DNA of 64,000 nt, from contig CM060733.1 in assembly GCA_030704615.1 (NCBI GenBank), forward strand, positions 32,612,001 to 32,676,000, given 5' to 3'. Numbering within the stretch: position 1 is the stretch's first letter; the number at the start of each line of letters is the position of its first letter. This DNA comes from Takakia lepidozioides (lineage: Eukaryota > Plantae > Bryophyta). Positions 1 to 64,000 of this stretch are shown here, piece by piece. A program made the position numbers and the translations under genes. Below the pieces are notes generated by a model, which was not told the origin of the DNA, did no database searches, and saw nothing but the letters and a program-made list of their open reading frames with translations.

Positions 1-49
1 TTCCTACCATGGTACATGCTAATAGAGAAAATCATCTTCTAACACTGAC

Positions 50-1986
50 CACTGAATTCTTCGGTTTCAGTGCCTTCATGCGTGGATAGGTCCACCTTCT
101 CCTCAATCTTCGTTTTCATCTCCACACATTTGTACGGCTGATGGTAGCCCGATGTCTTGCAGGAATACTTGTCTGCTTGCTGCCATTCAGTGGAAAACAC
201 AACATTAGAAAAGGATAGTCCCTGGTGTAGGGCCAACGACTCAGCTCGGACACTTCAGTATCAGAATATACTCATGCCGTTCCCTGCGAATGTTGGCTTG
301 CCATAGCCTTACAGCCATTGACCTCTTAGGTGTCAGAGAGGGTAGGGACGAGAGAGGGAGTGAGAAGAAAGAAGCGTGTCCAAGGGAGGCTGAAGGGCAA
401 CCAGAGAGGAAGATAAGTAGGGAGGGATATCAAACAATCATTTGATTGCAAATGACAAACGTGACTGGAAAAAGAGCTAGTGCAGCAATCCCACATCTGT
501 GAGTTTGAGGAATATGTGATCACCTTCTCAAAGTGGGAGCAGGGCATACAAGGGCCTGATGGCTTGCACATGAAACTGCTGTTTCCTTGGCTCTCCTTGT
601 AAATGGTCTCATGCTCTTCATTCCTACACCAGAACAGTGTTATCATAGAGTAGCTTAAAGGTACACAGGACTCCAGCAGTAAGCTAATAATAAGCTTAAG
701 TTGAATAAAGAGCTCGCTCCTTACCTCTCAAACTAAGATTGCCCCTCCTACACAAAGGAAACAATTTACCACACATAATGCTTTTGTGAACAAAAATCTG
801 AGCGATAGGTCTTCATTTGCATACTTGTGACTGCTTCTGCAACTTTCAGATTCAGTCTGTCAAGCAGGATTAGAGTCTACTAAAATTGCCCAGAGCACTC
901 TGCAAACGTGGCTTGCCTAGGTTGGATGCCATGAGGGTACCATGATGTTGAGAGAGTCATCAGGAGTTAAAGTTTGGTGTGGGCTCACCCCCAACCAAGC
1001 TTCTTCACCCGGTTGCTGCCTACAATTAGGTACAGTAGGTTCAATCCTCTGAAGAGATTGTCACCAGGTTGTGACCAAACACTGTGAGGTCTGTTCCTGC
1101 CTTCTCAGAAAGTCTTGCTGAATGCAGAATGATACTCACTTCCCTTCCTGATTTGATGAGCTCAGTGCACTAAACACCCCAGTGACTGACAACGTGCAGA
1201 GCAAACATTATGCCAATTTCAAAACCCCAAACATCAACAATGTGGATATGTCACCCAAACAAGGAATAGCCATTTCTATGCCTTCCACTTCTATACTTGC
1301 AAGTTTAGATCTATTGGCCTCGTTCTCCTCCAGCATTCGTACTTTTACACTGGGAAAGTGATCAAAATAAGATAAAGATCGCTACAGAGCCTCACAATAT
1401 TGCAATTGAGCATTTGCAGACTCCATGCCAAGGGCTGGGAATGATAATCTGACGTATTGCCTCAGGGGCATTCAATGACAACAACCCAGAGGTCTTTTAA
1501 GTATCATCGATTCTATAGACCGTGTTTACTTAAATGATCATCACTCCATCTACAGATAACCTCCCATGCAGAGACCTTCTTATTGTATCTTTATTGGAAT
1601 TCGAACTAATGTTGTTTCCCATTTGCATGAAGTTCATGATAAATTCTGTTGATGAAGTGCCATGTAATTAAAAAGAGTCCCTACAGCGGTCAAGAAAGCT
1701 GCTTTTGGCCTAGCTTCTATGTGTTCAGAGCAACAGCCATGTGGATCACGACTTAGAAGTAATAGAAATAGCCCGTACAAGAACCTCCAGGAGACTTCAA
1801 AACGCTACTATGATTCCTGACAAATGCCTGAGGACTTCACAACCCACGGCATCTGGCAGGGAAGAGGGAGTACCAGGCAAGGAAGAGAGCAGAACAAGTC
1901 CAAGGACTTAGGCACAGCATAGCCAGCATGCACAGCAACACCACCAGCGCCAGGCCAAACCGATTGCGACTCCATATCTGGGCCAT
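50..1986 (-). CDS. Partial spliced gene, JTB (jumping translocation breakpoint)-like Cys-rich membrane protein; 3' part runs off the window
   Basis: Hydrophobic N-terminus from ATG 1986 (MAQIWSRNRFGLALVVLLCMLAM). Exons 623-524 and 179-50 are flanked by AG/GT and join to CKPSGPCMPCSHFEK-QADKYSCKTSGYHQPYKC, resembling the JTB CxPC...C..TGY....C pattern. Intermediate exons were not resolved. Confidence 0.5.
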
Positions 1987-2591
1987 CTTCTTCCACCCCT
2001 CGAAACCTAATTTGCTACTCCAATTCAACACCAGCGTCTTGACCACTTCAAATCTCCCATGCCGCTAAACATACACCAAATTCCTGGGCTTCTTTGATCC
2101 AATCTTCCTTCTCACTATCTCCATTTGCATCTCTTTCTTCACTTCTCGATCGTTCATTCCTGCCTTCCGCCATCGCTCAGCACTCTGGCGCGGGAGTGAG
2201 CTGGCATCCTCCTGGATGAACGTTCGATCTCATCACCTTACCGGACAGAATTATTTGACCTACTCATGGATGAAGACAATGGATGCAGAGAGTACGGTCT
2301 GTTGCCGATACGTTTTTTCATTCGCTCGCTTTCAAAATGAGGAGGGAAACCGTACCGAGAATGTTGGATGACATCCATCCATCAGGGCTACTTATGGATG
2401 CAATAATGCCTATGGATGCACGAAGTACGGTCATTTACGGTTGCCATGCATTCCCGCGTCCTTGGCCGAATTAAAAATACCCAACCAGAGGCGGCCGCGT
2501 GGCTCCCGACGATAGTTAGGGCACACCGTCCTGTAGGAGATTTTGACCGTTCGATCAGATTGTTAGAACCTAGATTGGATCTGGGCCGGCA

Positions 2592-2670
2592 GTTCTTGTG
2601 GAAGGCCCCGGAATGTTCCAGAGAGAGAGAGAGAGGGAGGCAGCAGCGGTGCTGCCTGCCTACATATTTG
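2592..2670 (+). promoter_or_regulatory. Heat-shock element and TATA-like box upstream of HSP70
   Basis: gGAAtgTTCcaGAg at ~2610-2623 matches the nGAAn inverted array, with further TTC/GAA units upstream. TACATATTT at ~2661. Confidence 0.55.
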
Positions 2671-2799
2671 CTCTCTCTTGGAATGTTTCGCACTGCGGCT
2701 GCAGATTTGTAGGTTTTTCTTTCGACAGTGTGAGTTCTAGTTTGTGGTTGTTGCTGGAGATCTGTTTTCCAGTCTGTTAAAGCTTCAGATTGGGTAGCA

Positions 2800-5065
2800 A
2801 TGGCGGGCAAGGGAGAGGGGCCGGCTATCGGCATAGACTTGGGCACGACTTACAGCTGCGTAGGAGTGTGGCAGCATGATCGTGTGGAGATCATTGCTAA
2901 TGATCAGGGTAACCGGACCACACCTAGTTATGTTGGTTTCACTGACACTGAGCGCCTCATCGGTGATGCTGCCAAGAATCAAGTGGCGATGAACCCCACC
3001 AACACCGTCTTTGGTATGTCTTTTACGCGCTGGCTCTTGTTGGTTTCTCTTTGAGATTTTACTGGCTTCTGAGTACGGTGTTTTGGTGTGTTATGCACGG
3101 CTGGATATTCTGTATGTTTGATCTGTTCGTGTTCTTTTTCTTTGTGGCTTTGTGGCGTCTGGAATGTCTGCTTTGTAGCGATGTCTTACTGTTCCGGTGG
3201 TAGATCATTTTGTGACTTCTGAGTCCGATTATGACAGACAGTATCCTGCTTTTCATGCGGCTTTTGTTGTGGAGTCATGTTTTGGCACTCACAATTCTGT
3301 TCTTCGTGCAGATGCGAAGAGGTTGATCGGAAGGCGATTCAGTGATGCCTCTGTCCAAAGTGACATGAAGTTGTGGCCCTTCAAGGTGACCCCAGGGCCA
3401 GGCGACAAGCCTATGATCGGTGTGCAGTATAAGGGTGAGGAGAAAATGTTTGCTGCTGAAGAGATCTCCTCCATGGTTTTGATTAAGATGAAGGAAATTG
3501 CTGAGGCATATCTTGGATCTACCATCAAGAATGCTGTTGTGACGGTGCCAGCCTACTTCAACGACTCCCAAAGGCAGGCCACCAAGGATGCTGGGGTGAT
3601 CGCAGGATTGAATGTGATGAGAATCATCAACGAACCGACTGCCGCAGCTATTGCTTATGGTCTGGATAAGAAAGCTACTAGTGTAGGCGAGAAGAATGTC
3701 CTCATTTTTGACCTTGGAGGTGGTACTTTTGATGTCTCTCTTCTCACGATTGAGGAGGGTATTTTTGAGGTGAAGGCCACCGCTGGTGACACTCACCTTG
3801 GAGGAGAAGATTTTGATAATAGGATGGTGAATCATTTCGTCCAAGAGTTCAAGAGGAAGTACAAGAAGGATATTAGTAGCAACCCTAGGGCTCTACGTAG
3901 ACTCAGAACTGCTGCGGAGAGGGCGAAGCGCACTCTGTCATCAACTGCCCAAACCACCATTGAAATTGATTCGCTGTACGAGGGTGTAGATTTTTACTCG
4001 ACGATCACTCGCGCTAGATTTGAGGAGTTGAACATGGACATGTTCAGGAAGTGTATGGAACCTGTAGAGAAGTGTTTGAGGGATGCGAAGATGGACAAAA
4101 GCTCTATCGACGATGTCGTGCTGGTTGGTGGGTCAACTCGTATTCCCAAGGTCCAGCAACTTCTGCAGGACTTTTTCAATGGTAAAGAGCTGTGCAAGAG
4201 CATCAACCCTGACGAAGCTGTAGCGTATGGGGCAGCCGTTCAAGCTGCTATTTTGAGCGGTGAGGGAAATGAGAAAGTTCAGGACCTGTTATTGCTTGAT
4301 GTTATTCCCTTGTCTCAGGGTCTTGAGACGGCTGGAGGAGTGATGACCGTCCTCATTCCCCGGAACACAACGATCCCCACGAAGAAGGAGCAAGTTTTCT
4401 CGACTTACTCGGACAACCAGCCTGGAGTGTTAATTCAAGTGTACGAGGGTGAGAGGGCCAGGACACGTGATAACAACTTGCTTGGAAAGTTTGAACTCTC
4501 TGGCATCCCCCCTGCTCCCCGCGGAGTGCCCCAGATTACTGTTTGTTTTGATATCGATGCCAACGGTATTCTGAATGTCTCTGCCGAGGACAAGACCACC
4601 GGTCAGAAGAACAAGATCACCATAACAAACGACAAGGGCAGGCTAAGTAAGGATGAGATTGAGAAGATGGTACAGGATGCTGAGAAGTACAAGTCAGAGG
4701 ATGAGGACCACAAGAAGAAGATCGAGTCCAAGAACAGTTTGGAGAACTATTCCTACAACATGAGGAACACCATTAAAGATGACAAGATTGCCGGCAATCT
4801 AGACCCAGCCGATAAGAAGAAAATTGAGGATGCCGTGGAGGCTGCTATTCAATGGTTGGACCACAACCAGTTGGCAGAGTCAGATGAATTTGATGACAAG
4901 ATGAAGGAGCTTGAGAGTATCTGCAATCCCATCATTGCTCGAATGTATCAAGGTGGTGCTGGAGGTCCTGCAGGGGCTGCTCCCTCATATGGTGCTTCTG
5001 CCGGAGATGGAGACGATGATATGCCCTCGTCAGGTGCTGGGCCCAAGATTGAAGAAGTTGATTAG
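2800..5065 (+). CDS. HSP70: Cytosolic heat shock protein 70 (2 exons: 2800-3013 and 3312-5065; 655 aa)
   Basis: [20 protein letters not shown] and [13 protein letters not shown] signatures, and C-terminal [12 protein letters not shown] intron 3014-3311 follows a 214-nt first exon, the position typical of plant cytosolic HSP70s. Confidence 0.98.
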
Positions 5066-8000
5066 ATTGGTTGCAGAACCTGGGGGGGGGGGGTGGGTTG
5101 GGGGAAGGCAGGGAAAGATTGGTATGAAAGCATTTCGTAATAGAGATTAATTGCTGCAGGTCAGTCAGAAGATAAGTGTAGGTTGCCTGTGCAACCATTT
5201 TACTTCATTGTATCGACTGATTATTCATTATTCCTTGATCATTCTTTACTCAAGGTTTGAATCAGTTTGTCAACTGTGCTGGTATTGTTTGATTCTGCTT
5301 AAGACTTTCATTATGGTTTGTTGACTGACCTGTCCTCTTGACCTAATACCTTTTCTTGCTTATGCTGAGGAAAAATTTCCAATATAATTTTGTCTAGTCT
5401 TCCTCATTCCCTCTATGGAAAACAAGTGAGGAAGGACCTTGCATCGGCTGCAGTAGCCTGCATACTGATTATCAAGTGCAGGCGCTTATCCCATGCAAAC
5501 AGAAGGGAGTAGGGGATTTACAAGGTAGTCGAAGGACTTAAACATTTTCTCACAGAAGGACCAGTGCTGGACCTGCATGCACTGGTCAAACAAAAGCAGA
5601 GTAAGCATGTTACAAACTGAAAATGTGGAGGCATGCTAATTCTAACAGGCAAAATGAGAGGTCCTAACGTCCTAACCGTTGAGGTGGAAAACTGTTCTTG
5701 TGTCCTGCATTTTGAGCCTTACCCCATAGATTTTCGAAGTCTAACAGCCCACAAAACACAATCTTTGAGCCCAATTTGGACAACATCCCAATCTTAGTGA
5801 CAAAAGAACATTGCGACACAAATGTGATAGTTTCAATCTTCGGACTCTCCAAGTCTTCAATGAGGTTTTGAGTTCTATATGACATGGAATCAGACCCTTT
5901 TTTTGGCCTCCTCCCTAATGTGTGTTAAACCCTTTGATACCTTCTTCCTGAGTAAGACAATACAGCCAGTAGTTCACCTACAAACAACATGTGTGCACTG
6001 TACAATGACCTCTAACCTCCGCCTAACTTATCTTAAGCTCCCTTCCTCTCAGAAAACATGAAACCCTATTAGGGTTTTCTAGAACGAAGGCCACATAGAT
6101 GATAGCTCAGATTCTCACTGGCTACAGTTGGAGTTGAGACTGGCTTGCATGTGCCTCAGTCTGGATTGCTCCCACCTCTTCTTCCTACCATCCACTGCCC
6201 AACTTTGCAAGCTTCCATGGCGGAGGCGAAGCAGGGGATGATTTGAAAAGCCGTTAGCGATCCAGAGGCAACGGCAACATACTCTGCTTGGGTCATCCAT
6301 CCAGCTCATTTTATGTAATGTAAAGAATAATCAATTTTGAGTCTCATTTACAACTTGGAAGCTCTCAAGGGCTACCTCCCCTTTTACCATAAAACAAAAT
6401 TTAAAAAAAACTTGGAAGCAATATCTGATAAAATAAAATAAAAAATTAAGAAAGCAATATGTTTTATTTTTATTTTTCCAATGCAGGCCTGGGCCCTGCA
6501 CAGTGAGACTTTTCTTGGTTTTCTCTTTTTTTCTTTTTCCGTTTTGAAAAGGGAAGCAATATTCTCAATATACACTGAGTGGAATAGTAACAAGCGATAG
6601 TGCTATTTGCAGAACATGGGGATCATGTAGGGAAATTTTTTACGACTTTTTGGTTGTTCCAATTGAGTGTAGCAGCGCACGATGCAGTCCATTGCATCGT
6701 TTACGCCACATTTGTTCAAATTGAAGTATCTTGAGAAGCTACTCCTTCCCATCCGCTAAATCGGGGTTCAAAGATCATTCCAGCTTTCACTACATGGAAG
6801 GCTTGGTGAGGAGGTGGAGCATCATGTGCCAAGGTCCATGACGAGATGCAGAATTCTCTATCTACATTTTTCAAATTGAAGTTTTGAGAAGCTCCTCCGA
6901 TCACGTAAACCAATGGCAGAAAGATCGCGGGTTGTTGTGTTGTGTGTACTTCTTGGTTGTTCCGAGAGACGAGCATAGCGGTGTGTGATGTGGTCCACAA
7001 CAAGAATACACAATTACCCTTTCAACTCGAAGTCTTCAGAAGGGGGGTTGGTATCCAATGAGCACAGCATGAGCAGAAAAGGCATGTGCAGGAAAAAATA
7101 CAAGCATAAGCTCGATCCACACTTATAAGGATAATATGTTTGTAAATGAAAATACAAATCATAGGCAAACATAGGTATTGCTACGTTAATAGGGTCCATG
7201 ACATGGTCTATGAGTATATTAGCTAAAACCCTCTATATAACACTAAAATTTAATAGTTTATTATAATATTATACACAGAAGTATGTCCGCTAGTGGAACT
7301 AGTTCAAAATTTCTGCTCATAAAATCAAGCCACATAGATACTGGGACCGGGCAGCAACCGGCTCCGGAGCTTGTAAAGTGGGGCTGGCGCTACAAGTTGT
7401 ATAATAATCGTATGGCATTCCAGTCTTGGGGGAATGCAGCCGCCCAATTGGAAGAATTTTTTTAGCTTCGATATCCTTCTCACTTTCCCAAATGCTTACA
7501 ATTATGGCTGCAATTACTTAGAGCATATTGTTGTAGGGGAGCTCTAGCTCTATGTGAAAGTCAAAAGCTGGCTTTGAGCAGACAATGTTGAGTCTCGTTT
7601 AGGCACTTGAAGGCAGTGTGAATGTGAACCAACTTGTATTTGGCAGAACAGTGGAGAGTTGTCTGCACATGCCACCGCGGAATGCAGGGGGCCGGCCAGC
7701 ACCCCAGGGCTTTGAGATATAGCCCTCTGTTGAGACGCCAATAACTTGTCATATTTGTGGTAGCGGTCAACACTACTGTCACCACTAGGGTAGAGAGCCC
7801 AATTACCTGCATGTTATTGAATCGTGCAACCAAAGACCCCGCTCCCCAAACCATTTCTTATGCAAACATGACCCAGCTTCTTACGCGGAGTAGGCCCTAT
7901 GGATACGCTTGATCCACATATGCTCACTCAAGAAATTTCACAAACCCTGTGACATATCAATGCCTCCATATCTTTCATTGGCTATTACAAATATACATGG

Positions 8001-10119
8001 ATCACAATCCCCAGCCGAAGATTTTGGTATTCATTATACTTGGACCAAATGTTGCCCACATGGTAAATGATTTCTCCAGACCTGTATGTTTACATCTTAG
8101 TTTTCAGGTGACAGTGCACACAATTATGTAGTTCGTTGAAGTACTCCAGTGTTGTTGCTTTGCACTGTTCACTAGCGAAAAAGTGAACGACGAGGACTAT
8201 ATTTCTGTAGATCCGGTCTTGTGTGGGGAGATTTGAGCTTCTGCTGCTAGTGGATCAGTTATGCTACACTCTCCTGCGAGGACCCTACAACTGCGTTCTG
8301 CTCTTGCACTTAGATATTTCAAGGCACCTCACATGTTGCTGGCCAACATTGTAGCGTACACATGTGCATTATGAAGTCATGATTCCAGTCAGTTCCAACT
8401 TCTCGAGTCGAAATTGGGTGCGAACATAAATTCGAGCGAACTGGACTGAATGATTCTACCCAATTCACCTCTCCTATATCCACAATTTGCATGTCTGGTT
8501 TTATTCCTCCTTCATGGGCGATGTTTGTTACCACACATGTCTAGCTTGCTGATGAGTCGAATACATGAACCTTAGCGAGATCAGAACTGCAAGATCCTCT
8601 AGAGCTGCATGGGAGTGAATGTACTATGTGGCTCCAGTACATTGAGGTTTCAGACGAAGGATTCTTAATACTCGAATAGACATGATCTATGTGACATAAA
8701 GGGGGCAGTAGTCGTGAGGCAAAGTGCCTCTTAGTTACGCCAGCTTCGGCTGGAGTCTTTCCCTTCTCTCTCTCTCTCTCTCTCTCTCCCTCTTTGTTGT
8801 TTAGGGTTTCAGTTGAGAGCTCTTCAAACCTTGAAGAGCTCTTTTTTGTTTATACTTTGATGTGTTGCTATGCAAGGACATTCACAAAGTATATCCTTGG
8901 TGAGCTGTCCTAGTTTGTTTTTCTTTAAGAAAAGAACAATGTATATGCTTTATCTCTTTGAAAATAAGGATTGCAAATACGTTGACCACCTGAATGAAAG
9001 GGTAACCCTTTCATTCAGGTGACCATTTATGATGTCATCATTGTCTAACTACCCCGTTTGTGCAATGAGGTATTTCCAAACAGGTGACATTCTAAAGGTT
9101 AGCCTCAAACACCATAGACGGCTCTTTATGGTTGTCCATCGAGTTGGCAGCTCCTCCACTAGGTGATGCTAATCTCATCATAATGGCAAAGTGGCTGCCC
9201 CACTTTTGCAATTATATGTGCCTACCCACTTGGCCCTTCCTAAGTGACACCTACATGTCAAACAAGAGGGATATGCTACTCCTTCCCTCTAGACTGAAGA
9301 TGGCTTCAGTCTCAGCCATGTTCCTCTATTTCTAGCCTGGTGACTGTGCTGCAAGTAAGGAGGTTGTTCTTGTGACATCATGACACACTTCAAGGTTCCC
9401 CTCTATTTTCCAGTTTAGTTTGTGGTGAAATGCATTGCCTCAGCAATTTCTTTCATCTTTTCAAGAACATAGTTTGAAGGTTATGACTGTTTATATGTGT
9501 GGGAAGCTCAGTGCTAGCTTCCTAATTTCTCTCATTAAATGGCTATCACATTCTCTTCTAAACCTATAGATGAATTGTCTTAAGAGTGGACATCGATAAC
9601 AAGTGGGTTGGGCTTAGAAAGCCTGGTATTCCACAACAGTGACTAACCTGTTGGTTGTGTGGGTGCTTGTGATGGGACCAGGTGAGGTTCCAGCCCTTAC
9701 TTTTAGGCTTGTTTCTTTTACATGGAACTTGCGGAAGAGACAACATGAAGGCTAAGTTTTTTCCTTTTTGTTTTGTTTCCTAGGATTCTTCTTTGTTGGC
9801 TGCCTTTTGAAGGTATTAGAGTGTGTAGAAGACCTCCCTCCCAAAATCACCCCTCATTGGCTGATTTGTGGTGGTTTTCTTCTTGGTACATCTAGTATGT
9901 GCTTAAGAAGATACAAGAAATGTCTTCTTGATCATTCGACTCTAGTCCTGTTTTTTACTATTGTGTCTACTTCTGCATAGGTTGAGCCTAAGGCTTTAGG
10001 CTACCCATTGTTCTTTTCCTTAAGCTTGAGACTTACTCCCAAGTGAGGTGAGAAATACCCATCCTCCCACCCACTTTGAGGCTGGACTTTTGAGTTTGGA
10101 ATCTGTGACATAACAAATT

Positions 10120-11400
10120 CTAGTTGAATAATTTGAGCGTGGCTTCTAACACTTGCAGTAAGAGAATAATCGTAGACACCACTACACTAGGCATAACAAT
10201 TCCATACGCATCTCGTAGTACTATGAGAGTATTGGGACCTAGAGCAGGAGTACAAAGAATTGGTGAAGAGCCTATCAATACGGGCAATTGTGCACAGACA
10301 GGGAAAGCTTGTAGAAAACGTGTTGCAACCAAGAACACATCAGCTACGGGTCTTTGGACAGCGGAGTGTATGCAGGTTGCCATAGTAGTTATTCGTGAAC
10401 CAAAGATTGGTAACAAGCAACGTGTAATGGTTGCAATGCATGAGAGGTATACGGGGTATCACTGCAATAAGATCAAGACCCATAGCAATAGCTTCTGTGA
10501 TTGCATCTAGACCGACCCATGACCATCAAGGAACAAAAGACGGCCGCGATTATCAAGACTTACACCTCTTGGAACAAATCGCTTGAAATGTGCAACCACC
10601 GAGAGAACAATGCAACCGTCATCCATGTTTTTTTTCGCGTCGCCATGCCTACATTCAACTCACAAAATGCACATAGTCTTCCATGAAACATTCTCCTTTG
10701 AAAATATAGTTCAGTTTGGAATATGAGTGTCGATTGCACTCACACATGCTAAGCACGTTAACCAATCACGGTTCTTTGGAAGTGTAGTATAGAGTACTGC
10801 ATGAGATCCTCGCAATGCTAAAACTTTTATCTCGCTTGTCTTCCTTGCCATGCACCTAGTCTCATCACAATTGTGAATATGTTGAGGTGGATATGCGTGT
10901 TCTGCATATGTACTTGCCAATAATTTGTAAAAGTTATCGATTTTTGCTCTCACGACAGCTGTAGATCGACTTCTCTCCAAACCTTGGCCTACTCAAAAAA
11001 CAACTTGTGGATGTCTTTTGTGGAAGTCCCTCCACCAATGTTTACCGCACAAACCATTTAGGAATGGAGTTCCTCTTATTCGAGTAGTTCCTACAGCCTT
11101 TGATCAAGCTTTGATCACAATATATCAAATTGTAATACATTGACCAAGCCTCTGCAATCTAAGAACCCATGAAACTAGCTGTGCATTTTCATCTCTCACA
11201 CCCAATTGAGGATTAGCTCATTTTTTCTTGCTACTAGTTTTTTTTATCCAACCAACCTCTTACGTTAGATTCAGGTATACCGTGTTTTCTGCTTGCTTTT
11301 CAAAAAGCTGGGACTTAGATAGGAACATAATGCCATGACTGATCGGCTCCTGCTAGGAATTTGGAGAAAGTTGCGTTGGTTGGAATAGTAAGTCAAGCAA
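10120..11400 (-). mobile_element. Degenerate pogo/Fot1-like (CENP-B HTH + DDE_1) transposase
   Basis: IHNCDET..., KVLALRGS..., DWLTCLACVSA..HIP, then frameshifted LDGHGS and SHALQP remnants. Upstream WWRDFHKRHP is HTH-like. Many stops and frameshifts. Confidence 0.75.
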
Positions 11401-12520
11401 TGACTCGTGCCCTTACTCCTAACAATATTATGAGTGGCTTTTGAGCAACAGGGATCATGGCCATTGAATCCATATGCATGTGCAAGCAAATTTGGACCAA
11501 GTGAACTGTATGAGACTATATCATGCAGTGAAGAGGACAAGCTTAATTAACATTATCTAGAGCCTCTAGAGATTCATGTGAATGAAGTTGAAGTCGAAGT
11601 GGACGAGGAAAATGGAATGAATGTCACTCTGTTGCAGCTTAGAAGCGGTATACTTGAGATGGATGAAGAGGTCGTGGAGCCCTATATTCTAGAACCATAC
11701 AAACCAATGCAGGAGGAAAATCCACTTGATCCACTGACTACATGCGTAGATCAAGAACGCAGGTTCAATTACATAGCACCATATGTACCTCTCTGTGAGG
11801 CCATACACGATCTAAACATAGCTACATATGGGATCAAAGACATAAATTGCTATGGAATATACCCTTTGCGGGGGGCACTTCCAAATACTCCCACTCGACA
11901 TGCAAAAGAATATAGGGTACAATACATTCTTGGCAAATAAAATTTAGAAAACAATTAAAAAAAAATGGGTACCAATATATCGTGCTTTCAGAATTTAAAT
12001 GAAGATAGGGTCTGGAATATACACTACCAATTCTTGTTTTTTTTCAACTACCAATATTATGGTCCCGATAAAGACCGGGGACGTCTGGTTACTGGTTTAT
12101 TTGCAATGGGTACTTCAAACTCAGGCAGGCTAGACTTGGATTTGGGGACTTAAACTGTTGATGGCACTTGGTTTGCACCTGGTTCGCATCTTAAATTCAA
12201 GTATGATATGACTAATAGTAAATGGATAGACATAGATTCAATCATTAGTTTAATTACAATGACTTTTGACAAAGTTTAGAATGATTATAGCTTGAATGCT
12301 ACGTCCGATGCCCAAGCTTTGGATGAGCTGTTTCTTTCAACCAAGTAATGAATTATTTTTACTATAATTTTTTTAAATTCATGTATTGTTTTTCTTTTTG
12401 TATTGTTATTATAGCGTGCCTGAAATTTACTAGCAGCAGCAAAATATAATTAACATAGCCTGTAAGAAAATCCAGCATTTTACAAATTTATGTAAGTATA
12501 AGGTGGCCGATAAAGATCAG

Positions 12521-12558
<38 letters not shown>

Positions 12559-13719
12559 ATCCAAATTACCTTTTTTTCGCAGGTGATATTTAAAATATAT
12601 TAGGAGAGGCCCCCGGGGAACATATGTGACAGTGCCAGAGCATGAACAAGTTGATGGGAAACAGGTGCATGCACATTTGCATGAAAAAGAGAATGTCAAG
12701 ACTGAGGTTTATGTTGTGGACGCAAATTCATGCAATGACAGACAAACCCTGGATGAATTTCATCTTATTTCACCCTAGTAGGAAATAACTCCAATAAGGT
12801 ACTAATTGCGCAACTATCGGGCTCTCTACCCTAGTCATAACGACTGAAGCAAAAGGTTGCAAGACATTAATGAGACGAAGACTGCAAGCAAGGATGTCGA
12901 TGGTTGTGCTGCTCAATTTGACGTCATTGCCATTTGATCGCTCCCGATGCAATCACTCAAATGGTTGTGGATGTTTAAGTTGGAAACTCTTGATTATATC
13001 TTTAAATCATTCCCTGCTTCAACTGTACCCAATCGGTGCCCAGGTTGAGCATCTCTCTATACCACCAAACGGAGACTTCCCTATCTCTTTTCTTCTCCTA
13101 TACTAAGATCAAGGAGGATCAACGGAGTCTACCCTCCAAAACTTTAGTAGTGATTGAGGAACGCAAGGTGAAAAGAGCCTTAATCCTGCCTTGCTGATAA
13201 TTTCGGACGACTATTTTGAGCAGACGGTCCACAATACAGTACTATTCTATTTATTATTTATTTATTTTATATTCTATATATAATGATGATAACTGGATGA
13301 CGTTGGGTCCCTCTACATCTTAGGATTTTTAGTGATCTTATGATATTTTAGATGCATAAAAAAATTATCCTATTATTTTTTGGAAAGAACTGCCCTCAAA
13401 ATTCACTATTAAACAGAGGGAAAAATGACCTTCACATATGTTATATTGTCTCCAGGTACCAACATGACCCTAAGTTTGGTGACAAACTTTGGAACCTTTT
13501 TTTTTTTTGGGAAGAGGGACGGAGCCTCAAAACTTTAATTATTTGAAGGGAAAAAAATTAAAACCCTTTGATGCCCGAAGGCTGTCATAAGGCTTAACAC
13601 ACGGCAAGGCGTGACGGATATCCCAATGAACTATGACTGTGCTGCAGAAATACAACAAAGGGTTCAATGTATGTATGTCACCATATCACATATTGGAATC
13701 CACTCATATAAACAAATGT

Positions 13720-14005
13720 TTATACCAAACAGGAGCTTGTCCCTTTGACAATACCTCTGTTGAGGTATCACCATATGTGAACCCTAATGTGAGACTATAC
13801 CTCTGTTAGTATACCAAACAGGAGCTTGTCCCTTTTACTATACCTCTGTTGAGGTATCACCATATGTGAACCCTAATCAGCTCAGACTATACCTCTGTTA
13901 GTATACCAAACAGAACCCTCATTTTCAGATTATACCTTTGTAAAGGTATTATCAACATAAGGGACCCTAGCAACCTCAGACTATACCTCTGTTAAGGTAT
14001 CAACA
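13720..14005. repeat. ~90-bp tandem repeat (about 3 units) made of ~45-bp subunits carrying the hairpin ATACCTC-TGTT-GAGGTAT or variants
   Basis: The ATACCT(C/T)TGT core recurs at ~13751, 13796, 13839, 13888, 13931 and 13982. The first two pairs of alternate spacers are near-identical. Confidence 0.8.
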
Positions 14006-14244
14006 TTGAAATGACTTAGTGAAATTAAGGGCATTTGGAGGATTATTTGGAAGATATTTGAGGGCCCTTTGAGGATTGTTTAGAAGATCTTTGGGGTCCT
14101 TGGAGGATTGTTTGGATGATCTTTGGGGTCCTTGGAGGAGTATTGGAGGACACTTCGAAGAGCTTTGATGGACAAAATTGAAGAGCTCTTGAAGGATACT
14201 TGCCACAGCCATTGCTGGAGGGAGAGTGGTGGGATGAGAACATT

Positions 14245-14696
14245 ATGGGATTAGGAATTGCTTTAGTCTCTTCTCCCCGTAGTCTTTCACCCTCTCTGTA
14301 GGCCAAAACTTTCCGTAGGTGGAGGCAAGAGTCAGTCCGGGTTTGGGCTGGGGTGTCTTGCAAGAGCGACACTGTGGAGTGTTTTTGGTGTGGGGGAGTT
14401 ACTGTTTGAATTTTTTACGTTTGGATCCCCTCCACACCTGTATGCTTGATTGTGCACCATGTTAGCTTTGTGTGGGCGCTTGTTTTCATTTGAGGTTGGT
14501 CCGGATTTGATCACCGGCCAATCCTAGAGTATGTTGTCGGTGGTGAGGTTGGAGTGATGACCAGCAAGACCACAAGTGTTTCTTCTATGGTGAGGATGGG
14601 TTGATGACCAGCAGACGAGGGTTTGTGGTGGATGCAGGTACAGGTGCAGGTTTATGTTACGAACCTAGCAGTCTAAGCCATAAGCCGCAACAGGTT
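14245..14696 (+). repeat. Probable LTR fragment of the Gypsy family, interrupted by the MULE left end at 14697
   Basis: Colinear similarity to 28155-28625 (e.g. ccggatttgatcaccgg.caatcctagagtatg.tgtcggtggtgagg.tggagtgatgaccagcaagaccac), which precedes the gag ORF. Confidence 0.65.
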
Positions 14697-15739
14697 GGGG
14701 GATGCTTCCGCGTGAGCGCGTGAGCCTAGGCGGGCTCACGCCACATCATCAGTTATTGCCACGTTGGCTGACGCCACGTCAGCCGACCTCGGCAGTGTGC
14801 CCGACGCCACGCCACGTCATGCCACGTCATTTTCATAGGCATGGCCCTATAACCGTGGACCGAACAGGCAAATGGGGGCCTATAGCCGCGGATTGCGCAT
14901 TTGACAGACAGGGAACCATGTGTGGGCAACGAGGCGAGGTGCAGAAGAGAGTTTAGGGTTTGTTGGTGAATGTTGCAGAATGATAGTGTTTGTAGAGACT
15001 GAAATGGTTGTGGATGTATTAATGTCCAGGTCATCAGTCTACAATGGTCCTTAGATGATTTAATGCCATGCTAATGTGGTATTTTACGTTGTTGTCATCA
15101 GTGTAGAATGGTTGTGGATGAGTTTATGAGGATGAAGCAGAGCCAATGTGGATGGGACACTGCTAATATGGATGAATGGGGATGAATAGTTGTGGACAAA
15201 TGTGGATGAAATATCGTGAATGGATGATAGAGTGGATGAATGTTGAGCGAGGATGTCATTCTAACATTTATGAAAACCAAGCACAACGATCGATGTCGTT
15301 TATACAAACATTAGAAAATTGTGCCTTAAATCCGTCCTGAAGCATTTGATAAGATTTAATGAATGTCTGGCATTTGGGGAAAGGTAGACAGATGACAGCA
15401 ACATAGAATAAGACAACACAGCAGATGTGAGAGCGATCTTTCATTCTACGACTTTGTCCGAGTGCTTACTGCAACATTCTGGTATGCAGCACGCTCTTCT
15501 TTAGCTGTCCTCTTTAGTGTCGACACATTGCGAGCCATTTCAGCATTACTTATTGCTTATTGCGGCCCCTGCCAATGAGGTAGAAATATGCACATGTATG
15601 TTACGAGAGTACTGCAACTTTCATGGTTTTTCATCAGGACCATTATACAACAACATTCAAAATGATTTGGCTTTCGTTTGTGCATGAGGAGGAATTCCGG
15701 GTCTTACAACATTGTGTAACAGAAATTGACAAAACGTCT

Positions 15740-16075
15740 GCCTTGTTTTCTTGTTTGATCCATAACCAATGTTAGGCATGAGGATCCCGCCTTTGAACTT
15801 GCGCTGAAACCGAGAGTCCATACACCATCCACTAGGTGCACTGTCTTCTTGTTTGAACCATAACCAATGTTACACATCAGGATGTTGCCCTTGAACTTGT
15901 GTTGAACCCGAGAGTCCATAAATCATCCCCTAGGTGCCTTGTATTTTTGTTTGACCCATAACCAATGTTAAGGCATCAGGAGGCTGCCTTTGAACTTGCG
16001 TCAACCGGACCCGAGAGTCAATACATACATCATCCCCTAGGTGCCTTGTCTTCTTGTTTGACCCATAACCAACCA
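15740..16075. repeat. ~100-110-bp tandem repeat (3+ units) inside MULE copy A
   Basis: ttgtttga.ccataaccaatgtta...ttgaacttg...ccgagagtc.ata...ctaggtgc repeated. Confidence 0.85.
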
Positions 16076-16302
16076 TTTGCTGTACATTACAATCAAAGCC
16101 TACAAGCTAGGATATAACTATCCACTGTATGAAGTGCATAGAAGCCACTGTTGTAAATGCATACACGGCACGAAAATGAGAAACCATCTTTTAACGACAT
16201 TACAACGAACAGACACAATTTTTATTACAAAGTTATGGAGGGACACAAAATGTCTGAAACTGTGAACATCTCGAGACCCCCCAAAATGATGAAACTTACA
16301 TT

Positions 16303-19300
16303 TCAGTCACTAGAACTATCCCCTGAAACTTGTGCAGTATCGTCGACGTAAACCCGAGCTCTGAGGTGCCTGTTGTGCTTTCGAGCACATGGGAAAGATA
16401 ACATGAAACTCTGTTGACGAGCAATGGCCTCCGCGTAGTCGGGTAGGATGTATGAACGTGGAGGGCTGTACCACAAGTCATTGTGAATAAAAGAGACGTC
16501 GACCAAAGGAATAGCTTCCAATATCCTGCCACCCAAAGATCCACAATTGCATTAGCCACCATTAGTGGGAAAGGGGGGGCCGTTTTCACGGGAGAAATCG
16601 GATGCTTACAGAAAAACAACTTACTCACATGCGAAATCGTCGTCCAAGACTTTGTCGTCCCCTTCATTGATTTCCACATGCACTATACCCTCATGTTGTT
16701 GGGCGGCAGGTGCCGGCGTTGGCGCTTCCAAGTTATGGAGGAGGTCATTGAAAATGTTCGCATCCCCTTCCATACCAAACAAATGCCTGCCCGCTGCCTT
16801 GCAAGCATGGTACGAAGCTCCTGCAGGACAGAGTTCTCTCAGGACACATATAAACAAATTTTGCACCAAGAAGAAAACACCGCAGCAGGTTGGGGGTGAA
16901 ACCTGTGCCAAGAGTGAGGTCCACGATACGCGCCCCCGGATAGGAACAAGTCTCCACAATTGTTTGAATAAATGTTGGGCTCTGCTCCTTGGCCCCTCTC
17001 CATGGTGTGGAGTTGGCTTTCGCAAGCACACATTGGAATCCACGTAATTGTAGTGCATGTCGTCCACCACTGGATCGAACTTATCGTTGATGAAAGAACC
17101 TCCCCCATGAAGCCTGAACTCCTTCACTGCTGTGGGAGTTGAAGCAGGGTGCACTCTGACGAGGCAGACGGCCTCAAAGAGACGGGTCTACACACAAGAC
17201 AACATGAAGCACATATTAATGAATCCAAAAAAATTCATCTGGAAAGAACAGTGCTTGAAACCTCTAAAAATGAGTGCGTTGACGCACTCATTTCCGCAGG
17301 GGTGAAATGGAACTTCAAATGAAGTAGGCAAGAGAAAGTCGATTACTATTTGTCCGGGACAGTCGCCCTTTGTCAAGTACAGGCTGTTCACACCATTCCA
17401 CGTTTTGATGATTTTCATCCCCGAGGCCTTGAGATAGCTTGCAAGCTCCCGTCGACATTTCGTATTGACCGACTAGATCATTACAAGAACCCCTACATCC
17501 GATAAAAAAAAATTGCAAAATGAAAAGACCCAAAGCCAGTACCTCTCATCAAATGCATTCCATGTTGGGCAAGTGCATGTGGGTAGAATGTCCGATACTG
17601 GCAGCCCATCCGGAATGTCCACAATCACCATGTCGGCACAACATGGTTTCAGAGAACCATTGACCCAACACTGCCCTTTCGAAACCTGAAAACAGACAGA
17701 CGACAAAAATTAAATAACTATCCAAAAGGGAAAACAGTAAAGGAGACAAACAGTGGGAATTGTCTTACCGAGTTAAGGAATGCACACAACTTGCCCCAAG
17801 TTCGAGAGGGTTCTCCAGTGTAACCAAATTTTCTGCTTTCCATCATGGCAAGGAATGAATCATTGACAATCTCGCATTTACATTCTCGCTGGATTCTGGA
17901 TGGGTGCTCCACTGCATCGTATGGCTCAATCCTCCTCTTACGTTTTCGTTCCTTGTTTGCAATTGGGGTCTGCGCTACCTCACCCCCCGCAGTCTCCCCT
18001 TGGATGGCTTTCTCCTTCCCTTTGTCCTTTGTACCCTTTCCCTTTCCCTTCCCTCTCGCATGAGTTTTGTTGGCTGCGGGTTCCTTCTCAGCGAGGTTTC
18101 GCAGATTCCTCTCATGCAATTCCTTGTCAGTAAGAGGGGCCAAAGACTCCGCATTGTTGTTCTGGTTCCGTGTCTGGAACTTATACCAGGGGCAATCTGA
18201 TTTCGAAATGTCTAGATACCAGCAGCAGTCTTTCAGGTGATATCTCCCATAGTCTCTAAAGATGGCTGCCGTGTACATGGTCTGACTGTTAGAGGGGTCA
18301 GACCACAAGTCGATGAAGGCAGGGTACTTACTGAGGTTTTTTCCCGGAATGAGCACGTTCTTGATATACCTACAAAATAAAAGAGGTACACTTTTAGACA
18401 TTGAAGGCAAAAAAGCATATATTGCGGCCCTCCCAAAATGTGTGCGTCGACGCACATAGTTTGGGGTGCACAAATACTTGAGCATGAGGCAACCAAAATA
18501 CACGCACAAGTACCATATGCAAGAATAGGAGAAAACAAAGGGTTCCATATGCAAAAAGATATCCCCTTCTCGGCAGACAGATATTCCATTTAGAACTGCC
18601 AACGAAACATTGAAATCCATGATGGAGGAGAGAGCACATCTGAGTTTGTGGCCCTCTAAAATTGCGTGCATTGGCGCACACAATTTTTCATGGCCACAAA
18701 CTGCCTGTCTACTGATTGCCAAAGATAGTTTTCAAACATAAAACAAAATTAACGAACCTGTATACGACCCTCTTCATGGCTCCCTCCGCCCCTCCATCTC
18801 GGGAAAACTCTCTGAAGAAGCAGTTGCTCCAAGCTGTGGCCTTCCACTACCTCAAGTAATCCTCCAGAGTGTCCTCGGGCACGGTCATGGTAATTTTGTA
18901 GTCATAAAGTTGTTTCTCCAGCACCTTGTTTGCACGAGCTTCAATCTGCAGGTATTCATATGCATGGGTTAGAGTCCATTCATGGGAAGATATTCTCAAA
19001 AATTTCAAGCACAGAAAGTCCTGAAAAGTATCTGGCTCCAGTAGGTGGCTTTGTGCAACCATGTATCAAGAACTTGGTTGCTGAAGGGTTTGATGTGCCC
19101 GGTGTTTTCATCTCTTTCACCCCTAGGGAAACAAAATGTATCCTTGACAGTTGGGTCAGAATTCCAAATCTCCAACCATTTCACTTTCTGGTCAGCTTCC
19201 ACAGCTGCAGTTGACAACTGGTGAAGCTTTTCCTGTGTCATCTCCGGTTTGGTGTTATTGTTCCAGTGGATCCTCACCTGGTTAAGAAACTCGGGACCAA

Positions 19301-20236
19301 AATCAGGGTCAACTATTCTCAGCTGTTTCACGAAAGCGCTCATGAGCTTCTTCTGTATCTCATTCATCGTAAACTTCATGGCTTCCGCCACTCCCTTGGA
19401 CGTCCTCAGACCCTCCGGGTTTTTCAAATAGTACTCCGCTTTTCCTCTCTCTCCAGCTTCAGCTATTTCTTGCTGCAAAACGTAATCCGGAATGAGATCA
19501 CTTGTTACTGACAATATCACAACAGACAATGGAAGGCCAGAGCGATGGAATACTTACAGTGTACATGTACTCCATGAATGCTTCCCTCGTCAGCTTGTAC
19601 CAGGTCCCTGACGTTTTCGATGTCAAACATTTCTTGAATGACTCCGCACTCAAGATGCTCTTGAATGAATTGAGGGGCATCTAGCCGATATTCTGGATCT
19701 TGAATAGTGTGTGAAGAAGGTTTGTTGTCACATGGGCGGTTTCAGTTCCCCTGTCACATACAGTGGTGTGTCGTCAGTGAGTGCTAAAAGCAAACAGACA
19801 ATGAAGGAAAAAATGCGGACAATAACAGGTGAAGAAGACACTTACTTGTTAACGTCGTCCATTGCCGTCAACAATGCAGTGGTGTTTCCCTTGGGATCCA
19901 GCACCATTGAGGCCACAGAGTAGTGCCACTCCTCCTCGGTGCTATGATATCTCTCGATCATGTTCCTCTAGGCAAGCAATCGGTGGTTGTCATCCCAGAC
20001 ATGAAACATCTTGCCAGAGAAAGGCTGGGTGATGAGCCTCTTGCAAATGATAGATTCAAACTCCTCGTTTATCTGTCGCCAGATAGGATCCCAGCCTCCA
20101 ACAATGGATTCGTCCACCAACACCTCTCTGCCAGCGGAGTCTGCCAATGAGACGTAAAAAACAGATTGACCCTCTATGTACCCATGGCAAAAATCCTGTT
20201 CCAACTTTTGAATGTCGTTTGTCAGAGTTGGTCAAA
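16303..20236 (-). pseudogene. Spliced ParB/Srx-like + beta-class N4C/N6A methyltransferase-like fusion gene, copy A (5'-truncated, several stops/frameshifts)
   Basis: FHVWDDNHRLLA (~19980-19997). ADMVIVDIPDG (17605-17619) at the motif IV position. LSDVGVLVMI. KEQSPTFIQTIVETCSYPGARIVDLTLGTG|ASYHACKAAGRHLFGMEGD is motif X-I-II-like, with intron 16821-16902. GT-AG introns match the copy at 42614-46724. Confidence 0.8.
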
Positions 20237-20402
20237 CCCTGGGGGGTGCACTCCTCATTAAATGTACCAGCCAGGTGCGTGCACAGGAGGGGGTATTTTA
20301 AACCCCCCCATGTACAACATTATATATACAGAGGGGGGTTTAAAACACCTTAAATATAATATTACAGGAGGGGGTTGTTGAGTTTTCAGGGGTAGTGTAG
20401 TG
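20237..20402. mobile_element. Terminus of an unclassified element starting CCCTGGGGGGTGCACTC
   Basis: 17 identical nt, and ~45 similar nt, shared with 41191 onward. Truncates the ParB domain. Right boundary uncertain. Confidence 0.6.
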
Positions 20403-21259
20403 GTAAGAACGACGATTAGGCTGCATGGCACCGCGGGATCAATTCCCTCTCCTCCTCTCATCTCCTCTCCCGCGTTCGCCTTCCCTTCCCCGAAGATGGC
20501 TGAACAAGATGTGGTGTCGTGCAAGCCTGGCAGCCCTAGAGAAGGGCAAAGAGGTGCATGGGGATATCGTCAAAGCTGGAATTGTACCAAATGTCATTCT
20601 AAACACTGCCCTGGCAGCTCTGGAATAGGGGAAAGAGGTCCATGGCGACATCTTCAGAAATGGAATTGTACCAGCTGTCATTCTGAACAATACCCTAGTG
20701 GACATGTTTGCAAAATGTGGGTGCATCTTGGCGAACAGCCGTGCAAGGATCTGTTCTTGATGTAAGTGAAGAGGGTCGCTCTCAGATGGGAGTGTACACC
20801 GGAAATGTATCAGAAAATGTTTAGTCTTCAGGCTTCCCGCACGTCGGGCATTGACAGGCTACCTCTCATCCCTGCATCTGTTTGTTTGTTCAAATGTACA
20901 CTCCCCGACCTGCATTTCAATTTCAGTCTATTGCCAAGAGTAGAGAGAGCGAAATGTACTCATACGACGTTTGCCATTGCATTGTGGCCATTTACCCAGT
21001 CCGTGCCCAGTTTGGGCGGAACAGGGAGAGGTGTGTGTGAGGGAGAAAATATTCATGATAGCCTTGTGGCCATAGACCCTGCACCCAGATTGGGCAGAAC
21101 AAAGAGGAGGAGAGAGAGTGTCATGACACTGGTTGCTAAAACCTTGCCAGCCCTAGACCCCGCCCCAAAGCAGAAGATGGACATGGCGAGGAGGAAACAA
21201 CAAGTAGGACTGCGAAACCACTTCAATCCATGCCCCATCAAAGGGACCTATCTTCATTT

Positions 21260-22120
21260 ACAAAGTCAAAGGGAGTGTTCGACACTATGGCTGAACGAGG
21301 TGTGGTGTCGTGGAGTGCGGTGCTTGCAGGGTATGCACAACAGGGACGTGGGATGGAGGCTTTGGAGACCTATGAGCAAATGATGTGCGACGGGGTGAAG
21401 CCCGACCACATCACGTTTGTGTGCATTTGCAGTGCGTGTGCAAGCCTGGAAGCCCTGGAAAAGGGCGAAGAGGTGCATGTCAACATCGTCAGAGCTGGAA
21501 TTGTACCAAATGTGATCCTGAACACTGCCCTGGTGGACATGTATGCCAAATGTGGGTGCATGGAGGATGCAAAGGGAGTGTTCGACAATATGGCTGAATG
21601 AGATGTGGCGTCGTGGAATGTAATGATCGCAGGATATGCACAACATGGTTGTCATAGGGAGGTCCTACAACTAGAACGGCTTGAAGCAGTTTGTGTTCTC
21701 TCTGCATGCAGCCACACTGGCCTTCTGAATAAAGGAAGACGCAACTTCGATTCCCTCATTCAAGATCATGGTGTCACTCCGACAGTATAGCACTTTGGCT
21801 GCATGGTGGACCTTCTTGGACGTGCGGGACAACTGGATGAGGCAGTGGACCTGAACGTGCGGCAACATCTATCCTCAAGTGGAATGAACAGGATGCCGCG
21901 ACTTATGTTGCTATCAAACATCTATGCTGTAGCTGGCACGTGGGTTGATACTATAAAGGTGAGAAGAATGATGAAGGTCAGAGGGGTTGAAAAGGAGCCA
22001 GGTCGCTGCTGCATTGAGGTTTGCAACAGGGTGCACACCTTCGTTGTAGATGACAAGTTGCATCCCAGAATTAAGGAAATCCATGCTGAGCTGAGAAGAT
22101 TGTCTGGGAAGATGAAGGTG
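21260..22120 (+). pseudogene. PLS-class PPR pseudogene with E/E+ domains
   Basis: VVSWSAVLAGYAQQG, VKPDHITFVCICSAC, LVDMYAKCG, MVDLLGRAG, LLSNIYA and KEPGRCCIEV. Internal stops and deletions. Further PPR pieces at 20495-20730 (+), 22520-22780 (+) and 23135-23510 (-). Confidence 0.9.
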
Positions 22121-22149
22121 ATTTGCCAGGAGCCGTTTTCTAGATTACC

Positions 22150-23130
22150 TATGATTACCTACAAGAAACCTACATGGATAGATGGTCAAGTGGAAGCTGC
22201 AACAGCAACGGCACAATTGATAAAATCAAGCGTTGCTAATGAAGGCACCTTCTTCAACACATTTCACCCTGTTTTTCCCTCTTATCAGAATCGGCCCTAA
22301 ATATCCATATTGAATTCTGCAAGTTAGCTGGTTGAGCGAATCTTTGATAGTTTGGAGTGACTTTGACATGATACTCCCAACTAACAACAGGAAAGTATCC
22401 TAAAAGAGGGGTAACAGAGATGAGGAGAAGCTATGGGATGAATACTTTTCTGACCCCAGTCAATGGTGGGACAACCAAGGCAAAAAGGTGAATGCAAAAA
22501 GGTGAATGCCTGTCAGATTACCTGTCATTCTGAACACTATGGCTGAACGAGATGTGGTGTCGTGGATTGTGATGTTTGCAAGGTATGCACAACAGGGGTG
22601 CGGGATGGAGGCTTTGGAGACCTATGAGCAAATGATGGGGGAATGGGTGAAACCGCCCACATAACGTTTGTGTGCGTTTGCAGTGCGTCTGGCAGCCCTG
22701 GAAAAGGGCAAAGAGATCCTTGGTGACATCATCAAATCTGTAATTGTACCAGATGTCATCCTGAACATTACTCTGGTGCAACTGTGCCGCTGCAGCTGCT
22801 GCCTTTAGTTGACCATCTACCCATGCAGGTTTCTTGTAGCTACTGACCCCCACATGGAATCAAGGTAATCTGGAGCTTGAAGTCTAGCCCTCTTGGATGA
22901 ATTTGGACCCACACTCTATCCATGCTCATTCAGGAAAAAACAGGGATAACAGGGAAAAACAGGCTGAAATGTGTTGAAGAAGGTACCTTCATTAGCAGCG
23001 CCTTGTTCTATCAAATGCACTGATGCCGCTGCTGTTTCCAGTTGACCATCTACCCACGCAGCTTTCTTGTAGCTATTGATCCGCAGGGAATCAGAAGTAA
23101 TCTTGTGTTTAAAATCGACCTCTTGGATGA
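22150..23130. pseudogene. Fragments of an OSB-type (organellar ssDNA-binding) PDF motif interleaved with PPR fragments
   Basis: EEKLWDEYFSDPSQWWDNQGKKVN (~22420-22495, +) and repeated YKKP(T/A)W(I/V)DGQ(L/V) pieces on both strands. Confidence 0.55.
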
Positions 23131-23509
23131 ATCGTGTTCCTCGACACCACCTCGTTCAGCCATAGTGTTGAACACTCCCTCCGCATCCTCAATGCTCCCA
23201 CAATGGCATACATGTCCACAAAGGGTATTATTCATAATCACATCCGGTACAATTCCAGTTTTGGTGATGCAACCATGCACCTCTTTGCCCTTTTCCATGG
23301 CTGCAGGCTTGCACACGCACTGCAAAGCACACAAACATGATGTGGTCGAGCTTCACCCCTTCCCCCATCATCTGCTTTCAAGTCTCCAAAGCCCCATCTT
23401 GCGCTCCTGCTCTGCACACCCTGAAAGCATCGCGTTCCACGACACCACATCTCATTCAGCCATAGTGTTGAATACTCCCTTGGCATCCTCAATGCTCCCA
23501 CATTTGGCA

Positions 23510-25295
23510 GACGTGATGTCCTATGATGTGCTTGTTGGTGGGGCTGTGTTGTACCCCATGGGATATACTCTGGACTTTTGGGAGGAAACGACATCCTACA
23601 GGCCGGAGTGGTAGTCAGGAGATGGCCAACGTGCATTGGTCCTAGTGCGGTTTATTGGGAATGTAGCGGTGGATCATAGGAACATGATGCCCACATTGGC
23701 TGCATTCTCAGATTGAGTATCTAGGCCACATGATATACCCTGGAGGATTGGGTGTTCAACAGACAAAGGTGGAGGCCATTGCATGCATTCCACGTCCCAT
23801 GGATGTAAGCAGAGTTCATGCTTTCATGGGATTGACAAATTACTACCGATGGTTTGTCAAGAGATTTAGTAGCATAGCAAAGGCTCTTACCAAGTTGACC
23901 AAGGTGGGTCAGGAGTGGTAGTGGGAGGAGGAGCAGGAGGAAGCCTTTGAGGAACTCAAGGCTCCATTGACTTCTGCACAATGGCTTTAGCTCTCATGAC
24001 TGAACCGTCTGTAGGATGATCCGGCTGCAATCGAATGAAGAGCTCATGGCGTGGGATACCTCGCGTCTTCTCTGAACCACCCAAAGTTGTTTGAATTTGG
24101 AAAGGGCAAGACTCCAAATCCGCCTCTGTGAGGCCAAATTTGCAACTGCTGCTCTCCCCAACATCAATGGTTGTGCTCCCGAATCCAACAAGACTCGCAG
24201 TGGCCTATACCTCCTCCCGGCTGGGCCACTCAACTGAAACACTCCATCCTGATTGTCCACTAGAAGTTACTACTCCAGGAGTCACCATGCTACGCTCAAT
24301 GGCTGGCCTAGTTGGTAATTCGTGCAACCTTGCAGGTGCCGCTTGCCATGGCGCGGCTGTGGCTGACTTTATCCTCGAATCCAAGGCATCCATAGACTGC
24401 ACCTCATCTGCTATCCCCGCAGGTAGTGCTGATGCATCACCACTCTCACAGAGTCTAGCTGCTAGTCTGAACACAACAGCTGGCCGAATCCCCGGCATTG
24501 CAATTGTCATTGCAAAAAATAATTGCAGTAAATTGCAGAAAATTGCCGTAGCCACCCCCAATAATGTACTGGCTACACCTTGCTCTGTAGCACTACCCAC
24601 AGTTGCATTTCCCGAGCCAAACCAACTCTCCCCAATGGTACTCGTGGCTCTACCTCTGACACACTTGGACAAGCGGGTGCCATTGATGGCGTAGGTGACA
24701 CTGTCTCAGCCAATGTAAAGGACTGTGGAAGCCTTGTTTGACGACTTGCTTCCCCCCTTTGTGGATCAAAATCCACATCCGCTCCTCTTGGCTGAGGAGC
24801 ACGCGTTGTTGTTCGAGTGACAGCAGCAGCAGAGTCCAATACATGCAATGGCCCTACAAGTGTGGCTCCGCACATGAAGCCCATACCAATCTGGTCTTCC
24901 CTAGGCATAGGAGGTTGTGCAGGTGGGGCTTGAACCTCAGGCCTTGGAGCTAGCGCAACATGAGTAGTGACCATGGCAGTAAGACGTTGCTCTAGCTGGG
25001 CAAGTCTATCCACCATGCCTTGGTCATGACCTTGACCCTGACCCTGACCCTATGCTCCTTAGTTTTGGTTACGACCTCCACCACGACCTCTGCCTCCTCT
25101 ACCTCTCTGGACTACATTGCCTCGTCCTTGGCCACCATTGTTCCCTTGGAACTGGCCTGGCCGTAGCTCAGGATGCAAGTCATAACAATGGGCCTCCTCA
25201 TGCCCATACTTGCCACAATGCCCACACTGTAATTGTGTAGGTTGTGCCTATGTTGGCCCTTTGCCTCTCTCCGGGCAATCCTTCTTGACATGGGG
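23510..25295. mobile_element. Rearranged Ty3/Gypsy fragments: protease end and RT-connection (+, 23510-23980); gag-protease (-, 23995-25295)
   Basis: YDVLVGGAVLYPMG, AFMGLTNYYRWFVKRFSSIAKALTKLT and RVLLDSGAQPL. Paralogous to 28673-31548. Confidence 0.85.
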
Positions 25296-26109
25296 TTGTC
25301 AAGTTAAATAAGCACAGTGTGAAAGCAACTAGAATAAAGCTAGTTATTTGTATTTAACACTTGGATTTAGGTCAAGTGTTAAATCAGGTGTCAAGTTTAG
25401 TTTGACACTTGAACCGCCTTATCTTCACGAGAGCGGCAGTCGCGTAGCTCATCTCTCTCGAGTTGAGCCTGCGCGACCGAGCTCCTGCATCGTTTAGGAC
25501 TGAGTGTGCTTATGATGGGAGTATAGGTTGTTGTGGGGTGGAGTCCCCATAGCTTGGGGTGCCCCTGGCTCGACTTCTGTTTTAACGAGTGATAGCGATG
25601 GATTTCATGTTGTTTCTGGTGTGAACAGTGTGTCTCTTAGCTTGTTTATCACTCGAGAGAGATGAGGCTTGCATCTGTGAGTGCCAGAGGTGGGGCGAGA
25701 CGATGCCATCTGTTTGTTTTTTTTTTATGATTTGAGCCTATGAGGAGAAGGCAAGTGAAGCTGTCAGCAACGTCCAAGGCGCTGTTTCAAGAGGCACAGG
25801 AGGCCAGTGGGCTTGTTGGGGGAGAAGGATTATGTGGGCTGTGCATAAGGGGTACTAGTTGGGCAGCAGTGAAAGTACCGTAGTAGATGGTATAAATGTT
25901 AAGAGTTCCATTTGTCCCTACAAGAACGGGCCCATCGTGATAAGGCACAATGATGGGGGTTGGGTTTACAAGGAACTTAGAACTCCCTATAGCTGTCGCA
26001 GTGGTCGGATGAATTGTGCTAAGAGTGCGAAGCCAGACAACGGGCTTTTAACCTTCGAGACTCCTCACAGTGGCGTTGAGCTCACTCAGACTGAAGTCGG
26101 CGTGGAGAG

Positions 26110-26430
26110 CAAACCCACATGGAAATGTAGGTTGGTGATCTCCTATGATGGCACCAATTACTCAGGGTGGCAACTGTAGCCAAGGGCAAACGGTGTGATA
26201 GTGCAGTACTTGGTAGAGGATGCACTGGCCAAGGTGACCAGATGCACACGTGATCAGCTGCTTCTTTGCGCTGCAGGCCGCACAGATGTTGGTGTTCATG
26301 CCTGGGGTCAGGTGGCTCATTTTGTGACTCCATATTGCTTTGACCAGTTACAATTCTTGCATACATCCCTGAATGGCATTCTGCCCTATGACATTCGAGT
26401 ACAAGGGGTGTCCACAGTGAGGGCAATGGC
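26110..26430 (+). pseudogene. tRNA pseudouridine synthase A (TruA) fragment
   Basis: CRLVISYDGTNYSGWQ* ... AAGRTDVGVHAWGQVAHF ... [11 protein letters not shown], with an in-frame stop at 26177-26179. Confidence 0.85.
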
Positions 26431-26499
26431 CTTAAAACCTGCACGCTCTCCTCGGCGTACCAATTGTGCAACCACATTTCTGCCCTTGTATACGTAAAG

Positions 26500-26642
26500 C
26501 TAGAAGAAGCGGATGCCAGGACCTACTGCTGCAACCTCTTCAACACTGTTGGTTGCCCAGGATGACAAGGTCATGACTGTGCCAGCAGCAGATACTGCTC
26601 TTGCAGTGGCCAGCTCACCGTCAGGGTGAGCCATCCTCTGCA
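26500..26642 (-). pseudogene. Glycolate oxidase (FMN alpha-hydroxy acid oxidase) exon fragment
   Basis: [46 protein letters not shown]. Confidence 0.85.
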
Positions 26643-27059
26643 CGACAAGACTTGTCGAGCCTGGTTGCAAGGCTGACAGACCATCGGAAGATTCACCTAA
26701 TGAGGACGATGTTATTTCTGACCGAAGCAAGTTAGAGAAAGACATTGACGGATCAAGAGAAGACAACCGTGAGACAGGCTGCGAAGCTAAAGCTGGAGGA
26801 GAGGAGAAAGCTGCGGAATCGGAGACCAAAGGGGGTGTCCGTACCATTTGACTAATATTAGGGGAAGCAAAAGTAAAGGTGAAGACCGCAAGGAGAGTAC
26901 GAGGCTGCAGGCCGTGTCAAGAGAGAAAGGGCGGACAATGCCGTGTAATCTTCCTGCGAGACAGAGGGGGTGCAATGACGAAAGACTTTCAGAAAAAGGA
27001 GACCAACTAGAATTTGATGCTGAGTCCAAAAAAGAGATGGTGGCAACATCAGACTCAAG

Positions 27060-27340
27060 CCAGCCACCGAGATCAGCAGCGCGCTTGTTCCACAACACAC
27101 AACGCATGTTACAATCAACAGCAAACGCAGGAACCGGCAGCTCATCGACATAGACAAACGCATCAGTGCCGAGGGCTTTCTCCCCCGTAACTGGAATGGG
27201 CCGGGGACCCGCAAGCTCCAGCACAAAGTCCAGTGCTTCCCGCTGGTAATCCTCCTCAGTGAGTTTATCGTTAGCCACCAAGGCCTCAAACAGACTGTGA
27301 GTGACCCCTCGCCTGTACATGGCGTCCATAAACATGTCTT
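27060..27340 (-). pseudogene. PAS-domain gene fragment
   Basis: VDELPVPAFAVDCNMRCVLWNKRAADLGGW fits the PAS N-terminal consensus. Confidence 0.55.
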
Positions 27341-27422
27341 TCCTCCCCCTCTCTTGGTGCGCAAGCCTGCAAGCAATCACGGAATGTTGACACCACTCTC
27401 TCTCACAGCAAGACACTATTGA

Positions 27423-28151
27423 GTGCCACAGTTCCCTCCCTCTCTCTCTCTCACTCTCGGTATGCAGAAGACTGGAGCAAGGTGTGCTGTCACTAGAAAG
27501 TCACTAGTAACCAAGAGCTGTGGGGGATGCATTTGTAAACACGAGTCAGGCATTAGCAGTAGACAACAAACTGCTGTAGTTGGCGTTGAGGGCCTCAATA
27601 TTGCCTTGGACAGTCAGAACTCTGTTGGAGCCAGCAGTTCTGCAGCTGTAGGTGAAATCCCAAAGTGGGTGGAAGCTAGGCTTGGAACACAACCAAAGAC
27701 AGCCCCGGGGACCAAGGTGTTCAGCCACAAGGCCGTGGTGTATTGGAGTAGAGAAGCAGGAGCTACACAAGTTTGTGCAATCGGACAGCGTTGCAGCCGG
27801 ACACGCTCTGCACAAGGCAACCATGAGCGGGGGTTCATTAGCGAGGACAAGTTTGTTCTATTTGAAGGAGATGCAGTCATTCGCAATGAGGACACCCGCA
27901 ACCGTCTCAAAGCTTTCGAGTTGAGAGACTATCAGACCCTACCTTTGTTTTCTTTAGTGTTCAGTGAGCGGGAGATAGCAGAGTGTTGCTTTGTCTCTAC
28001 CTGGCAGAAAGAGGAGGAGGGTTGGTTAGAGCGAGCTACTGTAGCTTGGGACAAGGTTAGTGGCAGGTTTCTGGACATAGATATACCTCCTACACCTTAC
28101 CATCATGCAGAGCGAGGCACTTTGAGAGAAGTCTGGCAGTTGATAGCATAG
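27423..28151 (+). CDS. Uninterrupted 242-codon ORF of unknown function next to the Gypsy LTR-like sequence
   Basis: Open frame with globular composition in its C-terminal ~170 aa. No recognisable motif. Confidence 0.3.
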   Translation: MPQFPPSLSLTLGMQKTGARCAVTRKSLVTKSCGGCICKHESGISSRQQTAVVGVEGLNIALDSQNSVGASSSAAVGEIPKWVEARLGTQPKTAPGTKVFSHKAVVYWSREAGATQVCAIGQRCSRTRSAQGNHERGFISEDKFVLFEGDAVIRNEDTRNRLKAFELRDYQTLPLFSLVFSEREIAECCFVSTWQKEEEGWLERATVAWDKVSGRFLDIDIPPTPYHHAERGTLREVWQLIA

Positions 28152-28154
28152 ATC

Positions 28155-31100
28155 AGGATTAGATCTTGCTTGGTCGGGCTTCTATTCTTCCCCTCCATCT
28201 CTGTACTATTTTCATTACCTTGTACTTGTAGTTTCCAAAGCCTCTCTTGGTGGAGGCCAGTCAGTCCGGGGTTTTGGGCTGGGATATTCTGTAGGATTAG
28301 CATTGCAGCTGGATTTTGGTGTGGGGGTGTTGATGTTTTGATTTCTTGTGTTTGGATCCCCCCCCCAACACCTGCATGCTTGACTGTGCGCCATGTTGGT
28401 TTTGTGTGGGCGCTTGCTTTCATAGGGATTAGGCCGGATTTGATCACCGGTCAATCCTAGAGTATGCTGTCGGTGGTGAGGCTGGAGTGATGACCAGCAA
28501 GACCACCAGTGTTTCTTCTATGGTGAGGCTGGGTTGATGACCAGCCAACCATAGGAGTTCTTGCGGTGGATGCAGGTGCAGGTGCCCTGAGCCATTGGGA
28601 TATGACCCTTAGACTGCAACAGGTGCCCACCCGTGTCACTATTAGATTAGTACTAGAGCCTTATAGTGTCACGTGGAGGAGGTGCACATTGTGAGTGTCA
28701 TCACGGAGTTACCCAAGGGTTTTGAGGGGAGTACGGCTAAAGGCAGTAACAGTGAGAGTGGGTTCACAAGACGAGGTATTCGGTTCAGACCACCTTCACC
28801 GCCACCCTCAACTACTGTAGAGTCAGATACAGACTCAGAGGCTTCATCAACAGGTGTGCAGTTTCATTCGCCATTGTTGTGGGACGACATGGAGGAGATG
28901 TATGGAGCTACCAAGGGGCCTCGTAGGTACTCTGGAGTTGTGGGCACAATCGAGTTGGATGACTTTATCCAGGAGTTCGACAGCTGGTGTGATTTGCAGC
29001 AGATGCGCAATCCACAGCTATTCACCCCATTCATGGCGTGGAAGGGACTGTTCCAGCATTTGGAAGGCCCGCCTATGGACGATTACCACGAGTTCAGGCA
29101 AGGACATGAAGCAGAAATTGAGGAGTGGAGGATATATTGGTCACCCAACTACGTCTCCATTACTCGAGGCACGACGCGACCAATAGCTGCATCAGTACCA
29201 ATATCTCCCACTGCCAGCACTAGTAGTGGAGCAAGTAGTGCCGGTACTTCTGCAGGTGGTACCAGTTCAAAAGGTGCTACTACTCCTCCTGCCACGACTA
29301 CAACACATGTGCCTAGATTCAACCCGGTGGTGGAGTTCTTCGAGGAATTGCGGAGGAATTACCAAGGTGTACGAACAGAGAAGATGCGAAGTTTGCAAGA
29401 CTTCCAGCGCAAACCCAGTGAGAGCCTGCGAGAGGCGTACACTCGTATGAGGCGCTTGATAAGTGTGACCCAAGGGGTTACTGAAGCTCAGGCAATCCAG
29501 TTTTGGTATGGAATTCTGGACAAGGAGCTCAAGAGAAGGGTGCGAGATGCAACCCTGTTACAAGCAGCCCAACCCACATTAGCAGATGTGTTTCTGCTGG
29601 CTGAGCGGATTGAGCTCAACATGGTGGAGGAGCGAGTTGTTACCATTGCATTTGGCAAGGACATGCCTGCACGAGGCGCAGCTGCCAGCCCACAGGCACA
29701 AGGTACTGCCCAACAGCATGGTCAGGGGGGCAAGGTTGCCCAGCCCAAGTTCCATGGAGCTTACAAGGGACCTCAGGTGCAGAGGCCCGTGGCATCTTTT
29801 GCAGGCCAACAGCAACCAGGGGTGATATGTTGGACATGTGGAGGACCCCATGTCAAAAGAGATTGCCCAGAGAGTGGCAGAAGGCCGGCACAAGTACAGC
29901 CTGCACAGTTGCAGTGTGGGCATTGTGGCAAGTATGGGCATGGAGATGCCCAGTGTTATGACTTGCATCCTGAGTTGCGCCCAGGCCAGTTCCAAGGGAA
30001 CAATGGTGGCCGGGGGCGAGGTGGACCAGCCCAGAGAGGACGAGGTGGTCGGGCACGAGGTGCAGGCCAAGGGCAAGCTCAACATGGCCAAGGACGCGGA
30101 GGTCAGGGTGTTGACCAAGGCATGGCCAACCGGCTTCAGCAGCTAGAGCAGAGGCTCGCTGCCATGGCTACAGCTCAGGCGGTACCGGCTCCCACGCGGG
30201 ATGGTCCACCTCCTGTTCCTGAGGGAGGAGATATGGGAGGCATGGGATTCATGTGCGGAGCAGCACTACCACTAGAGCAGGTGGAGTCTGCTGCAGCCGT
30301 GACTCGAGGAGCATCACGAGTTCCTGAGCCACGGATCCACAGCGTGGGGAGGCAAGCCGTCAAGCGAGGCTTCCTCAATCATTTACATTGGCGGAGATAG
30401 TATCGACGCCATCCATGGCACCTAGTTCTCGCCCGACTGTTACCGAGGCGGAGGTTACTATGCCATTGGGGAGAGCTACACGTGCAGCACTGACACCTGC
30501 TACCAAAGCTAGTGCAGCCGGTGTGTTGTTGGGGGCAGCCACCTCTGTGTGCCAAGCCCCACTGTTCTCAGCAACCATGATTGCGACGTCGGGGGTAAGA
30601 CCAGCTGCAGTGTTCAGACTAGCAGCAACACTCTGTGAGAGTGGGGAGGTCACTTCATCTTCTGCGGAGTTAGTGGAAGGTGTAGTGGCAGAGGAATCCT
30701 CGGATTTGAGGGTCAAGACTGCCACAGCTGCGCCCTGGCAAGCTGCAGCTGCCAGGTTGACGGAGCTGCCAGCTAGGCCAGCCTTTGAGCGTGCCATGGT
30801 GACACCTGGAGTTCTCTTGTTAGACAACCAGGATGGCATTTTCTCTTTGAGTGGACCGGCAGGCAAGAAGTACCGGCCACTGCGGGTCTTGTTGGACTCG
30901 GGAGCTCAGCCACTGATGTTGGGCAGAGCTGCTATTGCAGGTTTGGGCCTCATGGAGGCGGATATGGAGCCTTGTCCTTTCCAGATACAGACATCTCTGG
31001 GAGGATCAGAGCAGGCTCGGGGCATGACACGGCATCAGTTGGCCATTAGACTGCAGCCGGATCATCCTATCGATGGCTCAGTAATGCGAGCCAAGGCCAT

Positions 31101-31548
31101 TGTGACAGACGCGGTCTCTTACGATGTCCTCGTTGGTGGGGCAGTGTTATATCCCATGGGCTTCACCCTGGACTTTTGGGAGGAGTCAGCATTCTACAGG
31201 CCTGGATGGCAGTCAGAGGATGGTCGTCGTGCACAGCTCCCTGTGACATTCATTGGGGGTATTGCGGCTGCCCAACGGGGCAAGATGCTAATACTAGCCG
31301 CCTTTACAGCTGCAGTTAGTTGGCCTGGAGAGTTGCTGGAAGGCAATGCCCATGCAGAGGATATGCCACCTCCAGCAGAGCAGGATGACATGCATGGTAT
31401 GGCGGAGTTGCCTGCCATGGTTGCTCACACTCCATTGTGGGGTACGAGCAAGGATTTGCAGCAGGTTGCTGATCGACGGGTGCAACAAGCCTGGGTAGAG
31501 GCTTTTGTACCGCAAGAGAGGAGGCATTGGCAGCTGGTGCAAAACTAG
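28155..31548 (+). mobile_element. Ty3/Gypsy retrotransposon 5' part: LTR-like sequence, gag with two Zn knuckles, aspartic protease; truncated by CACTA sequence
   Basis: Gag-like FQRKPSESLREAYTRMRRL. Knuckles CWTCGGPHVKRDC and CGHCGKYGHGDAQC. Protease VLLDSGA ... DVLVG. Confidence 0.88.
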
Positions 31549-31549
31549 A

Positions 31550-34500
31550 GACAATGCACTGTGCGTAGCATGCAAAGAGGGAAGGGGTGATGTTCAAAAC
31601 ATGTACAGTGCAGGTGGCGACCGGATGCGTAGGCGTAGAATAGATGACCGTCTATGGCGAATGGAAGAAGCTTATGCCACAAGGAATGGGCATACAAAAA
31701 TGCTATGCAACTGCGATGAGTGTCATGGAGGAAAAGTACTATTGTTGGAAACAGTGAAGAATCATTATATGATACACGGGAGGGATCCTCTTCTCCAACG
31801 CTGTTCTCTTCCGGTAACATCGTCACTTTCCCTTCAGCAATTTAGTTTGAATTTTGAATGCAACGATCCTCTTCTCCACATGTCGACATTTCGTTGGGTG
31901 ATTGTAGTCAAGAAGTCATAAGATACAGACGTGACTATGACTACGCCACTTCCGTTATCACTTTAATTAATGCACATGTCGTGTTTTCATTGGTCTAGTG
32001 TAGTCATGTAGTCATATATGACTAAGTAAGTGACTGCAACTATGACTTCAATGGCTACAAATGTCGTGTTTTTATTGGGTGTATATTCATAAGATACATA
32101 CGTAAATATGACTGCATCACTGCAACGTCACCGTGCCTCCTATGTCATAATATGAACAAGTGTCACATCGTTGTTGGTCCACTCACAAGATGACTATTGG
32201 GATGCAGGGATGTGAATATTCAGATGATGAAGACGAAGGCCCTGCGGCACAGCGGGAGCCCAATGTCACAGAGAACGCAGATGAGAGTGGTGGATTGGAG
32301 GTAGAAATGCAGCGTGCATTGCAGGAAGCGTTTCTCTTTGCAGATGCAAACAGAGAGGACCCCATTCATGGTGGAACCGATCACACATTTGCCGATCATG
32401 ACGATAATCTCGACGATTCCAGGGACAATGAATTTGATGAGAATGATCACTTGCACGTTGATCCCGAGTATGATAAACTCTTCCGACAGTTGCAATGTCC
32501 ACTTTTTGAAGGGTGCTCCATCAGCCGGCTGCAAGCAACTTTGACGTTGCTGAATGCATGCACTACCCACAAGTGCACCAATGCATTTGTGGATGAGCTT
32601 CTGGGATTGTTGCGTAAGAGTTTTTTTGCCTAAAGAGAATTCATTGCCGAAAACTCACTATGAAGCAAAAACCATGATTGCCAAGATGGGATTGCAGTAC
32701 ACCATGATTCATGCCTGTGAGCATGGTTGCAATTGGCTTTGGACCAACCCGTGCTGGTACCATTGCCATGGGTTCTGCCTGCAATGTTTTCTTGCCATGG
32801 ATTCGGCACACGCCACGAAAGGCCATCCAGACCATCTCTGGAAATGCTCCAATGTTGTTTCAAACATCTCCACATTGCAATGGATACAACACTGACATTA
32901 GATGAGTGAAAGTGAGACTAGACCTCCAGCCAGCCGGCTTTCCCACATCAAATTGAAGGGGATCTGTAGATTATAGATAACGGCTGTTGCCTTCTCAATG
33001 TCTTTTCCAATCACCTCTGCAATGAACTGGGGTATAAGATCCTTCAAATCACAAGTTTGAGCATCACGCACAAGCCACTTACGGGGATAGAGTTTCCAAT
33101 GCGAACCATTGGTCTTTTATTGATAGCATTGTTGTAAAATACATGGACCAACATGGTCAATTTCGGGAATAACATATAGTACGCTTTCATGTACTATGTA
33201 AGCATGCAACTATGTACCAGTGACGTCGCTTGTTCGCCACTTAACCTGTTTGCCCATTCAGCCATCTCCACATTGTCATGGATTTTGCATGCTGGATTGT
33301 GAGGCCATCCACACCGTCCTCTGGAAATGCTATCATGGGGTTTCAGCTATGTCCACATTTCCCTGGATTATGCCTGCACGAAGCAAGGCCAACTGCATTC
33401 AGCACCCTCCACTTTATTATAGTATTGTAGCAACATTCAAAGCACTTCAATTTGTATCCATCGAAAACATCTAGGCTGGAAAAAGACATTGTTGCAGCAG
33501 AACTTAGGAAAGTACTTCTCCCCTTCCACTACACACGTGAAATGAAAGAAGCCAACCAACAGCATACCAGCCAAGAAAATATGAAACCAGCCAAGAAAAG
33601 AGCCAATATATGCAGTGAAGGTCGACACTAAATGAAACTTATCCAATACTTACATTAGAGGAGGGAAGCTAAGTCTTACCTCCATAAGCTTGCCCACATC
33701 AAATTTGGGAGCTTTCAGAATTTTTCCTTTCCGGTTGAATGAACTTGGCTACAAGATCCTTCAAATCACAAGTTTGAGCTTCACACACAATGAACTTACA
33801 GGGATTGAGCTTCCAATGCGAACCAGAAGTCTTATATTGATAGCATTGTTGTAAAACACATGGACCAACAATGACAGTCTCTGGAATGACATATAGTACA
33901 GCATGCCGCTTCCAGTTGACCATCTACCCATGTAGGTTTCTTGTAACTATCCTTCCACAGGGAATCATAGGTAATGTGGAGCTTGAAATCCAGCCCTCTT
34001 GGATGAATCTGGACCCACACTCTATCCCTGCTCCTTCAACTATCCATGCCTGTGACAACCTACAATTCTACCAGCAAACACCCCAACCATACTGGTGTGG
34101 AGTTCTTCCCCAAAACACCCCAACCTACTTATCACAATCTGAAATGCATCTGCTTCTCTCTGTAGTCCAACAGGCATTCGCCTTTTTGTCTCCATTGTCC
34201 ACCATTGGGGTCGGAAAGTGTTCACCCCAAAGCTTCTCCTCATCTCTATTATATGTTTTTGGATACTTCCCTGCTGCCACATTGCAGTAACTTGCCAAAG
34301 TCACTCCAAACCACCACAGATCTACCCAACGACCTAACTTACAGAATTCAATATGCATCTTGCGGCCGAGTCTGATGAGAGGGCAACACAGGCTGAAATA
34401 GGTTGAAGAAGAAGGTGCCCTACCACATTGTCCTTGACCTGTCCTGACCCATGGAGGATTTGACCGATGACCTCTTGTGTGTGCTGCTTGTGTCTGTAGT

Positions 34501-35186
34501 CAGGTAATGTCGGATTGGTCTGTGAGATTGAACCACTACGGCGTAGCTGAGTAGTCAGAGATTGAAACACGCGTGCTAAGACCAAGCTGACTCTCCCAAG
34601 AACGGCGAGCTCGCTTCTCCTCGTCTCGTCTCCTCCTCATCATTCTCCTTCGTGCATCATTTGCTCAACGCCTCCATCCCACGCCCCTGCATATCCTGCT
34701 ATCATCGCGTTCCATCCCTCAGCTATGTGGTGTGGCGCAGGAAACAAAAAAACGCCAAGTCCCAGCCCTCCTTTCTGTTCACGATTACACTAATGGGCAA
34801 CCTTATTAGCAATTTTTTAATTTTTTTAAACCTAATGGGCAATCTTATTTGCATTATATGTGCCTTCAAAATGACACGTGTAGTGATGTAGTCGTATAAA
34901 TAGAGCTCTGAAACCATCTTCAGTCATGGAGTCATAAGATTCCATGAAACGTCGTCCACGTGTAGTCAAACATATCACACTAGTCATATAAACCATCCCT
35001 GTCATCATGGTCAACAATGTTTGACCAATGCTCCCTAACTTTCCGGAGTCATGTAGTGATATCCATTACTACAAAGTCATAAAACTAAAACTGTAATGCA
35101 TTTCAGCGCTCTGTAGTCATCTACCTAATGCAGTTTTTATGACTCCGCCAAAGCCGTAGTCCTAAAAACGCTCATCTCTTGTAGTG
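31550..35186 (+). mobile_element. Defective CACTA/EnSpm element: transposase N-terminus, captured fragments, right terminus
   Basis: MLCNCDECHGG...VKNHYMIHG. PLFEGCSISRL...LPKENSLPKTHYEAK...YTMIHACEHGC. GTAGTCAT-type subterminal repeats. End CTTGTAGTG (reverse complement CACTACAAG) at 35178-35186. Confidence 0.8.
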
Positions 35187-35251
35187 TCATTTGCCCGCCA
35201 AATGCACCTTTTATCCTGGCACCTTCCACGAAACAATCCGCGAATCAGAGA

Positions 35252-38200
35252 GTGTGTACCTCAAAGAGAGAAGTCCGCAACGAAGGAAATCCAGAGCCGA
35301 ACCCATCAATGAAGACAAGCGAGAACCGGGTTGTTCACAATCTGTCCGACTCCGACGAGGTCATGGAAGTTCCGAGATCGTCCTGGAGATCAGGCAAGTC
35401 CTCAATGGACGTCAGTGGACGAGGGAGTCATATTCCCAGCACGAGCACCGCAGTTCGATCCATTCTTGAAATTTTGCAAGGGCTTCACATGGAGGGACAC
35501 TGCTCGGAGCTGGCCGGGCTGGACTACAGCAAGTTCGCAATTAAATCGGTTACATGCCTTCCCGCAGACGTCGACGGTAATATCTTCTTTGAGTTCCCTC
35601 CTCGGACGGACTACTCGAGGGCGTCCGGAATGTTGACAGATATGGATAGAAAACATGACGGTCATCCTTGGTGCGTCACCAAAACCACCAGCATGAAGAT
35701 GCTCGATGGTATGCGGGTGCGCTACATTGTTTGTGCGGGCGCGTTGCGGTGTTTCTCCCCAACTTGCTTCCACTTTAAATCCAGAGGTCACAGGAACGAG
35801 ACCGATTGGACAGGCACAACTCATCAACCATTTCGAGCTCAGGAGAAGGTTTCGAACTCCACATTTAAGTGTGCGCATTGCAAAGAACCACCACACTGCA
35901 TGTCTGTTTGTAATGCCAAGCAGTTCTATGTGTTGCACCGTTTCCCTGACCTCATCCGAGCTTGCATACACGTTGGTTCCCATTGTCACAAATTGGCGAG
36001 GGGGAACTCGCGGGAGGCTGCTCACGAGGCAGAGCAGCTCGTTCAAAAGGAGGTTAAGTTGAGACCGGGTGCCAAACCCAAACAGATACAGCTCCAAGCC
36101 GCCCATAAGATGGCATTGGCAAGAATTATGTCGGAAGACGGCTCCGATAGAGTTCCTCTCGATGACAAGGAAATGGAGGCATTGCTGGAGTCGGTGTCCC
36201 ACGTCTGTTCACCGAATGTCCGAAACCACATTGTCTCAGGTAAACAAAAAATTGGGCGTGGCTCGGATATGCACTCCATTCTGGAGATGAAGCGACGATG
36301 TGGATATGACTACATTCATGGAAGTAGGTTTCCATGACAAGGGTCTGAGGCAGATCGTTGTTTCGTATTCAAAATGTCCACGTGTGGACCTGGCAGCGGC
36401 GTCGAACTGGTCGACAGGATGACGAGTGGGGACTTGTCAAACATTTGGGTCATGTTCGACCATATCAAGCGAATTACAAATCACTAGTAGATGACAATGG
36501 GTGCACATGTCTACGACACCCGCTGTAGGATGCTAATGACAATTGTTTTTGTGAGATGAAAGGAGAGGACACACAATCGGAGATGCTTCTTTGGCAGGGA
36601 ATAAACGAACAGATGGCCAAGGCGGGATTGTCCCCTCCCAATTTCCGTGGTTTCATGGCGGACAACGCACAAGCAAATTGGGCTGCCATCCGAAGGGTGT
36701 ACGGGCAAGACCCCAATGTTCTCATGGAAGGCAAGGAGAGATCTTGTGGGTTCCATTTTTTGCAGAGCCTTTCGCAGTACACAACCAGGCTCGTGGCGCC
36801 AGATTTCAGAGAGGAGCACCGTTCCATGTGTCTTGCGTGGAAGCGCGCTCCCACCTTGGATGATGCAGAGACACAGTTTGCATGTATACGGGCTTGGTGG
36901 ACATCGTCAGGTGCTGTAAGGAAATCGGACGAGGGAGCAATGGTCAGTTGGCTAGCATGGTGGCATTATCGTTTCCTCCAGTTCGGCGACTATATGTGGG
37001 AGGTGAGTTGCACGAATTCGCGTCCCGTTGAATATTATTCTTGGCATTATTTGTAATTTGCTTGTAACCTCAACATGTGCTTGTGCAGGAAATGTGTCTC
37101 GACTTCGACACCGACATGCCCACGACAAACATGGCCGAATCAGTGCATTCTTCCTGGCGTGCCTCCTCTGCGGCGCATCTGGTGGACATCATCACTGCCA
37201 CAACGGAGGACATTGTGAGGTCAATTATGCAGCAAAGCAGGTACGACGAGTTCTTGAAAGGGAAACAGTGGGGCTTGGGGCCGGACAGGCAGGAAATGCT
37301 GATGCGGACTGCCTCCAGATCGAAGAATCCTCGGAAGTGGGTGGCGGCCTTGCGAGAGGGCCTTTGGGACACGCCATTGCTTCGAAGAGGCCAACATTTG
37401 GAATGAGATGTTCATACCCGTCCAGTGAGACGAAGACTTGACGAGGCACCTGGCGGGGAAGAGGATTCATGGCGAGCTGACAAGAATATTTGCACGCTCC
37501 CTCGTGGTCCTGTGATGTTGCCCGAGGAGGTCTCGTCGAGCACCGCAAATCCTGCACGTTCAAGATCGCCATCTCCTTTGAGCACAGGGCATGTGCCCGG
37601 GCAACATAACGAGCCATCTGTAGTAAAACAGTACAACATTCCCATTATGGAGACAAGAGTGTCGGAGTCACAGTGGAGAATTGCAAGGACATTGCCGGCA
37701 TTTCGAGGGAAGTGTTGCGCCATCCGGATGGATACGAGAGCACGCTGTGGTGAGATGTACCTGCACTTTGTTTCAGCGGCAGATTTTTGACTCCCACATT
37801 TGCTCACGCCACAACGCAAACGTTTTGGTTATGTAGGCACGACATAATGACCTGTGTATTTGGCAAACCCAAGTACAGGATTCAGGGAATGCCGGAGCCT
37901 CCGGGCGTCTGGCCTATTCCACCGGGTTGCAGCCTCTCAAAGGAATGAGGCGGATGCTCTATCTGCAACAAGATTTCGAATGGTGCAACGCACAGACGTC
38001 CCGGCCCACGCATTTCCAGTTCCTCAGACCCAGCCATTGCAGACTGCTCGGTCCAGCAGAGACGGATTGGACAATTCTGCACATCCCACAATGCGATTCG
38101 GAAGAGTGAAGAGACGACACCCTCCCAACAAGTTGAATGAGACTCGGATTGCCAATGCTCTTGGGATGGCTTGCACTATTCAGAGCTCCGTGGACGTACC

Positions 38201-38474
38201 TCCACCCGGCCTTGGGCGTGTTTATCGGATGGCAACGGCCGGCTCGGACGATGTATACACAATTACGATTGGAGTGGAGCCGACTTGCAATTGTACGGAC
38301 TTCTCGTTGATGGAAGCAAAGAAGGGTTCAAAGTATTATCCGTGCAAGCATCTGTATTACATTTACCTGAAGAGGTTGAGGATGAACGTGACTATTGATG
38401 ACTTTATTCATGCACCGGCGTTGAGCGTGAACGAGCTGCACAAATTCCTCCTTAGGGATTCCAGAAATCATTGA
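35252..38474 (+). pseudogene. MULE transposase (GCM-like Zn finger - DDE - SWIM), copy C, disrupted
   Basis: DRKHDGHPW..C..C..C..C..HxGxHxH. VMFDH, FMADNA, CGFHF (CxxH) and TNMAES. SWIM CNCTDF...PCKHLYY. Intron 37003-37088. Confidence 0.85.
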
Positions 38475-38629
38475 TGGGGCAAAGGGAATCCTCCATATGG
38501 ATATTTTCAATTGCATTTTCATGTATCAGACTTTTTTTTGCAGTGTAATGAAATGCACCCCAAAACTCCTGGAATGAGGCAATATTCTATTCAAACTGAG
38601 ATCCAACAGAAGCAGTTGTGGGGCCATTT

Positions 38630-39261
38630 CTGGAAAAATGGCGCCGAATTTCTCTATTTTGGGCCGAAAACTGGCTAAGTCCCAACATGCACTGGTACCC
38701 CTGTGTCTGGAAAAATGGCGCCGAATTTCCCTATTTTGGGCCGAAAACTGGCTAAGTCCGAACATGCACGGGAATGATGTCTGGAAAAATGGCGCCGAAT
38801 TTCCAGTTACATGGCCCAGAACTGCCCAACATCTGTGCAATCCCCGGCACCATGTACCGAAATTCGGTGCCATATTTCCAAATTTTGGGCTTACACACCT
38901 GTCATGAGGGGACCTATAGCCGTGGAATTCGGCACCATTTTTCGCCAGAGAGACCTATTACCGCGAAATACGTCGCAGGTTTTTTCTGGTTACGGACCCT
39001 ATTACCGCGAAATTCGGCGCCATTTTTGCACATGTCGCTGGGAATTGGCATGAGCGGAAGACAAAATATCATGAGCACAACTCTCAAAACTACAATTTTC
39101 CCTTCAAGGTGCCGAATAATATATTTGTTTTTTTCTGACACATTGCATTAAATTAATATTTCTTAATGTTTTTTATTTTCGAAATTTGTACTTCTACTCA
39201 TGAAAACCGATTGTCTTGCTACTCCGCTCATGCCGCTCATGCTCATGGAATAGCTAACCTC
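38630..39261. repeat. Subterminal repeats and right terminus of MULE copy C
   Basis: AAAATGGCGCCGAATT occurs three times direct (~75-bp spacing), then three times inverted. End GCTCATGGAATAGC (39241-39254) is the reverse complement of the 42106 left-end GCTATTCCGTGAGC with one mismatch. Confidence 0.75.
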
Positions 39262-39540
39262 CACCTGGGCGGGGTGGACCCGTTTTGAGCCTCATGCACG
39301 GAATGGACAAGAGACACGATGGACACCCATGGTGCAGAACGAAGACATCCAATATTCAAAATGATGACAAGTTCGTGTTCAGGAGAGCGGTGTGCAATGG
39401 GCACCTAAGGTGCGAGAATTTGAGTTGCAAACATTTCCTGTGGTCAGAGGTTCAGAACCAGAGGAGTGGGAGGGTGTTGCCGAGAATCCTTTCAAGCCCG
39501 GTGAAGCACCTCCAAGCTCCAACACTTTCGTTTGCAAAGT
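39262..39540 (+). pseudogene. Fragment of another MULE transposase copy (GCM-like domain) into which copy C inserted
   Basis: GMDKRHDGHPWCRTKTSNIQND...VCNGHLRCENLSC...EWEGVAENPFKPG. Confidence 0.8.
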
Positions 39541-40990
39541 TATTGTGAAGTTCAGAGATGTTGGCATTGTGGATGCCCCCTCTGGTGCCGACAGTGATGA
39601 CAGTGAGGGGGCCTGTGGTCCAACCCCTCCGGCGAATAGCAAGAATAAGTGGTGCATATTTTTGGCGTTTCTCTAGGATGGAGGAGTTGGGGTAGCGGTC
39701 ATGGCAGAATGTGAATTCTAAGAAGTGTATGGTAATAGCGGGGACAGGGCAGAGATCCGGCGTGGGAGCCAGATTGGGAGCCGTCTGTGTAATGGGAATG
39801 GAAGGGGGGGGGGGGGTATCTAGGGGAAGTGGGCCCAAGGTGAACCCGGGGGCGTTGTGGGAGATAGTATTAGTGGGGCTGGGGCGGGGGCGGGGGGGGG
39901 GGGGGGGGGGGGGGGTGGTGGCTAAGGTCCATGCTTTTAGCTTAGTGGGTGGTCTGGCGGTAGGGTTGCATGTTGGAGGAGGTGAGTATGGGGTGAGTAA
40001 CATGCTATGGGTATCGGAAAGTAGACGAGTGAGATGTACGGGGAAATCGGCGGTACGGGGGGACATGAGGTAGCTTGGACAAGGAGAATTAGGGTCAAAG
40101 TAGTTTCTTTGTGGCGGAGGTATTTTGGGAATGGTGGGTTATGTTTGTAGTGAAGATGGTTGGGTTCAATAGCGGCTAATGGTATCACTTCTGGGGGAAG
40201 TTGTAGAAAGGGGTATTGGTGGTCAGGTGAGTTTTGTTGTGTAAGAATGAGAATAGTGGAGGCGGAGGAAGAGGAGTGGGCGGCGAGGCGCGCTCATAGA
40301 AGAGCTTCATGCGTGAGGAGCCAGGGAGGTGGGTGCGCAAGGCCACCTCCTGATCAAGAGTGTCGGGTAGCGGGGCCGAAGGCTCCAAATACACAGTCTC
40401 GGGGGTGCGGGCTGGGGTAGAAGAAAGCTCAAGGGGGCATGTAAGTGGGTTGGAGTAGTAAGAGTGGGTAAGCTGGAATGTAGAGATAAGGAATTTGAGG
40501 ATGTCAGAGGGTATAGTGCTATGGGTATATGCTTGATATAGTTTGTCGGGGGTGTGGGGTTTTTTGGTGGGGGTATCGCGTAAATATCGTTCAACAAGCC
40601 AACAGACCTCAGTGGCGAAGTCTTGTTTTGATGGCTGTAGGGAGGTGGCGTCAGTTGAGGAGGCGTCATATCTGTCCCAGAGCCAGGCAAGCCTGACATT
40701 GGAGATGGAGTCGGTGAAGTGACCATTAAGTGTATAGATATGGAATGCCCGACGCCTAGGGCAGATAATGGGGGAGATTTGGTCAATATCTTTGTCGGGG
40801 TTGCATTCAGAGATATGTATATGTATATGTGGAGCGTTCAAGGGGGTATGGATGTATCGAGCGTCTATTGGTTGGATTTGAGATACATGATGTTGGTGGG
40901 TGTACGTTAAGTAATTGGTGTTAGTTGTTTTTGTAGAAGGTGATAAGGAGGCGACGGTTGTGAGTAGGGTCACAATCATCATGGGTTCCA
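39541..40990 (-). mobile_element. Non-LTR retrotransposon 3' fragment with restriction-like endonuclease and an upstream PCIF1-like methyltransferase remnant
   Basis: PDL...IHFLEFTFCHD...EKRQKYAPL...GW...VITVGTRG (RLE). YYSNPLTCP/[frameshift]SPHPRDCVFGAFGPATRHS*SGGGLAHPP. Confidence 0.65.
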
Positions 40991-41190
40991 AAGAGGTCGT
41001 CTTCGATCTGCCAAGTGTTCTCAGATGGTTGTTGAGGAGGAGGACGATGGCAGGCCATATGAAGACAGAGCGAAAGATCTGCTTTCATTCTCCAAAGTGA
41101 ATTCTGCCCAAGTCATCAAGGCCATGGGCGTCCCCGGGGGCAAAATAATGATACCCCTATGCCGTTTGATCTCCATGCCCTTTGTTCGAC
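40991..41190 (+). pseudogene. N-terminal fragment of a third ParB-MTase cargo gene copy
   Basis: YEDRAKDLLSFSKVNSAQVIKAMGVPGGKIMIPLCRLISMPFVRP aligns with YESKAAEMLGGQKVNSQLVVQSMLAPGGRLKIPLCRLVSMPVVRP in the 46065-46724 ORF. Confidence 0.8.
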
Positions 41191-41550
41191 CCCTGGGGGG
41201 TGCACTCTTTATAAAATGTCCGTATCACGTGCGTTCGCCGCCTAATAAAAAAACTCCCTGTATACGGGTCCTTCGATCATTTATAACCCCTCTGTACATA
41301 CATTTTGAAGATTATAAAACCCCCTCCTGTAAATATATAGAAATTTGTAATTTTTAAAAAGTACCGCCTTCTGTATGTATATTTTCCTTTTCAATAATTA
41401 AAAAATACCCTCAAATATGTATATGTATGTTTTTATATTATATCAATTTTATTCATTTAAAAATAGAATAAAATCTAATAAATTAATTAAAAAAATCTGT
41501 TTGCCCTCGATAAAACTTGTTGTGGAATCTCACTTTGAAACAATAATCAG
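41191..41550. mobile_element. Second terminus of the CCCTGGGGGGTGCACTC element
   Basis: Shared terminus with 20237 and AT-rich interior with ACCCC(C)TC motifs. Right boundary uncertain. Confidence 0.55.
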
Positions 41551-41891
41551 ATGCAAGAGAGGAAAATGGACATTGTCAATGCCCGATGTGCAAGAGGCCT
41601 GAGAAGTTTCCATTTTCTGATATACAGTCCTGGGTATGTATTTTCATCAGAGAGTGACCTTCTTGAAGACCATCAAGACCTAGTCACTGCACCTCTGTCA
41701 TCAACTAGGACATTTCTGAACTTGTTTCTACAGTTTCAACCTTCTCAAGGTCAATTATGTTCAAAACCTACTGTTGAGAATTCCTCCCAAAAAGAGATTT
41801 TCGTGCGCCTTTGCTGCCACTGTTGGGAGTTCCAACCTAACTCGCAGCTGACAGAGTTCAATACATTCAATTAGGTGACAAACATTTCATT

Positions 41892-42099
41892 TCACCAATA
41901 CTCCCCACAAGAACAACACCATTTGGAAGTGGTCAAAGCGGTTTGCATTCCCGTACAACAATCTCTTGCTTAAACTATCTTTGAGATGATTTTGTTGTGG
42001 CTGTGTGGCAATCACCACACATCCGAAGATTCCTGATGATCCAAAAGACATTCCAGAGGGTTGTGTTGATAAGCCCAAAAGCAATGGCCAGCTTCTCAT
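41892..42099 (-). pseudogene. DYW deaminase domain (C-terminal part of the PPR-DYW pseudogene split by the MULE)
   Basis: EKLAIAFGLIN...RNLRMCGDCHTA...EIVVR.ANRF.HF...CSCGEYW* with frameshifts. Confidence 0.9.
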
Positions 42100-42613
42100 G
42101 GGGGTGCTATTCCGTGAGCCAGAGGCGTGAGCCTGTGAGGCCCAGGAAAGCGTGAGCCCAGCACAGGCTCACGCCACGTCAGCATGCAAACAGTGCCTAT
42201 TTCCGCGGATGTCACCTATTTTCCGAGAGTGGTGTCACCTATTTCCGCGGTTGATGTGGGAGAAATTGAGAATGCCTGAACAGTCTTTTGATGAGGTGGA
42301 CTTCACCGTGATGGATTCACCAACCATTCTTCTAGCATGAATGGTTTGGGGACGTACTAGCAAATGATGCGAGAATGATGTAAACGAACCAAAGTGGTTT
42401 GTTTTGTTTTTGCAATGTACTCAAGTCTGTGAGGTCCACAAAAACAACAAATATATTGAAGGAACAATCCGGGCAGTCCATGCAACCCCCATCTCCAACA
42501 ATAGTTTGGAACCATGAATGTGAATTCCACGCACACATTGCAAACAGGACAATAAGGACACACAACCATCCCATTTCAAATTTGTCCCAGAATTAAACCA
42601 AAAGAACTTCATA

Positions 42614-45600
42614 TCAAGTGTCGCAGTCATCACAATCAGTGTCCACCTCCTGTGCTATGTCATCTACAAAGATTCTGGCCCCAACACCACGTTTTCTACG
42701 AAGGCCATCGCAAGGTGGACTCTGAGTGCCATGAACGGACATGCTTGCTGCGAGTGCCTCCGCATAGACAGGTAGCACACAGACCGAGGAGGACTGAAAA
42801 CAAGTCCAAATAGGTGTGATAGCCCAGGAGGGCAAGTGGAAGCACGCGGACTCCTACACATGTCCACAAAAATCCCATTTTTAACACAATGATGCAATGC
42901 ACAAGTCCAACGAAGAGGATGTCTCCCATGTGCACTTTGCCTCAAGAACAGCGATTCTCGATATTGAAACAACAATGCAAGCATGCACAGGTTGAACTTA
43001 CTCACAGGCAAAGTCGGAGTCCAGCTCCTTGTCAGAAGTCTCCTCTGTATCAGTATCAGCGGGACGGGGCTTCGGAAGGACTTGAGAAGTGTGTCCACCC
43101 AAACCCATCAGGAGGTTCTTGTAAATCTCAGCATCCCCTTCAATCCCAAAGAGATGTCGCGCACTGGCCTTGCAAGCGTGGTACGAAGCACCTGCAGTGG
43201 AATAGAATGAAGTAAGCAGACATTGAAGACACATTCGGAACGGTGGAAAGTGCTGAAAGTGCAAGCTCAATCAAACCTCATGAAATGTGAATGTTGAAGA
43301 GACGAACCTGTGCCCATCGACAAATCCAGAACTCTGGCGTCTGTGTAGGTGCAGCACTCCACAATCGTTTGAATGAAAGCCGGGCTCCTCTCCCTCGCCC
43401 CTCTCCAAGGAACCCCATTCCCCCTTCGCAAGCACACGTTGCTGTCGACGTAGTTGTGATGCATGTCATCCGTGGGAGGATCTGTCCTGTCATCTATGAA
43501 CTTGCCCCCGTGAGTGATGGCAAACTCCGTAATGCCGGCCGGAGTCGTTGGTGGATGCACCCGGACGAGACAAACAGCTTCAAACAGACGAGTCTGCGAA
43601 CATGACATCCACAAGGAACTAAGAACCAAAAAAAATCGGGCCCCTACATATGAGTTCGAGCGACCTATACAACACAATCCCAGAACAAAAAGAAGAGGAA
43701 GAAGAGGGAAACTCACCATCTCTCCCGGACGATCCCCCTTCGTAAGGTACATGCTGTTCACACAATTCCATGTCTTCACGACTCTCATGCCCGAGGCTTT
43801 CAAATAGCTGGCAAGGGCACGGCGACACCGAACATCGATGGACTGGATGAGAACCAAAACACCTGCATCGGAAAGGAAGAAGTTGCAAAAGGAAAAAAAA
43901 ACCCACCGCCAGTAGCGCTCATCAAATGCATTCCAACCCGGACAAGCACCCGATGGAGGGATATCCGGGACTGCCAACCCATCAGGGATGTCCAAGATGA
44001 TGAGTTCGCTGCATATGGCTTCTCCTTCCCGTTCACCACGATTTGGTCATTTTAGCCTGCAAACAAAAATACAATGGAATTCTGACAAGTTTATAAACGA
44101 TCCATGCCCACAGCAGACAAAGAGAGCAGAAGCCACAGAACCCAAAGAGAAACGCACCGTGCTGAGGAACTCGACAATCCTCTCCCACACTGGTGATGGC
44201 TCGCCCTTGTAATCAGATTTCTTCGACTCCATCATGGCAAGGAACCCGACGTTGGCAATCTCCAACCTGGTTGGACGAATGACCCTCGTGGGATGTTCCA
44301 CTGCATGGTACGGGTCCTTGGGATCAACCACCCCCTTGTTTTTTCTCCCGGATCCCCTACCATGCGGTGGAGTCTCTGCTGGACATGCTCCACAGGGCCA
44401 ATAGCTGCAACACTTCCCTGCCCTTGTGCCACCTTCCCTCTACCCCTTCCCTTCCCCACAACACCAGCAACATCTTTTCCCTTTGCCTTTCTTCCTCTAC
44501 CGGGGTATCCTGAGCGGGAGGCTCCTTCTCTGCAAGAGTCCTCAGATTACGCTCATGAATGTCGAGGTCCGCTGCTGCGGCAGTGGCTGCAATACGGTCA
44601 TTCTCTCTCCTCAAAGACACTCTACAGCTGGGGTCTCTGAAGGAGGGCAATCCAAATACCAACCACAAGAAGAAAGATGGTCTGGGCCCCAGTCATGCAA
44701 GATCCCAGCAGTGAACATGGTCTGGTTGCCAGCAGGGACAAGCCAAAGGTCCACGAAATCTGGATTTGTCCAAGCAATTCTCTTCCAGGAGAACAAACTT
44801 AATGTACCTGCAGGAACAGACACAGCCTCATTTTCCAATGCACATATTGTGTCCCAGCTTTTTCAACACACCAGGAAGACCCCCTTAAACAGTATGCCAC
44901 ACAACACATTGCAACCACAACAGAAGTAAAGAGTGCAAGGGTGTGCACCTGTAAAGGCATCGTTTCCAGGCTTCCTCTCCTTTTTCCTGCTGGTCAAGCT
45001 CATTTGTTCGACTGATGCCACCCTCCTTGCTGAACTCTCTAAAGAAACAAGAGTGCCACACTGTGGCTCTCCATTTCCTCATGTATGCTTCGAAGGAGAC
45101 CTTCGGAGCTGTCATAGTGATGCCATAGTCAGCCAGCTGAGTATGCAGAACCGATCGGGCCCTTTCTTCCAACTGCAAAACAATTGAAATGGAAGAATGA
45201 ACCCAAAAACAATCACAGCGAATGTAAGAGGCAATGGAAGAGAAGGACAGGAAAAGAGAAAAGAAAGTGAGATACGAGAGGACATCACACCTGGCTCCAG
45301 TAAGTGGCCTTGTGAAGCCAGGTGTCCAGCACATTGTCACTGACAGGAACGACACGCTGGGTCTTCTTCTCTTTCTCTGGCCTTGGGAACATGTGGTATC
45401 CCTAACTGTGGATCGGAGTTCCATATCTGTAGCCACTTCACCTTCTGTTCAGAAGACACGACGGCGGTAGACAACCTGTGCAACTTTCCTGGGCCATCTC
45501 GGCTTGCCTGGCTTGTTATAATGGTTTTTTTATCTCCAGGAGAAACTGCGGCCCGAATGATGGGTCGGCCAATTCTCAACTGCTTCACAAAAGCACTCAT

Positions 45601-46724
45601 TATTGTCCTTCTTGTAGCGTTCATCTCCTTCTGGATGTGACTTTCAACCCCCTTTGCTGTCCTTCTCTCCTCAGGGGTAGAGCTGTAGTATTCCAGTTTG
45701 CCACGCTCCCCTGCATCTGCAATGTCTTGCTGCAAGGGAATGCAAGAGAGTTGCATCAATCCAAGGTCAAGGGAGACAGACAGAAACAAACATGTGGAAG
45801 CAGGAATATGGAAAGGCCAGATGAAGGAAGATGTATCTCACCGTGTACATGTACTCCATGAAAGCCTCACGGGTCAACGAGTACCACGTTTCCGAGTCTT
45901 GGAGCTTTCGCATTTCTTATACATCTTGCCGAAAGGATGGTCTTGAAGTTGGTCAAGGGCATCTGCCCGATCCTTTGTATCCTATACAGTGTGTGAACCA
46001 GACTCGTTTTGACATGCGATGTCTCCGTCCCTCTGCAGAATGATATTGAATTTCAGAATGTAATTCAAGGACTTGAATCAAGAAGAACGGAACCAGAAGT
46101 GCAACATGTACAATGAGAAACCAACCTGTTCACATCATTCATTGCCGTCAGAAGACCCATCATGTTGTCGTCACAATCAAGCACCATCGATCGAACAGAG
46201 TAATGCCACTCTTCCTCCTGTGAGTGCAGCCTCCCAATGACAGCCATCCATGCAAGCAACCGGTGGTTGCCATCCCAAACGTGAAACATCTTCCCGAGAA
46301 TACCTGGGTGGAAGGTTTCCTGGAGAGAAGAAGTTCGAAGGATTCGTTCACCTGTCTCCAAATGGGGTCCCAGAGTCGACGATTGACTCATCCACAAGGA
46401 GCTCGTTACCTCTAGAATCCCTAGTAGAAACGTAAAAGACTGCGGATCCATCCAAATACCCATGAACAAACTCGGCCTCCAGCTTGAGAATGTCTTGACA
46501 AGGGGTGGACGAACGACGGGCATGGAAACCAACCTACACAGGGGAATCTTCAACCTCCCACCAGGAGCAAGCATACTTTGCACCACAAGCTGAGAGTTCA
46601 CCTTTTGACCCCCCAGCATCTCAGCGGCTTTGCTTTCATAAAACTCATCGTCAACATCAACTATGGTCTCCTTCCCCTGACCCGAAGGGACCTCATCCGC
46701 CACACTTTGCATTTTCTCCTGCAA
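42614..46724 (-). pseudogene. Spliced ParB/Srx-like + beta-class N4C/N6A methyltransferase-like fusion gene, copy B (frameshifted)
   Basis: FHVWDGNHRLLAW (46260-46277). ELIILDIPDG (43978-43992). LSDAGVLVLI. RERSPAFIQTIVECCTYTDARVLDLSMGTG|ASYHACKASARHLFGIEGD, with intron 43192-43307. Confidence 0.82.
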
Positions 46725-46869
46725 GGTTGTTCACTCAAATTCTTATAAGAGAGGCATGAAACGTCGACTGATGCATGAAAAAGTGGGATCAAACAGGTAA
46801 GTGTTCTTTGAGCTGCCAGGTAAGTGTTCATTGATCCTCACGGACCTGCCTATGTTCCCGATTTTCACA

Positions 46870-48080
46870 GGGAAAGAACATTGAAAAGTTCTGCTCAAAC
46901 ACTGTGCGTTGCCGCACACTGAGCTGGCAGTAAGGATTCATTTCATCCTCAGATATCTGCCCATGAGGCCGAATGTTGCGCCCTTAAATATTGATATGTT
47001 CTTTAAACAGTGTGCGGTTCCGCAAACTGTTTGAGCTGACAGTGAAGGGTTCTTTCATCCTCAGATAGGTGCCCTGAAGTCCAAATTTTGCACCCTAAAA
47101 CATTGAAATGTTCAGCTCAAACAGTGTGCGTTGCCGCACACTTTGAGCTGGCAGTGAAGGTTCATTTTATCCTCAGAAAGGTGCCCCTGAAGTCCAAATT
47201 TTGCACCCAAAACATTGAAAAGTTCAGCTCAAACAGTGTGCGTTGCCGCACACTGTTTGAGTTGACAGTGAAGGGTTCATTTCATCCTCAGATAGGTGCC
47301 CCTGAAGTCCAAATTTTGCACCCTAAAACATGAAACGTTCAGCTCAAACAAACACTGTTTGAGCTGGCAGTGAAGGGTTCATTTCATCTCAGATAGGTGC
47401 CCCTGAAGTCCAAATTTTGCACCCTAAACATTGAAATGTTCAGCTCAAACAGTGTGCGTTGCCGCACACTGTTTGGGCTGATAGTGAAGGGTTCATTTCA
47501 TCCTCAGATAGGTGCCCCTGAAGTCCAAATTTTGCACCCTGAAACATTGAAATGTTCAGCTCAAACAGTGTGCGTTGCCGCACACTGTTTGAGCTGGCAG
47601 TGAAGGGTTCATTTCACCCTTAGATAACTGACTGCAAGACCAAATTTTGCACCCTAAAACATTGAAAAGATCTGCTCAAACAGTGTGCGTTGCCGCACAC
47701 TGTTTGAGCTATTCATTTCATCCTCAGAAAGGTGCCCCTGAAGTCCAAATTTTGCAGCCTAAAACATTGAAATGTTCAGCTCAAACAGTGTGCGTTGCCG
47801 CACACTGTTTGAGCTGGCAGTGAAGGGTTCATTTCACCCAACTGACTGCCAAATTTTGCACCCTAAAACATTGAAAAGATCTGCTCAAACAGTGTGCGTT
47901 GCCGCACACTGTTTGAGCTGAAGTAAGGGTTCATTTCATCCTCAGAAAGGTGTCGTTGAAGGAAGAATTTTGCCCTTAAACAGTGACATGTGCAGCTCAA
48001 ACAGTGTGCGGCAACGCACACTGTTTGAGCTGCCACTGAATGGTTCTTTCTTTCTCAAATACCTGCCATTGAAGCCGAAT
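46870..48080. repeat. Tandem array of 11 units (~105-116 bp), each with the palindrome CAGCTCAAACAGTGTGCG-ttgc-CGCACACTGTTTGAGCTG or a variant
   Basis: Palindromes at ~46893, 47005, 47113, 47225, 47340 (centre deleted), 47441, 47557, 47673, 47777, 47881 and 47993 (loop reversed, gcaa). Confidence 0.95.
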
Positions 48081-49365
48081 TCTTCACAAATGTGGGTCCT
48101 GTAGATTTTACCTTTTTCGTGGCTACTCGAGAAGACTCCCCAATTGCCGGGGACCCTTTCGCTTCGGGCTGCTCTCTTCGCCGACTATGTAGGTGAGCCT
48201 CTCCCCCTTCCTCTTTCCCGTGGTCAGATTCTTCGTGAGGCCAGTGTCAAACATCTTCCTCCATGTCGTCTGTCTCTCCCTCAGACGCAGTGTCCTCCTC
48301 GCCTGTTCCTGGAACTATGGTGGGTTGTTGTTCTTCTCCAGATTCCTGCTCCTCCATCGCCACACTTTCCTGTATTCCCCTCCTTCCTCTTCCTCCACTC
48401 TTTCCATCCTCATTCTATATCTGGCTCTATTCCTGTTTCTAGAACTCGTGAAGTATAATGACTTCCTTCTCTTTCTCCTCCGCTGGAAACAAGGGCTCCC
48501 CACGATGCCCCTGGAGCTCTCCAGTTTGACGTTTGCAACAAGTGCTGGTATCGCATGTAACAAAAATAAAAATGGACGTTGTCAACCGTTTGGATGCGGG
48601 TGTTGATATTGTGTGCGAACGGAAATTCATCCATTTTGGCGTCTTTGTATTACCCAGCTAATAAAGCGCCGAAGAAAAAGAACATCCGTTGCATGCATTT
48701 GCGATATATGTCAGATGTACTTCGCCGCCTGCCAATACATGGCGGCCTCCTTGCCTTCTTTCAAATTCGATGTGCCGTAGAAATGTAGTGCTTTTTCAAT
48801 TCCGAGCAGTTCTTCCAGATTCGCAATAATTGTTATGCTTCACATATGCATCCACGTGTGTGTTGTACTGCCTGCCCTGTGGTTTTTTTTGCCGTGACCG
48901 TCCCATGGGGTCATTCGGGTATAAAGGATTGTGTCGGATATGACCATGTGTTGCACACATTCGTGCGAGGTATCTCTTGGAGTGTCAGTGTTTGTTCTGT
49001 GCTATTCTGGCACAACACAATCTCATTACAATCGGATCTTCCTGTTTACTGCTCTCCAGGGTGTTGCCGTCATTTCATAATGGATGGTTTCATGTCATTT
49101 TCAGGGTTTGTTTTCCATCCAAAAACAGCACGGCTTCTTGTGGCTCTGGTCTTTCAAAACGTTTTTCTGGTTGGTGGGAGGTGAAGGTGCACGTCATCCC
49201 TACATCCTTTGCATGCATCGCCGCAGCCTTTGGTTTGGTGCTACCCTTGTTGACCTCAGTTTGCTGGTGGTATTTCCACTTTCGATAATTACGGGCTCTC
49301 AGTTCGGGGATTCCGTTCTGAATCGCAGTTTCGTTCAGTGATGGAAAACATGTCGAGGGAGCGAG

Positions 49366-52300
49366 ATGCACTCGCTCGATTCCATTCCAATGCAGGTACT
49401 TCCACTGACTGCCACTGCAGACGACGATGGGTATGCAGTTGTTCATGAGGATGAGCTGGTTACAGTGTTCCCGCTGGAGTTGGGTTCTCTGCTTGTTCAG
49501 AAAGAGGTGTATGACGAGGATGGGAATTTGGATTCTGGGCACTTGGAGACCTTGGTTGGCGAGTGTGGAAGGAAGTGAGAGTCCTTCCAGGAACATACCG
49601 TGTCCTTGGAAAAGAGAGAAGACAATCAGCAGGATCAGTCGTTACCCCTGGCACTGCAGCATCGGTCGTGCAACAAGAAGGGCACAGTTCCTGTGAAACA
49701 AGAAGAGGTGAGCACATCCACTACCTTCGTGACTCTTTCAGACTCGTCCTCGGAGGATGTTTCTGAGATTCCTCCGCCAGTGCAAACTCCCTTATTGGAT
49801 GATGACGAATTGCAAGAGATAACAAGTGTCATTCCAAAATTGAAAGCCCTCGCAGGTGTGCCTGGGTGCAAGAGCGAGCTACGTTTTGTTGATTGGGAGT
49901 CCCTTCCAGTGCAACGGGTTCAATACGTGCCAGCTCAGTTTGATGGGGACATCTTGTTTGAGCTCAACCCTCCCACGTCTTCCAGTGGACTGGCTGGGCT
50001 TCTGCAGGGCATGGACAAGAAACATGACGGACATCCTTGGTGCAGGACAAAAAACGTCGAACATCCATAACGACATTGGCTTGAAATTTCGGAGGTCGGT
50101 TTTGCGTTGGGCATTGCAAGTGCCTGAATATTTCTTGCCCTCGGCTGAGAAACAGCGCTCAGCCAAACGAAAGTGAGTGGGAAGGTGTGCCCCTGAATCC
50201 TTTCACCCCAGGGCTTGCACCTCCCAAGACCAATACTTTTGTGTGCAGGTTCTGCCCCGTCCTGTGTTTCTGTTTGCCACGCTCGTATGTATCAGGTGGC
50301 ACATCGATGATGCAAGACAATGACTCGTGCCTGCATTCATATGGGTGCACACGAGCATCCTGTGTCCAAAGGGAGTTGCAGGGATAGCGTGGACATCGCT
50401 AGAAATCTACTGAAGCAAGAGTTCCACAATGCCCCTTGTGCAACACCTTCTGCTATAGCGCTTGCAGCTAGCAAGGCATTCCTGGAAAAACACATACTGG
50501 GTGAAGGGATGCGACACAACCAATGCTGGATGCAGATTCCCTTGAGGCAGTCATGGACCATTTCTCCGTGTTGAGCTCTCCCAATATTCGAAACCAGGTG
50601 AATGCACTCAGAATGGGCACAGGCACTGCTGGATTCATGGACAACATTATGGACCTCAAACGGAGGAGTCGCTATGAATTCATTCAAAACAGTATCTTCC
50701 CTGGCCAGGGCTCGTCCAAAGTGTATTTGTTCAAGATGTCCGCTGTGGGCCAAGGCAGTGGTGTGAGCATTGTCCGCCGAATGCAACCTGGAGGAGATTT
50801 GGCTAAATGTTGGTTAATGTTTGATCACTGCAAACGGGTGAAGGGTTGGACAACCATGGCGTGCCATGTGTATGATCCAGCGTACCAGCGTGTGCTCTCC
50901 ATAGCAATTTGTGATATGCAGTCGGAGGACACTGAATCCCAGATGCTCATGTGGAATTCCCTCCTGGCCGTCATGCAGCGCAATGGGAATACAGAACACA
51001 AATTTTGCGGGCTTCATGGCTGATAGTGCACAGGCAAATTTCAATGCAGTGCGGCGCGTGTTTGGTTCGGGGGATCCTAAGGTCCCAATGGAAAATAGGG
51101 AGCGCACATGCCTCTTCCATTGGAGTCAATCTCTGGCACGTCATACAAAGCGCTGCATTCGCCCTGACCTTCAGTTGGAGCATAGAAGGCTCTGTCTGAA
51201 GTACAAGAATGCCACCTCAATGGGAGAAGCTGAGAGCACTTACCAGGCAATCCGGGCTTGGTGGTTCTCCTCTGGTGCTGCTACAGGTATCCACCTGAAG
51301 GAGTTGGAGGACTGGTTGGTTTTCTGGCACTTCAGGTACAGACAGTGGGGAGCTTTCATGACGACGGTAAGCCTCACAAGTTTTCCTTAAACACAAATTG
51401 CACTTTGCATCGTGCCTGTTCATTTGGGGTTGTTCGATTGTCACTTGAAGAACCTCTACCATTTCTTTTCCTTCCTCACATTTCCATGCAATGCCTCCTG
51501 CAGGACATGTCCTTGGAGGACTTGGCCGACATGCCATCGTGTAATTTGGCAGAGACTGTTCACAACGCCTGGATGCACAGTCTACCAAAGCAGGTCGTGA
51601 CTTGTATGTGGCCACTGCTGATGACATGGTGCGGGCACTTACACAAAAACCAGGTACCGCAATTTTCTGATGGGACGGGGTGGAGGGAAGGGCCCCGATA
51701 CGACTTTGTTGATGCTAAGGGCTGCGAGTAGGTCCGGAGACCCGTCAAAGATGGCCAGAGCTCTAAACAGGTGCACTGAAGGCTCCCCTCTGCAATCCAG
51801 GCTCCCCCATTTGGAAGGCGAGGAAAGATTTGGATCATGCAAAAGGAAATTAAACACTCTTCCAGGGTCAGATGGAGATTCCCATAGGCCAGACAGGGTC
51901 AATTTCTCTGTGCCAAAGGTGTCTCCAGTGCAGACTAAGTCCTGTGCCGGCCCCTTCCCAGGTGGGTCTCCTCTGTGGAGCAGGTGCAGAACATGCAAGC
52001 ATAGCAGCGGGAATCCCATTGGAGGAGGTGGTGGCCATGGTGCAGGAATCTGATTGCATTGATAGTGAGTGGCATATAGAACGCACCCCACCAGGATCTA
52101 GAGTGGCTTGCATGGCAATTCGGACCCCCTCATTCAAGAAAATGCAAATCAAAAATATGCAAAGGCTCCAGGGGGACTCCAGCTCCAACATTCACAGGGT
52201 TGTTCCGACCTTATCATAGTGGGGAGTCAAAAGAGCACAAGTTTTGGTTCTGCCCAGACGATATGGCACGATGCGTGAAGGGAACAGTTCGTCCTTCCGT

Positions 52301-52900
52301 GATAATGAAGCCCCCTCCCCCCGCAATTTGGCCTGTGAAAATTGGGACATCGCTGTCCTCAACCGAGATAAGCATGCTGGAGGAGGGAGGGTTTTGTCTT
52401 GCACGGTCCCGGGTGGTGCCCTTATGCACTGTCGGCACAGATGTGCCACATGCTCCGACAATGCCTCCACCCGGTGCCGACTCCCACCCAACAAAAAGAG
52501 ATGGAAAAACAGTGCGCCGTGTTGCTTCGGGTGCAGATCACGAATGCAAGATGGAATCGGCTAGAATTTTGCAGGCTCGGTGGGTGACTCGTATCACCGA
52601 AGTCCCTTCCCGGGGTATGGACGGATTTACACAGTGCTGTCAATTGGCTCAGTTCTTCATGCCAAAGAATATCAGGTTACCATCGGGAATTTCCCTTCGT
52701 GCACTTGTCCGGATTTTGTAACGATGCGTGAGGGCGCTCTCGGCATGAGAGGGAAGTGGGTCCCCTGCAAGCATCATATTACATATACCTTGTAATTATG
52801 TGTTGCGACGGTAAGAGAGACCAATTCATTCACCAAGCCACACTAGGCTACGGAGAAGTCATCACCCTTCTGCAGCGGGACACCTCGCGTAGAGCTCCGC
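49366..52900 (+). pseudogene. MULE transposase (GCM-like Zn finger - DDE - SWIM), copy B, frameshifted
   Basis: GMDKKHDGHPWCRTK, RACIHMGAHEHP, WLMFDH, GFMADSAQAN, CLFHW and CNLAETVH. SWIM FPSCTCPDF...PCKH. Intron 51367-51503 is at the same position as in copy C. Confidence 0.88.
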
Positions 52901-53336
52901 CAACTTCTCTCTTTGAACACATACGAGCCATGCCCGCTTCCCATGCTGGTTTCCAGGTTGCCGTGTGAAGACTTTTCATTTTATGACAAACATATACATT
53001 TCGTTCACGGAACCAGGGCAAATGCACTTGCGATTCATTGTAAGCGTCTCTCTGTGAATTGAAATAAACTGTGTCAATCATTCTGAGCTCAAATCTGCCA
53101 TATTTACATATTCATCTTTTTTGGCACGCATTGCAGACATGGTGCATGGTGGCCTCCTTTGTTTTGTCCACGGTAATAGGCCCTCTTCCTGCAATCCTCG
53201 CCTATAGGACCTGCTTCTCCAGCAGATTCATGCCGCTCACGCTTCCCTGAAGCGTGAGCTCAGCTCACGCTTCAAAGCTTGAACGTGAGCTCAGCTCCCA
53301 GGCTCACGGGGCTGGGCTCACGCCGTAGCTACGCTG

Positions 53337-54110
53337 GCTTCTCATTGTGGTGGCAAAGAGACGATTCTTTAAGCTCTTCCTCAACATCATGCAATGCAAA
53401 GCGGGCTTCACCCCTTCGCACATCATTTGCTCATAGGTCTCCAAAGCCTCCATCCCGCGCCCTTGCTGTGCATATCCTGCAATCATCGCACTCCACGACA
53501 ACACATCTTGTTCAGCCATACCGTTGAACACTCCCTTCATACATGTCCACGAGGGTATTGTTCAGAATGACATTTGATACAATTGCAAATCTGACAATGT
53601 CGCCATGGACCTCTTTGCCCTTTTCCAGAGCTGACAGGCTTGCACACACATTGCAAATGTACACAAACGTGATGTGGTCGGGCTTCACCCCTTCCCCCAT
53701 CATTTGATCATAGGTCTCCAAAGCCTCCATACCACGTCCCTGCTGTGCATACCCTGCAAGCACCGCACTCCACGACACCACACCTCGTTCAACCATGGAA
53801 ACTCCCTTCGCATCCTTAATGCACCCACATTTGGCATACATGTCCACCAGGGGAGTGTTCAGAATGACATCTGGTACAATTCCAGCTTTGACAATGTCAC
53901 CATGGACCTCTTTCCCCTTTTCCAGAGCTCGCAGGCTTGGACACGCATTGCATCCTGCCAACATTATATTCCACGTGATCAAAGATTGTTGAGGCATTCT
54001 GTTGAACACTTGGTGAGCATCAATGATGCTCCCACACATAACATACATGTTGACAAGGGTGTTGAGTAGAAAAACATTGTGGACTCCCTCTCTTGATCCT
54101 CTTTCAGAAG
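53337..54110 (-). pseudogene. PLS-class PPR-DYW pseudogene, N-terminal part
   Basis: NVFLLNTLVNMYVMCG, LVDMYAKCG, VVSWSAVLAGYAQQG and LHDVEEELKESSLCHHNEK. Internal deletions. Confidence 0.9.
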
Positions 54111-54174
54111 CTGTGGTCATGGTTGAGGTGCACCTATTCTGAGGCGGCCTGTCCGGGGGCGGCATTTCCAGCTA

Positions 54175-55745
54175 CATACGGATTGGAGTATGCTGGGAAT
54201 TAGAGCAGTGCTCACACATGTGGATGATGAGGGAAGAGAATTCGTAGTGGCATATGCTAGCCGCTTGAACAATAATGCTGAGGTGAAGGGTAGCTCATAT
54301 GAATGGGAGTGTCTAGCTGCAGTATGGGCAGTGGCCAGATGCTACCTCTATGGCAATCTCTTCACCCTTGTCATGGATCACTAACCATTGAAGTGGTTGA
54401 TGGAGTCAGACAAGCTTATATGGAAGCTTGCACAGTGGATACTTATGCTGCAAGCGTACGACTTCTAGGTGGTGCATCGAGCCAGAATAGTCAACCGGGA
54501 TGCGGATGGATTGAGTTGTAATCCACGCACAAGTGAGCTTGATGATACAGGAGTTCGTTGGCATGGTGAGACGGATGAGGAGATGGTGCCAGGATGGCAC
54601 GCATATTCTGCCTTTTTGTGCATTCTAGCAATGGGAGCTCAAGCTGGTCCACCCCAAGGGATTGGTCATGGAGATAGTGTGCATGACGATCTAGAGATCA
54701 GTGAGAAGCTTGGTGGTGCTAAGGATGTGCATGAAGATGCAGTAGTGTTGGCCTATATATCTTCGTGCCGGAGAGAGAACAGCCAGTGTGACTGCGAAGG
54801 AGAGAGATCGGATCCTACAACGAGCCAAGATGTTCAAGTGGGAGGGGACTCACTTACTCCGTGTATGGGAGGATGGACGAGTGAGGACTGTGCCTCATCC
54901 AGCACATTGAGCGCGATTGGTACGCCATGCCCATGAGGAGTTGGGACATTTTGGGGAGCGATGCACTCATAATTTGCTGCAAGGGCAATACTGGTGGCGG
55001 GGCATGCACACGGATGTGCTGTAGTTAGTGGCAAGGTGCATTGTGTGTAATAGGGTGCGTGCTTCCTTCAATGCACCTATTCTAGAATTGCATCATTTAC
55101 CCATTATGGGTTTGGGCTATCGTTTGAGTCTTGACTTCGCAGGCCCATTGCCACTAACGATTCGCCATAACAAATGTGTGCAGGTGATGGTGGAACACTT
55201 CTCCAAATGGATTGAACTGGTAGCATTGCCTGACAAGGCAAGTGAGGGGGCTGCCTATGCATTCTTAGATCGACCTCTTAGCCGATTCGGTGCTCCAGCC
55301 GAGGTACTCACGGACTAGGGGAGAGAGTTCTTGGGGGAGTTTCGGGGAGCAAGCCTTGATAAACCACCACACTACTTCTCGGGATCATCCCGAGGCTGAT
55401 GGCTTGGCGGAGAGAGTTGTTCAAACAGTCAAGAGAGGCTTGTGCAAGTATGGCTTGCAGAAGAGACACTTAGATGATTGAGACCTTCAGCTACCTTGGT
55501 TGGCCATGGGCTACAGGTTTAGTAAGCAAGCATCACTTGCCTCGTTCTCACCTTATTTTCTTCTCTTCGGCCGACAGCCAGATTTGCCTGCATCTACTCG
55601 TAGGGAGGTTGCAGTAGTCCTCAACCTTGATGATCCGGATGTATGGACACATGCATGTGACCAGCGGGCGGAGTTGTTCAAGAGAGTCATGTCTATGGCT
55701 TTGAGAACCTTGCTATTGCCCAACACCGAGACACATTGAGGTATG
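54175..55745 (+). mobile_element. Degenerate Ty3/Gypsy pol fragment (RNase H - integrase)
   Basis: VVAYASR..ECLAAVWAV..DH*PL..NRDADGLS. HEELGHFG..CIVC. LDFAGPLP, VLTD*G.EF and DGLAERVVQTVK. Confidence 0.9.
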
Positions 55746-55749
55746 TGAC

Positions 55750-56815
55750 CTTTTAAGCTTAACTTTCTCGAAGAAGTATTTAGACATCTTCTCACCTTTA
55801 GCCGACCAGTTGATACTAGCTTGCATTCACATTTTCTGCTCTTGCATGAGCTGGAACTTGTCGAGGTTTTGACGGGCTTCCAGGTAAGTATGGAAGGTAT
55901 GGTCATCGCAGGTATTGTTTTCTATTTGTTTCTAACATACTGCCAGGCATTTCTTGAGGGCCAGAATGCGTTTCTTCTGCAGATATATCTCGACTCATGT
56001 TCTGGCTCGCCTTACTAGCAACTTGAAGTTTGAGGGTAAATTTGAGAATAGGGCAAGCTATATCGTTGGCTGTTTGTTTCCATGCTAGTTCCAAGCCTAA
56101 CTAGAAAGAGGGGATGAGGAGATGTGAAGTATTGAGCTTGTAGATACCTCTACCTCTCCTACTTTCATAGGGCATGGAGAGAGAGGTTGAAACGATGGCA
56201 TGATCGAACCCTTGAGCTATGGGTTCTTGCGGGTGACGACTAGCCCCATTAGAGATTGAGATTGAGATGTATATTCTGTCTAATCTAGCCATGCAGAGGT
56301 CCTGGAGGGTGCGGTTGTTTGTCCAAGTGAAGAAAGGGTTATTCCTTCCTGGGTGGCTGGAGTTTGAGTCAATCTTTGACGCTATGAGTTTGGAGAAGAG
56401 AGATCCAAGGCCCCGCCTATCTTGGTTGCTGTCCACCATATTGAAATCTCCAACTAAAACCCAAGAGTGGGCAATTGGTTGTGAGGACATTTTTTGGTTG
56501 ATGATCCAGAGGTCGGCGCGTTCTAACTACGAATTCGGAGCGTATATGTTAACAAAACCTAGAGGGTTAGATTGGCTAGGAAGTTTGAGAGAGCAGAACT
56601 GGACCCGGCCTGGCTCCCAAACTTCTTCCTGAGGATGAATTGAACTAGGGAGGATGGGAGGATGGCGGTACCCCCCCTTGAACCGGCATGGAAGGTTTCT
56701 AGAGGGCAGCAGATGCTGGCCAGAGTTGATCGGAGATGTTAGAGATTTTTCGTTGGTAGATTTGATTTTTTTGGAGTTTGCTTGGTCGGAGCCAATCCCC
56801 CTAATGTTCCACGAG
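55750..56815 (-). mobile_element. Degenerate L1-like LINE, APE endonuclease region
   Basis: SWNIRG, VNIYAPN, WVLVGDFNMV, FTWTN..RLDRIYIS, DHAIV and YKLNTSHL. Confidence 0.85.
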
Positions 56816-57635
56816 TGAATCTAATGTTCCACGACCAATTTATAAATCAATTGAGCTGGACCGAACCGTGCTGCAAATTCCCCATCTTTTCGTTGCATAG
56901 ATAATATTCTTTTATTTGATACCGGGAAATGCTTCAGTTTCTACTTGTTTCATATGTGCAGGATGTACTTATACATTATGCTTGCTTCACTTTTTGCTTG
57001 TTTCATAGGTGCATGATATTCTTCAATTTTCGGTACTCTACCCGAGTTGATATAGTAGCTAGTATGAGCAATTGCATACCATTGTTAATATTGGTCTTTC
57101 AAATTTGCTTGACGTCCATTAACGATAGCCTACAGGTATTGGAATCCAGTTTTTTCTTATGTATTGGAAATGAGCACACATGCAAAAAGTTTATACTATC
57201 AGGACCCTCATAATATCACGAAAAGACCATACCAAACCAACACTGGTGTAAATCAAGTTCCCTATAGATTCCCACCTCTTTGTCCAGGATAATCTTTTCC
57301 TTTAAAAAAAAAGAAACTTGAGCGACTATCCACAACTCAGGCCCTTTTTCCCGGTATCTAAGAAACTATTATCTATTTTTTCTTTTAACTAAAGATTATC
57401 ATGCAAACGAATAGTTGTCAATAACATACAAACAACCAATATCAACTCCAAACTTGAAAAATATGTAACAATATGTTCTTCATATAGTCCAAAATATGAG
57501 ACATGATGTACATGAGGTCCGATGTACCTAAAATGTAGCTCTCATGAGTCAACTAGTATGAAACACCATGAACTAATTTCATACACCAAGTGAATTGAAA
57601 CATCTGCAAAACAGCACAATAACCCACAAATAGAA

Positions 57636-58034
57636 GGCTTCTCATTGTTGAATAATTGGGTCTTTAAGGCCCACGTGTGCGCCAGGCAGCGGGCCCCACG
57701 CACGGATGCGGGGTCGCCTCTGGTCCCGCCCTCAGACCCGGCAGCCGTGCGGGGTCTGCTGGCCCCTGACCCTGCGAGGGTCTGATGATCTTTTTTACGG
57801 GTGAGTTTCCCCGGAAAAGTTTCTAAGTCCCGAGAGGGCGGGGCGGTCTGCGGCAGGTCTGCGGTGGACCTTACATTGGATTGGACGCGAGCAGAACCGG
57901 ACCCGCCGTTGGACGCGAGCATACCCACCGGGTGGTTGCGGGCGAAGTCGGGGGCAACCCGATGTTTGTGCGTCTGTGCGTTGCCTGGCCCACATGTGAG
58001 ACGTAAACTCCCAATTATTCAAAAATGAGAGGCC
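57636..58034. mobile_element. MITE-like element
   Basis: ~55-bp imperfect TIR (ggc.tctcatt.ttgaataattggg...gccaggca). Flanking duplication AATAGAA(G). GC-rich interior. Confidence 0.7.
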
Positions 58035-58920
58035 AATAGAAGTAGTGTTGGCATGATTAAATAAAACACAAGCATATAAAAAATGATTCAAGACATCCAG
58101 ATTCAGCAACAATAGCATATTATGGAGAATATGGATCAACCTAAGTGCTAATCCATATCATTCATTGCACTTTGCAAAGAGTATGGCTTCTACAATGAGC
58201 TGGTCCTCGTTGTCTTCAACTAGTGTGTCCACTTCAACAAAAATGTCATTCAATTTTCCTACTTCAACTAATTTGTAACCAACAGCATCATTGGTCACAT
58301 TCTTTGCAAATAGGGTATAAAGAGACAATTTACAATTCTAAGCAAAGATCCTCACAAATGTAACACGCCCTAAATTGCATTCCCTATCCACGATCAAATC
58401 CCCACCCTTGTCTTGTCTAGCTGCCCTTGCCTTTTACACCCCTCTGCCCCCTCCAAGATCCCACTCCATGATCTTGTCCCTGCTTCCATGTTCCCAGTCC
58501 ACTGATTTCCTGCTCTGCCGCTCCCCGTTCCTACTACTCGTTCCCCCATTCCTCCCCGCACATAGATCAAGAACCAGGAACAAAACAAAGGTGCAAAAAT
58601 AGGGGAGCGGGAATAGAGGACGGGAATAGAGGACGGGATATGTGCGGGAGGCAAGGAACAGGAGCAAGAGAGTGAGAATAGGGGACCGGTCACCGGAGTG
58701 AGGATGGGCCATTTCATGGACTTCGAATTATTCTGGAGATGAATTTTTTTTATCCTACCATTTAATTCCATTCAACAAATCATGAAAACATTACAAGTTT
58801 TGAATCTCGCACCACGACATCATAAAGTCAAAAAAAAAAAAAAAGAGTGAATGAAGCCAACCACTATGCTACCCGCGGGACGTTTTGTTGGCTCTCGTTT
58901 GTAGAAGAGAGACTATGCAT

Positions 58921-59845
58921 CAGTGTTTTTTAATCTGGCGAAAAATTGCCAGATTTCAACCTAGAAAATGGGTCAGCTACTTTTACTAAGGAATTACGGG
59001 AGTAAAAATTAAAAAAATTGCAGAAAGCGCCAATGGTCAAATATCAGGAGCCAGATTTGTCCTACATGGACCTGTTAAAATATGACACCTGTAATATAGC
59101 CAATTTTCTAACTAGGTCACCTCCTTAGTCTCGCCATATGGGCACTGGGTAGAATTCAGTGTTGGTCTGGTATCTGGGTTTCGCCAGGTATCAACCTGGG
59201 TCTTTCCTAACCTAACCTACTGTTCTCTGTTCCCGTAAACATTTGTAGTACCCTACTAGAAGGTTCTCGAGTTCCCCGGCGGCCCCCCAAACCCTACCAG
59301 GCGGCGGTTCGGGTTCTCCTTTGACTCGTCGCTGCAGGTCTGTTCGGGTATCATATTAATATGCACATATGTATAGACATTATGGATGCAGGGTTTCATG
59401 TATTTATGAGCACCTCTTTATGACCTTCATTTTGCGAGACACTATGGATGCAATTCTGATTCATTGTATAATTGTATGGGGGTTGGTATCCTATGAAATG
59501 AGCAAGTTCAGTTCAGATGGCCATTTCAATATTGAATTTGAATTTGAATACTAGTACCATTTTTATTTTTTAAATACCATATTCGAGTTCATATTTCTAG
59601 GTTATTGACATTCAGATACCACTGCTCATATCTGGATTGATTTTCTTAACAAACCACTCTATGCATACCAGATTCATACCTGAAAAAATCAGGGGATGCA
59701 TTATTGGAAAACCTACCTGCCTTAAGAAAATCAGCACTGCATACCAGGACCCTTCTGGTATTTCCAATTCAAGATACCAGACCAACACTGGTAGAAGCTA
59801 CAGTCGCCCTGCCTGCGAATTTGGAAAAGTGAAAAAAAAACACTG
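58921..59845. mobile_element. Non-autonomous hAT-type element
   Basis: TIR CAGTGTTTTTT / AAAAAACACTG. 8-bp TSD CTATGCAT (58913-58920 and 59846-59853). Confidence 0.85.
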
Positions 59846-60269
59846 CTATGCATCAAGTTGAAGTCAACGGAGAAAATGTGGTCAAAGAACCTTACACTGC
59901 GTCAATGCTCCGATTGGTGTGCTTTGCTGAGTCATGCGCCTTAGTCTCACCTGCCCCCTTATGTTTTGCCAAAGCAAGGAGAGCCTATTGCCTAGCTTGG
60001 GGCAAGGCGGCAGCAGGAAAGTGGTGGGGATTTGACTGGGGTAGTCCGTTCTGGTTGACCATACATTCAACCCAGCCTATGTGAGTCTAGTGTCTTTACA
60101 GCCAACGGTTTGATGGCTGTCTTGTAGAGAGAGACTTTGTGGAGACATGCAAGTCAATGGAGAAAATGTGGTCAAAGTAAAGTGACCCCATTCAGGTTGC
60201 TTGGGAACTTAAGGGTTAAGCCTCCCTTTTTTATTAGCTCCTACCTCACAAAAGGAAAATGAAACCAAC

Positions 60270-60345
60270 ATTCAGTAGCTCAGTTGGTTAATTGCACTCA
60301 GTGCCACCCTGATGACTCTGGGGTCAAATCCTGCTACTTGATGGG
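60270..60345 (+). mobile_element. tRNA-derived SINE-like head
   Basis: A box TAGCTCAGTTGG (60276-60287) and B-box-like GGGTCAAATCC (60321-60331). No convincing acceptor or anticodon stems. Confidence 0.45.
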
Positions 60346-62713
60346 TGTGGTACTTCTTCCCCTTCCCTGGGCGGTGTCCCATTTCTACGCCTCCATGGCG
60401 CGGTTATTGTGAAAGAGGTTATTTTCTCCTCTCATTATTAAGGGGCCTTTTAAAAAAGAAAAAAGAAAAAATGAAGGCATTTTTCTCCAGGTTTTTTGCC
60501 AAAACAGGAGAGGTTGTGGCCAGCAAATCCGTACGACTGCCATCGTGGACCTGTCAAAATATGCCACCTGTCATTTAGCAACCTTTGTAGAAGTTCAGCT
60601 CGTTTTTCTCCCCAACCTGGGGCGCTGGGTAGAATATACACAGGTGGCCGCTTGCACAACTTCTGAACAATTTTTGAACAATGAGGGGAAAAACCTCTGC
60701 TTGCAGCACCTGAGTAATATGAATGAGATCATTTCTGAAAATTCTGGATAATCTTTATCAGGGAAGTTTCCCTCTAAGCTTTAGCTTGTTTTCTGTCTTC
60801 TGGTGAGGGGGTAGTTTTCCCACGGTAAGCCTCCACGGCCTCCTGGTGGTTATTTTTTCCACCGAACAATGTTTGTACTCTTTGGACTTCTTTGAGTTAA
60901 AGTTGAACAATGTTTGTACTCTTTGGACTTCTTTGAGTTAAAGTTAATCGAGGCCACCTTTCCCCCTTCTGTTGAATTTTTTTTTTTTCCCTGAAAATTA
61001 CTTTTGCCTCCTCAAAGTCTTCGCATTGACTGTCTCAATTCCACATTTTTCTTGGCCAATAATGATATGGCTATGGTGTGGAAGGTGCCCTGGAAATCTG
61101 GTTGTCTTCTTTTACCGATCAACACCTCAGACCTACCGTGCACCACCAGCAAAGAAAATAAAAAGAAAAACGAAAAATCTACCACATCTACCTGGCAATA
61201 CCGTCTACCATCTGTTTTTTATATTTCATATTTTATGGACGACCATTTTTACATTTGATTTTGGTTACATCTTTAAAAAAACTTTTAATAAAGAGAACAG
61301 GGGATAGTAGCCCTGGGAAGGCTCTATTACAGAGAGAGACTTTGCAACATGTTCAAGTCAACAGTGAAAATGTGGTCAAAGGACCTTACACCGTGTCAAA
61401 GCGATTCGTCCGATTGTGCTGAGTCATGCCCCTTAAGGTACTTCTTCTGTTTTGCCAAAGCAAGAGAGCCCATCGCCATTTTAGGCTTGTTAAAAAGGAG
61501 AAGTAGGAGGAAAAAATAACCTGAGTCCGCGGGTACATCTTAATCTCTAAATCTTTTGTTTTTCTGTATCTATTTATTTTTGTTTCTCTGAAGGAGCCCC
61601 AGCCCCAAGGCAGACGGAACGTCCACAGGGGATTGACCCCCAAACCTACAGGCCGATGACAGGGTCAAGAAAATAATAATTATCTGTTTATAATGATAGA
61701 TGCATAAATATGTTCCCTATGTTCCCTATGTTCCCTAATGTGTTTCCCTTTTCCCAAAAGCAAAAAGCAAAAGCTGTTATTATAATGTTTACTCCCTATT
61801 TCGTCGTATTTACTAATTGAACCCTACGTGGAAACATTTATCCAGGTCTGACTCAGGTATGTAGAGGGAGAGATTTGCTTTTCTTCATTTATTTATTTGT
61901 TCATTCAGGGACCCATCAACTGGGCCTTGAGGGGGAAAATAAATCTCCTTTGGGCGCCATAGAAGGCGAACAGGGGAGCCAGAAGGCAGCACACAGGGGT
62001 TTGAACCCCAACCCACCGGCCAATGCACAGAATGTCTACCAACGTTGTGCTGTTTTTATCATTATCGGGAAAAACAAAATAAGTATTTAAAACTTTTTTG
62101 GAAAAAAGAATAGAATAGAATAGGAAAAAAAAGAATAGAAATGAAATAGGGTGGCACCGCGCGGCCAAGCGGGAATAAAGATAGGAACGAGAAAAAAAAA
62201 GAAAAGAAAAGATAGGAACGAGAGGCTGTGAGGTGGCAAAAAGGTAATATTCGCAGAAAAAGGGTGCGCAGAGCTCTCCTTCCGCGCCTACTTCCATGGC
62301 TTGCTGCGCAGGGCTTACAATCAATGCCCGCCCTACCTCGCACTCCGTTTCCCTGCTGCATCGACAGTCTGTGAGGACGACGAGGTTACTTAGCTGGAGT
62401 TGTGATTGTCCCGTGTTGTGCCGTATGTTTCTCGGAAGTATCTGTGTGTTGTAGGAGTTGGTGTGTGAGAGTGTTGTGTCGGCGCCGTTGGCTTGCTGGT
62501 CTGGAGACGTATAAAAGAGACCAACGGATGCGAGGCATTATTTTAGGTTGAAAGCTCGTCTTGCTTGGTGCGGAGAAAAGTTTGGTTCGGAGGGAGAACA
62601 TGTATGTGTGTGCTTTGGACAATTGTCTCCCTGAAGTGGTGATACTGTAGTTTTCAACTCCGCATTTGGGAGCTGCTTACAACAAGCTTGCACTAGGTGC
62701 AGTGCCGGTGACG

Positions 62714-63223
62714 ATGGGAAACACTGCAGTGAGCAGAAACAAGGGGGACAGGGAGGGTGTGACTGTTTTGAAAGCAGATGGGGAAGTTCTTACATTCTAC
62801 CAGACAATTCGCGTGGCGGATTTGATGATCGGCTTCCCCAACCATTTTGTTTGCCACTCCAGTGACCTGATTCTCCTGCATCAGGGAAAGATTTTACCGC
62901 GTCACACGGTTTTAACTCCCGAGGAGATCTACTTCCTTCTTCCTCTGCCAGGTTGTCAGCAAACGTATGAGGCGTCTTCAGACGATGCTGAGACTTCTTC
63001 CTTGTTGCAAGTAGATTCTCCATCTCGGGCGTCACAAAAGCCTAGGAGCATGAAGTTTGTCATTTCCAAAGAGCAATTTGCAAAGATTATTGCAGAAGGC
63101 TCCTTAAAAGACAAGAATGTATCTAGCGTAAAGAGAGCGAACGCTCAGACCACTCCATCAGCTAAGAGACCGGTGATGTGGCAGCCAGGACTTGCAAGCA
63201 TCGCAGAAGTTATCGCCAAATAA
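62714..63223 (+). CDS. PADRE / DUF4228 family protein (169 aa, single exon)
   Basis: MGN start; VLKADGEVLTF..IRVADLM..FPNHFVCHS; LTPEEIYFLLP; C-terminal WQPGLASIAE. Confidence 0.88.
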   Translation: MGNTAVSRNKGDREGVTVLKADGEVLTFYQTIRVADLMIGFPNHFVCHSSDLILLHQGKILPRHTVLTPEEIYFLLPLPGCQQTYEASSDDAETSSLLQVDSPSRASQKPRSMKFVISKEQFAKIIAEGSLKDKNVSSVKRANAQTTPSAKRPVMWQPGLASIAEVIAK

Positions 63224-64000
63224 GTATAAACCGGCTAGAGATTTTGGAGCTCCAAACGGTAATCTTCATTGAGTCCTGGTCATGTCTTTCCTTTCCGTAA
63301 TATGTGGAGTGTCTTTCTTTCAAGTGCTGGACATTTGGAGCTTGGATGACTGTCAAACCTTTCCTGAGAGTTTATCTGGCAACATCACTTTTCATTGCTG
63401 GTTCTTGGCCATTGATACCAGTACCATGTTCTACCTTCGCGTTATTGTACATATGCAGGCCGTGCTCTAGACTTTGTAGATAGTTCTCTAATCTTACTCC
63501 CTGGCCGTGCATTGAACTTATGTATCTGTTTTCCTGGTTTGCAGAAATTATTCTCGGGAAGGAGATATTTGAGGAGCAAATGTTAGGTACCAACTGTGTA
63601 CATTATTTGAACTCCCGCCCTTTTCTGGCGAGCATGTTTTGGCATTGATGTTTTGGTGGAAAGTGTACAGCCGGGCGGCATACATAGTGTAAAATTCACA
63701 GTCTGTTCATGTGCAGAACCAAGATTTTTGGTTTCAAGCACTGTTACCGAAGTTTAGATCTATAGAACTCCCACAAACGATTGGGATACCACCAGTAGCC
63801 CCTTACTAAACAGGATGGGCAAGGTGTTTTGCATTACATAACTTGTACAATCTCAGACAGTAGCTTTGCAATAGATTGTCAGCCAGGATGCTCAAGAAAT
63901 CATGCTGCAACCGTACACACGGGATGTGTTCAAGCTCCTCCAGGTTGTAATCAGAAGCTCGTCTATTTGATGGAACTGCAACTTTCAAATTATATCAGGT

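Follow-up and report, generated by a model that had tools for sequence, protein, structure and literature searches.

A decayed transposon-associated gene in Takakia lepidozioides that appears to join a ParB/Srx-like domain to an altered methyltransferase-like fold

Introduction

What is a gene with the motif order of a beta-class DNA methyltransferase, but with DIPDG at its catalytic motif, doing among the introns and repeats of a moss genome, and could its product still transfer a methyl group? The question is raised by a 64,000-nucleotide stretch of Takakia lepidozioides DNA (here, the window). A preliminary description had read positions 16303 to 20236 as an intron-containing N4C/N6A methyltransferase-like domain, long resident in eukaryotes, under purifying selection, and possibly a mobile relative of bryophyte 4mC writers. 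On the minus strand, this interval holds a whole gene, beyond the methyltransferase domain alone. We refer to it as copy 1; the window also contains a second copy of the gene (copy 2) and a short piece of a third (Table 1). The exons of these copies were searched individually, and folds were predicted from natural database proteins (P0027:300-596 and the Ceratodon open reading frame [ORF] L001:8718-9239).

Results

Gene structure and decay

Both copies in the window are pseudogenes, relics only, and are therefore not themselves under selection. Copy 1 has lost its N terminus upstream of ∼20232, and the IPLCRL..VRP strand upstream of its ParB/Srx-like exon is absent. Further, its reading frame is broken by in-frame TAG codons, a frameshift in the exon that carries motif X, and a splice donor changed from GT to AT. 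The ParB-like exon of copy 2 has two frameshifts, at ∼46375 and ∼46295, in addition to the damage in its middle exons. The gene sits among plant PPR and HSP70 genes.

The two copies are 67 to 81% identical in their exons at the nucleotide level, while their introns are unalignable, in line with the intron divergence described earlier. Between them, dN is ∼0.33, dS is saturated, and the differences at the three codon positions number 131, 97, and 240. In both copies, the LSD[VA]GVLV strand comes after DIPDG, the block SPxFIQTIVE...DL[TS][LM]GTG runs to 16903 in copy 1 and to 43308 in copy 2, and ASYHACKA..RHLFG.EGD follows the predicted intron. That intron, which splits the GTG loop, has the same position and phase in both copies, in Ceratodon purpureus L001, and in Logan contig L002; at three further junctions examined, position and phase were the same in both copies and Ceratodon. 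The family protein P0027 reads without interruption across four intron positions, which could reflect a spliced transcript or intron loss. The intron positions are old and occur in a moss as well, and this agrees with the long eukaryotic residence proposed earlier.

Table 1. Features of the gene copies and their surroundings in the window
Feature	Position	Strand	Basis
Inverted pair of GCGTGAGCC	14718..14741	.	
Copy 1, ParB/Srx-like and methyltransferase-like pseudogene, 5'-truncated	16303..20236	-	Translation and tblastn against copy 2, Ceratodon, and family proteins
Stop codon, copy 1	16303-16305	-	
C-terminal tail exon, copy 1 (..SPPRSYILPDYAEAIARQ..)	16303..16490	-	Homologous to Ceratodon C terminus
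Methyltransferase-like exons overall, copy 1	16624-17680	-	
Exon with rest of motif I and motif II, copy 1 (ASYHACKAAGRHLFGMEGD...)	16624..16820	-	
Phase-1 GT..AG intron in last Gly codon of GTG loop, copy 1	16821..16902	-	
Exon with motif X and first half of motif I, copy 1 (WRGAKE..SPTFIQTIVE..DLTLGTG); frameshift near 17020-17027	16903..17187	-	
Palindrome core GTGCG-N4-CGCAC in copy 1 intron; second at 18442-18455	17274..17287	.	
Methyltransferase-like exon with motif IV and next strand, copy 1; in-frame TAG at 17473-17475	17344..17680	-	
DIPDG, copy 1, counterpart of motif IV DPPY	17605..17619	-	Profile alignment to CcrM
In-frame TAG, copy 1; Lys in copy 2	18847..18849	-	
Splice donor GT to AT after ...YWSQ, copy 1; GT in copy 2 and Ceratodon	19030..19031	-	
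ParB/Srx-like exon, copy 1 (..FHVWDDNHRLLA*..TAMDDVNK)	19845..20231	-	Alignment to family N-domain
In-frame TAG, copy 1; Trp in copy 2 and family	19968..19970	-	
Decayed copy of the same transposase (second copy)	35447..38510	+	
Third copy, short piece of the N-terminal exon (..IPLCRLISMPFVRP)	41007..41192	+	
Copy 2, same gene	42614..46610	-	Stops or frameshifts in middle exons
Motif I intron, copy 2, phase 1, GT..AG	43192-43307	-	
DIPDG, copy 2	43978-43992	-	
Tandem array, 112 bp x 10.7, between copy 2 and transposase	46877..48061	.	
Decayed transposase, divergent from copy 2; SWIM zinc finger near 52670-52780	49600..52800	+	tblastn to Ceratodon and the 35.4-38.5 kb copy

The C-terminal domain and its fold

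We compared a 54-sequence family profile with the PDB and found CcrM (6pbd) at an E value of 2.9e-7, aligned over the whole domain, with D-I-P-E-G opposite the D-P-P-Y-N of CcrM and the TG loop opposite GVGTT. M1.HpyAVI was found at an E value of 0.004. By sequence, the profile matched only these N6A enzymes in the PDB, and no N4C chain was found at E ≤ 10. An hhalign comparison with a phage methyltransferase across motifs X-I-II gave an E value of 1.5e-4.

The AF2 model of the relative P0027:300-596 had a pLDDT of 78.7 (∼50 in the motif I/II part). Its best 30 Foldseek matches were all beta-class N6A/N4C methyltransferases (E = 7.9e-12), and it resembles CcrM, M.BceJIV, MboIIA, and N4CMT. VIA-align Z scores ranged from 15.7 to 12 (Z = 15.7 at a root mean square deviation of 3.7 Å over 201 residues), with N6A and N4C enzymes tied at the fold level within ∼2 Z units. 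The nearest ESM Atlas clusters carried PF01555 in 10 of 10 cases. Pfam scores for PF01555 were below the gathering score of 26.7 bits (20.8 bits for P0027, the best, and 15.5 to 15.7 for Ceratodon proteins); single exons of both copies had no Pfam match, and a phmmer search of the PDB with the longest copy 2 ORF gave chance lectin matches only. Profile alignment and predicted structure support a beta-class (PF01555-type) amino-methyltransferase fold, Rossmann-type and in the order IV...X-I-II, for the C-terminal domain, as the preliminary description had it.

Conservation of an altered catalytic loop

The DIPDG reported for both copies is part of a wider pattern, in which a non-canonical motif IV is conserved through 71 family sequences (a count that includes cluster members, some of them near-duplicates). 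Position 1 is D, Q, or E, with Gln in 28 of the 71; position 4 is D or E in 64 and position 5 is G, N, or S in 68. Position 3 is P, but because the search pattern required this residue, it is not an independent count. None of the 71 has a canonical [DNS]PP[YFW] at this site; the second Pro is lost, and the loop is strongly conserved among family sequences that are ∼30% identical. At motif I, the two copies read L-G-T-G and M-G-T-G, which preserves GxG but lacks the Phe of FxGxG; in most family members the sequence is A-[SAG]-T-G, and Ser or Ala mostly takes the place of the first Gly. The family retains the lysine of motif X, the glycine of motif I, and the glutamate of motif II (..A/G-L/M-E..). 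The motif IV aromatic residue of amino-methyltransferases stacks on the flipped base, and we know of no characterized amino-methyltransferase with an acidic residue at that position.

Based on codon counts pooled per block, dN/dS among Ceratodon paralogs was ∼0.15 overall and 0.06 to 0.08 in the methyltransferase-like domain, the lowest in the protein. Strong purifying selection on the family in mosses is real for the methyltransferase-like domain of intact copies. The selection claimed in the preliminary description thus holds for the family and fails for the two pseudogenes in the window. The very strong constraint on the motif IV loop and an omega of 0.06 to 0.08 would also suit a true enzyme.

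These data bear on the strongest alternative to our reading, a fully active DNA N6-adenine (or N4-cytosine) methyltransferase that marks the palindromes of a transposon, with D/Q-x-P-D/E-G as a working variant of motif IV. The low omega in Ceratodon, the sharply conserved loop, the retained residues of motifs X, I, and II, the G-T-G of the window lineage, and the fact that the nearest solved relatives are true DNA methyltransferases all fit such an enzyme. Nevertheless, we regard it as unlikely, given that an acid replaces the aromatic residue in most sequences with no known characterized precedent, that the second Pro is gone, that the first Asp is often Gln, and that motif I has lost its Phe and mostly its first Gly.

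The N-terminal domain and the middle region

The AF2 model of the Ceratodon ParB-like exon had a pLDDT of 64.7. The first 34 Foldseek rows were all ParB/Srx-fold proteins, each weak (E ≥ 0.039), and included sulfiredoxin, ParB, PadC, Noc, KorB, SbnI, and Pfu-392566-001; VIA-align gave Z scores of 8.1 to 5.3 over ∼90 residues to ParB, Noc, KorB, PadC, and Srx. The exon had no match in Pfam (including PF02195), and the ParB family profile found no ParB chain in the PDB. A (D/E)GNHR motif, read by eye, is located where ParB/Srx proteins have GxxR/GCHR. We assign the N-terminal domain to the ParB/Srx fold with moderate confidence, mainly from the predicted structure. The ∼450 residues between the two domains are helical with a basic linker, and an Atlas search with this middle region matched no named cluster.

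Transposon context

The preliminary description had called the gene possibly mobile, and this holds: the same transposase accompanies it here and at the Ceratodon loci L001 and L006. At all three places the two genes are divergently oriented, and a repeat array separates them. SWIM matches to the transposase fell at E values of 0.0057 and 0.0015 (18.4 and 16.6 bits against a cutoff of 19.6). Atlas leads were GCM/FLYWCH/FAR1/MULE, and a D..D..CxxH pattern was read by eye; the intact 726-amino-acid Ceratodon transposase ORF had no Pfam match, including to MULE PF10551. From these sequence features, we tentatively consider the transposase Mutator-like.

Each 112-bp unit of the array next to copy 2 contains a 40-bp palindrome with the core GTGCG-N4-CGCAC. 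The window holds 11 instances of this core where 0.05 would be expected; 9 are inside the copy 2 array, and the other 2 fall in copy 1 introns. The arrays of Ceratodon (L001 6343-7482 and the L006 repeats at 4000-4109) have other sequences, and the one at L001 is without a strong palindrome. The subterminal 9-mer GCGTGAGCC has 8 matches against 0.63 expected, all in the inverted pair near copy 1 and at 42125-42174 and 53252-53323. Because it is also clustered at the latter two sites, the inverted pair likely marks the left boundary of the element in which copy 1 lies. No clean terminal inverted repeat or target site duplication was defined, only the inverted GCGTGAGCC clusters at those two sites. 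The layout, recurring at two Ceratodon loci, suggests that the gene is the cargo of a two-gene DNA transposon.

Ceratodon has several paralogs; the methyltransferase part is annotated in four gene models that are 88 to 99% identical, and the ParB exon in a separate partial model. At L001, an unannotated ParB exon at 8226-9239 lies upstream of KAG0624017, and together they would give an intact protein. At least two paralogs, on different chromosomes, lie with the same transposase and with flanks that are 80 to 92% identical. A host gene domesticated for epigenetic writing or reading, akin to the 4mC writers of bryophytes and not carried by a transposon, could account for spliceosomal introns at conserved positions, for purifying selection, and for the annotation of copies as ordinary genes in Ceratodon. 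However, the three copies or fragments in 64 kb are all decayed, and the Ceratodon paralogs are multiple and transposase linked, so we rejected this reading as very improbable. Moreover, Marchantia DN4MT1 carries TSPPY (10.1101/2021.02.12.428880), which is absent in the family. We found no specific kinship to DN4MT1 or to rotifer N4CMT, the family profile matched no N4C chain in the PDB at E ≤ 10, and we rejected the reading of a specific DN4MT1 relative.

Distribution of the family

Every database relative (62 + 43) was either a eukaryote-like contig or a protein of Ceratodon. Word-indexed searches for homologues yielded only paralogs from Ceratodon or fragments, and nothing prokaryotic. A 36-column motif X-I alignment found no relative in 185,579 prokaryotic species genomes; in IMG/VR it had two matches, both spurious and off-frame of a phage portal-type gene. 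The best tblastn matches in phage genomes (E = 0.1) were all on annotated DNA methylases. The named relatives of the family are from a moss only. A bacterial or phage contaminant, or a ParB-methyltransferase acquired very recently by horizontal transfer, would suit a ParB plus PF01555 architecture typical of phages and plasmids, as well as the methylase matches in phages, but we rejected it with near certainty in light of multiple GT..AG introns common across species, the surrounding plant genes, and eukaryote-like relatives with no family motif X found in the prokaryotic and viral collections.

Discussion

Our best explanation as a whole, to which we give a probability of roughly 70%, is that this is a dead transposon accessory gene with a ParB/Srx domain and an altered methyltransferase-like fold. 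On this view, copies 1 and 2 are dead accessory genes from a family of two-gene DNA transposons, whose unit would comprise a transposase with a C-terminal SWIM finger, a tandem repeat array, and the accessory gene on the opposite strand. The accessory protein has an N-terminal ParB/Srx fold with (D/E)GNHR, a helical middle with a basic linker, and a C-terminal PF01555-type fold, in which motif IV has changed from (D/S)PP(Y/F) to (D/Q)-x-P-(D/E)-(G/N) and motif I from FxGxG to x-A/G-x-T-G. In intact elements, we speculate, the protein may be brought to the element's own palindrome arrays, binding them and acting there in cis, perhaps in evading host silencing or in aiding transposition. Because the family is under strong selection, its protein probably still does something for the transposon.

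What the methyltransferase-like domain does is a separate matter. We lean slightly toward a nucleic acid- or SAM-binding role without canonical N6A/N4C transfer, since an acid occupies the place of the aromatic residue that stacks on the base. A working transferase whose substrate or chemistry has changed is a less probable but serious candidate, and some other role is improbable. A more specific version, which we hold to be doubtful, would make the D/Q-x-P-D/E-G domain a functional SAM-dependent transferase whose active site has found a new solution. The ParB/Srx domain would steer it to the transposon's own palindrome arrays, and the mark written there, on the DNA or on a protein bound to it, would shield the element from host silencing.

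The family shares its fold and its permuted IV...X-I-II order with the bacterial and phage beta-class enzymes (PF01555; CcrM, M.BceJIV, M1.HpyAVI, MboIIA, and RsrI), together with the motif X lysine, motif I glycine, and motif II glutamate; as in ParB-fused bacterial and phage methyltransferases, the methyltransferase domain is preceded by one of ParB/Srx type. It differs from them in its D/Q-x-P-D/E-G in place of (D/S)PP(Y/F), the loss of the motif I phenylalanine, the ∼450-residue helical domain and linker between the domains, and scores below the Pfam gathering threshold. Further, the gene here is eukaryotic, transposon-borne, and interrupted by spliceosomal introns.

Few transposons carry genes for modifying DNA or chromatin, the known examples being fungal KDZ/Plavaka elements with TET/JBP, the red-algal PAG cassettes, and VANDAL VANC. 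VANC, of the Mutator-like Arabidopsis VANDAL, is an anti-silencing factor. The likeness to it is functional only, as a Mutator-like accessory protein thought to act on its own element's repeated motifs; VANC is an unrelated protein without a ParB or methyltransferase fold. By analogy, the closest published counterparts are PAG2 and PAG3 of the red-algal giant Plavaka/Mutator/Zisupton elements, in which PAG2 combines PF01555 with SET, PAG3 combines a ParB-like domain with a 2OG oxygenase, and inverted-repeat tandem arrays adjoin the ParB-like gene, for which self-binding and self-modification have been proposed (10.1101/2025.02.11.637652). Compared by description, both systems are DNA transposons with PF01555-type and ParB-like cargo and adjacent arrays, but here the domains are fused in one protein, without SET or 2OG, and the host is of land-plant type.

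MpDN4MT1a/b and rotifer N4CMT likewise represent a PF01555-type fold recruited into eukaryotes (N4CMT gave Z scores of 14.0 to 14.3 against the model), but they are host genes with a canonical (T)SPPY, and the family profile found no N4C enzyme. METTL14 has a catalytically degenerate methyltransferase domain with EPPL. The DIRS1 retrotransposon also carries a catalytically degenerate methyltransferase domain (PMC4738411). Both resemble the family as methyltransferase folds under selection with a non-canonical motif IV, and DIRS1 is, in addition, a mobile element; they belong to other clades (MT-A70 and PCIF1-like group 2, respectively), and in the family studied here sharp conservation extends to the altered motif itself.

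What the family contributes to this set is a cargo of moss-type genomes in which ParB/Srx and methyltransferase-like domains are fused, with old introns, its own repeat arrays, and a sharply conserved, non-canonical loop on which selection is very strong. It offers an experimental handle on what the amino-methyltransferase fold is capable of once the base-stacking aromatic residue becomes an acid, and on whether a plant transposon can mark or unmask itself. If the self-marking reading is true, the element would be a transposon of land plants that places epigenetic marks on itself.

Copies of the fusion gene in the window

The gene is carried by a transposon, contains introns, and fuses a ParB/Srx-like domain to a PF01555 fold. 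We found two multi-exon copies and a fragment of a third in the window (see table), and the exons of copy 1 and copy 2 were 67 to 81% identical at the nucleotide level. On the minus strand, both copies carried every motif listed in the preliminary description: DIPDG, a LSD[VA]GVLV strand, a WRGA[KR]E..SP[TA]FIQTIVE..DL[TS][LM]GTG block and, 3′ of the intron after this block, ASYHACKA..RHLFG.EGD.

Both copies are dead relics. Copy 1 has in-frame stops, a frameshift, and a mutated splice donor, and it lacks the N-terminal part upstream of ~20232, where PPR-like sequence stands in place of the array and transposase. The frameshifts in the ParB-like exon of copy 2 scramble ~26 codons with the ORF still open, and its middle exons contain stops and frameshifts. 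PPR-protein gene fragments (..VVSW..MI.GYAQ.G.. repeats; mutually 80 to 89% identical) flank both transposon copies and are abutted by the 5′ truncation of copy 1. A tandem repeat directly downstream of the copy 1 stop codon is presumed to lie inside that copy's element. Elsewhere in the window, an HSP70 exon with a long open frame (Pfam HSP70, E = 7.5e-227) lacks ~62 positions at the start of the profile, pointing to a 5′ intron, and the long ORFs with a weak Retrotrans_gag match (E = 5.6e-4) that lie between the transposon copies probably belong to an LTR retrotransposon.

Coordinates of features in the window and in the Ceratodon purpureus loci L001 and L006
Feature	Position	Strand	Remark
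Copy 1, multi-exon gene	~20232 to stop at 16303-16305	minus	six-frame reading and self-comparison
Copy 2, diverged multi-exon gene	~46610 to 42614	minus	six-frame reading and self-comparison
Third copy, 60-codon first-exon fragment	41007-41192	plus	
DIPDG, copy 1	17605-17619	minus	
DIPDG, copy 2	43978-43992	minus	
Motif I intron, copy 1	16821-16902	minus	
Motif I intron, copy 2	43192-43307	minus	
In-frame TAG, copy 1	19968-19970	minus	Trp in relatives
In-frame TAG, copy 1	18847-18849	minus	
In-frame TAG, copy 1	17473-17475	minus	
Frameshift, copy 1	near 17020-17027	minus	
Splice donor GT to AT, copy 1	19030-19031	minus	
Two frameshifts, copy 2 ParB-like exon	~46375 and ~46295	minus	
112-bp x 10.7 tandem array	46877-48061		upstream of copy 2; 40-bp palindrome per unit
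Decayed transposase with SWIM finger	~49600-52800	opposite copy 2	beyond array
Second decayed copy, same transposase	35447-38510		
GTGCG-N4-CGCAC in copy 1 introns	17274-17287; 18442-18455		
GCGTGAGCY 9-mers	14718-14741; 42125-42174; 53252-53323		subterminal; first is probable left-end motif of copy 1's element
98-bp x 3.3 tandem repeat	15739-16072		
PPR-protein gene fragments	20400-23600; 53400-54165		
HSP70 exon	3197-5065	plus	
Long ORFs, Retrotrans_gag	28673-31548	plus	
ParB/Srx-like exon	L001 8226-9239		upstream of annotated start
138-bp x 8.3 array	L001 6343-7482		between transposase and gene
Repeats, 24-bp units	L006 4000-4109		between transposase and gene; CCGG-TATATA-CCGG-type palindrome

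Fold of the methyltransferase-like domain

Pfam and PDB searches with single exons or single ORFs gave no match. When the 242-residue ORF of copy 2 served as query in an exhaustive HMMER search, 62 relatives were returned, of which the only named source was the moss Ceratodon purpureus, represented by KAG0605740 and KAG0624017, the rest being Logan, ENA, and JGI fragments; two more Ceratodon purpureus paralogs came from a later search. The family profile, built from a 54-sequence alignment of relatives (A1), matched CcrM (6pbd) across the whole domain (E = 2.9e-7), followed by M1.HpyAVI (E = 0.004), and placed D-I-P-E-G over D-P-P-Y-N and the ..TG loop over GVGTT of CcrM. The AlphaFold2 model of residues 300 to 596 of the family relative P0027 (pLDDT, 78.7; pTM, 0.75) had exclusively beta-class N6A/N4C methyltransferases as top Foldseek matches (CcrM, E = 7.9e-12). 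VIA-align superposed it on CcrM over 201 residues (Z, 15.7; rmsd, 3.7 Å), with Z values of 14.7 to 14.9 for M.BceJIV and MboIIA, 14.0 to 14.3 for rotifer N4CMT, and 13.8 for M.PvuII. The nearest ESM Atlas clusters were PF01555 in 10 of 10 cases, and in hhalign a Gordonia phage methyltransferase aligned with the family profile over motifs X-I-II (E = 1.5e-4). These results establish the METHYLTRANSFERASE fold and the beta-class order of its motifs, and the CcrM profile match, Foldseek, VIA-align, and ESM Atlas all agree with the beta-class domain proposed in the preliminary description. Neither formal membership in Pfam PF01555 (best score, 20.8 bits; under the cut-off of 26.7) nor the defining motif IV is established.

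Motif IV was tallied in 71 family sequences, cluster members included and some of them near-duplicates. Position 1 was D in 40, Q in 28, and E in 3; position 4 was D (35) or E (29); and position 5 was G (46), N (17), or S (5). It is important to note that the anchor pattern demanded Pro at position 3, so this column is no independent observation. The canonical [DNS]PP[YFW] occurred at the motif IV site in 0 of the 71 sequences, and L-P-V-P usually followed the motif directly. The altered loop, described earlier as a conserved noncanonical DIPDG, is therefore a conserved character of the family and not local decay; an acidic residue now takes the place of the one that ordinarily stacks against the flipped base. 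The W, R, G, and E of motif X (W-R-G-x-[RK]-E-K) and the Asp preceding motif I were invariant. Motif I was A/G-x-T-G in the family, with G-T-G kept in the window lineage, and the motif II Glu was retained wherever a sequence ran past the intron.

The ParB/Srx-like N-terminal domain

The first exon was conserved in a second family alignment (A2; ..IPLCRL..VRPI..L.NEF..GYR.GDRV.YVS...K.F.VYEGNHRVTAW...NAMNDINW), and Pfam and PDB profile searches with it gave no match. The best-ranked Foldseek matches of its AF2 model (pLDDT, 64.7) were all ParB/Srx-fold proteins, each weak (E ≥ 0.039), and VIA-align matched ~90 residues to ParB, Noc, PadC, KorB, and sulfiredoxin (Z, 8.1 to 5.3). From these model comparisons, a ParB/Srx-like identity is moderately supported. 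The domain is separated from the methyltransferase-like domain by ~450 residues. In Ceratodon, KAG0624017 and KAG0605740 are modeled without this exon and start downstream of it, and thus the annotated proteins are N-terminally truncated.

Intron positions and selection

Exon junctions from the annotated Ceratodon protein were mapped back onto L001 and compared side by side. The motif I intron, a GT..AG intron that interrupts the Gly codon of xTG in phase 1, had identical position and phase in copy 1, copy 2, L001, and the Logan contig L002, which retains it with several other introns missing. Junctions after ..NDVN(K/R/W) (phase 2), after ..(Y/L)W(S/A)Q, and around ..GQIV / TRLFEA.. (phase 0) were common to copy 1, copy 2, and Ceratodon. 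The preliminary description was therefore right about common intron positions, including one splitting the GTG loop, and about diverged introns, as those of copy 1 and copy 2 did not align. L002 (SRR18067353; 5,555 bp) appears to hold an intact, full-length member of the family that has fewer introns, in which a single 513-codon ORF crosses three intron positions and the motif I intron is small. P0027 came from the same runs, and its ORF is uninterrupted even at the motif I intron position.

Between copy 1 and copy 2 (403 aligned codons), dN was ~0.33 and omega ~0.15 with dS saturated (LWL85, ~2.1), and differences at codon positions 1, 2, and 3 numbered 131, 97, and 240. The two intact Ceratodon paralogs (L001 versus L006) offered a cleaner test. 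Their overall omega was 0.15 to 0.16, with the protein's lowest value in the methyltransferase-like domain (0.06 to 0.08; dN, 0.034 to 0.037; dS, 0.46 to 0.59) and higher values in the linker (0.27 to 0.28) and C-terminal tail (0.34 to 0.40). In intact copies, strong constraint acts on the altered catalytic loop. Because the Ceratodon omegas are far from a dN/dS of ~1, the purifying selection proposed earlier stands at the family level, but not for the local relics.

Transposon context and repeat arrays

The fusion gene adjoins element-specific repeat arrays. The SWIM finger of the window transposase scored 16.6 and 18.4 bits (cut-off, 19.6). In L001, and again in L006 on a different chromosome, the same transposase is divergent from the gene; the transposase and ParB exon of these loci are 79 to 92% identical at the nucleotide level. 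This pairing of gene and transposase in the window, L001, and L006 bears out the earlier suggestion of mobility. The L001 and L006 arrays occupy equivalent positions with unrelated units, and arrays appear to be lineage specific. We counted 11 occurrences of the palindrome core GTGCG-N4-CGCAC across the window (0.05 expected), with 9 in the copy 2 array and 2 in copy 1 introns. Since the core is common to this array and to two introns of the much-diverged copy 1, it may be a conserved protein-binding site, also present within the cargo gene's introns. The 9-mer GCGTGAGCY was seen 8 times (0.63 expected), only at the subterminal sites in the table, a distribution consistent with an element ending near 42.1 and 53.3 kb and with the copy 1 element having its left end near 14.7 kb.

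PF10551 did not match even an intact 726-residue Ceratodon transposase ORF. Atlas leads were GCM/FLYWCH/FAR1/MULE-type proteins, and a D...D...C-x-x-H spacing was read by eye. The superfamily is tentative and not proven, partly because giant red-algal elements with accessory cargo were reportedly misfiled as MULEs on account of that cargo (10.1101/2025.02.11.637652).

Known systems and possible function

Searches of 185,579 species genomes and of IMG/VR turned up no prokaryotic or viral relative with the family motif X. A survey of eukaryotic adenine methyltransferases (PMC4738411) describes clades linked to ParB in chlorophytes, chytrids, and haptophytes, reports that DIRS1 carries an inactive methyltransferase domain, and lists nothing similar to this gene for land plants. 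We found no specific tie to Marchantia DN4MT1, a link raised in the preliminary description; MpDN4MT1 has a TSPPY motif and clusters with N4C enzymes (10.1101/2021.02.12.428880). The nearest published analogues are the red-algal giant Plavaka, Mutator, and Zisupton elements that carry PAG2 (PF01555 plus SET) and PAG3 (ParB-like plus 2OG oxygenase), in which tandem inverted-repeat arrays adjoin PAG3 (10.1101/2025.02.11.637652).

We consider a role in binding or as a scaffold more likely than true methyl transfer, with a probability of roughly 55%, because the family has lost the stacking aromatic, the second proline, and the motif I phenylalanine, and a large subgroup has Gln in place of the first Asp. 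An enzyme with an altered substrate is a less probable reading that nevertheless stays firmly in play given the very low omega and the sharply conserved new motif IV loop. Overall, the preliminary observation is confirmed and its interpretation partly supported. The family is mobile-element cargo derived from ParB-methyltransferase modules. Its protein would be recruited to the element's own repeat arrays and may act there in cis, in anti-silencing or as an aid to transposition.
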